A DNA stretch of 64,000 nt from Octopus sinensis. Taxonomy: Eukaryota. The position numbers and the translations under genes were made by a program. Below are positions 1-64,000 of this stretch, piece by piece. The number at the start of each line of letters is the position of its first letter. The first letter of the stretch is position 1. The notes beneath the pieces are model-generated. The model was not told the DNA's origin, did no database searches, and was given only the letters and a program-made list of their open reading frames with translations. The DNA lies in assembly GCF_006345805.1 (NCBI RefSeq), contig NC_043015.1, positions 17,732,001 to 17,796,000 of the forward strand, in the 5' to 3' direction.

Positions 1-2830
1 TTAAAGTTATGGTCATGTTTTAGGGTTAGGGTTTGTGTTGCATTTAGCGTTAGGATTAGTTTTAGAGTTGGGGTTATGGTTATGATTAGGATTAGAGTTA
101 AATTTAGGGTTAGTTTTGTGGTTAGCATTAGGTTTAGTGCTAGGGCTAGACATAGGGTTAGTGTTTGATTTAGCGTTAAGTTTAGGGTTAGATTTAGGGT
201 TAAGGTTAGTGTTAGTACTAAGGTTAGGGTTAGAGTTAGGATTTGGGTTAGGGTTAAGTTTAGGTTTAGCATCAGGATTAGTGTTAGGGTCATGGTTACT
301 TTAAGTGTTACGGCTAGGGTTAGTGTTAGGGTTAGGGTTAGGTTTAGTGTTAGTATTAGGATAAGGGTTATCGTTTGGGTAAGGGTTACATTTAGGGTTA
401 GGCATAGGGCTAGTGTTAGGGTTAGGTTTAGGTTTATGCTTAGTGTTAGTGTTAGGTATAGGATTAGTGCAAGCGATAAGATTAGGGTTAGGTTTAGGCT
501 TAATGCTAGGGTTAGTTTTAGGGTGAGGGTTAGCGTTGGGGTTAGGGTTAGATTTAGGGTTAGAGATAGGGTTAATATTAGGGTTGGCGTTAACATTAGG
601 GTTAGGTTTATGGTTAAGTTGAGAGTGAGGTTTAAGGTAAGTTTTCGGGCAAGTGCGAGAGTTAGGTTTTAGGGTTAGCTTTAGTGTTAGGTTTAGTGTT
701 AGGTTTGGGGTTAGCATTAGGTTTTTGGTTAGGTCTAGTGTTAGGATTAGGTTGAGGGTTAGGAATAGATAGTGGGGTAGGTTTACGGTTAGGTTTAGGG
801 TTAATGTTAGGGTTAGTGTGAGGTGTAGATTTAGGTCTAGGTTTAGGTTAAGTTTATGATTAGGGTTAGGTTTCGTGTGATTGTTAGAGTTAGGGTTAGG
901 GTTGGGGTTAGGACTAGTGTTAGGGTGAGGGATATGGTTTATGGTAGGGTTAGGTTTAAGGTTAGGTTTAGGTATAGTGTTAGGGTTAAGGTTAGGGTTA
1001 ACGTAAGGGTTGGTTTCGGGTAAGGTTTAAGGTTAAGGTGAGGTTTAATGTTAAGGTTTGAGTTCATGGTAGGGTTAGCATTAGTGTTAGGTTTCTTCGT
1101 AGGTTTAGCGTTAGAGTTAGGTTTAGGTTTATGGTTAGGTTTAGTGTTTGGCTTAGGATTTGGGTTAGTTTTAGAGTTAGGTTAAGTGTTAGGATTAGGG
1201 TTAGGTTTAGGGTAGTTTTAAGGTTACTATTACCGTTAGGCTTAGGTTTAAGTTTAGGGTTAGGGCTAGGGTTTGTGTTAGGTTATGTTCAGGGTTATGG
1301 TTATGTTTAGTGTGAGTGTTAGGGTTAGTGTGAGGACAAGGTTAGGGTTAGTTTTATGGTTAGCGTTAGGTTTAGTGTTAGAGTAAGACAGGGCTCGTGT
1401 TTGAGTTAGGGCAACGGTTAGGGTTAGTGCTAATGTTAGGGTTAGAGTTAGGGTTTGGGTTAGGGTTTGGTTTAGGGTTAGGTTGAGGGTTAGTGTTTGG
1501 GTTAGTATTAGGGTTAGTTTTAGGGTTAGGTTTAGGTTTATGGTTAGTGTTAGTGTTAGGGATAGGATTAGTGTAAGCGATGGGATTAGGGTTAGGGTTA
1601 ATGTTAGCTTTACTGTTAGGGTGAGGGTTAGCATTGGGGTTTTAGTTAGGGTTACATTTAGGGTTAGTGATAGTGTTAGTATTAGGGCTGGAGTTAGTAT
1701 TGAGGTTAGGTTTATAGTTAGATTGAGAGTGAAGTTTAAGGTAAGTTTTCAGGTAAGTGTCAGGCTTAAGTTTAGGTTTTAGGGTTAGCTTTATTCTGCT
1801 TGTTCCCTAATTCCCGCCCTTCAAACTTCACAGCTCAGCATCGTCTATACCAACTCGTGCTCCTTATTTCCAAAGTTCAGCGAATTATTTACACTGGCCA
1901 TGCGTTTAGGCTAATGTTTAGTGTTATTGTTAGGATTAAGTTTAGGGTTAAGGTTAGGGTTAGGGTTATAATTAGTGTTAGGGTGAGTGTTAGCATTAGG
2001 GTTAGTGTTAATGTTTGGCTTCAGGTTACGGTTAAGGTTAGTGTTAGGGTTAATTTCTGTATAAGGGTTAGGTTTAGGGCTATATTGATGGTGAGGATTA
2101 GGGTTAGGGTTCTGGTTATGGTCAGGGTTAGGTTTTACGGATAGGATTAGTGTTCGGGTTATGGTTAGTCTTAGGGTTTTGGTTAGATTTAGCGTTAGTG
2201 TTAGCATTAGGGTTAAGATTAGATTTAGGGTTAGTTTTACAGTGAGGTTTATGGTTAGTGTCAGTGTTTGGGTTAGGGTTAGGTTTAGTGTTAGGGTGAG
2301 GTTAGGTTTAATTTTAGGGTTAGTGTTAGGGTTAGGATTAGGGTTAGGATTAGGGTTAGATTTAGCATTAGTGTTAGATTTTAGGGTTAGTGTTAGTGAT
2401 AGGGTGTTATGGTTAGTCTTATGTTTAGGGCAAGGGCTAGGTTTAGCGTGGGATTAGTTTTAGGGGTATGGTGAAGTTTAAGGTTAATGTGAGGTTTATT
2501 GTTAGGGTTAGTGTTAGTGTTGGGGTTCAGTTTAGGTTTATGGTTCAGGCTAAGGTTTAGGGTTAGATTTGTGGTTACAATTACAGTTAGGATCAGGTTT
2601 AGGTGTAGTATCAGGGTTAGGGTTAGGGTTAAGGTTAGGGCTATGGTTAGTGTTAGGATTAGGGTTAGGCTTAGTGTTAGTGTAATTGTTAGGTTGAGGA
2701 TTAGGTTTAGAGTTAGGGATAGGGTTACTGTTAGTGTTCGGATCAGGTTTAGGGTTAGGTTTAGGTTTTAGGGTTAGGATGAATATTAGGGTTAGGGTTA
2801 GTGTTAGTGTTAGGGTTAGGGTATTATTTA

Positions 2831-3050
2831 GGCAGTGAGCTGGCAGAAACGTTAGCACGCCGGGCGAAATGCTTAGCGGTATTTCGTCTGTCGTTACGTT
2901 GTGAGTTCAAATTCTGCCAAGGTCGACTTTGCCTTTCATCCTTTCAGGGTCGATAAATTAAGTACTGGGGTCGATGTAATTGACTTAATACCTATGTCTG
3001 TCCTTGTTTGTCCCCTCTACGTTTAGCCCCTCGTAGGTAATAAAGAAATA
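2831..3050 (+). mobile_element. tRNA-derived SINE inserted into the telomeric-type array, with 12-bp TSD
   Basis: Head GGCAGTGAGCTGGCAGAAACGTTAG (A-box-like) and GAGTTCAAATTC (B-box-like). Body GGTCGACTTTGCCTTTCATCC. A-rich tail TAATAAAGAAATA. Direct repeat GGTATTATTTAG at 2820-2831 and 3051-3062. Confidence 0.9.
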
Positions 3051-6000
3051 GGTATTATTTAGTTTTAGGTTTAGGTTTAGGGTTAGGTTTAGTTTTAGGG
3101 TGAGGTTTGGGTTTAGTGTTAGGGTTTGGTTTAGAGTTAGGTTCAGGTTTAGTGTGTAGGTTATGGTGAGGTTTAGGGTTAAATTTAGAGTTAGTGTTAG
3201 GGTTTATATTTAGGGTTAAGGTCATTGTTATTATCAGGGTTATGATTAGGTTTAGGGTGAGGATCAGGGCTAGGGACAGGGTGTAAGGTTTAGTGTTAGG
3301 GTTAGGTTTAGGATTAGGGTTAGGGTAAAGTTTAGGTTTAGTGTTAGGAGTAGGGTTAGGGTAAAGTTTAGGTTTAGTGTTAAGAGTAGGGTTAGGTTTA
3401 GGGTTAGTGTTAGTGTTAGGGTTGGCTTAGGGTTTAGGTTTAGGTAAAGGTTTAGTTTTAGGGTTATGGTTAAGGTGAGGGTTAGGGTTGGGGTTAGAGT
3501 TAGGGTTACTGTGAGGGTTAGGTTTAGGCTTATATTTAATGTTAGGGTTAAGGTTAGGACTAGCGTAAACATTAGTTTCAGGATTAAGGTTAGGGTTAGC
3601 ATTATGGTTAGTGTTAGGGTAAGGGTTAGCATAAGGGTTAGTGCTAGTGTTAGGTTTAGGGCTACAGTTAAGGTTAGTGTTAGAGTTAGGTTGAGGGTTA
3701 GTTTTCATGTTAGGGTTAGATTTATGGTTATATTGATTGTGATGTTTAGATTTAGGCTATGGTTATGGTTACGGTTAGTGTTAGTGTTAGGGTAAGGGTT
3801 AGTGTCAGGGTTAGCGTTAGGTTTAGGTTTATGGTTAGGGTTTGTGTTAGTGTTACAGTCCGTGTCTGTGTAAGGATTAGGTTTAGGGTTAGGTTTAATT
3901 TTATGGTGATGGTTTTGGTTAGGGTTAGGTTTAGGTTTAGGGTTGAGGATTAGGTTGAAGGTCAAGTTTTGGGTTAGGTTGGGATTGGGTTTATGGTTAG
4001 TGTTAGGTTTTAAGGTCAGGGTTAGTTTTAGAGTTAGGTTTAGGGTTAGCGTTATGGTTTTGGTTAGGTTTAGCATTAGATTAGGGTTAGGATTAGTTTT
4101 ATAGTAGGTTTACTGTAAGGTTTAGGGATAGGTTTAGGGTTGGCATTAGCGTTAGGGGTAGTCTAAAGGTTAGGGTTAGAGTTAGATTAACTGTATGCGT
4201 TAGGTTTAGTGTTAGGGCTAGGTTTAGTGTTAGGGTTAGGGTTAGGCTTAGTTTTATGGTTAGGGTTAGTGTTAGGGCCAAGTTTAGGTTAGGTTCAGTT
4301 TTAAGGTTAGGTTTAGGGTTAGGGTTAGGTTTAGGGCATGGGGTAGTGATAGGGTTGGTTAGGTTTAAGGTTAGGGTTAGGTTTAGGGTTAGGTTTAGGG
4401 TTAGGGTAAGGGTTAGGTTTAGGGTAAGTGTTAGTGTTAGGTTTAGGGTTAGGGTGAAGGTTAGGTATAGAGTTAGTGTTGGGGTTAGTGCTAGTTTTTC
4501 GTTTAGTGTTAAGGTTAGGTTTAGGGTTAATGTTAGAGATAGTGTTAGGGTTATGGTTAGAGTTAGGGATAGGTATTGGGTTAGGTATTGGGTTAAGTTA
4601 GCATTAGGTTTAAGGTTAGGGTGGGGGTTAGTGTGAGTATAAGTTTTAGGCTTATGTTTAGGTTTTGCTGTAGGCTTTGCTTTCAGGTTAGGGTTTGGGG
4701 TTAGTTTTAGGGTTAGGTTTTGGGTTAGGGTAAGTGTAAGGGTTAGGGTTAGCATTAGTGTGTGGGTTATGTTTAGGATTAGGGTTAGGTTTAAGGTTAG
4801 GTTTAGGGATAGAATTTGTGATAAGGTTAGGGTTAGGGTTAGGTTTATGTTTAGGGTTTGGGTGAGAGTTATGGTGAGGGTTAGGTTTAGGGTTAGTGTT
4901 AGGATTATATTTAGGTTTAGGGTTAATGTTTGGGTAAGGGTTAGCATTAGTGTTAGGTTTAGGGTTAGTGTTAGGGTCAGTTTTAGTTTTAGGGTTAGTG
5001 TTAGTTTTAGTTTTAGTGTTAGGGTTAGGTTTATTGTGAGGTTTAGGTTTAGGGTTATGGTTAGTTTCAGGTTTAGGGTGAGGGTTAGCATTAGGGGCTA
5101 GGGTTTATGGTTAGGGATAGGTTTGGATTAGGCTTAGGGTTATTTTGAGGGTTAGTTTGAGGATTAGGGTTAGGTTTAGTGTGAGGTTTAGGTTTAGGGT
5201 TATGATTAGTTTCAGGATTAGTGTTAGGGTTCGGGTTATGTTCAGGGTTAGGGTTAGTGTTAATGGGAGAGCTAGTGTTAAGGTTAGGTTTAGGGTTTGG
5301 GTTAGGGTTAAAGTTATCGTTAGATTTGGGTTTATGTTTAGTGTTAGTTTTCGTGTTATGGTTAGTGTAAGTGTTATGTTTTGGGTTAGGTTTAGGGTTA
5401 GGGGTAGGTGTAGTGTTAGGTTTAGGATTAGGGTTAACATTTTATTTAGTGTTAGGGTTAGTGTTTGAGTGAAGGTTAATGTTAGGGTTAGGGTGTAGAG
5501 TTTTGGTTTAGCATTACGGTTAGATTTAGGTTTAGGGTTAATTTTAGGTTTAGTTTTAACTTAGGGTTAGTGTTATAATAGGGTTAGGGTTAATGTTAGT
5601 GTTAGTGTTAGTGTCAGAGTGAGGGTTAGGGTTACTGGTAGGGTTACAGTTAGGGTTAGGCTTAGGTTTATGGTTAGTGTTGGGGTTTATGTTAGGATTA
5701 GTGTAAGCGTTAGTTTTATGGGTTATGGTTAGGTTTTGTGTTAGGGTTAGTGTTAAGTTTAGGGTAAGGGTTAGGGTTAGTGCTAGAATTAGTTTTACAG
5801 TTAGTTTTTGTGTTCAGGTTAGGTTTAGGGTGAGATTGAGGGTGAGGTTTATGGTTAGGTTTTGGGTTAGTGTTAGGGTTAGTGTTAGTGTTTCAGTTAG
5901 GTTTAGTGTAATGTTTAGAATTAGGGTTAGGATTAGGTTTAGTGTTAGTTTTAGGGTGGGGTGTAGAATTTGTGCCAGTGTTTGGGTTAGAGTTAGGTTT

Positions 6001-9000
6001 ATTGTTAGGGTTAGGGCTAGGGTTAGGGTTACTGTTACAGTCAATGTTAGGTTTAGTGTTACTGTTATTGTTAGTTTTATTAGAATTAGCATTAGGGTTG
6101 GTGTTAGGTTTAGGGTTTTGTTTAGGTTTTCAGTTAGGGTTACAATCAGGTCTATGGTTAGGATTAGGATTAGTGTTCCTGTTATGGTTAGTGTTAGGTT
6201 TAGGGGTAAGGTGTGCATGAGGGTTGTCCTCAGGGTTAAGATAAGTGATAGGGTTAGAATCAGGTTTCGTTTTAGGATCAGTGTCAAGTTTAGCGTTAAG
6301 ATTATATTTTGGTTTAGGGTTAGGCATAGGTTTAGGGTTAGGGTTAGTGTTACAGCTATGGCTAGGGTTAAGTCTAGGGATAGGATTAGGATTAGTGTTA
6401 GTTTATTGTTAGGTTTAGGGTGAAGGTATGAGTTAGGTTTGACATTAGGGTTAGTGTTAGTGTCAGTGTTAGGCTTAGTGCTCGGGCTAAGTTTAAGATT
6501 ATGGTTAGGATTAGGGTTAGGTTTAGTGTTAGAGTTAGGTTTTGGTTTGGTGTTACATTTAGTTTTTGAGTTTATGTTAGGGTTAGTGTTAGATTTACAT
6601 GTTTTAGGTTTACATTTATAGTTAGCATTAGAGTTATGTGTAGGGTTAGGTTTGAGGTTAGTGTTCCTGTTACGGCTAGTGTTAGGTTTAGCGTTTTGTT
6701 TAGGGTGAAGGTATGGGTTATGTTTGACATTACAATTAGGGTAAGGGATTGGGTTAGGAATAGGTTTTGGATTAGTGTCAGTGTTTGGGTTGGGGTTAGG
6801 GCTAGTTTTAGGTTTAGGTTTATGTTTAGTGTTAGGGTTGGGGTTACTGTTAGGTTTAGTGATACTGTTAGTGCTAGGTTTAGTGTTAGGGTTAGTGTTA
6901 GGTTTAGGGTTTTGTTTTGGTTTGCAGTTAGAATTAGGGTTAGTGTCTCTGTTATGGTTAGTGTTAGATTTAGTGTTAGGTTTAGTGTTGACGTTAGGGT
7001 TAGGGTAAGCAATAGGGTTAGGTTTAGATTTTGTGTTAGGGTCAGTGTGTGGGTTAGGGTTAGGATTAGGGGTTAGGTTTAGGGTGAAGCCAAGGGTTAA
7101 GACTAGGGTTATTGTTCCTGTTACTCTTGGGTTTAATGTTAGGTTTAGGGTTCGGGTTAAGTCTAGGACTAGGACTTGGTTTCATATTATGTTTAGGTTT
7201 AGGGTTAGGTTTAAGGTTAGGGTTAGTTTAGGGTTAATTTTAGGGTTCGATTTAAGGTTAGGGTTAGGTTTAGTGTTAGAGCTAGGGTAGGTTTAGGGTT
7301 AGTGTAAGGTTTAGGGTTAAGTTTATTGTTAGCTTTAGGCTTAGGATTGTGATTAGAGTTAGAGTGAGGGTTAGGGTTAGGGCTAGGGTTAGGTTTAGGT
7401 TTAATGTTATGGTTAGGGTGAGGTTTAGTGTTACTGTTAGTGTAAGGTTTAATGTTAGAGTTAGTGTTATTGTTAGTATTAAGGTTTTATTTAGGTTTGC
7501 GCTTAGGGTTAGGGTTATGTCTAGGGTTAGGGTTATATCTAGGGTTAGGATTAGGGTTAGTATTCCTGTTACGGTTAGTGTTAGGTTTAGTCTTCGGTTC
7601 AGGGTTAAGGTGTGCATTAGGGATGACACTAGGGCTAGGATTATGTTTAGGGTCAATGTTTGGGTTAGGGTTAGCATCACGGTTAGGGCTAGCTTTAGAG
7701 TTAGGGTTAGGGTTAAGGTTAGGATTGGGGTTAGTGTTTGGGTTTAGATTAGGGTTAGGTTTAGGGTTAGATGGGTTAGGATTAGTTTTATGGTTACGTT
7801 TAGTGCCAGTTTTAGGGTTAGGGTTGGGGTGAGGGTCAAGTTTAAGGTTAGGGTTAGGTTTAGTGTTACTGTTAGCATAAGGTTTAGTGTTAGGGTTAGT
7901 ACTGGGATTAGTGTTAGGTTTTGTTTAGGTTTGCCATTAGGGTTAGGTTTAGGGTTAAGTCTAGTGTTAGGATTAGGGTTAGTGTTTGTGTTAGTGTTAT
8001 ATTTATTGTTTGATTTTAGGTTTGACATTATGGTTATGATAAGGAATAGGGTTAGTGTTAGTTTGGGGTTAGGTTAAGGGCTAGGTTTCGTGTTAGGGTA
8101 AGTGTCCAGTTTAGGTTTAGGGTTAGTGTTAGGTTTAGGGTTAGGGCTATGGCTAGGGTTTGGGCTTGGGTTAGGATTAGGATTAGGGTTAGTCTTCCTG
8201 TCACAGTTAGTGTTAGGTTTAGTGTTAGGTTTAGGGATAAGGTGTGGGTTAGTGTTGATGTTAGGTTTAGAGATGGGGTTAGAGTTAAGGTTAGGCTTAG
8301 GTTCAGGGCTTGGACTAGGGCTAGGTTTAGTGTTATGATTAGGGTTGTTTCGTTTTAGGGTTAGGTTTAGGGTTAGATTTAGGTTTAGTGTTAGAGTTAG
8401 GTTTAGGGTTAGGATTAGAGTTAGTTTTAGTGTTTGGTTGAGGGTTAGGGTTAGGTTTAATGTTATGGATAGGGTAGGTTTAGGTTTAGGTTTAAGGTTA
8501 TGTTTAGTGTTAGTTTTAGGGTTAGGGTGAGGGTTAAGTTTAGGGTTAGGGTTAGGTTTAGTATTACTGTAAGTGTAAGTTTTAGTGTTAGAGTTAGTGC
8601 TAGGTTTGTGTTAAGTTTAAGTTTTATTTAGGTTTGTGATTAGGGTTAGCGTTAAGTCTAGGTTTAGGATTAGGGTTATTGTTCCTGTTATTGTTAATTA
8701 TGTTTAGGTATTAGGTTTAGTGTTATGTTTAGGGTTAAGGTGTGCATTAGGGTTGATGTTAGGCGTAGTATAAGGGATAGGTTAGTGTTAGGTTTTGGGT
8801 TAGGATCAGTGTTAGGGTTATGGTTAGGATAAGGTTTAGATTGAGGGTTAGAGTTACTCATACAATGAATGTTAGGTTTAGTGTTGCTGTTAGTGTTCAG
8901 TTTAGTGTTAGAGTTAAGTTTAGTGATTTGTGCAGGTTTGTGGTTAAGATTAGGGTTAGAGGTAAGTCTAGGGTTAGGATTAGGGCTAGCATTCCTGTTA

Positions 9001-9276
9001 TGGTTAGTGTTAGGTATAGTGTATGCATTAGGCTTGACTTTAGTGTTAGGGTAACGAATAGGGTTAGTGTCAGGTTTCAGTTTAGTGTCAGTGTTAGGGT
9101 TATGGGTTGTGCTAGGGTTAGAGTTAATGTTAGGGTCGTGTTAAGTTAATGTTTTTTTTTAGGTTTGTGGTTAGATTTAGGGTTAGGGTTATGGTTACAG
9201 TAAGGTTTAGGCTTATTGTTAGGATTAGGGTTAGTATTAGGTTTAATGTTACTGTTACGATTAGTGTTAGGTTTAG

Positions 9277-11049
9277 GGTTTTGTTTTAGTTAGTGTTAAG
9301 TGTAGAGTTAGGATTAGGGTTAGTGCTCCTGATATGGTTAGTATTAGGTTTAATGTTAGGTTTAGGATTAAGGTGTTTATTAGGGTTAGGGTAAGGTATA
9401 GGATTAGGGTTAGGTTTTATGTTAGGGTCAGTATTAGTTTTACGGTTATATGTAGGGTTAGGGTTATTGTCATGGTTAATGTTAGGGCTATGGTTGGTAT
9501 TAGCATTAGAGTTAGTGTTAGGGTTAGTGTTAATGTTAGAGTTAAGTTTAAGGTTAGGGTTAGTTTTAGTGTTAAGTCTAGAGTTAGAATTAGGCTTAGT
9601 GTTCGTATTACGCTTAGTGTTAGGTTTAGCATTTGGTTTAGGGTTAAGGTGTGGTTTAAGGTTAACGTTATGTTTTGGTAAGGGTTAGGGTTAGGGTTAG
9701 AGCTAGGGTTAGAGTTAGAGTTAGGATTAGGGTTAGGATTACAGTTAGGTTTAGGTTTAGTGTTAGTTTTAGGGTTTAGGTGTGGGTTAGGGTTGACATT
9801 AGGTTTAGGGTAAGTGATTGGGTTAGAGTTAGGGTTAGGGTTAGGTTCAGGGTTAAGTTTTGAGTTAGGTTTAGGATTAGGGTTAGGGTGAGGTTTAGTG
9901 TTAGTTTTAGGGTTAGGTTTAGAGTGAAGGTTAGTGTTAGCGTTAGGTTTAGTGTTATTGTTAGTGTAAGTTTTACTGTTAGAGTTAGTGTTAGGATTAG
10001 TGTTAGGTTTAGGGTTTGGTTTAGGTTTGCAGTTATGGTTAATGTTAGGGTTAAGGCTAGGGTTAGTGTTCCTGTTATATCTAGTGTTAGGTTTAAGGTT
10101 AAGAGTTAAGTCTATAGTTAGGATTAGGTTTAGTGTTCATGTTACAGTTAGTGTTAGGTTTAGGTTTTGTTTTAGTTAGTGTTAAGTGTAGAGTTAGGAT
10201 TAGGGTTAGTGCTCCTGATATGGTTAGTATTAGGTTTAATGTTAGGTTTAGGATTAAGGTGTTTATTAGGGTTAGGGTAAGGTATAGGATTAGGGTTAGG
10301 TTTTATGTTAGGGTCAGTATTAGTTTTACGGTTATATGTAGGGTTAGGGTTATTGTCATGGTTAATGTTAGGGCTATGGTTGGTATTAGCATTAGAGTTA
10401 GTGTTAGGGTTAGTGTTAATGTTAGAGTTAAGTTTAAGGTTAGGGTTAGTTTTAGTGTTAAGTCTAGAGTTAGAATTAGGCTTAGTGTTCGTATTACGCT
10501 TAGTGTTAGGTTTAGCATTTGGTTTAGGGTTAAGGTGTGGTTTAAGGTTAACGTTATGTTTTGGTAAGGGTTAGGGTTAGGGTTAGAGCTAGGGTTAGAG
10601 TTAGAGTTAGGATTAGGGTTAGGATTACAGTTAGGTTTAGGTTTAGTGTTAGTTTTAGGGTTTAGGTGTGGGTTAGGGTTGACATTAGGTTTAGGGTAAG
10701 TGATTGGGTTAGAGTTAGGGTTAGGGTTAGGTTCAGGGTTAAGTTTTGAGTTAGGTTTAGGATTAGGGTTAGGGTGAGGTTTAGTGTTAGTTTTAGGGTT
10801 AGGTTTAGAGTGAAGGTTAGTGTTAGCGTTAGGTTTAGTGTTATTGTTAGTGTAAGTTTTACTGTTAGAGTTAGTGTTAGGATTAGTGTTAGGTTTAGGG
10901 TTTGGTTTAGGTTTGCAGTTATGGTTAATGTTAGGGTTAAGGCTAGGGTTAGTGTTCCTGTTATATCTAGTGTTAGGTTTAAGGTTAAGAGTTAAGTCTA
11001 TAGTTAGGATTAGGTTTAGTGTTCATGTTACAGTTAGTGTTAGGTTTAG
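9277..11049 (+). repeat. Apparently perfect 886-bp tandem duplication inside the array
   Basis: Identical ORF translations offset by exactly 886 (9417/10303, 9419/10305, 9888/10774, 9988/10874). Identity read by eye from 9277/10163 to 10163/11049. Confidence 0.93.
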
Positions 11050-13469
11050 TGTTTGGTTTAGGGTTAATGTGTGGGTTATGGTTGATGTTACAATGAGGGA
11101 AGGGGTAGGGTTAGGTTTCATGTTCAGGGTCAGTGTTAGGAAGAGGGTTAGTGTTGTGTTTAGTTTTAGGTTTAGGTTTAGGGTTACTGTTAGTGTTCGG
11201 TTTAGTGTTAGAGTTTGTGTTAGCTTTAGTGTCGGGTTTAGGTATTTGTTTATGTTTGTGGTTAGGGTTAGGGTTAGAGCTAGTGTTCCTGTTATGGTTA
11301 GTGTTAGGTTTAGTGTTAAGTTTAGGTTTAAGGCAAGCGTTAGGTTTGATATTAGGGTTTGGGGAAGTGATAAATTTAGTGTTACATTTTGGGTTAGAGT
11401 CAGTTTTAGGTTTAGCTTAAGAGTGAGGGTTAGGGCTAGGGTTAGAGTTAGGTCTGGGTTTGGGTTTAGGTTTAGGGTTAGTTTTAGTGTTAGGGCTATG
11501 CCTAGGGTTACGTTTAAGTTTAGGGTTAGGTTTAGATTTAGTGTTAGGGTTAGAGTCAGTGTTAGGGTTAGTGTTTGGGTTAGGGTTAGTGTAAGGGTTA
11601 GGCTTATAAGTGTAAAGTGTAGGGTAAGAATCACAGTTAGTGTTCATATTACGGTTAGTGTTACGGTGAGTTTGGTTATATTTAGTGTTAAGTCGTGGGT
11701 AAGAATTGACGTTATGATTAGGGTAAGAGATTGGGTTAGTGTTAGGTTTTGGGTTAGGGTAAGTGTTCGGGTTAAGTTTAGGGTTAGGTCTAGGTTTAGG
11801 GTTAGGGTTTCTGTTATGGTTAATGTTAGCATTAGTGTTACTGTTAGGATTATTGTTAGAGTTAGTTTGAGGGTTAGTGTTTGGTTTACAGATTTGTTTA
11901 GGTTTGTGGTTAGGGTTAGGGTCAAGGTTAGAGTTAAGTCAAGGGTTTAAGATTAGGGCTAGATGGATCATGTTAGGTTCAGTGTTAGGTTTAGGGTTAA
12001 GGCGTGCGTTAGGTTTGACGTTAGGGTTAGGATAAGTGATATTTTTAGTGTTAGTTTTTGGGTTAGGGTCAGTGTTTAGGGTTAGGGCTACGGTTAGTTA
12101 TGGTTAGGTTTAGGGTTAGGTTTAGTGTTAGGGTTAGCCTTGGGTTAGGTTTAGTTTTACAGTTAGGTTTAGGTTTAGTGTTACTGTTATTTTTAGGTTT
12201 AGTGTTAGAGTTAATGTTAGGGTTATGTTTTTAGGTTTGCAGTTATGGTTAGGGTTATGTTTAGTATTATGGTGTGGGTAAGGGTTGACGTTATGATTAG
12301 GGTAAGGGATTAGGTTAGGGTTAGGTTTTGGGTTAGGGTCAGTGTCAGTTTAGGGTTAAGATTAGGTTTAGGGTTTGGGTTACTGTTTTGGTTAATGTTA
12401 TGTTTAGTGTTACTTTTAGAATTAGGTTTAGGGTTTTGTTTATTTAGGTTTACAGTTAGGATTAGATAAAGTGTTAGTGTTAGGTTTAGGGTTGAAGTTA
12501 GGGTTAGGATGAGGGATAGGGTCAGGGTTAGGTTTCGTGTTAGGGTCAGTGTCAGGTTTAGGGTTAGGTTTAGTGTTAGGCTTAGGCTTAGGGTTATGGC
12601 TAGGGTTAGGGTTAAGTATAGTGTTAGGATTAGGCTTAGTGTTAGGTTTAGGGTTAGGGTGTGGGTTGGGGTTGATGTTAGGGTTTGGGTAAGTAATAGT
12701 GTTAGAGTTAGGGTTAGGGCTAGGGAAGGACTGGGTTTAGTGTTACGATTAGGGTTAGGTTTAGAGTTAGGTCTAGTGTTAGGGATAGGTTTAGTGTTAG
12801 TGTTAGGTTTAGGTTTAATTTTAGAGTTAGTGTTACTGTTAATGTAAGTTTTAGTGTTAGAGTTAGGGTTAGTGTTAGGTTTAGGGTTAGGTTTAGTGTT
12901 AGTGTTAGGGTTAAGGTTAGTGTTAAGTTTAGGCTTAGTGTTAGGTTTAGGGTTAGCATTTGTGTTAGGGTTAGGGTTAAGTCTAGGTTTAGGATTAGGG
13001 TTAGTGTTAGGTTTAGGGTTGAAGTTAGGGTTAGGATGAGGGATAGGGTCAGGGTTAGGTTTCGTGTTAGGGTCAGTGTGAGGGTTAGTGTTAGGTTTAG
13101 GGTTAGGTTTAGGGTTAGGGTGTGGGTTGGGGTTGATGTTAGGGTTTGGGTAAGTAATAGTGTTAGAGTTAGGGTTAGTGTTAGGTTTAGGGCTTGGGTT
13201 AGTGTTAGTGTTAGGGTTAGGGTTAGGTTAGTGTTAGGTTTAGGGTTAGGTTTAGGGTTAGGTTTAGTGTTAGAGTTAGGGTTAGGGCTAGGGAAGGACT
13301 GGGTTAGTGTTACGATTAGGGTTAGGTTTAGTGTTAGTGTTAGGTTTAGGGCTTGGGTTAGTGTTAGTGTTAGGTTTAGGGTTAGCATTTGTGTTAGGGT
13401 TAGGGTAACGGTTAGGCTTTTAAGGTTTAGTGTTAGAGTTAATGTTAGGTGCAGTGTTATGTTTGCAAG

Positions 13470-13945
13470 GATTTTTACTGCAGAAATGATAATGTATTTA
13501 ATGCCAAAATAAACAGAATTATGGAAATTTTATCTGTTTGGAACATTCTCTTTGAAATAACATCAGAGGCTCTCAAATGTAAGTGTGAGGGTTGTTGCCC
13601 AGGTTTGTCAATGACTGCAGCTAAGGTAGCAGGTATTTTTGCCAAGTGTAAGGACTTCCATAACCATAAATGGGGAATAACCAAATGCTTTCCTATAATC
13701 AAACCTTAATGTCACAAGGTTTCTTTGATGTTTTCTTACTTCAGACAGTACAACTTTATTTATCAAAAGTTGTTTGGCACATACACACACTCCCTTCTTT
13801 CCATCTGCTTAGTCATCAGTTTGTCTGTCTGTATATGTCATTTTTCAGTTTTATTTCAAGATTTCTTGCTGATAGAGAAAGAGCCTGTTTCTAACTTATA
13901 TCCAAAGCTCCTTCACTGGAATTTCAACATCAACAGAGTAATTTT
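13470..13945 (-). mobile_element. R4/Dong-like (RLE-type) non-LTR retrotransposon RT fragment, degenerate
   Basis: Minus-strand translations AKQLLINKVVLSEVRKHQRNLVTLRFDYRKAF and MFQTDKISIILFILALNTLSFL resemble the RT core motifs DxxKAF and QGDxLSxxLFxLALNPLS of R4-clade elements. Confidence 0.7.
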
Positions 13946-13950
13946 GTATG

Positions 13951-15651
13951 TCATCGTCATCATCGTTTAACGTCTGTTTTCCATGCTGGCATGGGTTGGA
14001 TGGTTTGACTGAGGAGTGGCAAGCCAGTTGGCTGCACCAGGCTCCAGTCTGATTTGTCAAGGTCTCTACAGCTGGATGCTCTTCCTAACGCCAACCACTC
14101 TGAGAGTGTAGTGGGTACTTTTTACATACCACCGGTATGGGAGCCAGTCAGGCAGCACTGGCATCAACCACGTTCAGATGGTGCTTTTTATGTGCCATGG
14201 GGGGGGGGGGCCACTGGTAGCCAGTCAGGTGACACTGGCATCGACCCATACTTGAATGGTGCTTATTATGTGCCACCAGCATAGGTGTCAGTCAGGCAGC
14301 ACTGGCATTGGCCACAACTACGATTTCCATTTCACTTAACTCAATAAGGTCTTCTCAAACACGGCATATCATCCGATGATTCAAGGGTACTTTTAAATGG
14401 ACTGGCTATGCGACACTCGTATCAGCCATGGCTGTGATCTCACTTTACTTGCCAGGTCATTGGCCACGATTCAATTTCACTTGACTCAACAGGTCTTTTC
14501 AAGCACAGCATATCACCTGACAATTCAAGGGTACTTTTGAATGGGTTGGTTATGTGTCACTGGTATCTGCCACAGCTTCTCAATCACAGCATATCTCCAA
14601 AGGTCTCAATCTCTTGTCATTGCCTCTGTGACGCCCAATGTTCAAAGGTTTTGCTTCACCAACTCATCCCATGTCTTCCTGGGTCTCCCTCTTCCATGGG
14701 TTCCTTTCATTGTTAGGGTGTGACACTTCTTCACACAGTTCTCCGCATCCATATGCAGCACATGACATACCAGTGCAGTTATCTCACTCGCACACTACAT
14801 CTGATGCTTTTTATGTCCAGCATTTCTCTCAGGGCACTTACACTTTGTTGTGTAGGCACAGACATTACACATCCAGCGGATCATACAAGCTTTATTTCTT
14901 TCAAGCCTACGCATGTCCTCAACAGCTATGTAGCATGGATGTTTGCACACATGCATCATACAGTCTACCTTTCACTCTGAGCGAGAGGCCCTTTGTCACC
15001 AGCAGAGGTAAGAGCTTTCTGAATTTTGCCCAGGCTATTCTTATTCTAGTGGCAACACTCTCAGAGTATCCACCCCAACTACAGACTTGGTCACCTAGGT
15101 AGCAGAGACTATCGACTACTTCTATTTTCTTCCCCTGGCATGTGATGGAATCTGTTTTCTGTACATCTTTGGTATTTATTGACCCTGTGCATCTGCCACA
15201 CACAAAAACTATCTTCCTGGTTAACCTTCCTTTGATATTGCTGTACATCTTACATGTCCATAGAATATAGAAAAGGCAATCTATGCCTTTTCTACAGATT
15301 GAGCAAGGCCATCTACCTGAAGGGGTTTGTAATTTGTCCACCTTCTAGGACTTCGGTTTTTGCTAGATTGACTCTATGGCTCTTTGATTCTAGACCTTGC
15401 TTCCACTCTTGAAATTTCATCTCTAGTTCTGGTAGTGACTCAGCTATTAGAGCAAGGTCATCAGCATAGAGGAGCTCCCAAGGGCAGCCTGTCTTGAATT
15501 CCTCTATTATTGCATGGAGGACTATAATGAATAAGAGGACTGATCCTTGGTGAACCCCTACTTCTACCCAGAAATCTTCACTATACTCGTTGCCAACCCT
15601 CACCTTACTGGCAGTATCTCTGTACAGGGCTTGTACAGCTCTAAGCAACCA
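13951..15651 (-). mobile_element. 5'-truncated RTE-clade LINE (RT C-half, 3'UTR, (ATG)n tail)
   Basis: ORFs 15313-15648 (GVHQGSVL...CPWELLYADDLAL) and 14919-15341 (WPCSICRKG...LSLRVKGRLYDACV). Tail (reverse complement) CATCGTCATCATCGTTTAACG at 13951, matching the other RTE copies in the window. Confidence 0.93.
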
Positions 15652-15654
15652 TGT

Positions 15655-17235
15655 ATGTATATGTGCAGATTTGTATGTTTTGCTTTATTTATGTATTCTC
15701 ATGCATATAGCTGCATGCCCAGACATGCTCATATATACTTAAATGACAAACTTCTGGAAAGTTTTACAGTTTTTTGAAGTTCCAGTGATGGCTTGGATCT
15801 GCAGTCTTTGAATTAGCTTTCTCCTTTCTGGTTTTGAGAAGCCTAATTTCTCAAGACTAGTACTTAGGCAGTGTATTACATACCCAGGGCCCCAATGATT
15901 ACAGGTATAAACCTGAACTTGTAATCTGGGTAGAGTAGTTGTAGATTCCTCAATAGTTCAGCATAGGTATTTTCTCTTTCAATGATCTTTATGTTAACAT
16001 TCACTAGACGGTTGATTTCCACAACTGTACAGTTTCTCTTCTCAACCTCAAATTACTATGTCGGGTCTATTATGTTTACATTTTATTGAGGTTTTCACTG
16101 GGACATTCCACCAGTACTCCATACTGTAGGTTCTTATTTCTTTGGCCATGAGGTTATCCTTCTGATGGATCTCATTATACAGTGTCCTAGCTACAACATC
16201 ATGTCTCATTGGCAGATAATACCATAATGACATTTTCAGACAACTGCTTATGATGTGGGTAATATCTTCAGTGTTAACTCCACAAAGTCTGCATCAGTTA
16301 TCACATTTTGCTGCTTTTCCTGCATCTCTGTCCCTTTTGTGCATTAGATATTTGGTTGATATTTCTTATTCCTGGATTGCAAACGCATACCCTCCAAAGA
16401 GGGAGTTAGTAATCTGGTTGTTAGTCCATGATAGACTGCTTTAATGATCAATGTTACTATTATCCCGTAGCTTTCTACTAACATATCCATGCATGGTCTT
16501 CTGCAGATATACCCTTATCCTTTCATCTGATATGTTGCGGTAGAGTTGTGTGACTTCTTTGGGTATGTATTTAAGGTTATCAGACAAGGAATGCTGCTTT
16601 CCAAGTCTCATGTATGCAGACTTGGTCAAGAGGTGCACTTCGATACTTTGTGGTTGAAAGATGTTGCCGAAGGGATATGATACGACATTCAAAGACAGTT
16701 TGGATTGATGTTAAGCCTCTTCCCCCTTGTTTTCGTTTTAGGTAGAGGCGGTCTACGTCACTGATGATGTGGAAATTATGTGTGTTAGTATCTTCCGGGT
16801 TTTCACATCAATGGCTCGGATCTCATCAAGCGTCCAATCAAGTAACCCAAATGTTGGTATGAAGTACTGGCACAGCAAACACATTGTGGGCCACAGTTTT
16901 ATTGAATGTTGAGAGTTCCGAGGTCCATATTTTCTTTATTCGGCTATAATATTCTTTAGTGACATGCGTTTTGTAACAAGTGTCATCGTAAGGTATGTTT
17001 TCATCTACCCCAAGGTACCTGTAACATTCCTCGTCAGATACAGAGGAAACGGGTTATTGATGGAGATGTCAAGTTTCTTTTATAGTTTTCCCTCTTTTCA
17101 CAGCCATATAACAATATTAATCCTGACCAAACTCCAACCCTATATTCTTTGAGAATGTTGTAACCAGGTCAAGGCTCTTTTTCATCTTATGCATATAGTT
17201 TCGAGTCATCCACAATGAAAGCGTGAGTAGTGTAG
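15655..17235 (-). mobile_element. 5'-truncated R4/Dong-like LINE: RT catalytic motif to restriction-like endonuclease (RLE), decayed
   Basis: THAFIVDDSKLYA (YxDD-type motif, ~17190-17230), then FSKNIGLEFG, KEYYSRIKKIWTSELS, RHDVVARTLY...WWNVPVKTSIKCKHNRPDIVI (RLE RHD and PD motifs) and PVIIGALG. Natural stop near 15740. Both ends lie in TACA/CATA-type microsatellite. Confidence 0.82.
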
Positions 17236-17984
17236 TGTAATAAATGTATGTATGTATATATGTATGCATGCATGCGTGTATGCATGTACATACGTAAGCA
17301 TGTGGTGGGGACAGAGAAAGAAAGAGTGAAGTCTATGAAAGTGAAGCTCAATGAAGGAAAGCAAAACATTATTCGAGCTCACGAATTATCTCCCCTCTGT
17401 CAGTAAAATCAGACGCATCTCTTTGCTTGTTATTGCGCCACTACACCAAATTTTAAAAAATAACTTTTCTTAAAAAAATAACTTTTTGAATATGTATATA
17501 TTAATAGGAAATAAGTATAATAAAAACGCTGAATAATGAATGGCATCATTAAAATAAAACGACTGAATGATGAATGGATATGTTAGCATGATAGTCCATT
17601 AGACAAATAAGCTACACGATTTGATTATTGAAATAGGTATACGGTAAACGCAAAGTAATATTCACGCAACACATGGAACTTTGGTGAGCATAAAATGCAA
17701 AGCAACTATTTTCTGAAATGATTAAGTTAATAGAATTAGAATTAATCTTATCTTAGTTGTTAGAAGATACTAGATTTTTCTAAAATAAACGGTAAAGCTG
17801 AATTTCCTTGGGCGTTGACAATCGAAAACTGTTGCTGATAAAAAATACTATATAGTGCCAGTTCGACAACATCAGGTTTAGTTTATAATAATACATTCTT
17901 GATAGTTGATAGATTGGTATTATCTATCTCTTGGTATAAATTTATAATAAATATCCTTGTAAACTTGTGTGATAGCACCCTAGA

Positions 17985-18265
17985 AGAGGGGACTATTTTT
18001 TGAAGCGGTTGTTTACTACGTTAATCGTTGGCGAAAAGAAGCAGGTTAGGTTGGTGAGTGTCGAAGAACACAAGATGATTCGTAGGTCACCATGAAAAAG
18101 GAATGTTTCATCCAGCGACAATTGATTCACTCTTGGCAAACATAATAGATTTTTCTCCTTGTTTAGAATATTCAAGTGTCGGCAAATATTGACATTGTAA
18201 CCGACGAATTCCTTTTAAAAGCGTAAACCACGAAAAGGAAACAAGACAGCACTATATCTCACTCG
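17985..18265 (+). promoter_or_regulatory. CpG-enriched putative CUL3 promoter / upstream non-coding exon
   Basis: Locally high CpG density against an AT-rich background. GTGAGT donor at 18054. Acceptor-like CTGCAG (~18538) and TTTAAG (~18590) just upstream of the CUL3 ATG. Confidence 0.4.
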
Positions 18266-18601
18266 AACACAAACACATTTTATCCTTTATCTGGAATTAT
18301 ATTACATATTCCTAAAAATTGCCAACTCTTTTTCTCAATAGGCATTCTTTGAATGGAAAAAAACATTTTTCATCAAGTCTTTTTGCATGACTTGAGTATT
18401 TAAACATATACACATCCATAAAAAATATTACACCTTTAATGTATGTATATACATGTATAACAAATAGACATAATACATTTCTTTCTTAAACATATTAAAG
18501 GTGATCGCGACTTGGTTCAATTTTTATACTCTCTGCAGCCTTATTTTGCTGATAATTTCATTAAATATCTGTTTTGACTTGCAACTTTAAGGACATTCGC
18601 G

Positions 18602-18661
18602 ATGAGTGGCGGTTTAAGAACCCATAAGAGAGACACGAAGATGCGCATTAGGGCCTTTCCT
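18602..18661 (+). CDS. CUL3: Cullin-3 coding exon 1 (MSGGLRTHKRDTKMRIRAFP)
   Basis: The DTKMRIRAFP N-terminal motif is the CUL3 signature. The exon ends in phase 0 at a GTAAGT donor (18662). Confidence 0.95.
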
Positions 18662-21600
18662 GTAAGTATTGCACTATTCTTGATTTTGTAAAATTACATG
18701 TTGAATTATCATAAATGCAATCAAGTTATGTTTTTGTTGTAATCAGTATAATTTTCATGAGACTGTATTTTCTAATGTAGCAGTACATGCATAAAATAGA
18801 AAAATATTCAAAATGGCGGGTTAAAGTAAGTCTTGGAAAGACTTCTGTAACCATAGCAGTCTGCACTTTTATATTCATTTATTCATTGAAAGACTTTTAT
18901 TTGCTCTACAAAATTCGCCTTTTAAAAAATAGAAGTACTTACCCGTGTTAAAGATTCTTAGATCTAACTACATTTAAATTGTGCCACTACGAATTGTCTT
19001 GTATACTATCATATTTACAAGCAGAGTTAATCACAATTGAGCCTGTTTTTATTGACATCAACTGAGAAATTAAATGATTTTTGAAATTTGTTATGGAATA
19101 ATTTTCTAATTTCATTGACAGTTTCTTTTATATATACATATATTATAAAAGTTACGAAATGAAACTGATACATATGTAGAAAAACATTTAATAAAATTGA
19201 AGATAATGTCCTTGTATATATTTCATTATCATCGAACAAATTTTATAAATTTATTGGTAATATAACTTAATAATAAAGTATGTTTTCCTCAACTTGTCAG
19301 TGTCCTGCTATCTCTCACCCTTATATGAAATAGATACGCATACACACAGACCTACATATATTTTATTATTCCTTACCATACATTGCGGCGCACCTGTTTA
19401 TTTATTTAGTTTTTTTTAATAAAATAGTTACGTGACAAAACATCGAAAATATTTCTTTTTGCCACATATTTAAATATTTTTCTGGAATGAGTAATTATAT
19501 GCATGTTTCTATAACAATTTTACTTGTATTTTTTTAATTCTTATGGAACTATCATTACAATTACTAGTTTTTGCTCCTGCGATTTCAAATTTTGTTTAGG
19601 TTGATAAAACAATTATCGGTTAATTCAATTAATATGGACAATCTCTTACTGGTTTTGTACAGTGAAATCATTTCAAGTACAGTAAGTTTCGATTTGAAAA
19701 AAAAAAGTCTTGTTGCTGTATTGAAAATGTCTGAAATTTGTAATATTTACAAAGAATGTTTTGCTCGTGTTTCTTGTATATGTATTTTGCAGATTTAGTG
19801 AACTGTTAAATTTAAAGAATCTCATATTGAATGAAGAACATTTCTTATAAATTGTAAATAATTAATATACACGTTGATTAATCCTTTTGTTAATATTGTT
19901 TTATTCGTTTTCATTGTGTAACTTTGGAGGCTTTTTTTCTTTTTCGTATACAATAGGTAGTTTAAAAATCGATTTTTTGTTTATGTCTCAACTTCACCAT
20001 ATAAAGTCTTGAGGCTACTACTGCTGCAGTGAATAAGTAGCAGCCAACGTTTTGAGAGAACCAGGCTCAATTTTCATTTATCTGTTGGATCAAATTCCCT
20101 CCTTGTTTGAGATCATTGGTAATAGAATGTCATTAAGTATTAGAATGTAAGAAATTTGTAATTGCAATACATTCAAAATATTTGTGTTTATTTTTTAAAA
20201 ATTTTAAATTGCGGCCTTTTTTCTTTTAAATACCACACAAAGATGATGATGTTAGTCCTGGTAAATATGTTTTCAATAGGTTTATATAGATTTACAAATT
20301 CAATGTTTACATACTTTATGACTTGAAAAACAAAATGTCATTTGCTGACATGAATCAGCCATGTCAATCATTTATTACATAGGTAAATACTTCAAGGATA
20401 AACTGCATATAGCATCTTACTAACTGTTCATGTATGACGTTCAGGTCCCCACTTTTCGTATCGTTTATTAGTATTACCACTATACTGATCCTTCTGGTAT
20501 TACAACGGAAAGGCTCTTAAAATACTTTAGCAATTTAACTGTAGTTGGCCGATCTGCCTAGAAAAATGAATTGCTGTAAATAGAAACCCAGCTAAATTGT
20601 ATAGCAGACCCGCCCGCGTAACTCATGCTAGCACGAAAAGCGTGTTGCAAGATAATGGTGATGATAGTGGTCGAAAACAATTAAGTTATACTTGATTTTG
20701 TTTGAGTCTTGCGTCTTAGCTCATCTGTACTTTTGCTCAATTTACAATAAATAAAATTGTATCTTTATCAGATTTTAATCAAAAAACATTTTAGGCTATC
20801 GGATTTGTTGAACTTAGGGATTTCGATTGGTTAACAATTGGGCTCTTTTGTTGACAACAATAAAAAAACAAAAAACTAACCTATAAATTTTTATATAACA
20901 GTATGTTTTGGGTTAAATTATTTTTTCAAAATTATAGTCTTTTCATCTATAATTTAATAGAATTTTTGAAAAAGATATTACAAGTGTAGATTTTTTTAAG
21001 AGCTTAAATTTTGTTTTAATATGGCAGTTTCTTTAAGTATTTAATTTATTAAGCGAATTAAGATAAGTTTTTGTGAAATATATTTCTGATATTTTAAAGA
21101 AATATTAGCTTAAAAAGTTTGAAAATTGAATGAAAAAGGCTTAAGGCAGTCATAGTCAAATCTACATTATTATTGGCAGCAAGAATTTCTGAAGATTAAC
21201 ATCAGGCAAAGGACCCTCTGCACTATAAAGGATTAGGTAAGAATAACTACATATGTGATGTAATCAATGGGTCCACATGATGTGCAGTGTGACTCATATA
21301 TCAAGAAATATTTTAGTAAAGTAGAATATTCCTCAGCAAAACCAACAACCTAAGTAGCAAAGAATTGTAAAAATCATAATTTTCTGTAAAAGTAATAGTT
21401 TCTGCTACTAACATAATTTAACATGAAGAACTTAATGGTGATATAATGTGAGGGAAGTTTAGGGTGTTAGTGTTTTAGTGGTGAAATGATTTTTCTTATT
21501 TTTAAATGATGATGAATAGGAAGGAAGAATCTGAAATGGATACTTAAAATTGAGCTTTAGATGTTTAACTTGAAAAGCAATCTGAGTGCCTGTTATAGAA

Positions 21601-22477
21601 AAGACTTGATCATTAAAGGTATTCATTCTAGCTCCTTGTATTTGTTCTGGCCTCTTACATTCTGAGTTCATATCACATTATGGTCAACTTTGCTTTTCAT
21701 CCTAGTGTCAATAAAGTACCAGTAATATCAGTATAGTTTAAGTGTCAAATGAGATGCCTTGCATCTCATTTGTTCTGGCTCTTTGCATTCTGGATTCAAA
21801 TCCTGCTGTATTTTATTTAGGTGACACACTTAGTCATCTGGGCCACTCTATTGTAAACATTTAGGCCTGGTTTCCAGTTTGAAGATAGTTTCTTCTTTTT
21901 ACCACCAGTATCAAGTTCTGTAATGGGTCTGGATGCTGCCTTTTGTTATGGACTAAGGAATAAAAAAAAAATTGACATTTGCTTTTTTATACCTCACAAT
22001 ATCCTACCAAAGTCAACTTTGTCTTTCATCCTTATAGAATTGATTTTAAAAAAACAGTCCAGGCAATGGACTGGCAAAATTGTCAGAAAGTCAAGCAAGA
22101 TGTCTGAACCTTTGTGTTCTGACAGCATTGTCTACAAGTGACACTATTACCAAGCTGTATCAGCCCAAATCCAATGGCTTTTCCCTTGGATAAAGAGGGG
22201 AGACATGCATCGGCAACTGCTGGCCTTCATAAAAAATCTTGCCATGCTTGCACATTTGTACATTGCTTTGTTGGCTTTGTTCAAGTAAGTTTATTGTACT
22301 GATGGTTATATAATCCAAATGGATTATACATGTTTATTTGAATACTGTGAGATGGTAAAGTATAATTTGTCAATTTCCTTCAATTCTTTGTTCTTGATAA
22401 TTGGCAGATATAGAGATCAAATCATAGCATAAATTAAATCGAAGACCTTTGGTCTAGTAACTGTTGTAATCCCTGAT

Positions 22478-22600
22478 GTAATCTCCAGGGATACAGGCAT
22501 CCAGCAACAGGACCTCCATAATGCCATGATGGACCGTGAAGTCTGGCATAGCATGGTAAATTCCATTGTCTCGACCACGGTCGAACAATGATGATGATGA
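22478..22600 (+). mobile_element. Extreme 3' end of a second RTE-like LINE family
   Basis: RDTGIQQQDLHNAMMDREVWHSMVNSIVSTTVEQ* followed directly by (ATG)n resembles the RTE C-terminal MxDRxxW motif and tail. Confidence 0.6.
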
Positions 22601-23289
22601 GTAACTGCTTAATATTTGAATAAAATGTGATGAGAAGGAACTAACATTGATAAAATAATCAAAGAATAAACAGCATATGAATAGTTCCTTTGACATATAA
22701 TCATGAATTATTTAAGTAAAATATATAACTTGCATCAAACATTCTTTTAAAAAAAACATTTATTTCAAAAGTTGGATAACTACCATTTATATAGCTTTAT
22801 CACATTAGCTATTTTCAGCTTTACAGGTCTTGCATAGGTCTTTAAACTGTTTTAACACTTCAACTTTAGGTTACATTGAATTGCCTAATTTTTTAGATTT
22901 TCTCATCATATAGCTTTTACTGTCACTTCTTTTCACAAAGAGTAACATTATTTTCCTTTTGGCTTAAGCAAAAGTTTTCCAATTCCTTTCATGTATGAGA
23001 CATTCTGCTTTCAAAAAGGGAACACATTGCATATGTCTAAAAACAGATCAGTTACAGTTAAAATATTTTTTGATCAGGTTGACTTTGGTATAATTATATT
23101 GAGAATACATTACTGCCTATTTCATTTATCAGTTTAACTTGATATGAGATCTTTATTAATTCAAGTAAGCAGTAGTCTCATTACAATTTTTCTTGCTCTT
23201 ATGTTTGCATATGCAAACACACACATCACATAGAATGTAAGTTGACCTTATTGGGAAAAATGTTTGTTACATTATCATGAGGTGTTTGT

Positions 23290-23720
23290 GACCATAGCTT
23301 CCAGCCGTTGCATCTTGGAAATCACCAATATTTTTGATGTGGCCTGGTCCTTTGTTTTCAGGATCAGGAAAGGGTTGGTGGGAATATATCATCTGTGCTG
23401 AAGAGATAGTTACTCAACCATCAAATGTTATCAGGATGCCTAAGTTCATTCAGCAGATCCACATGGTTGTTGCTGTCAACCCAAGGGTGTCAATGAGAGC
23501 CTTTGCCAAACAGCTCAATGTAGGAGAGTCCACTATGAAAGGTGCAGTGCACAAGGATATCAAATATATATATGTGTGTCCAGTTCTTATCTGGCAAGAT
23601 CTAGGAGAACTGTGATCAGTTGACAAGCATCACATCTCTTCCTACTTCTCTTGATTTGAAATCTCTGGACAAGTGTCTCTTTTTATAGAAAGGATTGGCC
23701 ACTGCCTTTTGAATAAACTT
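23290..23720 (+). mobile_element. Degenerate Tc1/mariner (maT-like) transposase N-terminal fragment
   Basis: PKFIQQIHMVVAVNPRVSMRAFAKQLNVGESTMKGAVHKDIKY is an HTH-like segment resembling the maT copy at 57 kb. Confidence 0.5.
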
Positions 23721-25404
23721 TCTGAACAGAAAATTGTAGAAGCCTCACATATATAATCTTTAATGCCATGTTCCATGCTGGAATGGGTTGGATAGATTGA
23801 CAGCATCCAGTGAGTCTAAGGACTGCATCATGCTCCAATGTTTAGTTTGGCATGGTTTCTATGGCTGGATGCCCTTCCAAACACCAACCACTTCACTGTT
23901 TACTAGGTGTTTTTTTTCATACCACATTCATTATTGAAGTCACTGTGCTGCTAGCAGGACTACTGACTGTGAGAAGTGGTGGAGGGACAACTTCATGCTA
24001 GGGGACAAGAAGATTAAACTATGAGAAAGGGTGAGTCAGATCAGGTTCTTGTAGAGAAACATCTAGTAGGGTCGAGGAAAGAGAGCAAGAGAAAAGGATC
24101 AGCAGAAGCTGCAAGAAATAATAGCTATGAATTCCTTGTGTTAAAGGAGTAATGTGTTCCTAAAAATCTTGGTTAAAGTGAAATCTCGTAATGCAAAACT
24201 AATTTTCCCATAGATTTTCATACTATAGAGTGAGAATGTATTGTGATAGATTTCTTTGAAAAAAAGCAACAAATAATACAACCACTTCTCTACATGAAAA
24301 TAGCAATTTCTAAACTTAAACAGTACAATATGTATACACAAAAACATTTGAAGTGAAATACATTAGGGAATAAATAAAATTAATAATATTATAATAGGGT
24401 ATGTTCTTATTACAAAAATGTTGTCTAATGTGTGATGTGTGTTGGAAAATGTGAGTTATTGGGAGGATGAAGGATACTATCTTCTGTCTTGATAGATGAA
24501 GAACATCCCAAATTCTATGTAAATTCTTCTTATAATTTCATATTCTCATCAGTATTAGAAGATTGCCCTTATTCTGACAGCATCAGCTCCTCATTAAACT
24601 TTCTCTATGGGACACTAGCCTATCACATTATCTTCGAACACTATACCATTTGCAAGTACCACAATATCTTTCTGAATTTGATATAGGCTGGTGGAAAACT
24701 TGTAAAGTCAGTGTTACAGTCTGGCTATATATTTTTCCAAGTACCAATACTCAATGTAATTCCTTTATGGTTCCCCTTTGCCCCTCTGCCTTTCTTGGTT
24801 TGTTTCCAGACATCTTGAATGGTACATAAATTCAAGGAAAGTTCTGTTTTGTGTGAGTAAAAAATTGTCTTATTCCAATGGAAATGAGAAGATAAAAGGG
24901 TGAAGGAGTGAGAGTTGGGAGGAAGCATTGTATGATTAAGTTAATTAAAGGGTTACCAGATTCATGGGCACATTGCACCTTACACTTCTGACTTGTGGCT
25001 GACATGATGATACTACTATTGTTGCTGCAGTCTCAAGTTAATCTTCAATGAACTAAGATTTAAATCTTCAACTTTTAAAAAGATAATCTAATGAGATAAT
25101 GTAATACTAAGTATTACATTATCTCACATCATGATTATAGTTTTTCAGATTGTTAGCTATAATAATCTCAGATAAAATGCCAGCCTTTATTGCTAAGAAT
25201 AAAGTGTATCTATTAAATTCTTAAGATTCATTTGAGTTTCCATAAGGGCAAAATTACAGACCACCTCTTAAAATTTGTGGTCATATTCTACAATTTCTGT
25301 AAGCACAAAATCCTCTAACTTGATAATCCTAATGTGACAGATGCCTGTGTCCATATGTTGTATAAATACATACATAATACATACATGCATACAAATTACA
25401 AGTA

Positions 25405-25912
25405 CAAACATGGTTTTGTGATTAAGAAGTTTGCTTCCCAACTGTGTGGTTTCAGATTGGTAACACTGTGGCACCTTCGGTAAACATCTGCTGTAGTCCT
25501 TGGCCAATCAAGGCCTTGTGAGTAAATCTAGTTGATAGAAACTGAAAGAAACCTCTCCTGTATGTGTTTGAGTACATATTTCCCCCACCTTCATCTTTGT
25601 GTGTTGACTGATTGTAAACAAAGGTCTCTCTGTTCATACAAATAGTATCTACTTGCAATTTATCACAAAAGTATGCCTGGACCTCTTGACATGTCTTGAC
25701 AAATTGTGCAGTCTTTGTAAACAAAAGGTTTGTTTTTTTGTGTCATTTGTTTCCAGTTTTCTGTGCAACAATGTTCAGTAGACTGGGAGATTGTTACCTT
25801 GCTAAGTAAGAGTTGGTGCCTGGAAGAGCATATAGCTGTAGAAACTCTGACTTGATACACTCTTCTGATCCATGCAAGTATTGAAAAGCTGACATTAAAA
25901 TGATTATTATGA
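25405..25912 (+). mobile_element. Old tRNA-SINE with RTE-like tail
   Basis: Diverged match to the head of the 47687 SINE (AAGGCCTTGTGAGT...AGAAACTGAAAGAA) and an RTE-type 3' end (ATTAAAATGATTATTATG). Confidence 0.55.
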
Positions 25913-26536
25913 AGCTGTATTTACTATATACTTTCAGTAAATTTGTGGTCTAGTCTGCTAGAAATGTCACTTAGTTTTTAGTGTATCAGCTTCTTTTTAT
26001 ATATTCAAGTTTGTGGTTTAAATTTTTTCATTCCTTTGTTTCACAATGAAATGCCTTTCAAAACTATGGTCATAAACCTATGTACTGTGATGAAAATAAG
26101 AATGGTTGTTTCATAATTAACTGACCTACTCTGCAAAAGTCTAAATCAGAAAACATTATTTGGTATGAATGAGGTTGTTTATTCAATAAAAATGATCATA
26201 TTGGTTATTTGAAGTGCATTAGTGTGGCCAGATTGTAATATAAAGTATTTGTTTTTCAAGTGAGTGGCACTTACTCTTTAGAATAAAGAATTGATAGTGT
26301 TAAACTGTCTCAAAATCAAGATTAAGGAAGACTGATAGTTACTGTCAAATTGACATGGTTTTGTTAGCATCCAGTTTTTATTTGGTAAGAAAAATGGATG
26401 TAAAATTATGCTATAATATTTGTTTGTAGTGACAGTTGAATAGTTATTTTAGATGATTATCTTTAGGTGCCACATTGAATATTTATGTATCTTGTTTTAA
26501 AATTAAAATCAAGCTTATATTGCAGTTGATAAAGTT

Positions 26537-26576
<40 letters not shown>

Positions 26577-26839
26577 TATCCACTAGTTGAATTAACTGCT
26601 TGCTAAGAGTAAGATTGGTATTTATTCTTGGGCATTTCTTTTGTAGATATCTCATAAAAAATGTATTGTTTGTAATCATATCTTCAACAAATTCAGGTTG
26701 ATGGTATTTGACTGAGAAGAATTTGAACATGTTACATATTTGATTTAAATCAGTCTTCTTGTAACAGTAGCTATGGTATCTAGTTTTATGTGCAACATTT
26801 CAGTCAAATTTATCAAAAGGAATGGTCTTTAAAGATTAA

Positions 26840-27121
<282 letters not shown>

Positions 27122-27317
27122 TAATACTTTATATAGAATTACATCCACAAGTTTTGATGATTTTTAAGAAGCTAAACAAATTTTTGATTAACAGTATTGT
27201 TATTTGAAAGGAATTATGATTTTGATTATTCTGAGCCAGTCTCAACCCTAATTTAGCTGAAATTTTATAAGTCCTTCTGTGCCTATAAATATATTACAGA
27301 ATTCTCTCTGCTCAAAT

Positions 27318-27517
27318 CTTTTATCTTTTAGTTGTTTCAGTCATTACACTGTAGCCATGCTGAAACACCGCCTTGAATTTTTAGTCAAATGAATTGCCCC
27401 CAATACTTTAAAAAAAAATTGGTACTTATCCTATCAGTCTCTTTTGCCAAACTGTTATGGGGACACAAACACACCAACACTGGTTGTCAAGCAGTTGTTG
27501 GGGGTACAAACACACAT

Positions 27518-27550
<33 letters not shown>

Positions 27551-27714
27551 AGATGAGCTTCTCTCAGTTTCCACCTACCAAAATCCACTCACAAGGCTTA
27601 GGCCAGCCTGAGGCTATAGTAAAAGATACTTGTCCAAAGTGCCATGCAGTGGGATTGAACTTGGAACCATGTGGATGGGAAGCAAGCTTCTTACTACAGA
27701 GCCATGCCTGTGCC
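27318..27714 (-). mobile_element. tRNA-derived SINE (same family as 47687-48095)
   Basis: Reverse complement of the 47687 copy: CAGTCATT..GC..CCATGCT, CCAAATCCACTCACAAGGCTT, GCAGTGGGA.TGAAC. Confidence 0.88.
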
Positions 27715-28559
27715 ATCGTGGTGAAATCTTTAAAAAGATTGGCCTGAAAATACAGAAAGTACTACATTATCATTGTTTTACCTTCCACTTTTCTATGTCT
27801 ATGGATCAGATGGAATTTATTGCGTTAAATTTTCTATGACTGGACATGCTTCCTGCCACCAACCCTTGCTTGTTTCCAAGTAAGATATTTCCTTATGTCC
27901 TATCTCGTCATAGGGAAATATATTACTTATCAGGTAAAATTTTATTCTCACTATAAAATATGATTTCACTTGAGAGTATGGGAAGGTTAAAAATGGCTAA
28001 ACTATTTAATTAAACAACCATATAAGATTTCTTGCTACATTGGAACTAACAATAAAAATTGAAAACATCCTTTGATTTCATCTACCATACCCTTATTCAT
28101 CTACATGTATTTTTTGGATGTGTGTCAATAATTAGTATTGTTTACTGGAAATTGTGTAGTTTTATGTATTCTCTTTTTTCTTTTACTTTGTGGATACTCT
28201 GTTACTATAATGACCTTTATACCTCAAACTTCCTGGGCTCACACCACATCCGCTCAGGCATCCCTGACCCACTTGTCTCTCATTCTCTTACCTCTTTTTT
28301 GTGTAATTCCCTCTTTGCTCATGTGCTCCTCATAGGTGTTAACTTGCAATGGTTCAGTAAACTGTCTTCTATAGCCTTGGGCCAACCAAAGGCTTGTGAG
28401 TGGATTTGGTACACAGCAACTGAAACAAGCCCATAGTGTATGTGTGTGTATTTATGCATGTTTGTTGAGCCAAACTGTAAGCACCGAATTTTATATTTAC
28501 CTAGTAACTTTGCTGAAAATTGCTGAAAATCCATAATTGTTTCATAATTTCCATTCTGA

Positions 28560-28740
28560 GACTTCTATCTGACAATGTTCCATTATATACTCAGCCCAAG
28601 CTCTTAAAGGGTTCTTCTGTGACTGTTGGAATGCTTTCTTCAGCTATTCGAAATTTCAGTTCTTTCTGCACGCCCTTAACAAATGTCAGACTACATGACT
28701 TTGCAATAAACCACATCCTTGACCACCTCACATATGTAAT
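28560..28740 (-). mobile_element. Hero/NeSL-like RLE LINE RT-thumb fragment
   Basis: AKSCSLTFVKGVQKELKFRIAEESIPTVTEEPFKSLG resembles the KSRSLxxxKG...IPTVxExPxKSLG segment of Hero-clade RTs (recognised from memory, not searched). Confidence 0.5.
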
Positions 28741-28979
28741 TACATATATATGTATATTTATGTATATAGCCTGTTGTCTTTGGGGAGTCATTTTCTTTTT
28801 GTGCCTTATAATTTAACACACTCATGGGTAAAATTTCAAATTATTTCTTATTTTTCTATTCCTAAAATTTTCGTTGTGTGTTGCAACCTTTCCAATAGTC
28901 TTGACTATGTCCGTTATTTACATTGGGTTCCTTTTTCTTTGTTGGTGCACATGTATGTGCATGTGCCTATGCATGTATA

Positions 28980-29500
28980 CATCATCATCATCATTTAACG
29001 TCCGCTTTCCATGCTAACATGGGTTGGATGATTTGACAGGTCTAGCAAACCAGATTGCTGCACCAGGCTCCAATCTGATCTGGCAGAGATTCTAAAGCTG
29101 GATGCCCTTCGTAACACCAACAACTCTGAGAGTGTAGTGGGTGCTTTTACGTGCCACCGGCATGATGGCCAGTCAGGTGGTACTGGCAACAGCCACGCTC
29201 AAATGGTGCTTTTTATATGCCACCTGCACAGTCCAGCTGCACATGCAACGACCTCGCTAGAATGTTTTTTCACGTGCCACCAGCACAAGTGCCAGTAACG
29301 TAACACAGGTAAAGATCAGGCTTGAGTGGTGCTTTTTACATGCCATTGGCACGGAAGCCAGTTTGTTGCTCTGGCAACGATCACGCTCGGATGGTGCTCT
29401 TAGAGCTCCAGTAATACGGATGCCAGTCATCAAATTTCATTTCGATTTCACTTGCCTCAACAGGTCTTCTCAAGCAGAGTTTAGTGTCCAATGAGACAGA
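28980..29500 (-). mobile_element. RTE 3'UTR/tail fragment
   Basis: CATCATCATCATTTAACGTCCGCTTTCCATGCT tail plus GTGGGTGCTTTTACGTGCCACCGG subrepeats, shared with the 3' end of the RTE at 33.7-34.2 kb. Confidence 0.85.
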
Positions 29501-29526
29501 TATGTAGCTTTATTTTTATATATATA

Positions 29527-29955
29527 TTACTCTTTACTCTTTTGCTCTTTTACTTGTTTCAGTCATTTGACTGCGGCCATGCTGGAGCACCACCTTTTAG
29601 TCGAGCAAATCGACCCCAGGACTTATTCTTTGTAAGCCTGGTACTTATTCAATCTGTATATTTTGCCGAACCGCTAAGTGACGGGGACATAAACACACCA
29701 GCATCGGTTGTCAAACAATGCTAGGGGGACAAACACAGCCACACTAACACATACACACACACACACATACATAAATGTATATACATATGTACGACGGGCT
29801 TCTTTCAATTTAGGTCTACCAAATCCACTCACAAGGCTTTGGTCGACCCGAGGCTATAGTAGAAGACACTTGCCCAAGGTGCCATGCAGTGGGACTGAAT
29901 ACGGAACCATGTGGTTCGTAAGCAAGCTACTTACCACACAGCCACTCCTACGCCT
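29527..29955 (-). mobile_element. tRNA-derived SINE, full length
   Basis: Close reverse-complement match to 47687-48095, including the (TTACTCT)n tail and the head ...CCACACAGCCACTCCTACGCCT. Confidence 0.92.
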
Positions 29956-29956
29956 G

Positions 29957-29991
<35 letters not shown>

Positions 29992-29993
29992 GT

Positions 29994-32900
29994 AAATTCA
30001 GTAATTTTGTTGCAGAGAATTCCTTGCGAATTATATTCAAACTCGCTGCACCTTCCAGAGAAAACACAGATTTTCAAAAAATGGCCAGCTAAGACTTTAA
30101 CTTTCAACCTGTTTCATTCATATTTTTAAGCGTTTGATTGGTAACCCTAATCTGCTTCCCCTTCGTTTCTCTATTTATCTCTAAACATGGCGTCTTCATG
30201 CATTTTTAAATTCCTCCTCTACTTTCAGCGCTATCTTCGTTGTTTATTCCATTCCCCTTCAAAATATGCTCCCTCGTATCGTATCGTATTTATTTATTTA
30301 TTCTCTCTCTGGTTTTCATTTATCTAATTATTTTTCCCCTGAAATTCAGTAATTTTGTTGCAGAGAATTCCTTACGAATTATATTCAAACTCGTTGCTTC
30401 GATGTTCGCCCGCCCTCCCACCCTCTCAACCAATACCGGAAGTTTCTACCCCTGTCTTACTTAACTACCCCCCCACCCCACTCGCACTTCTATGTAGGGT
30501 TTATCTGATCATATAGCGCAAAAACTGTGAAATGTATGCAGGTTGTAGTCTAGTGTTTCCATATGAAATCTGCCAAATGCAAGCTTTCTTTTCAGGTACA
30601 TGACATGGCTGTCCCTCATCCCAGGGTCTCAGAGGCCCACACCTCCCACACCCTCAGAGTTGGCACATTGAAAGGTAGGTCTGGAGAGATTGTAGAGCTG
30701 CTTGAACGGAGACGTGTGGATTTATGCTGCATCCAGGAAGTAAGGTGGAGAGGAGGTTCCGCTAGGCTCCTCACAGGCAAGGAACACAGGTACAAGATTT
30801 TCTGGGCAGGGAACATTGACGGGGTCGGGGGCATACTTCTTGCGGAGAAATGGGTAGATAAGGTAATCGAGGTAGTCAGAGTAAGTGACAGAGTAATTAA
30901 AATTAGATTAGTCCTTCACCATAGGTCAACTACCATCATCTCGGCATATGCCCCTCAACCAGGGCTACCGGAAGGACAAAAAGACCAATTCTATGACACC
31001 CTATTGTGGACTACCTCGTTGACAAATGACAGTGACCTTCTCTTCGTGGCAGGTGATTTCAATGGACATGTTGGACGGCATGTCGGGGGCTTCCATGGCG
31101 TTCATGGAGGCTACGGTTTTGGCTCTCATATTGAGGAGGGAACCAGGCTGCTGGAGTTCTGCGATGCAAATGACCTTATGGTCTGCAATACCAACTTCAG
31201 GAAACCCACCTCTCACCTAGTCACCTACCGTTCTGGCAGACACACTAGCCAGATTGACTACATCCTTGCCAGAAAAAGGGAAAGAGGGCTGCTTATAAAT
31301 GCCAAAACCTTTCCAGGCGAAGAATGTACTCCTCAACATAGATTAGTAGTTAGCGACTTCAGGATCAGAGCTAAATGGTTGCCCAGAAGAAGACCAGCTT
31401 GGAGGAGAAGGGTCTGGAAGCTTAAAGATCCTGCAAATGGACAGAGATTTAGAGACATACTACTCGAAGCCTTTGACGAAATAGAAGGGGATATAGCTTC
31501 ACTTAATGTGGAAGACAACTGGAGATTTCTACGGGACAATCTGCTAACAGCCACTGACCAGATCTGTGGATGGAGCAAAGTACCATCTCGACCCAGAGTA
31601 ACATGGTGGTGGAACACTGTGGTTGACAGGGCTATTAGACAAAAGAGACAGGCTTGGAAGGACTGGAAGAACGGTGGTAGCAGGGAATTGTATCAGACAG
31701 CCAGAAGGGAAGCTAGGAGACAGGTTTATTTAGCCAGAGGGGAAGCGGATAAGAAAAAATTTGCCAATGTTCTGAGCCGTGAGGATGAAAGACTTGAGGT
31801 ATTTCGTGTTGCAAGACAGTGTGTGAGAGAGAATCGTGATGTGGTAGGAGAGAAGTGTGTTCGCATGGATGATGGTTCACTTGCGCTAAATGAGGATGCA
31901 AAGAGAGAGGTTTGGAGATGCCACTATGAAAGGTTGCTGAATAAAGAAAATGAATGGGATAAAGAGAGTCTGCCGAATGTCAACCCAACAGAGGGATCAG
32001 CCATCCGAGTTGAAAATTCTTTGGTAGTTAAAGCAATTAGAAGCATGAAGACAGGGAAAGCCCCAGGCCCATCAGGAATTACTGCAGAGATGCTCAAAAT
32101 ATCTGGCAGTGTCGGCTATAACCTAGTCACCCGTATAGCCAACCAGGTGATACACGAAGGAGTCATACCCAATGACTGGTGTAGCAGCATACTAGTCAAC
32201 TGCTAAAAAGGTAAAGGTGATGCCCTAGATACAAATAATTACAAAGGTATCAAGCTGTTGGATCAGGTAATGAAGGTTACGGAGAGGGTCATAGCCCAAC
32301 TAATTAGAGAGAGAGTTAGTTTAGATGAGATGCAGTTTGGGTTCATGCCAGGGAAAGTACCACTGATGCTATATTCCTGGTAAGGCAGCTGCAGGAGAAA
32401 TACCTAGCCAAAGATAAGCCCCTGTACCTGGCTTTCGTTGACATGGAGAAAGCCTTTGATAGGGTCCCCCGATCCCTTATCTGGTGGTCAATGAGGAAAC
32501 TAGGGATAGATGAATGGCTGGTGAGGGCTGTGCAAGCCATGTACAGAGATGCCGTAAGTAAGGTTAGGGTTGGCAACATGTACACAGAAAAATTCAAAGT
32601 AGAGGTTAGGGTCCACCAGATTTCAGTACTCAGCCCCCTCCTATTTATCATAGTCCTCCAGGCAATTACGGAGGAATTCAAGACAGGTTGCCCCTGGGAG
32701 CTCCTCTATGCTGACGACCTCGCTCTTATTGCTGAGTCACTATCAGAACTGGAGGAGAAGTTCCAGGTGTGGAAGGAGGGTTTAGAATCGAGGTGCCTTA
32801 GAGTCAACCTAGCTAAAACCAAAGTACTAATAAGTAGGAAGGTAGACAATCCACAAATGTCTTCAGGAAGATGGCCCTGATCGATCTGTAGAAAAGGTGT

Positions 32901-34180
32901 AGGTAGAAACTCTATAAGATGTACCCAGTGTAAGCTATGGACACATAAGAGGTGCAGCAATGTCAAAGGTAGGCTAACTGGGAAGATAGTTTTTGTATGT
33001 GGCAGATGCTCAGGAGCATTAACCTCCGAAAATCTGCAGAAAACAACTTCCATCACTTTCCAGGGAGAAAAACTAGAAGTAGTTGATAGCTTCCGTTATC
33101 TAGGTGACCAAGTCAGTAGTGGGGGTGGGTGCGCTGAAAGTGTAACTGCTAGAATAAGAATAGCCTGGGCAAAGTTTAGGGAGCTCTTACCTCTGCTGTT
33201 GACTAAAGGCCTCTCGCTCAGAGTAAAAGGCAGACTGTATGATGCATGTGTACGAACAGCCATGCTACATGGCAGTGAAACATGGGCCGTGACTGCTGAG
33301 GACATGCATAAGCTCCTGAGGAATGAAGCCAGTATGCTCCGATGGATGTGTAATGTCAGTGTACATACTCGACAGAGCGTTAGTACCTTGAGAGAAATGT
33401 TGTACCTAAGAAGCATCAGTTGTGGTGTGCAAGAAAGACGATTGCACTGGTATGGTCATGTGGCGAGAATGGATGAAGATAGGTGTCTGAAAAAGTGCCA
33501 ATCCCTAGCAGTTGAGGGAACCCGTGGAAGAGGTAGACCCAGGAAAACCTGGGACATGGTGGTGAAGCACGACCTTCGAACTTTAGGCCTCACTGAGGCA
33601 ATGACCAGCGACCGAGACCTTTGGAAATATGCTGTACGTGAGAAGACCAGGCAGGACAAGTGAGCCCAGCCCACTTATGCATGCCTTTCCTCCCTTGGAC
33701 ACAAAGACCTGTTGAGGCAAGCGAAGTCGATGTAAAACCTCATCCGATGACAGGCACCCATGCCAACCCCCTTTGCTTGCGAAGACATGTTGGGGCAAGT
33801 GAAATCGAAATCGAATTGAACCAATCATATGACTGGCACTCGGCAGATGCCAGGACCCCTGGACTGGTGCTACGTAAAAAGCACTATACGACTCGTGGCC
33901 GATGGCAGCGCTGCCTCGACTGGCTTCCGTGCTGGTGGCACGTAAAATGCACCAATCAGACCGTGGCCGTTGCCAGCCTCGCCTGGCACCTGTGCAGGTG
34001 GCACGTAAAAAGCACCCACTACACTCACGGAGTGGTTGGCGTTAGGAAGGGCATCCAGCTGTAGAAACACTGCCAGATAAGACTGGAGCCTGGTGCAGCC
34101 TTCTGGCTTCCCAGATCCCCGGTTGCACCGTCCAACCCATGCTAGCATGGAGAACGGACGTTAAACGATGATGATGATGA
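29994..34180 (+). mobile_element. Near full-length RTE-clade LINE (APE endonuclease + RT), inactivated
   Basis: ORF 30563-32206 has APE motifs (CCIQEVRW, AGDFNGHVG, QIDYIL, PQHRLVVSD). RT motifs follow: DMEKAFDRVP, LLYADDL. Premature TAA at 32204, -1 frameshift near 32358, TGA at 32878, true stop at 33663. 3'UTR with subrepeats and (GAT)n tail at ~34165-34180. Both flanks are (TA)n. The 5' boundary is inferred. Confidence 0.93.
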
Positions 34181-34182
34181 TT

Positions 34183-34246
<64 letters not shown>

Positions 34247-34464
34247 ATATATATATATATATATATATCATCATCGTTTAATGTCCGTTTTCCGCGCTAG
34301 CATGGGTTGACGGTTCAACCGGGGTCTGGGGAGCCAGGGGCTGCCCCAGGCTCCAGTCTGATCTGGCAGTGTTTCTACAGCTGGATGCCCTTCCTAACGC
34401 CAACCTGCCCTTATGTATATATATGTATATGTATATATATGTATATATATATATATGTATATGT

Positions 34465-34564
34465 NNNNNNNNNNNNNNNNNNNNNNNNNNNNNNNNNNNN
34501 NNNNNNNNNNNNNNNNNNNNNNNNNNNNNNNNNNNNNNNNNNNNNNNNNNNNNNNNNNNNNNNN
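34465..34564. other. Assembly gap (exactly 100 N; true length probably unknown)
   Basis: Run of 100 N. An RTE tail plus (TA)n lies on the left and a CR1 endonuclease cut mid-motif on the right. Confidence 0.99.
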
Positions 34565-34910
34565 TTTCGGAAGGTTAAAATCTCCCAGCAGTAGAATGGT
34601 GTTACCCTGGTCCAGTTTGTCCATGACTTCTTCTATTCTTCTGAGGCTATCTTCAAACACTCCTTCATGACTAGGGGTGTCTGGTGGCCGATATATGACA
34701 CATATTACTATTTTCGGTTGTTTCATGTGTACTATCAGTGTGTCACAGACTGAGTTTGAGTGTGTCAACAGTACTATGGGTGTGACATCTTCACGGACGT
34801 ACAGGGCAACCCCACCATGAGTTCTTTCCTTCCTGTCTGACCGAAAAACAGTATACTTTGGTGTGTATTTCTGCATCTGCTATACTGCTTGACAGGTGCG
34901 TTTCAGTATA
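34565..34910 (-). mobile_element. CR1/L2-group LINE APE endonuclease fragment
   Basis: TETHLSSSIADAEI...YTVFRSDRKERTHGGVALYV...VICVIYRPP...ILLLGDFNLP. Confidence 0.88.
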
Positions 34911-34938
34911 TACATATATAATATATATATATATATAC

Positions 34939-34995
<57 letters not shown>

Positions 34996-35034
34996 GTATA
35001 TACTATATATATATATATATATATGCTATATAAA

Positions 35035-35072
<38 letters not shown>

Positions 35073-35182
35073 TTATATATATATATATGTATATTATATA
35101 TGCTATATAAATATATATATATATATATGTATATATATATGCTATATAATATATATATAATATATATGTATTATATATATGC

Positions 35183-35222
<40 letters not shown>

Positions 35223-35284
35223 ATATTATATATGACATATAATATTATATATATATATATTATATTATATATATATAAATCAAA

Positions 35285-36793
35285 GAGGCAAGTGAAAATC
35301 AAATCAAAACAAATCAAAATAGATGAACATCAATGGAATTTGTATCTTTGTGGTACCAGTGCCGGTGGCACACAAGCAAACCATCCGGACGTGGCCGTAG
35401 CCAGTACCGCATCGACTAGCCTCCGTGCTGTGGCACTAACAAACACCATCCGACGTGGCCGTCGCCAGCTCATCTGGCACCTGTGTCGGTGACACATAAA
35501 AACACCATCCGAAGACCCGGGCAGACTAGTCAGGCCATAACCCGTGGCCCCTACCTGGACGTAGTCAGTCCACCTGTGCATACCTTCCTTCTTGTGACAC
35601 TTGTGAAGACCTGTTGAGGCAAGTGAAAATCAAATCAAAACAAATCAAAATTGATGAACATCAATGGAATTTGTATCTTTGTGGTACCAGTGCCGGTAGC
35701 ACACAAGAAAACCATCCGAACGTGGCCGTAGCCAGTACCGCATCGACTGGCCATCGTGCTGTTGGCACATAACAAACGCCATCCAATCGTGGCTGTTCGC
35801 CAGCCTCATCTGGCACCTGTGTCAGTGGCACATAAAAACACCATCCGAAGACCCGGCAAGACTAGTCAGGTCATAACCTGTGGCCCCTACCTGGGACGTA
35901 GTCAGTCCACCTGTGCATACCTTCATTCTTGCGACACTTGTGAAGACCTGTTGAGGCAAGTGAAAATCAAAACAAATCAAAATAGATGAACATCAATGGA
36001 ATTTGTATTTTTGTGGTACCAGTGCCGGTGGCACACAAGAAAACCATCCGAACATGGCCGTAGCCAGTACCGCATCAACTGGCCTCCGTGCTGTGGGCAC
36101 GTAACAAACACCATCCGATCATGGCCGTTCGCCAGCCTCATGTGGCACCTGTGTCGGTGGCACATAAAAACACCATCCGAAGACCTGGCAAGACTAGTCA
36201 GGCCATAACCCGTGGCCCCTACCTGGGACGTAGTCAGTCCACCTGTGCATACCTTCCTTCTTGTGACTTGTGAAGACCTGTTGAGGCAAGTGAAAATCAA
36301 AAAACAATCAAAATAGATGAACATCAATGGAATTTGTATCTCTGTGGTACCAGTGCCGGTGGCACACAAGAAAACCATCCGAACGTGGCCGTAGCCAGTA
36401 CCGCATCGACTGGCCTCCGTGCTGTGGGCACGTAACAAACACCATTCGATCGTGGCCGTTCGCCAGCCTCATCTGGCACCTGTGTCGGTGGCACATACAA
36501 ACACCATCCGAGCGTGGCCGTCTGCCAGCCTGTCTGGCACCTGTGTCGGTGGCACATAAAAACACCATCCAAGCGTGGTCGTTCGCCAGCCTCGTCTGGC
36601 ACCTGTGTCGGTGGCACATAAAATCACCCACTACACTCTCGGAGTGGTTGGCGTTAGGAAGGGCATCCAGCTGTAGAAACACTGCCAGATCTGACTGGCC
36701 TGGTGCAGCCTTCGGGCTCCCCAGACCCCAGTTGAACCGTCCAACCCATGCTAGCATGGAAAGCGGACGTTAAATGATGATGATGATGATGAT
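35285..36793 (+). repeat. Tandem array (~330-bp unit, 3 units plus a terminal unit) of RTE 3' ends
   Basis: GAGGCAAGTGAAAATC recurs at 35285, 35616, 35953 and 36283. Each unit includes GAAGACCCGGCAAGACTAG, the end of the RTE ORF as at ~55148. The last unit runs into the canonical (ATG)n tail. Confidence 0.9.
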
Positions 36794-36914
36794 ATATTAT
36801 ATATATATATGCTATATAAATATATATATATATAGTAGTGCTTTTGGTAAGCTTGATAGGCGTCTGTGGAAACAACATAATATATCTTTATGAATATAAG
36901 TTAAGGTATATAAC

Positions 36915-37255
36915 ACATGCATCATCCTATCTTTGCTATATGGAAGTGAGGCATGGGTTGTTTACTGTAGGCAGGTAAGGCAATTGGAATGATTTCATCA
37001 ATACTGTCTGAGAAAAATTTTGGGGATAAGCTGGAAAATGGACATTAGTATTGTGGAGGTGCTTGAGAGGAGTGGCAATAGAAATATAGAATCAATGATT
37101 TTGCAAAGACGTTTGAGGTTGTGGGGTGGGGACATTTGGTAAGGATGAGTGATGAGCGACTGCCCAAGCAGCTATTGTATGGTGAACTGGAAGATGGCAG
37201 ATCAGTGCAAAAGCCTAAACTAAGGTTTAAGGATTACCTTAAAAATGCTCTTATA
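36915..37255 (+). mobile_element. RTE/BovB-like RT C-terminal fragment (family distinct from the 30-kb RTE)
   Basis: LLYGSEAWV...VLERSG...GHLVRMSDERLPKQLLYGELEDG...KPKLRFKDYLK. Confidence 0.75.
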
Positions 37256-37259
37256 CAGA

Positions 37260-37670
37260 CAGAAATGTCCAGTATCTGATCAGTGTCTGGTTCAAAACGT
37301 AAGTTCTAAATGTACAGTAATGACTTCAAATAATAGCTATATTTATTTCGGTTGTTCTATAGACCTGAAGAAACGTATAAATAATCATTTTTCTAGTTTT
37401 AGACTTAAACATAAGGCAGGTTGCACAACGCTGTCTAGTAAAATTTGGGAGTTGAAAGGAAATAGTATCGGATTTAACCTTAAATGGACATAATAAGAAA
37501 GGCACAGCCTTATAAAAATAGTAGAGATGAATGTGAACTTTGTTCTATGGAGATATATGAAATTTTGAAACATAGGAATAATGTAAACTTATTAAATAAC
37601 CGTTTTGATCTAGGGGCATCTTGCATACACTGTACTACCTGTACCTTTAAATATTTTAAAGAATAGCATT
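37260..37670 (+). mobile_element. Penelope-like element GIY-YIG endonuclease fragment
   Basis: KCPVSDQCLVQNV..KCTV...YFGCSIDLKKRINNH..SF...LSSKIWELK...KWT / IIRKAQPY....CELC. Confidence 0.8.
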
Positions 37671-38964
37671 CTAGTTATTCCTAAAGTTTGAATCTAAATG
37701 TTTTAAACTCAAATAAGGAAATAATGTACCCTACTAGTTTTTATTTAATCAATATTAGTTATTAAGAAATTTAGTAACATAAATAAATTAAATGAAGTGG
37801 AATAAAATCTTTTAAAATTTCTATAACTATTACATAAATACTATATATATCTAATAAAATTATTAAGTTGTATACCTAATCTACAAAAAGTTTTAAAGAA
37901 TTGGTAATTTCCATATCTATTTCTGCAAGAATCCTACTACACCTAATTCTTCTTTTCTTTCCTTTTTTTTTAACAAATATTACCTCTAACTACCCCAAAT
38001 GATTATGCCCCATAAAACCCACACTTCATTCTTAAATACTAAATTTAAATATTCCTAATTCTAAGAACTTTCATCTTGGTTGCCTCCCTTCCATTATATT
38101 TTTAAGTTTTTGATGTGTGTGCCAATTTATTTACTAAGAATATTCTCATAAAAAGTTCTTCTAAATCCCCTTAATTAATATAGAGAATCTATTTCCTGTG
38201 TGCTTTAAGTGCTTATTGCCCTCATGCATCTGCAACACATGCATCTATTAGTGTGTCTATAATCATCCCACCATACATCATCATTGTTGTTTTAATGTTC
38301 ACTATTCATGGTCAGGTAGAGTTTTCTATGGTTGGATACACCTCTTGTTACCAATCCTTACTTGTTTCCAAGCAAGGTAATATTTCCTCATAGCCAGACA
38401 TGTTTTCACAGAATATTCAAAATGCACCTCATTTGCATCCAAAGTGTAGAGTTGGGTACACCTAATGGAATTCCTACTTACTCCTTCACTGCATATCTAG
38501 CATGGCAATTTCCCTGAAGATAGGTGAGTTTTGTCTTTCCTAATCACTAAAACCTCAGTCTTTTTTAAGTTTACTTTGAGATCTTTGAAGTCTAGGTTTT
38601 TGCTTCTATGTCTAGAATTTCCCCTCTAAATCTTCTACAGATTTGGTCCTTAACAAACAAGGACCAGAACACAGGCTGACAGGTTGACAGCCAGAACACA
38701 GGCATGGGTGCATTTTATGAGGCACTGACACTTGCAAAGGACAAGCCTCTATGTATGGAAGACAACGATTTTACTTAGCTTGATGCATCTTTTCAAGTAC
38801 AGCAAATCATCACAGCTCTCAGTGATTTCCTTGTGATTTCCTCAGTGAGGTCCAGCATCTGAAGATCTTTTCTCACCACTTTGTTCCACATCTTCCTGAA
38901 TCTAAAACATTCTGAGACTTATTCTTACGACCAGATGATAGAGGAGGTGGGGGATTGTAGAAGA

Positions 38965-39460
38965 TTATCCTGAAGGTCCTTATAATTTGAGGCTACTTTT
39001 TCAAATATTTCTTTAGAAGGAAGGCATGTGATCCTATGGCTAATATTTAGAATTGAGATTTTAAATACAATAGGTGAGTGACAGGAATGTTTATTAATAT
39101 ATTCAAGGTTCTCATTAGGTTTGTAGAAGGGCTTAAATTAATTAGTTTTAAGATCTAAGGAAATATCCAAAAGGTCATTTTAGCCAAGTTGGTATCAATA
39201 GATATATTAAGTCCTAAAGACTATCAATACCAACCTAATTAAAACTTTTTAGACGTTTCCTTAAATCTTAAAACTAATTCATATATGCCCTTCCACAAAC
39301 CTAATGAGAACCTTAAATATATTAAAAGACATTCCTGTCACCCACCTATTGTATTTACAAACTTAATTCCAAATATTAGCCATAGGATCACATTCCTTTC
39401 TTCTTCTAAAGAAATATTCAAAAATGTTGCCCCATGTTATCAAAAAGTTTCCAGATTAGC
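38965..39460. mobile_element. Two inverted copies of a Penelope-like RT C-terminal segment forming a foldback
   Basis: The + arm encodes NFLDVSLNLKTNSYMPFHKPNENLKYIKRHSCHPP...SSKEIF. The same segment lies on the - strand at ~38965-39173. Centre near 39210. Confidence 0.8.
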
Positions 39461-39504
39461 TATGTTTAATAAAAAATAACTCATTTACCTAAGTTTTAAC
39501 ATCG

Positions 39505-40337
39505 TCTCCTATGAAATAGTCACCTTACACAGCAATACACCAGTCCCAGTATTCCTGCTACTTTTGTTACCTGTCTTAGAAGTTGTTTTCCATAAGTGAG
39601 CCAAGGACCTTCTGGGACTTGTCCTGGATCTTGGCAATGGTGTTAAAACAGCAAACTTTGAACTGCATTTTCTTCTTGGGGAAAAGATGGAAGTCTGCAG
39701 GTTCTAAATCTAGTGAATAGGGTGGGTGTGGAAGCGATGCCATGTTGTTTTTGACAAGAAATTCATGAGTAAGGAGAGCTCAATGACAGGGTGCATTGTC
39801 ATCATAAAGAATCCAATTCTTTGCACTCCACAGATATGGTCACTTTCCATGATTGTCCTCCATCAAACACTTTGAAACATTGAAGTAGACCTCTCTAATG
39901 ATGGTCTGGCCCTGGGCAATGAATTCTTCATGTACAATATTGTGGATATCAAAAGAAATGATGAGCATGCTCTTGATTGAGCTGTGACTCTGTCATGCAC
40001 CTATGCCATTCGAAACATCGCATATAACCCATTGCCTTGTCACTATAAGCTTGTCAAAGCATGCTCAATGTCTCTGTAGCAGACTTCCGAAGTTTAATGC
40101 AAAATTTCACATTGGCACTTTGTTCCAACTTCCTGTCCATGACAAAAATTGCAGACTCTAGCATACACATGATCATGAAAACACAAATTTCACAACTTGT
40201 GAAGTAAACACAGCAACGTCACTTGACACACTGCCTCATGAAGGTCACTGCTTGCTTTCACTGTACACACAAGCATGTGCTGCCATCTGTTAGTGTGCTA
40301 GAAAATTAGTCTGCAAACTTTTTGATGCCACCTCATA
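39505..40337 (-). mobile_element. mariner (irritans-like) remnant, internally deleted
   Basis: Minus-strand PHPPYSLDLEPADFHLFP (YSPDLAP motif). Terminal TA|TGAGGTGGCATCAAAAAGTTT resembles irritans-type TIRs. Confidence 0.65.
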
Positions 40338-40714
40338 ATAAGGCCCTACAGGATAGCAGATTCACTCTTAAAATTTTCTATAAACCCCAACTTTCTCTAT
40401 CATCTAGTGGTAAAAATAGGCCTTGGAAAATTTTATGGTTTGTGTCACCGTACTTTCTTCCTTAATGTTAGGACAAATGTAGATAGAAGATTCTTGCACT
40501 TAGTAGATATCCACTTCCCTAGAACCCATAGATACAACAAAATCTTTAACAGACACACCTCTTGTCCTCCTAATGCTAAGTCATATATCAATAAGCAATG
40601 GACGACTCAAGCCTTCCCCAGATGGTTTATGTCTGCTGAACATCAAACAGTTGTAACAATGGTTATCTCCCTTTTTGTTTTCTTTACAAGCATCTCTTCT
40701 TTAAATATTATCTG

Positions 40715-40782
<68 letters not shown>

Positions 40783-43345
40783 CAGATAAGCCCTTCTGTA
40801 TGTGTGTTTAATATATTATATATTATATATATATATATAAACACACATACAGAATGGGCTTCTTTCTACCAAATCCACTCACAAGGCTTTGATCAGCCTA
40901 AACTAGAGAAGACATTTGCCCAAGTTGTCACATAATGGTACTGAATCTTGAACCATGTGGTTGGGAAGCAACTTCTTCAGCCATGTTATTTGTACTGTTC
41001 TCACAAACCATTTATTTAGCCTTTACCTTCTTAGCAACCACCAGATAACAAGGTGTGGAACTGCTATTAAAATGATGAATGTGGTATAGGGACTTATTTT
41101 TAGCAAAGTGTCTGCACCTGTTTCACTAAGAAGATTGCTTCAATAATGTCTCTTCCTGGTACAAATTCAAACTGCATCTCATTTAAGTTAATTCTGTTCT
41201 TAATGTCATTTAATAACTAACAACAGATAAAACATTTTAATTAGATAACTGTTTTCATCAAACCAAGTTATTCATACTGACTACAGAATACATTTTGTTT
41301 GCTGTGTTAAAACACTGTTGATGTTGTTTAGGACTAGTCAACTAAGAAGGAGCAATGTTGTTGAAAAAGCTAGCAATGATGTTTTAATAACATATTTATA
41401 CATCAAATGTTACCATATTAATTTAATGTAGCAACAGAAAATCCATGCAAATAACATGATTTAAGTTTTAATTACATCTGTTTTCTTTCTGAACAACAAA
41501 ACTAGTCTCATCATCTTTAGATGCAAAGAGAGCTCGGTTTTTTTCTCTTTATAAACTACTTTAGGGTACATGTAGAGAATGAAGACATTGTTAAAAGAAG
41601 TAAGAATAATTCATGTACTTGGTTTAGAGAATGCCAGATTGATTCTTGAAGTTCATGAAGAGAAGTGCAGCAGAAGAAATGTGTACATCCATATATGAGA
41701 GTGAATGTGTGCAGCATCTATATATGAGACAAAGTGTGCAACAGATATGCACATGAATGTAAGAGAGACGGAATAACATTAAATGCTTTTCTGAAAATTT
41801 AACTGCTTTTACTTTTAAAAATTCTTTTTCCATTTTTCTATTTTTAATAAAGTTAGTTTTCATATACTTTGACTCTGACTTTCTGTCTTTTTGGAATCAA
41901 TGCAAATATGTTGGATAAAGTTTCACTGAAATACTATCTTTCCTATAAAACCACTTGGCTGACTGTTTTAGCAACTGACTTTCACATTTATCATTGGTTA
42001 ACATTCCCTTTTTGTCTGTGTGTCCCTCTCTTTCTTCCCCTCTCCCACCAAATTTGTATCATTATTTTTGCAGTAGTCAGCAACTTACTATTCCTTCTCC
42101 CTCACCCATTAAAACTTCACCATGTGTGCATGTTTGTTTTAATTACACTTCAGTTTAGTTTTTTTAATTTTTTATTGCTTTCAGAAACATAAATTCACCA
42201 AAACAATTCAGTTAAAATGTAGTCTTCAACTATATACAACTCACACACTTGTCGCTTCTTATAAATAAAGAGTTTATCACAGACATCATCTGTCTATTTT
42301 GTCCTGAATGTTTTATGGAAAAATTCATAATATCAAACTTTTCACTTGTCAAAATGCTAATACTGACACCCTCAGAAATATACTTCCAGATTCAACAATG
42401 AAATATTAAACAATAAATTGTTTATCTTTTGCAACCATTTTTTTTAATGTTATTCTCTTCTCCCAATTCTATTAAAAGTTCAAATACTCTAACATTTGAA
42501 CTGAGGTTTTTTTTTTTTGTTTTTTTTTGTCAAAGTGTTATTTCCTGTAAAGGGAAGAAATGGCATCAATAATCATTGTAGTAAATGTGTTGGTCTGAGT
42601 GTAAAAAGTATTGGTTTTGAGAGAAAGAAACTGGCTGTTGGGTTATTGACCTTTTTGAAGCTTAAGAAATTATCATAGCTTTATTGGTTGGAAGATAAAA
42701 GAAATTTTTTTATTAGGAAGGAAGTGTGAAATCAAGCAGATGATTTAAAATAGACAGAAAACACAGCATGGAAACACTGAAGTCTGGAGTTAGTGAGTAA
42801 TCAACAATGAAGTGAAGATAATGAAAAAGATGAAAAAAAATCTTGGCTTAATATGGTGCAAAAGCTTACAGATTATAAAGTTAAGGTGAATTTGAAGAAA
42901 ATTTGTTATTCTAGCAGGTAAAGTGATGGTGTATTTCTTTATTGACTTTAGATTATTTGAAAATTAATTAGATGGTTGGTATTTTACTATGGTATGGTCA
43001 AAATACTAATACTATATTTTAATTCATCAATAGATAGAAACTGTATTTTTATCGAAGATCTTTTGGGCCTAGTAAACAATCAGGAACTGTTAAGAGCAAA
43101 TATTGATTTTGAATACCAGGCTACTTACTTCATTACAATTTTTGCTGTGTGTACCAATGGTATTGGTAAATTTTGTTGAAGACTGCCAGGAGTCAGTGTT
43201 TATTTAATCAGTAGAAACATTATACTAATTTCTTAGATGTAAATTCAAAGAACTGAAACTGAGCTGGAGTAGTTAAAAACATGAACATAGATAATATACC
43301 AGAGCTAATGAGTTTTCTTAGCTGAGTAATATAATGTATGTTATT

Positions 43346-43703
43346 GTTATATTTTGGGAAGGTCATTTTTTTTCTTTTTACTTTTACCATATAAACACAT
43401 GCACTGCATACTCGTCCTTCACTTCTGCTTTGTTATTGTTCTTTTATTTTATTGTCTTTTGTTTGAAATCTTTTGTCACACATCCTGTGACCTCTTCGGT
43501 GATTCTCCATCCCACATGTCTCCTTCCATCCTGAAGGAGACACATGGGGTGCAGAATCGCTGAAGAGGTCACAAGATGTGTGATGAAAGATTTCAAACAA
43601 AGGACAATAAAATAAGAACAATAATAAAGCAGAAGTGAAGAACAAGTGTATAGTGCATGTGTTTATTTGACAAAAGAAAAAAATGACTGTCCCAAAATAT
43701 AAC
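43346..43703. repeat. 358-bp foldback palindrome (6-nt loop at 43527-43532)
   Basis: GTTATATTTTGGGA (43346) pairs with TCCCAAAATATAAC (43703). The inner GTCTCCTTC/GAAGGAGAC pair closes the loop. Opposite-strand ORFs 43354+ and 43433- give near-identical peptides. Confidence 0.93.
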
Positions 43704-44679
43704 TATTTCAACACGTGATTTCACATCACGAATCTTGCAAAACAGATACATAAACATAATAATGTATGCTATTGATTATATAACAGTTACCATGAAAGCT
43801 GCAACTTGTTTGAGACAAAAGTTTCTCTTTCTGTATGAAGAAAGATATTTTGAGACTAGTGAAAAGTACGATGATGACCTATCACAGTGAAATATGCTCA
43901 ATAAATGTAAACAATGTTATGATTAGGAGCAACAGCTGGATAAATTAAAGAGGAAAAAATATTTTATGAAAATAAGCTGAGAATTGAAATCAAAAGCACC
44001 AAAGATAATGACCACAATATGCCTACATGGATATGCAAAGGAATAAATTACATATGCTGAGTGAAAAAGTATATTGAATTATATAGGAAACTGAGGTTGC
44101 AATAAGCCTATGAAGCCTTGAAGCAATTAATTATAAACATTGATATCCATCCTATGACAATATAATATAACAGACATTAAAGTTTTGACAAATTGTTAAG
44201 GTTTTCAGTAGGGCTGCAGAAACTAAATTCAATAGGGCTTAGAAAGTTAAAGTCATTGTTGGTGTTTTTGTTCTCTATTCATTTATATATCATAACATGT
44301 TATCATAGGTTTATGTATGGAGGTATTTTGACATCCTATTGAGTATCCTGTCACATACATACATACATACATACATACACACACGTATGTATATATTTAT
44401 ATATATATATATATATATCATATAATTAAGGGCTAAAGAGGGTTATTCTAAAGCCAAATACACTGTTTTATCCACTTATAATCCGCTTGTTACAGGAAAA
44501 TTGAAACTGAAAACGGGCAACTAACCTTTAGAAAATTTAAATTTCGTTATCTCTATATTGAATCAATTTCGGACTTAATCTTACAAAAAAAAGTTATATT
44601 CCTTCTTCAGTAGAACTTTCGATGGGATATAAATAAAATACTCACGTATGATCATGGAAAAAGCACAAGCTATATATAT

Positions 44680-44975
44680 ATATATAAAAGACTGCTCCTA
44701 GAAAGTTTCTTTCCATGGCACAAGTCCAGGCAAGTTTGTGTATGGAAGACCAGCAGCCCATGCATACCGGCCTCCCTTTTCCATGCCACCAATGTTATCT
44801 GATGGAGAGGCAAAGTCTGATACAACTTGGCACCAGTGATCTCATTTCTACAGCTGAGTGAACTGGAGCAACATGAAATAAAGTGTCTTGCTCGAGAACA
44901 CAATACACAGCCCAGTCTCATTACTTCATGATTGTGAGTCTGATGCTGTAACCACTGAACATGTGCCTTCACATA
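44680..44975 (-). mobile_element. tRNA-derived SINE, third family
   Basis: The minus strand reads a tRNA-like head, then GTGTTCTCGAGCAAGACACTTTATTTCA (CORE-like) and a TGCATGGGC..GGTCTTCCATA tail. Confidence 0.7.
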
Positions 44976-45399
44976 TATATGTATATAGTAAAATAACAGG
45001 GAACCACCATTACTAGAAGAGGTTAGGAAGGTACTGAAAGAGAGGGAAATAAAATAAGACAAGATAAAAATTCAATAAAAAGTTGTAGAGTACAAAGAGG
45101 TATGAGGAGGTGTAATTTTCCATAATAGATTTATGTATACAAAAGTTTTAAACGTTCATGAATGTAAAAGTTTTAAGGGTATAAAAGTAGATAGGTAGAT
45201 AAATAAATAGACTGGCAGGTTGATAAATATATATAGGCAGATAGATTGATAAATAGAAAGATTATCATACATGTGGTGTGTGACCTTTTGAGAGCCTTGT
45301 TGTTGTGTGTTTTAGCTATATCTCATTAGCACTTTCAAATCAACAACTACAACATCAAAAGCAACAGTAATGACGGTAACCAGACTGGAACCATAAATG

Positions 45400-45960
45400 A
45401 CCAAAGGAGTGGAAGAATGAAAGAGAGCAGGCCAACAGAAGAATGAAAAGGGAGAAGAGTAAACACTGAATCTACATTAATCTACTATACTATGGAGAGG
45501 CAGTAGAGACAAGTTAAGAAACAACATCAAGAGATCTGGCCTCCCTGTCAGAATCATAAGTTGGGACCACACACTCAGACACTACCAATCTCCTATCAAA
45601 ACAATACAACCAATAAAGAGTGTCTGGTTGTGTTTTAAATCCAACACAGTGTACCAAATTCTCTTGTGGAGATACATAGGATCAACCAGAAGATAACTTC
45701 ACCTTAGAGTAAAGGAACACCTCCACAAGGCCACACCACTCTGTGCTATGTTCCAACCACCAACACTGTGGTGCAGGTTTCTTCACCCAGATACTGGCAA
45801 GGGGGATAGATGCAGTTAATGTCAGGATCACAGAGGTACACATCATTAAGAAGGCACTTAGCCAGAACCGCCATAATGAGCTGGATGCATTGAAACGCAT
45901 CTACTGCTTCCAGGATCTTTAACCAGATCCCACAATAGACATCAAAAAAGAACATAAGGA
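45400..45960 (+). mobile_element. Penelope-like (Poseidon-type) GIY-YIG remnant
   Basis: VYQI....YIGSTRR.LHLRVKEHL motif read across decayed frames at ~45645-45720. Confidence 0.6.
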
Positions 45961-46209
45961 TTAAGAAAGCCTGATAAAAAAGCATATTTATACTAGTATA
46001 CCCATGTCATCAAAAATTCTGTCAGTCTTATTAATGATAGAAAATGGCACATCAATACAATGGGGAAAACCCATTAATGTCAGCCCATTAATGTCAGTAA
46101 TCTAGTAAATATATGCACATACACAGAACTGAAACACTTGAAGAATCAGATATGATTAGTAACATTTCGGATAAAAATATCACCCACATAATGTACGTTT
46201 GTGTGTATG

Positions 46210-46258
<49 letters not shown>

Positions 46259-46329
46259 TATATATATGTGTGTGTGCGTGTGTGTGTAAATATATACATG
46301 CATATATATATATATTATAAATAGATGAG

Positions 46330-47264
46330 TGTATATTTAACACGGAAAAAATAAATAAATAGTTACCAGGGTAGCAAAAGTCTCACAAGTAAAGATGTTG
46401 TAACTCCTTGTTTATAAAGGTAGAAACTTCGTGTTTACGTTGAATAATTTGAATAATATATGAATAAATAAATGGAGTTTAACGCAGGTGTAATCAAATA
46501 TTTTTACTTTCGACACATGTTTCGAAAATTCCACTGATACTATTCAAAAGAATAAATAGTATAAACAATGCAATCTTCTCCTCATGAAAGTGAAAAAAGC
46601 GAAACTCGTCAATAAGACATTTTAGCAAAAAATGATGGATTTGTATTAGCGATAGACAGAACGCTATTAATATTGTTTAAAAAAAACATTATATGATATA
46701 ACGTCATAAGTAGCTAACAGAAAGAGTAGGGATACCAATAGTGAATGTTAAATATAAAGGAAATTAAAGTTTAAATTATATATAATGATAGAGACTACTT
46801 ATATGCACTAAATGTATATTTTTGCCAATGCTTACATCTGTATGCTCGTTCTATAACCGTGTTTACTAGAGTATTTTTAGAAAAAATAACGAAAAATTGC
46901 TCAGAATTGCAGAGAAGACAGAATTTCTTGCCTTTGTCATATGGTATCGAAATTGAGAGAATCAACCATTCTAAATGAAATTGTTCATTGTGGTCTTTTA
47001 AATCCCAAATCAGTTTGCTGAGACCGGTACTATTATGTTTATTTCTATCCCTAAATGTTGAGTAATGGATAGAAATTCTTTTAGATAACTCTAACGATGT
47101 GCTTCCAATGTAAAATCGTACTTTATTACGAGTACTGATTATACACTGGTATATAGAATTTTTAATCTTAGAGTTACTTGACATAAACTTAATTCTATTG
47201 GAATTGACTTCAGATACAATAACCTTGTAGACTTCCTTGGAAATAGATGCGTGGCTTTCAATTA
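46330..47264 (-). mobile_element. Penelope-like element 3' part: GIY-YIG endonuclease plus 3' pLTR-like region
   Basis: ORF 46795-47184: SIYQCII...FYIGSTSLELSKRISIHYSTF...TGLSKLIWDLK...CLLCNSE. The downstream region contains a hammerhead-like fold. Confidence 0.85.
46506..46591 (-). ncRNA. Type I hammerhead ribozyme relic (core CUG missing)
   Basis: Minus strand: ACTTTC - ATGA - long stem II - C GAAAC ATGT GTC - GAAAGT. Perfect 6-bp stem I and GUC cleavage triplet, but ATGA in place of CTGATGA. Confidence 0.55.
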
Positions 47265-47297
47265 GACAATAATATAAATTATATATATTATGTATAT

Positions 47298-47329
<32 letters not shown>

Positions 47330-47348
47330 TATTTATATATAATAAATA

Positions 47349-47384
<36 letters not shown>

Positions 47385-48135
47385 TATATAATAATATAAA
47401 TAATATATATATATATATATATATTATTTATATAATATAATATATAATATATATATATATATATATAATATATATATTATTTATATATAATAATATAAAT
47501 AATATATATATATATATATATTATTTATATATAATAATATAAATAATATATATATATATATATATTATTTATATATAATAAATAAATATAATTATATATA
47601 TATATATATATATTATTTATATATAATATATAATAATATATATATATATATATATTATTTATATATAATAATATAAATAATATATAGGCGCAGGAGTGGC
47701 TGTGTGGTAAGTAGCTTGCTAACCAACCACATGGTTCCGGGTTCAGTCCCACTGCGTGGCACCATGGGCAAGTGTCTTCTGCTATAGCCCCGGGCCGACC
47801 AATGCCTTGTGAGTGGATTTGGTAGACGGAAACTGAAAGAAGCCTGTCGTATATATGTATATATATGTATGTGTGTGTGTTTGTGTGTCTGTGTTTGTCC
47901 CCCTAGCATTGCTTGACAACCGATGCTGGTGTGTTTATGTACCCGTCACTTAGCGGTTCGGCAAAAGAGACCGATAGAATAAGTATGGGTACAAAAGAAT
48001 AAGTCCCGGGGTCGAGTTGCTCGATTAAAGGCGGTGCTCCAGCATGGCCGCAGTCAAATGACTGAAACAAGTAAAAGAGTAAAAAGAGTAAAGAGAATAT
48101 ATATATATATATATATTATTTATATATAATAATAT

Positions 48136-48176
<41 letters not shown>

Positions 48177-48215
48177 TATATATATATATATTATATTATA
48201 TCTAATAATAAAATG

Positions 48216-48254
<39 letters not shown>

Positions 48255-48272
48255 TTATATAGAATAAATATA

Positions 48273-48316
<44 letters not shown>

Positions 48317-48330
48317 ATATATATAATATA

Positions 48331-48368
<38 letters not shown>

Positions 48369-48608
48369 TATATTATAATAATATAAATATATATATCTAT
48401 ATATATATAATATATATATTATTATATATAATAATATAAATAATATAATATATATATATATATATAATATATTATTATATATAAAAATAAATTATAAAAA
48501 TAAAAATATAAATAATATATATATATTATATATATATATATTATATATAATAATATAAATAATATATATATATATATATATATATTATATTTTTATATAA
48601 TAATATAA

Positions 48609-48645
<37 letters not shown>

Positions 48646-48881
48646 TATTTATATATAATAATATAATAATATATATATATTATATATATATATATTATTT
48701 ATATATAATAATATAAATAATATATATATATATCTATCATATTATTTATATATAATATATAATAATATATATATATATATATATTATTTATATAATAATA
48801 TAAATAATATATATATATATATATATTTATTATAATAATAATAAATAATATATATATATATATATTATTTATATTATTATT
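47265..48881. repeat. AT-only palindromic minisatellite ((TA)n-ATTATTTATA-TATAATAA-TATAAATAAT) interrupted by a SINE
   Basis: The unit is self-complementary (ATTATTTATA/TATAAATAAT) and repeated many times on both sides of the SINE. Confidence 0.85.
47687..48095 (+). mobile_element. tRNA-derived SINE, full-length young-looking copy
   Basis: GGCGCAGGAGTGGCTGTGTGG (A box), GGGTTCAGTCCC (B box), central (TA/TG)n, (AAGAGTA)n tail. Confidence 0.93.
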
Positions 48882-50749
48882 TAATTGAAAGCCACGCATC
48901 CATTTCCAAGTAAGTCTATCTTAACCTTTCTGATGCAACTCTACTCTATACTGTTTTCTTCTCTCATCCTTCTCTGATTCCCTTTTTCTTCCCTTTCACC
49001 ATTTTCTATCTCTCTTTCACTCTTTCTCTTTTTCTCTCTCTCATTGCTCACACATGATCATCGTCCATCTTTCTTTTCCTGCAAGGACGTTCAAAGGACT
49101 GGACATTTTCTTTTTCTCTCTCTTCTCTCTTTCCTCTACAAAGAAAATATTTCTCCCAGCATTCACTATTTTCCTCTCATTCTGGTCTAACAACCCTCTA
49201 TAAATCTTAAATTTTATTTTGAAATTTATGGGAGCAACTGTCTTTGAAGACTCATATTGTCATTGAATGCTTGAAATGAGGAGTAGATAGACAGCCGACA
49301 ACTGATGAAGATTCATTCTCTGTGTTTACCTGTTTTCCATTTTTTCTCATTGTTTGCGTATGTAACTTGCTTTGTTTTCTTATTTCATGTTGTTTATGTT
49401 GGTGACGTCCTGTACTCATATATGCATATGTATGTATGTGTATATATATATATAAAGTAACAATTGAAGGACAGGTGTCAATTCATTACAGCCATTTCTA
49501 ATGAATTTTTTAATTGATTAATGAGTACATTATATCATTATAAAAAACCATTTTCTTCAGATGAATACATGAATTTTACAATCAAGGACATTTAACATAA
49601 TTTTAAATAATTTAAAATCTCCAGCAACATACATATTCAATGATTCTGCCACTAGTTCAGTTGCAAATGAGCTTACCAAAACAATGTACATTCAATCAGT
49701 TCAGCGAGGGGTGGGATTTCAAAAAATATAGGGGTTAGTTGGCTTATTATCGAGGGGGAAGGAGTGACTTCCAGTGACCTAATTGTCTCCATTCTCAACA
49801 ACAGAGGAAGAAGTGGCTCCATTTATCTAAGAAGAGGTTTATTGTCCACTGAAAAGGAGTAAGAATCAATGATTCATGATCATACCAACCTACTTAATTA
49901 TTAAGGTCATTTGTGATGGAGCCAAAATATCAGACTTAATCACTGCTACCAGACAAAGAAGAGGGGAGTGAAAAGGAGAAGATAAATGAAAATAAGAAAG
50001 CAGCCAATCTTAACATTTTACTAATTACCATTATACTAATATAGAAAAGAATTTAGAAGAATAAAAGAATAGAGAAGACAGGGTTTTAGTGGTAAAGGGG
50101 TAGAAAGGCCCTAAAACATGACTTTGGAAATCATTGAATGGGAATAAAGAAATATCATATAAAGTAGCAAAACTATGATATCATAACAATAAGAAATATA
50201 AAGATACTAAAAATATTTTTAAATATTTTAAAAAGCAAAATTGAAAAGATTTTGAAATTGTACACTGTAATTATGGGAGGATAAAGTTATAGTATGAAAA
50301 ATAATGTTAATACTAATAAATAAATAATAAGTAGATGTTATACACAAAATATATCATAGAAAGGGGTGGAAAATGTAAAACATAATCCACTGGATAGATA
50401 AAGTGTAAAAAAGATTGTCTTATTAAACAGTTTGATACCTAGTGAGAATTATATGCATAAATGTATACAGATCTTTTGATCATAAATATATATTCAGATA
50501 TACTTAGGGGTAACAGAAAGTAAATCGTATTACAGTAATATTAGAGATGTAATATTTTGGTATAGGTTATAAGGATTCATAGTATAAAAGGGAAAGAGGA
50601 GATAAATGTGATCCTCATGAATCTCCACCAGTCATCCAGCAGCTATTAAAATCTAGTATTTAGTTGTGTTTCTCTCTTGAAGAAGTACAGGTTTAATAAG
50701 TAAACTATAGTTATGATAAAATACTAAGTAAATGAAGAATAAATAGAAC

Positions 50750-52916
50750 AAGTAAATTTCCTATTATAGAATAATACTCTACAAACAAAGAATAATTAGT
50801 TTCATATAAGTTATAAAGCATCAAATCTCGAGAAAGGACTATATATAAAACATATTAAAGAACACTTGATTAACTATGCATTATATCCCACTTTATGCTG
50901 AATTTAATATTATTATCCTTGAGTTCCCAGATCTTCATAGTTAATGACATGCTATTGGCTTTATGCCTAAGTTTAAAAGATGAAAAATGGTTATGCAATC
51001 GTTTTTTATATCTACTGAGCACCTGATATTAATAAAGTTATATGTCATAACTGTACATCTATATATTACACTCTTTGCTAAGCATCAATTTAATAGTGGA
51101 CAATGGGAACCTGTCCTTACAATTACATTTGCTGTTTTTAGCACTAGATTTCACTTTTATATTACTTTCAATCATAGAATCATCATCAGGGATACTACTA
51201 ATGTCCATAGAGTTAGTATCAGAGGTTATGTCTACACTACTTTGGTTAATATTAGGCCTATTACCCCACAAGTTATGGTTAGTATTGTCAGGGGTTATGT
51301 AATCAACATATACAGATTGCATGTAGGATGAAGAGGGTACCACTGGTGGTCCACTGGCATCCCTTTACCCATTCATCTGGTTCCAACTACTACTAACTGA
51401 AGTTGGATCAGCAGCATTTTTATAAGCACATGATTTCAATCAAGTGCAAGTGCTTGGTTCCCACTATATTTATTATTCACAGCCCCATCTTGTTTACTAT
51501 TCTTATTCATATTACTCTCCATATTAGGTGTACTCATATTAGGGTTGCTAGACTTACAATTATTAAACAAATCCCTATTTATAGGGTTACAGGGAAATTT
51601 AATACTATTGATATTCATGTCATTAAGTTTATTAAAAGTTTTAGTAGGGCCTATATTAATATTACTATTATCAATATTATCACTACAGGCCAGTGTCATA
51701 TTTTTCCTATTCAGGCCAGTTTTATTGTACCCAGATTAGGCAGGGTAGAATAGGAGACTCTAATATTCCAACATGAAAATAATCTACTATATTTATGTGA
51801 AGGAGGGAAATTTTTCTCTAATATTTTCAGAAATTTTCTATACAGATTAGTGGTTATTGCACAATTGAAACGCGGAGTATACCAGATTATGTCACCCTTC
51901 TGTGCATTCTTACTTTTGAGCAAGTTCCCCTTACCAGGCCTCTGGTTAGTTCCCAACCTTTGCAATACATGCTTGTTTATGTTATTACCATAAATATTTA
52001 CAATATATTTACAGCTAGTATTGACCTCGTTTTTTCCGTCCAGTTCTTCACTTTTAGTGTGCTTATAAGATGCCATTTTACCTCTATCATCCGATCTATT
52101 ATTGCTATAATTCTGGCAAATGATTCAATTTGGTCTACAAAGAACACCTCTACTAGATCTATATGTTAGTTTTCTTAGATCTATGTTCATTCCTATCAAG
52201 TTCAGAGGATTCAGTTGGATTTTTATAATGGTCAATATTCCTATATTCTTGGTTTATTTTATCACTCAATTTAGTCTTAATGATCTGACTATTTGCTAAT
52301 TTGTTATCATAGGTGTTCATATTGTCAGAATTTTCAAAGATATCTTGTTTATGTCCCACCTTGGATAGAGCAGAATTGTAAAAATGGGAATAGGAATTGA
52401 ATTTACCTACATTAGCTGATAATTGCATAATCCTTTGTGAAATTACCATTGCTAATGACATTAAAACAAAAGTGGGGTCATTTGAAGATCTATTCACATA
52501 TCAAGTAACTTTCTCCAGTATTCTGTATGGATAGTATAAACCAGAATTCAGATTTAATGTTGCATCTAAGAAATGTACTACTTTGGTGTCATATTCAAAA
52601 GTAAGGTCCAAGTTAAAGTTTCTAAACAAATTTCCTAATTTTTTTACATGTTCTTTTGTGACAACCCTACTATTATTTGGTATAACAAACAACATGTCAT
52701 CCCTATAAAGACCACCAAGTACATCAGGGAACTGTCTACTAAGACAGTGCAGGAGGGTAGGGTCCAACTCAATGGCCAAGTCGCTTTAACCAATGGTGAT
52801 ATCACAATTATCAGGGGTATCGCTTCTCATCCATAGTTTACCTTCAAATTTGATTATAATTTTCCTAGCTAAAAGGATTATATGCTCAGTTGATTCAAAT
52901 TAACTGCATGCATAAC
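50750..52916 (-). mobile_element. Decayed Penelope-like element: RT (YRDD), linker and GIY-YIG
   Basis: GGLYRDDML...VVHFLDATLNLNSGLYYPY (52501-52779). NRSSNDP...ISQRIMQLS. IIWYTPRFN..ITTNL..FL..L.KNFP..HKY..LF...IRVSYSTLPN. KCNCK..PL and IYRCTV...KRLHNHFSSF at ~50950-51100. Confidence 0.85.
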
Positions 52917-52995
52917 CAATTTTTAGATGAATACCAGCCTTGGTATTCATTCTGCCAATACTTCTGTACCAAGGTTGGTATTCATCTAAAAATTG
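52917..52995. repeat. 79-nt hairpin: 29-bp arms, 21-nt loop
   Basis: CAATTTTTAGATGAATACCAGCCTTGGTA (52917-52945) versus TACCAAGGTTGGTATTCATCTAAAAATTG (52967-52995), with a single G:T pair. Confidence 0.92.
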
Positions 52996-53132
52996 TTGTG
53001 TGTGCTTTATTCTGACCTAACTAGGCGCCTTAACTATAAGTATCTTATTCAACGGAATCTTGTTTATATTATGTGTGTGTGTGTGTATACACACACAAAC
53101 ACATATGTACATATGCGTGCACACACACACAC

Positions 53133-53891
53133 ATTAAAGGATAAGGAAAAAAAAAACCAAAGCAGGACGTGTATTTCTGGTCAGTTAGAATATTTAATTA
53201 GAGTAAAGTGAATCAAAAGTGGAGAAGTAGAAGTAATTAACCCTTTTGTTACCAACCCGGCTGAAACCAGCTCTGGCTCTGAGTACAATTGTCTTGTTTT
53301 CATAAGTTTTGAATTAAAATTTTCCACCAAACCTTTTATGTTCCTAACACTAGCTGAATGATAACTAAGTTATTTTATCAAATTCTTTTATATATTTAAA
53401 GTAATTGAAAGAAACACCGAACATCTCAAAATAAATATAGTAACAAAAGGGTTAATGTCTTACAGCTATTTTCAGGATATCCCAGGTTATGGGTCAATAT
53501 GTCCATACATTGGTTTATTCCGTCATCAAAAATGTGTGTATGCAGGAATGTTCAAGACAGAGAATTCACAGTATATAAAATAATAAAACAGTAGATAGAA
53601 GAATAAAGACAGGAGAATAAAGGTATGGAGGTTAGTCCATATTTCCATGGACTAACTTCCATACCCTCTGGAACAAGATGAATTGTGAACTTTATTCTCC
53701 TATCTACTGTTTTATTCTTTTAAATACTGTGAATTCTCTGTCTGGAACTTTCCTGCATACACACCTTTCTGATGACGGATATCCCAGAAACATTCTACTT
53801 CTCCATTTTTGATTCACCTTATTCTAATTAAATATTCTAAATGACCTGAGACACATGTCCTGCCTTGGTTTTGCTTTCCTTTTCCTTTAAT
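53133..53891. repeat. Large foldback element (6-nt loop at 53641-53646)
   Basis: Outer arms ATTAAAGG...AAAGCAGGACGTGT...GGAGAAGTAGAA / TTCTACTTCTCC...ACATGTCCTGCC...CCTTTAAT. Middle arms CCGTCATCA...GTAGATAG / CTATCTAC...TGATGACGG. Inner stem 19 bp with one G:T. Confidence 0.88.
53241..53451. mobile_element. piggyBac-type MITE (211 bp)
   Basis: TTAA at 53237-53240 and 53452-53455. 12-bp TIR CCCTTTTGTTAC / GTAACAAAAGGG. Confidence 0.85.
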
Positions 53892-54099
53892 ATATACCTC
53901 CTGACTTGGAAGCCTTATACAGATCCCTAGCTCCAGCCTCAGCTGTGAACTTAGAACCTAATGGATGACTAATTATAGCACTTAAGCAGCATACCTATTG
54001 GTATTGATCATCAGCGAACTAAACCCCTCATATGTACATATATACACCACCATGGAGTGTGTGTGTGTGTGTGTGTATAGATATATATATATATATATA

Positions 54100-55712
54100 A
54101 CGAGTACAGTGAAGAATTCCGGGTAGAGGTTGGGGTCCACCAAGGTTCAGTCCTTAGTCCCCTCCTATTTATCATAGTCCTCCAGGCAATAATGGAGGAA
54201 TTCAAGACAGGATGCCCCTCTATGCTGATGACCTTGCTCTAATTGCTGAGTCACTATCAGAACTGGAGGAGAAGTTTCAGGTGTGGAAGCAAGGTTTAGA
54301 ATCGAAGGGCCTTAGAATCAACCTAGCCAAAACCAAAGTCCTAATAAGTAGGAAGGTAGACCAATCACAAACGCCTTCTGGTAGATGGCCCTGTTCAATC
54401 TGTAAAATAGGCGTAGGTAGAGACTTCTATAAGGTGCACCAAGTGTAAGCTATGGACACATAAGAGATGTAGCAATGTCAAAGGAAGGCTAACTAGGAAA
54501 ATAGTTTTTATCTGTGGCAGATGCTCAGGAGCAATAAACACTGAAGATGTGCAGAGACCAACTTCTACCACGTTCCAGGGAGAAAAACTAGAAGTAGTTG
54601 ATAGCTTCCGCTACCTAGGTGACCAAGTCAGTAGCGGGGGTGGGTGTGCTGAAAGTGTAACTGCTAGAGTAAAAATAGCCTGCGCAAAGTTCAGAGAGCT
54701 CTTACCCCTGCTGGTGACAAAAGGCCTCTCACTCAGAGTAAAAGGCAGACTGTATGATGCATGTGTACGTACAGCCATGCTACATGGTAGTGAAACATGG
54801 GCTGTGACTGCTGAGGATATGCGTAAGCTCGCAAGAAATGAGGCCAGTATGCTCCGATGGATGTGTAATGTCAGTGTTCATACTCGACAGAGTGTAAGTA
54901 CCTTGAGAGAAAAGTTGGACCTAAGAAGCATCAGTTGTGGTGTGCAAGAGAGACGTTTGCGCTGGTATGGTCATGTGACGAGCATGGCTGAAGATAGTTG
55001 TGTGCAAAAGTGCCACACCCTAGCAGTTGAGGGAACCTGTGGAAGAGGAAGACCTGGGATGAGGTGGTGAAGCACGATCTTCGAACTTTAGGTCTCACCA
55101 AGGAAATGACTAGAGACCGAGACCTATGGAAGTATGCTGTGCGTTGAGAAGACCCGGCAAGACTAGTGAGAACATAACCTGTGGCCTACATACCTTTCCT
55201 TCTTGGGACACAAAACTCCACTTGTGAAGACCCGTTGAGGCAAGTGAAAATCAAAATCAAAATCAAACCCGATATCAGAAAGCAGAACCAAAATCGAACT
55301 CGATCAACATCAATGGAAATTGCAGCTGTGGTACCAGTGCCGATGACAAGTAAGCGAACCATCCGATCGTGGCCGTTGCCAGCGCCGCCCCGACTGGCCT
55401 CCGTGCCGGTGGCACATAAAAGCACCATCCGTTTGTGTCCATTGCTAGCCTCACCTGGCCCCCATGCCGGTGGCACGTAGCACCATCCATTCGTGGCCGT
55501 TGTCAGCCTTGCCTGGACCCCGTGCCGGTGGCACGTAAAAGCACCATCCATTCGTGGCCGTTGCCAGCCTCGCCTTGCCCCCGTGCCGGAGGCATGTAAA
55601 AAGCACCATCCGATCGTGGCTGTTGCCAGCCTCGCCTTCTGGCTTCACAGACCCCAGTTGAACTGTCCAACCCATGCTAGCATGGAAGGTGGACGCTAAA
55701 TGATGATGATGA

Positions 55713-55716
<4 letters not shown>
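54100..55716 (+). mobile_element. 5'-truncated RTE LINE (same family as the 30-kb copy)
   Basis: GVHQGSVLSPLLF, LYADDLAL, ORF 54549-55070, 3'UTR with ~55-bp subrepeats (AAGCACCATCC..TCGTGGCCGTTGCCAGCCTCG) and (ATG)n tail. Confidence 0.93.
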
Positions 55717-55803
<87 letters not shown>

Positions 55804-55821
55804 TATATATAGATAGATAAG

Positions 55822-57050
55822 TATTGGGTCATCCCATACATAATATGGTTTTTAATACTTCTTTTATTTTTCAGAATTAAGATAAACGAAGTTCTTTTTT
55901 AATCTGAAATATACTCTCCTTCATTTTCTACAATGCTATTCCATCTATCTGATAGGCTTGCAAGGCTCTTCTTTCAAAATGCACTTGTCTATAATGAAAA
56001 ATATTCCTCCAGTTCTGTTCTGACCTCGTTTACAGAATTCATATTTTTTCCGTCCAAGTGATTTTGAAGACTGCAGAATAAATGATAATCAGATGGGGCA
56101 ATGTCCAGCATTTGGAATGTTATCCTTGCTGTATGTAGCCAAGCATTATACTGATGGAAGAAAACCTTTTGTCTTGAAACCAAAGATGGTCGTTTTTCTT
56201 CTTGCACTCACTTAAGCCACTCGGGCTGCTCACAGTAGATCTCCTTTGTTATCATTTGGTTTGGGTCTAAAAGTTCAAAGTGGACCAAACCTTTCATATC
56301 CCACCAAACAGATAACAACACCTTACATAGGTGAAGACCTTCTTTAGCCTGGGTTGCCGATGTTTCTCCTGTCTCTATTCACTGTCTTTGGCACTTGACA
56401 TTTTTATAGAGAACCCATTTCTTGTCACCAGTCACTATTCGGTCTAAAAAGGGTTCATTCATGAGATGTAACAGCAAAGAAGAGCACACATTCCCTCTCT
56501 GTACATGATTAGACTCGAAAAGTTTGTGAGGAAGCCACTGACTCAATTTTCTGACTTTTCCGATGGCACGCAGGTGTTGATGAATGATTGAATGACCAAA
56601 TCCAAGCTTCTCTGCTAGTTCCTCAATAGTTAAGATTTTGTTCCACCAGGGTTTGCAGGACATCTTTGTCGAGCTCTACTGATCTTCCAGGACAAGGCTC
56701 ATCTTCTAGGCTGTAGTTTCCAGCTTGGAATTTCTGGAACCACTGTTGGCACTGGCTTACGCTTATTATCCGATCCCCATATACTGCATTAATATTCCTC
56801 ACACCTTCCATTGCATTGTTGCCCTTATTGAATTCATAAAACAAAATATGCTGAATATGTTCCTTTGTCCCTTCCATTATAGCTTTGAAAAAATAACTGT
56901 TAAAATCAAACTGCACTCTTTAAAACTTGCACTAAGAATAAATACAAGGTAAAATTACTACCTGCTTTTATTGCAAGTTCATGCATGTCATCTATCTCAT
57001 CTCCCTCTGACTTTTAGTTCATGCAACTGAAAAAATTGCATTATTTACAT
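55822..57050 (-). mobile_element. mariner (DD34D-type) transposon, decayed
   Basis: MEGTKEHIQHILFYEFNKG...WFQKFQAGNYSLEDEP; WLPHKL; FLDRIVTGDKKWVLY; DIAPSDYHLF. TIR TA|TTGGGTCATCCCATA at 55822 and a partial inverted AAAAAATTGCATTATTTA at ~57030. Confidence 0.88.
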
Positions 57051-57055
57051 ATGTA

Positions 57056-58227
57056 CCAGGCTTTGCAATAGTCCTGTTACACTCAGTCTTGGGTCTTTCA
57101 AGAAGTTTACACGTGTGATAAAAAAAAGGGCCATGAAACATAAAGAACTACTTTTCCTTCATGTATTATCAAAACATCTTTTCCATTGTGTGCAGTTGTA
57201 TCAAGATGGCAGTGTAAAGAATCATGATCTCTGCTCTCTTGTGTATGGGCCACAACAAGTATGACATCGCCAAGCAGCTCAATGTCAGTCGGATGACTGT
57301 CCACAAGAATGAGAAAGACCTCAAAGGTCGACTTCAATTAGGCAAACCTCAAGTTGTCAACTGTTTGACAGTGAGAAAAGCCTTTGAAAGTGATCCAAAG
57401 CTCAAAATGATTGTGCTCTCAAAAAAATAGCAACAACATTTTGGTGGTCACCATGTCTGGATCCATCAAGGAGGAAGATGGCAAGAGCTTGAGGTGCGTG
57501 GAAAGGCCTTTGTTCACCCACTGTATGTGAGAACAACGTCAGGAGTGTTGTCATTACCTTCTCAATGATTTGATGTGTCATGGCAATTGAATTCTCATTT
57601 TTCTGATGAAAAACCTTAATGCTCGATCTGGTTGTCAACAAGCAGGATGACTGCATAGTCAACTTCAGCCAGGACATCTCCGCGGTCTGCTACATATCTA
57701 TAACCAAGTACCCAGCCTTTGTGATGATGCTTGGCATCATGGCTTTGAATGGCAAGAAGATGATGTCAGTGTGGTTTGCAGCCAACTACAGGGATATCTT
57801 GCCAATGAAAGTCCTGTTCTGAGTGAGAAAGATCATAAAGAAGGTGGGCTACATCTTTCAGCAGGATGGTGCCCCAGCCCACACTGCCAAGGTCATGATA
57901 GAGTGGTTGGGGTTGAACATGAATTCTGGTCACTGTAGTCACCCAACCTCAACCCCCTAGACTACAGCATGTAGGCACATGTTGAGGGCAAGGCCTGCCA
58001 CAGCAATGTCAGTGAACTGAAGTTCGCTGTCAACTGCATGTGGGGCAGCATGAGGAAGGACTTTGTCCACAATGTGTGTGCAGCCTTCAGGTCTTGCCTG
58101 GAGTGCATGCTTGCCACCAAGGGTGACCACATTAACTAATATTAATATTTAAACAGAGATTTAACTGCATCAAAACTATTGTTGTCTTTTGTTGAGAGTG
58201 ATGTAACCAGACTTTTGCAAAGCCCAG
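57056..58227 (+). mobile_element. Tc1/mariner (maT/DD37D-like) transposon, decayed
   Basis: TA TSDs at 57054 and 58228. Imperfect TIR CCAGGCTTTGCAATAGTCCTGTTACA / TGTAACCAGACTTTTGCAAAGCCCAG. Motifs FSDEK, TKYPAFVMMLG, FQQDGAPAHTAK, SPNLNPLDYS. Confidence 0.85.
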
Positions 58228-58651
58228 TATATATATATATATATGCATTTATTTTACAGACATTTCTCTCCCCACTCTCTCTATGATATGTACGAGTACA
58301 TATATAGTGAGAATTTACAAAAAAACAAAAGATGAAGACGGGTGTGTAAACAACAAACAGATGTATTAGTTTAACACTCAAGAAGTTTCGAGTCATATAT
58401 ATATATATATATGTATACATACATACTCTCATACACATGCATATTTTTGTACATCTGTGCATGTGCATAATGTGTTATCCTATACTTGGAAAAGGAAATA
58501 AGAGTCTGTAATAGCAAGTGCAAGCAAAGAAAAAGGACTAAAATGAAAGGAAAAAGTGAAACTATATTGTCCACATAGCATTTATATATATGTTATGTGA
58601 ATGATAATATTTTGAAAACAAAAGTGTTTAATTTTTAATATCAGATATATA

Positions 58652-58698
<47 letters not shown>

Positions 58699-59786
58699 TG
58701 TGTGTGTGCATGCATGTGTGTGTGTGTGTGTGCATGTGTGTGTGTGTGTGTGCATGTGAGAGAGAGATGGAAAGAGAAAAACTGATAAAGTAAATACAGT
58801 TTACGATAAAAATTCAAAGAAATTTGGAGTTTATCAGTATCTTCAGAGCAAAGCCTTTAAAAGCCTTGTCTACTTTAGCATCTCTCATTGTCACCCACTC
58901 CTACTCCGTATGTTGTTTTACTCTTCTTTCTCTACAATATGACTGACAGGAAACACTTTCGCATTTTATCATATATGTATAAATATATAGTTCACACACA
59001 CTGGTCATGTTAATTTTGGGTATCAGTATTTCTGAGATCCATGTTCCAATGTTTGAAATTTCCCTTACTTATCAGAAAACATTCAGGCAAATGGTAACCT
59101 TTGCAAAGATAAGGCTTTCTAGCAGGATCTCCTCAGAAACAACAATTTCCTTCATGGGATGTAGAAGGGTGGATTATAAACACAAAGCCTGATTACTTGG
59201 GAGTTGAGATATTCCAATCTATTCTTCTTAAGTACTCATTACAGCCTTATGGAAGGCAGTGAAATGTGGGGAGGGGCAGGAAGTGCAACTATTTGTAATA
59301 ATTGTCTCTCACAGATGGAGTAGGAATGTAGTGAATTGGTTAACCATCAAGTTTCATTTGTGCATTATTATAAAATCAAGGGCAGAGTAAACAAAGGGTT
59401 GTGAGAATGAATGGTGTTAGATTAAGTGAGCCATTGTTAGTAGGTGGCCTTGTAACTTTATATTTCAATAGCTGTAAACAGTATCTTACAGCTCCCAAGC
59501 CTTTCCTTCTTTTCTCCTACTTCTCATTTAACCTTTGTAAATCACCAACCCCTCCATACCTTTTGTTTTTACAAGATTTTTTCTAATCTTTACCAAATCT
59601 CCCTCTGATCACTCATCTACTCAATCTATGTTTAGTCATTATCTTAAATATAATGTGTGTGTGTGTGTATATCAGTCTTATGTATTTGTGTACACACACT
59701 TTCTCACATACACATTTGTCTCTACATATGTGTATGCTCATATATACATTATATATTATATATCATATATATATATATATAAAGAC

Positions 59787-60180
59787 ATGACTGTATGGTT
59801 ACTTGAGAAGCTTACTTCCAAACCATATGCTCTTGAGTTCCATCCCACAAAGTAGCACCTAGGACAAGTGTCTTCTGCTACAGCCCTGAACTGACCAAAG
59901 CCTTGTCAGTTGATTTGGTTGATGAAAGCTGTCTTATATATGTGTGTGTGTGTGTTTGTATTTACCCTTGTTTTGACATCATGTAATGGTTGTAAGTGAG
60001 CATCATTGTCATTCAAGCAATGTTGTTCATTTCCACTCTTCTGTGCAAAACATGTCTGGCATGGGAAATATTACTTTGCTTTGAAACAGTGAGGGTTGAT
60101 GACAGGAAGGGCATCCACTTACAAAAGATCTGGATCCACAAATTCTGTCTGATACATGCAGGCATGGGAAAGTGAATGTT
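59787..60180 (+). mobile_element. Old tRNA-SINE with RTE-like tail
   Basis: Diverged head (GACAAGTGTCTTCTGCTACAGCCC..ACCAAAGCCTTGT), (TG)n, and GACAGGAAGGGCATCC tail. Confidence 0.65.
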
Positions 60181-60374
60181 AGGGAGAAAGGAAGCGATTT
60201 AATATTTTCTTGTATCAATTATTACTACACTTGATAAAATCCTATTACTTGTTTGTAAATAATTTAGTTAATTGAACCATTTCTGATTAGTTTCAGTTGT
60301 CACACTGTGCTGTTCCTTGTAGGTGTGACAATCACAATCATCTTAGGTAATTATAGTATTTTCTTTTTTTTCAG

Positions 60375-60827
60375 ATATTGACACTGATATTTTTGACTCC
60401 AACCATGGTGCACTTGATCTTTCTCAAAAGAACTATTCTCCAGCACAGATCATTATAAAACAGGAACCATCAGAAAAGGAAAAAATTGCCAACAGTACCA
60501 GAGCTAACAATAATACCAACACAGCAACTGTTGCAAATATTACTAACATTATCAGCAACAATAGCAACAGTTGTAATAACATTATCAGTGCTATAAATTC
60601 TAACATCACAAATATCAGCGAGGATGACAATAATATCATCAATGACAGTAACTCTATTGACAGCCCACTTTCAAACAGCACTACTCTGCCCACTTCCAAT
60701 GTTCAGCCAACACTGATATTTAGCACAACAACCAGCTGTCCAGTGAAAACAGAGACCCCAATTTTACCAAACATATCAATAAAATCAGAACCTACAGAAT
60801 TTATGGATACTAGTTCAGATCATTCAG
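60375..60827 (+). CDS. CREB3L1/2: Internal exon of a CREB3L1/2 (CrebA/OASIS-type) bZIP gene; Asn/Ser/Thr-rich activation region
   Basis: Polypyrimidine TTTTCAG acceptor, then 453 nt open in phase 1-1 (IDTDIFDSNHGALDLS...IKQEP...VKTETP...IKSEPTEFMDTSSDHS), then a GT donor. Joins in frame to the next exon. Confidence 0.75.
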
Positions 60828-61192
60828 GTATATCTCTCTTTTCATACTCCTATTCCTTACATAATTTAATGCTAGAATTCCAAATATAATATTTATGGAT
60901 TCAAAACTACTGGCTTTGATTGTTCTCTTATGAAAGCTGATTTAAGTTTCACCAAATCAAAAACGGTTTCCAGTTGAACAAGACTGTGAAACTGTGGCAA
61001 AACTATTTACAGTTTAATTAAATAAACTATTGTTAATGACTGGCTCATGGAAAATAACCCAGAGAAAGTACCTGCATATTAAAATCAACTAAATAATTTG
61101 TTTTGTGGGGTTTATTTATTTTTGACATTTTCCTTTGACTTATTACACCATGCTCAATACTAACCTAGTACACTTAATTTGTTGTTATTTAG

Positions 61193-61368
61193 GTTATGAA
61201 TCCATGAATCTTCCACCCACCCCTCCCAGTAGCAACACCAGTGACAGTGAAGGTAGCTTCAGCCCTCTGCGTTCTGCACCATCAAGTCCAGTACGGCCAG
61301 TATCAACAGCAAAGTCTCTTCCATCCAACAATACTAAACATATTTCTCAACCATTGTTTACTAATCCG
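61193..61368 (+). CDS. CREB3L1/2: Exon of the CREB3L1/2 (CrebA) gene upstream of the bZIP
   Basis: (G)YESMNLPPTPPSSNTSDSEGSFSPLRSAPSSPVRP...QPLFTNP matches the CREB3L1 motif PPTPPSSHGSDSDGSQSP..PSSPVRP...PLLTAP. TTTAG acceptor, GTGAGT donor, phase 1 to 0. Confidence 0.88.
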
Positions 61369-62689
61369 GTGAGTATTTCTTGAGAGTACTTCATTACACT
61401 TACTTTGTTCCATTGGAATTATTAGTTACCTACTGAAACTCCAGTTTCAGTCAGAGATGAAAATCTTGGGAACACTTTCTTTCTTACAGGAGAAATAAAT
61501 CTGGAGTGACCTCATGCTGGTCCTCTTGTAGCTTGAGAAGTTTTAAACTTTCATTATTTCCTCATCCATTTTATTTAGACCAATGTTGGAATTTTGTCAG
61601 CCAGCCCCTTTGGCTTTCTTAAACAGAACACAAGACTTTTTCTCTTTCTCTCTCCCTCTCTCTCACACACACACTTGGCACCCAACAGCCATGAGCAAGC
61701 TGTTTCTCTTAGTACTTTTATCACTTTAGTTTTGCCCCAACAGTCTGTGTTTTGAGCGGCTGTCTATTTTTACTGTCTTCAAACAGAACTACCAATTGTT
61801 TTTCTTCTATAGTTCAGTTAGTCTCAATACAAAGCACATTTTAGCAACTTTATCAATGTTATCACTGTGCATCCTTTATTTTCTACAAATGTTTCAATAT
61901 ACAGCATTATTATAAGATAGGTTTACATAAATATATTTGTAGGGAAAATATTATGTGTATGTTCATGTTTGTACAACTCAAGTCCCGTACTGTCAGAGAT
62001 TTGTCTTCCCTGTTGGATGAAATGGATATTTACACGTTTTTAGTCAGTTGTTAATTTGAACATCCATAGATTAATATCTGCATAAAATATTAACACATAT
62101 GGAATCCCAAAGGGTTGCAGTTTTGGGAAAAAATAACTAGGTAAAGTATTCAATGCAGAGTCTGAGTGAGATTGGGGAAAACAGAAGTGACAAATGTGAG
62201 GAATGAATGTTCATATTTCTAGCTCAAAGGAGCAGAGGCCACTTACGGTGTTAATAGAAATGACAGAAAAAAGAATATGCGAGCCAGTGATTTTAAGTGT
62301 GTTGGTGTTTGGACATTTTATGTGTACTAGTAACAAATCTAGATATATCATTGATACTCCATTGTGTACTGGTATCACAGCACTACATGTCAATTGTACC
62401 AATGGTACTCTGTTGTGAGTCTTACATATGCTGTACAGAGGATCAATAACTGATCAAAACTGAGGGATTTCCTGGCCATTAAGATTAAACTTAGTCTTAG
62501 AGATTTGATTTCGATGATTTCATATTTAGAAGGTTACCTTGAGAGATTATTGGTTTATGCTCTTCTTTTGCTGAACAAACCACACTTCCCTAGCTGTCCT
62601 TTTGCTCATCTACCAATCCTGATTGAGCAACATAGGCAGAGATAAATGTTGCTGTTGTATTTTTCAAGACAAATCTAAGGTTAATTATC

Positions 62690-62950
62690 CTGTCACACAC
62701 TCTTTCTTAATCAGTTCATCTATCCATTTTTTTTTTGTTCAAAGTATGCCAACTTCCTTCACAGCATCACTATCATCTACCCAGAAGAATTTGTACCCAT
62801 GTCCCTTGCCTGTGAGGAGTCTGGTTAAAGCTCTCCTCTATCATACCTTTTGCATACAGCTCATGTCTACTACATGCCTCTGTTCTAGCATTGTACCAAT
62901 CTCACCAGACCAACCTTTCATTATGCTTATGTTGATTGGGGCTGCTTTAA
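62690..62950 (-). mobile_element. Old RTE endonuclease N-terminal fragment
   Basis: PINISIMKGWSGEIGTMLEQRHVVDMSCMQKV...LLTGKGHGYKFFW is homologous to the start of ORF 30563. Confidence 0.75.
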
Positions 62951-63559
62951 AGTTGTAAACTTGACAGGAAGAGCAAGTAGAGAGCTGGTGGACAACTTTC
63001 ACTAGTTGAAGAGAAAGTTTGTGGAAATGTTTGCTTGCAGGCAGATAGTTCTGGTGCATAATCAGACAGTCAAATATTTTTACCACTCAATTGAACCACT
63101 AATTCCATAGGCCCACAAACATTCAAGGTCAAATAAGTAAATGAAAGCATAAAAAGGTTGTTATTGTGTAGAAAGGGGATATCATGCAAATCTAACATAA
63201 AGGTGGGGTAATAAGGGGAGAAAGGGAAGCGAAAAATACTGAAGAAGTTTCTAAAAGATTAATGAAGGTCATACTTAAAACTTGAATATATTACTTGAAA
63301 ATTATACTTAAAATAAATATGTTTAACTACTGCATGTACATGTGGCCATATTTCTAAAAGGAAAAGATTATACTATTGGCAACAAATGAATTATGAATGA
63401 GAAAATGGGAGGCAGTGACAAACATTGAGCAAATATATTAAATATTTAAAGAAATAAAACAATCAGTACAACTTAGCTTTGTAGCAATATTGTTTTCTTC
63501 ATTGCTATCTTCACTGTTTGAGAAAAATATTAAGAATGATCTCGTTTGAGATTACAAAC

Positions 63560-63975
63560 ATCTTTGGCTAGTTTAACCGTGTTGTGTCCACTATTTTGAT
63601 TGGTTGGCATCTAAGCACAGTCTGTCTCTATACTTCGCGCCAGTGTGTAAACTGACCAATCACGGCTTTCGGATAGGACTTTTCATTTGAGCCATCTTAA
63701 CTCTTTAAATAGGTTGATCATATCACGATTCATGTCTTTTGGCTTAAGACCTTCTAAGGTTTTGGTCGGAGACCACACAACACAGAGCTTACTCAACCAT
63801 ATTCCAGTTTGAAAGGCAGACGACAGCCAAGCCAAACCTAATATGAAGACGCTATTGTAAACTAAGCGACAGACATCACGTCGGGGTCACCACTTATGTT
63901 AGAATATGATCGCACGAGAGGGAGTTTTGGTGACATATTTTCTCCTCTTATTCAACAGCGTCCGGCCGCATCCCA
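63560..63975. promoter_or_regulatory. CpG-rich promoter-like patch
   Basis: ATTGG at 63599, CCAAT at 63656, GCCATCTT (YY1-type) at 63691. Many CpGs against a CpG-poor intronic background. Confidence 0.45.
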
Positions 63976-64000
63976 ACATAACATAACTTAATGTTATATA

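What the first reader, a model, noticed from the sequence alone, without database searches (positions are those of the whole stretch)
1..13462. At least 13.5 kb of telomere-type array pointing the wrong way, ~5 kb upstream of CUL3
Seen: the G-rich strand reads 5'->3' toward the genes. Established: at a true chromosome end the G strand runs toward the terminus, so a left end would show CCCTAA on +. Inference: this is a large interstitial or inverted subtelomeric block. It could be the relic of an end-to-end fusion or inversion, or a satellite family evolved from telomeric DNA. It is not telomerase healing of the 13.46-kb junction. A housekeeping gene start lies only ~5 kb away, which invites position effects or TERRA-like transcription.
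Basis: partly seen in the sequence, partly recalled or inferred. Interest (0 to 1): 0.7.

Follow-up and report, generated by a model that had tools for sequence, protein, structure and literature searches.

The report
Degenerate interstitial telomere-like satellite beside octopus CUL3
The first 13.5 kb of the window is a real, heavily mutated block of telomere-type TTAGGG repeats lying deep inside an octopus chromosome next to the CUL3 gene. This kind of interstitial telomere-like satellite is already known from many animals, so it is a modest curiosity, not a misplaced chromosome end.

Summary
Window 1-13462 is one uninterrupted-orientation array of about 2,200 TTAGGG-like hexamers, with the G-rich strand on + pointing at CUL3. 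The CUL3 start codon is at 18602, 5.14 kb away.

The array is not telomere-grade. It is 77% identical to (TTAGGG)n, evenly along its length. Only 17% of units are canonical, and no run exceeds two perfect units.

It is genuine genomic DNA. A SINE-like element with a perfect 12-bp target-site duplication sits inside it, and it carries segmental duplications.

The CUL3 region lies tens of Mb from scaffold ends in O. sinensis, O. bimaculoides and Argonauta. "Pointing the wrong way" is therefore moot, because this is an interstitial block. Argonauta and Acanthosepion have no such array within 10 kb upstream of CUL3, so it is either lineage-specific or was lost in those two lineages.

Best reading: a heterochromatic-ITS-like satellite that grew from a telomeric seed by unequal exchange and then decayed by point mutation. 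A fusion or inversion relic and a contig chimera are not excluded, because the left flank and the reads are out of reach. Position effects and TERRA-like transcription were not tested.

This is a new member of a known kind, of modest interest. The one odd feature is the significant avoidance of identical neighbouring units.

The parts
1..13462 (+). Degenerate TTAGGG-like hexamer array, G-rich strand on +. It is cut off by the window start, so 13.46 kb is a minimum length.
   Evidence: TRF finds 20-13416, period 6, 2,228 copies. A wrap-around alignment to (TTAGGG)n gives 76-77% identity, 73-82% in every kb, with 159 indels. Of the units, 378 are TTAGGG, 235 TTAGGT and 231 TTAGTG, with 368 distinct unit types. 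The longest perfect stretch is 20 nt.
1791..1905 (.). Non-array insert of about 115 bp that contains C. Its origin is unknown.
   Evidence: It shows as a low-identity, C-rich stretch and was read directly. It has no match in the window or in five cephalopod loci.
2820..3062 (+). SINE-like retroelement at 2832-3050 (tRNA-like head with a GAGTTCAAATTC box, A-rich tail). It is flanked by a perfect 12-bp target-site duplication, GGTATTATTTAG, at 2820-2831 and 3051-3062.
   Evidence: The sequence was read directly. It is 86.5% identical to a copy in O. sinensis locus L005 and 81% to one in L003.
9277..11049 (+). Exact tandem duplication with an 886-bp period (9277-10162 equals 10163-11048). Similarity of 99.3% extends back to 9230.
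   Evidence: An identical 887-bp string occurs at offset 886. Self-BLAST gives 9230-10163 against 10117-11049 at 99.25%. It is either a very recent unequal exchange or an assembly artefact.
12473..13462 (+). Gene-proximal edge of the array. It is a mosaic of local duplications, and 13000-13380 re-uses pieces of 12473-12980.
   Evidence: Self-BLAST pairs are 89-98% identical at offsets 527, 461, 568, 306 and 159. This kb has the highest identity to consensus, 0.82.
13463..17775 (.). Transposon-rich spacer that is not conserved. It holds an interspersed repeat at 13947-14445 and a truncated retrotransposon with a reverse-transcriptase fragment at 14568-15660 (minus strand).
   Evidence: The intervals match unrelated Octopus loci. 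The ORF at 15313-15648 (-) hits RVT_1 at E=2.3e-6, below Pfam's cut-off. There is no orthologous alignment to Argonauta upstream of 17776.
17776..18601 (+). Conserved CUL3 promoter and 5' UTR region.
   Evidence: Window 17776-18243 and 18342-18871 align to Argonauta L001 9059-9553 and 9729-10272 at 74-77%.
18602..18661 (+). CUL3 coding exon 1 (20 codons, followed by a GTAAGT donor).
   Evidence: The residues are identical to the N-termini of P0121 and P0122.
26876..27076 (+). CUL3 coding exon 2. The 3' boundary is uncertain by about 3 nt.
   Evidence: It hits Pfam Cullin at E=9.3e-15 and is 93% identical in DNA to Argonauta exon 2.
34465..34564 (.). Scaffold gap of 100 N. The array and CUL3 exons 1-2 lie on one gap-free contig to its left.

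Best explanation
The block is an old, non-coding interstitial telomere-like satellite of the heterochromatic-ITS type, lying in an octopus chromosome arm. It is neither a chromosome end nor a freshly internalised one.

The inferred history has three steps. First, a stretch of (TTAGGG)n became internal. This happened either by telomerase or repair-mediated insertion at a break, or by capture of an end. Second, the stretch was enlarged in place by unequal exchange, slippage and segmental duplication, which also spread the variant units TTAGGT and TTAGTG. Third, it decayed by AT-biased point substitution and picked up at least one SINE.

Today it has no tract that could act as a telomere seed, because the longest perfect stretch is 20 nt. 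It still carries about 280 YTAGGGTTR half-sites that telomere-repeat-binding proteins could in principle recognise.

Shown: the anatomy, orientation, degeneracy, insertions, duplications and position relative to CUL3. Shown indirectly: the interstitial location. Inferred: the origin from a telomeric seed, the mode of growth, and the lack of function.
For: - Uniform degeneracy with no gradient: 73-82% identity per kb.
- Single orientation over at least 13.46 kb, with no CCCTAA block.
- Position-specific excess of G->T at unit positions 5 and 6: 25% each, against 10% G->A and only 9% G->T at position 4. This points to spread of two variant units, not independent decay or 5'-G oxidation.
- Growth by duplication: an exact 886-bp tandem duplication and a mosaic of 89-98% identical local duplications at the gene-proximal edge.
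- The array predates a retrotransposition event, so it is real resident DNA: a SINE-like insert with a perfect 12-bp target-site duplication.
- CUL3 neighbourhoods are far from scaffold ends in three octopod assemblies.
- No array within 10 kb upstream of CUL3 in Argonauta hians or Acanthosepion pharaonis, and none in about 280 kb of other cephalopod loci.
[quoted passage not shown] Interstitial TTAGGG arrays are reported on all chromosomes of a slug (PMC12506671).
Against: - The left end of the array is outside the window, so its true size, its left flank and any switch to CCCTAA are unknown.
- The chromosomal position of this very window could not be read. The interstitial location rests on CUL3 and PPM1L coordinates in other assemblies.
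- CUL3 gene models are broken in all three Octopus assemblies, so this region is hard to assemble.
- There is no higher-order repeat period up to 60 units, which is unusual for a satellite homogenised by unequal exchange.
- Identical units are under-represented at lags 1 and 2 (z = -3.3 each), and three perfect units in a row never occur, against 11 expected (0 of 2,000 shuffles). Simple decay-plus-duplication does not predict this.
- Heterochromatin state and protein binding are untested.
Confidence: 0.68

Rival explanations
1. The block is a relic of an ancestral chromosome end. A telomere or subtelomere of a chromosome whose body lay to the left was internalised by an end-to-break fusion or an inversion during octopod karyotype evolution, and then degenerated.
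For: The orientation is what a right-hand end of a left-lying chromosome would show. The neighbourhood has been rearranged in Octopus. CUL3 and PPM1L are adjacent and co-oriented in Argonauta, but 2.4 Mb apart on opposite strands in O. sinensis. Large ITS blocks are commonly read as rearrangement scars (PMC6410037).
Against: There is no CCCTAA partner block in the window. There is no gradient from degenerate to pure repeats. The inferred CUL3/PPM1L inversion breakpoint lies downstream of CUL3, not at the array. Argonauta, also an octopod, has no array within 10 kb upstream of CUL3. Conserved DNA upstream of CUL3 ends about 4.3 kb before the array, so no breakpoint can be placed at 13462.
Confidence: 0.15
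2. The junction is an assembly artefact. A genuine subtelomeric or satellite array from elsewhere was wrongly joined at about 13462 to the contig carrying the CUL3 5' end, or the array was inflated by false duplications.
For: The exact 886-bp tandem duplication inside otherwise diverged sequence looks like a possible false duplication. CUL3 exons 3 onward are absent from the 37 kb after exon 2, and a 100-N gap follows. CUL3 models are truncated or chimeric in O. bimaculoides, O. sinensis and O. vulgaris. A junction-spanning ORF was not found in any independent assembly, but that look-up is an exact-match test and is weak.
Against: There is no gap at the junction, and the hexamer pattern fades into unique sequence instead of stopping abruptly. 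Indels are rare at 1.2% and a SINE with a target-site duplication is embedded, so the array itself is not read noise. Flipping or moving the contig would not change the array-to-CUL3 orientation.
Confidence: 0.1
3. The array is not telomere-derived. It would be a hexamer micro- or minisatellite, or a transposon tail, that converged on a TTAGGG-like consensus.
For: Only 17% of units are canonical, and 368 unit types occur.
Against: The consensus is exactly TTAGGG, the motif determined by FISH for an octopus telomere (Adachi et al. 2014, as cited in PMC13218726 and PMC6160780). The TTA core is 87-90% conserved. No transposon body adjoins the array. The nearest reverse-transcriptase fragment is 1.1 kb away and is an ordinary interspersed copy.
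Confidence: 0.04

Closest known systems
Heterochromatic interstitial telomeric sequences (het-ITS) of vertebrates, such as the Chinese hamster pericentromeric blocks
   Same: A large block of head-to-tail telomere-like hexamers away from the chromosome end. It is enlarged by duplication and unequal exchange and behaves as satellite DNA (PMC6410037).
   Different: Only 13.5 kb or more is visible here, whereas het-ITS span hundreds of kb to Mb. Centromere proximity and heterochromatin are unknown. This array is much more degenerate, at 77% identity with no run of three perfect units. It lies 5 kb from an essential gene.
Subtelomeric degenerate TTAGGG-like blocks (subtelomeric ITS) of humans and yeast
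   Same: Degenerate telomere-like repeats in a single orientation next to unique DNA.
   Different: Those lie within subtelomeres and point toward the nearby terminus. Here the CUL3 neighbourhood is tens of Mb from scaffold ends in three octopod assemblies, and the G strand points into the gene-bearing DNA.
Fusion ITS, such as human 2q13-q14
   Same: Degenerate telomeric repeats inside a chromosome that might mark an old rearrangement.
   Different: The defining head-to-head (TTAGGG)n-(CCCTAA)n arrangement is absent from the visible 13.46 kb. The human relic is under 1 kb.
Interstitial and subtelomeric TTAGGG arrays reported on all chromosomes of the slug Deroceras laeve (PMC12506671)
   Same: A mollusc with the TTAGGG telomere motif that also has tandem arrays of it at internal sites.
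   Different: That report is at the level of repeat-density tracks. No unit-level structure is available to compare.

Membership tests
Functional terminal telomere | The G-rich strand runs 5'->3' away from unique DNA toward the terminus. | tested here: not met
   The G-rich strand is on + and unique DNA follows at its 3' side. This holds whichever way the contig is placed.
Functional terminal telomere | Long tract of near-perfect canonical repeats. | tested here: not met
   17% of units are canonical, the longest perfect stretch is 20 nt, and there is no run of three units.
Functional terminal telomere | Lies at the physical end of the chromosome. | tested here: inconclusive
   The window's own coordinates are unknown. 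The CUL3 3' part lies at 17.07 of 53.9 Mb in O. sinensis and CUL3 at 23.2 of 35.7 Mb in Argonauta. PPM1L lies at 27.8 of 55.1 Mb on the O. bimaculoides chromosome that carries CUL3.
Fusion ITS (head-to-head) | Adjacent (TTAGGG)n and (CCCTAA)n blocks in inverted orientation. | tested here: inconclusive
   There is none in 1-13462: one CCCTAA and no inverted self-match. The left end of the array is outside the window.
Short ITS (repair-inserted) | A few to some tens of mostly exact hexamers inserted at a break in otherwise collinear orthologous DNA. | tested here: not met
   The array has about 2,200 units at 77% identity. An empty orthologous site could not be shown, because conservation with Argonauta ends at 17776.
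Subtelomeric ITS | Located in a subtelomere, with the same polarity as the nearby telomere. | tested here: not met
   The locus is interstitial in other octopod assemblies, and the polarity points toward the gene-bearing interior. The location evidence is indirect.
Heterochromatic ITS / telomere-like satellite | A large block of tandem telomere-like repeats at an internal site. | tested here: met
   At least 13.46 kb in a single orientation, at a locus that is internal by synteny.
Heterochromatic ITS / telomere-like satellite | Evidence of in-place amplification (unequal exchange or duplication). | tested here: met
   An 886-bp exact tandem duplication and a mosaic of local duplications at 12473-13462. 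The 886-bp duplication could be an assembly artefact.
Heterochromatic ITS / telomere-like satellite | Centromeric or pericentromeric position and constitutive heterochromatin. | not testable with these tools
   This needs FISH or C-banding, a centromere map, or H3K9me3 and methylation data.

The most novel reading that the evidence does not exclude
The array is kept scrambled, not left to decay passively. Runs of identical or canonical hexamers are actively removed or selected against, for example because three or more TTAGGG in a row would seed telomere addition, form G-quadruplexes or cause fragility next to an essential gene. The many isolated TAGGGTT half-sites would be retained as a binding platform or chromatin boundary, possibly at an octopod evolutionary breakpoint.
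Probability: 0.07. Interest if true: 0.6.

Novelty: new member of a known kind. Interest (0 to 1): 0.3.

Why it matters
It gives a base-level description of a large interstitial telomere-like block in a cephalopod. For cephalopods, the papers I could search offered only one FISH determination of the telomere motif.

Practically, it warns that TTAGGG-motif-guided scaffolding and telomere-to-telomere checks in cephalopod assemblies can be misled by internal arrays. One cuttlefish assembly already used TTAGGG as the telomere motif for scaffolding.

Biologically, it is a candidate marker for rearrangement history around CUL3 in Octopus. It is also a test case for how long telomere-like arrays persist. 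The lack of any run of three perfect units is the only feature that ordinary decay-plus-duplication does not explain.

Tried and rejected
- **Higher-order repeat.** I looked at base-level autocorrelation to lag 60 and unit-level identity to lag 60 units. There is no period beyond 6 bp.
- **Oxidative G->T decay.** Rejected as the main cause. The excess is at unit positions 5 and 6, not at the 5' G (position 4) that oxidation favours (the expectation comes from general knowledge).
- **Read noise over a pure telomere.** Rejected. There are only 159 indels in 13.4 kb, against 23% substitutions, and a SINE with a target-site duplication is embedded.
- **Coding potential.** ORFs of up to 358 aa in the array are low-complexity by-products of the 6-bp period.
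- **RNA families.** There is no Rfam hit in the window at gathering thresholds.
- **Orthologous Octopus DNA.** The O. bimaculoides and O. vulgaris CUL3-containing gene models span more than 100 kb, so no DNA was returned. The O. sinensis model covers only the 3' part. Exact-match look-ups of a junction-spanning ORF and of the exon-2 ORF found nothing.
- **Species of the window.** Not settled. The read-through after exon 2 matches the O. bimaculoides RefSeq model. However, the single 100-N gap and the best transposon identities (up to 97%) resemble the O. sinensis loci more than the gap-ridden O. bimaculoides locus. The extra 5' exon of the O. vulgaris model is not in the window.
- **Telomere-attached retroelement.** The nearby reverse-transcriptase fragment was considered and rejected. 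It is a truncated ordinary interspersed copy 1.1 kb away, with another repeat in between.
- **Literature.** Searches found no description of octopus interstitial telomeric arrays.


Full report
**Observation**

The first 13.46 kb of the window is a tandem array of TTAGGG-like hexamers.
- Tandem Repeats Finder reports one array at 20-13416: period 6, 2,228 copies, consensus TTAGGG, 62% matches between neighbours and 2% indels. Direct reading shows the pattern from base 1 to about 13462, where it fades into unique sequence without a gap.
- TTAGGG occurs 386 times and CCCTAA once in the array, against 12 and 4 in the remaining 50.5 kb.
- TTAGGGTTAGGG with up to one mismatch gives 395 matches where dinucleotide shuffles give 1.05.
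- GC skew is +0.65 to +0.87 through the array and near zero afterwards.
- Self-comparison finds no inverted segment.

**The gene**

- The sequence shows ATG at 18602, 20 codons and a GTAAGT donor.
- Exon 2 (26876 to about 27076) hits Pfam Cullin at E=9.3e-15.
- The 87 N-terminal residues are identical to cullin-3 of Octopus bimaculoides (XP_052830865.1) and Argonauta hians.
- The array end is 5,140 bp from the start codon.
- About 830 bp upstream of the ATG is conserved with Argonauta at 74-77%.
- The 4.3 kb between that conserved stretch and the array consists of interspersed repeats, including a truncated reverse-transcriptase fragment.
- No further CUL3 exon lies in 27-64 kb. A 100-N gap sits at 34465-34564.

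**Anatomy of the array**

- A wrap-around alignment to (TTAGGG)n gives 76-77% identity, between 73% and 82% in every kilobase. There is no gradient toward either side. There are only 159 indels.
- Unit positions T1, T2 and A3 are 87-90% conserved, G4 is 76%, and G5 and G6 are 61% each. At G5 and G6 the replacement is T in 25% of units and A in 10%. At G4, T and A are about equal at 9-10%.
- The commonest units are TTAGGG (378), TTAGGT (235) and TTAGTG (231), among 368 distinct types. They occur at similar frequency all along the array.
- The position-specific T excess fits the spread of two variant units better than independent decay. It also fits poorly with oxidation, which from general knowledge favours the 5' G.
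- There is no higher-order period, in bases to lag 60 or in units to lag 60.

**An unexplained feature**

Identical units avoid each other.
- Identity between units at lags 1 and 2 is 0.042 against a baseline of 0.059, z = -3.3 each.
- Three canonical units in a row never occur, although 11 are expected. None of 2,000 unit shuffles gave a count as low.
- The longest stretch in perfect register is 20 nt.
- Canonical G-quadruplex motifs are not significantly depleted.
- About 280 YTAGGGTTR sites remain.

Simple decay of a pure array predicts randomly placed survivors, and slippage predicts clustering. Neither predicts avoidance. I record this as unexplained. Loss of pure runs by deletion is the simplest guess.

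**Signs of history**

1. A 219-bp SINE-like element (2832-3050) has a tRNA-type head and an A-rich tail. It is flanked by a perfect 12-bp target-site duplication, GGTATTATTTAG. It is 86.5% and 81% identical to copies in two unrelated O. sinensis loci. The array therefore existed as resident chromosomal DNA before a retrotransposition event. It is not sequencing noise.
2. A 115-bp insert of unknown origin lies at 1791-1905.
3. An 886-bp segment is present as an exact tandem duplicate (9277-10162 and 10163-11048). This is either a very recent unequal exchange or a false duplication.
4. The last kilobase before the junction is a mosaic of 89-98% identical local duplications.
5. Repeat insertions are fewer than in the flank. 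The array has 1-2 in 13.5 kb, against 21 intervals in 50.4 kb of flank. At flank density about 5.6 would be expected. The Poisson probability of seeing 1 or fewer is roughly 0.02, and of seeing 2 or fewer roughly 0.08 (my arithmetic). This is a modest deficit.

**Where it sits**

- In O. sinensis, the 3' part of CUL3 lies at 17.07-17.10 Mb (+) of a 53.9 Mb chromosome.
- In Argonauta hians, CUL3 lies at 23.24-23.29 Mb of a 35.7 Mb scaffold.
- In O. bimaculoides, CUL3 is on the 55.1 Mb chromosome CM046619.1. PPM1L on that chromosome lies at 27.75-27.83 Mb.

The locus is thus tens of Mb from any scaffold end, so the array is interstitial. Its direction is then neither right nor wrong.

Within one gap-free contig the G strand runs into the unique DNA, and turning the contig around does not change that. 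Only a chimeric join at 13462 would.

**Conservation**

- Ten kb upstream of CUL3 contains no telomere-like array in Argonauta, where an LTR retrotransposon lies instead, or in Acanthosepion pharaonis.
- None occurs in about 280 kb of five cephalopod loci.

The array is therefore either specific to the window's lineage or was lost in those two lineages. The orthologous flank of other Octopus species could not be fetched, because the gene models exceed the 100-kb limit.

The neighbourhood has been rearranged. CUL3 and PPM1L are adjacent and co-oriented in Argonauta, but 2.4 Mb apart on opposite strands in O. sinensis. The simplest inversion that explains this has its breakpoint downstream of CUL3, not at the array.

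**Interpretation**

The best-supported reading is a telomere-derived interstitial satellite, closest to the heterochromatic ITS class. [quoted passage not shown] Molluscan precedent exists in a slug genome (PMC12506671). TTAGGG is the only experimentally determined cephalopod telomere motif (Adachi et al. 2014, cited in PMC13218726 and PMC6160780).

- The steps "telomeric seed", "growth in place" and "no present telomere function" are inferences from anatomy.
It does not hold for addition onto the opposite side of a break followed by rejoining.
- A fusion or inversion relic (about 0.15) and a contig chimera (about 0.1) remain open, because the left flank and the reads are unavailable.
- A non-telomeric origin is unlikely (about 0.04).
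- Nothing here bears on position effects or TERRA-like RNA.

**Verdict**

The block is a new member of a known kind. Interest is modest at 0.3. The avoidance of identical neighbouring units is the only feature that might repay a wider survey.

Noticed in passing
window 2820-3062: A SINE-like retroelement (2832-3050) with a perfect 12-bp target-site duplication, GGTATTATTTAG, is inserted in the array. Related copies occur in O. sinensis loci L005 24455-24676 (86.5%) and L003 13329-13461 (81%).
   Followed up: yes
window 1791-1905: A C-containing insert of about 115 bp interrupts the array. It has no match in the window or in five cephalopod loci, and its origin is unknown.
   Followed up: partly
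window 9277-11049: An 886-bp stretch of the array is duplicated in tandem with 100% identity, inside sequence whose other parts are at most about 85-90% alike. It is either a very recent unequal exchange or a false duplication from assembly.
   Followed up: partly
window 1-13462 (unit level): Identical hexamer units are under-represented at lags 1 and 2 (z = -3.3). Three canonical units never occur in a row, against 11 expected. No explanation was tested successfully.
   Followed up: partly
window 27077-64000; proteins P0121, P0124, P0140: CUL3 exons 3 onward are absent from the 37 kb after exon 2. The public CUL3 models are defective in three Octopus assemblies. The O. bimaculoides model lacks residues of about 88-197 and reads into the intron. 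The O. sinensis model is a 278-aa C-terminal piece. The O. vulgaris model fuses CUL3 exons 1-2 to PPM1L. The locus seems hard to assemble or annotate.
   Followed up: partly
L001 (Argonauta), L003 and L005 (O. sinensis), L004 (O. bimaculoides): CUL3 and PPM1L are 9.6 kb apart on the same strand in Argonauta, but 2.4 Mb apart on opposite strands in O. sinensis. ANAPC11 lies next to the CUL3 3' end there. This suggests an inversion in the Octopus lineage or an assembly difference.
   Followed up: partly
window 35285-36628 and 55337-55637: There is a 331-bp tandem repeat (3.7 copies, 92% matches). There are also arrays of a 61-62-bp unit (GTGCCGGTGGCAC...CCATCC...) that resemble tandemised pieces of an interspersed repeat also found in the O. 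sinensis loci.
   Followed up: no
window 47272-47686 and 48097-48874: Very long impure (AT)n microsatellites drive GC content down to 9.7% in one kilobase.
   Followed up: no
L001 1231-4971 (minus strand): In Argonauta the 10 kb upstream of CUL3 holds a GC-rich LTR-type retrotransposon with gag-, protease-, RT- and integrase-like ORFs. Repeated ends lie at about 957-1318 and 5497-5790.
   Followed up: no
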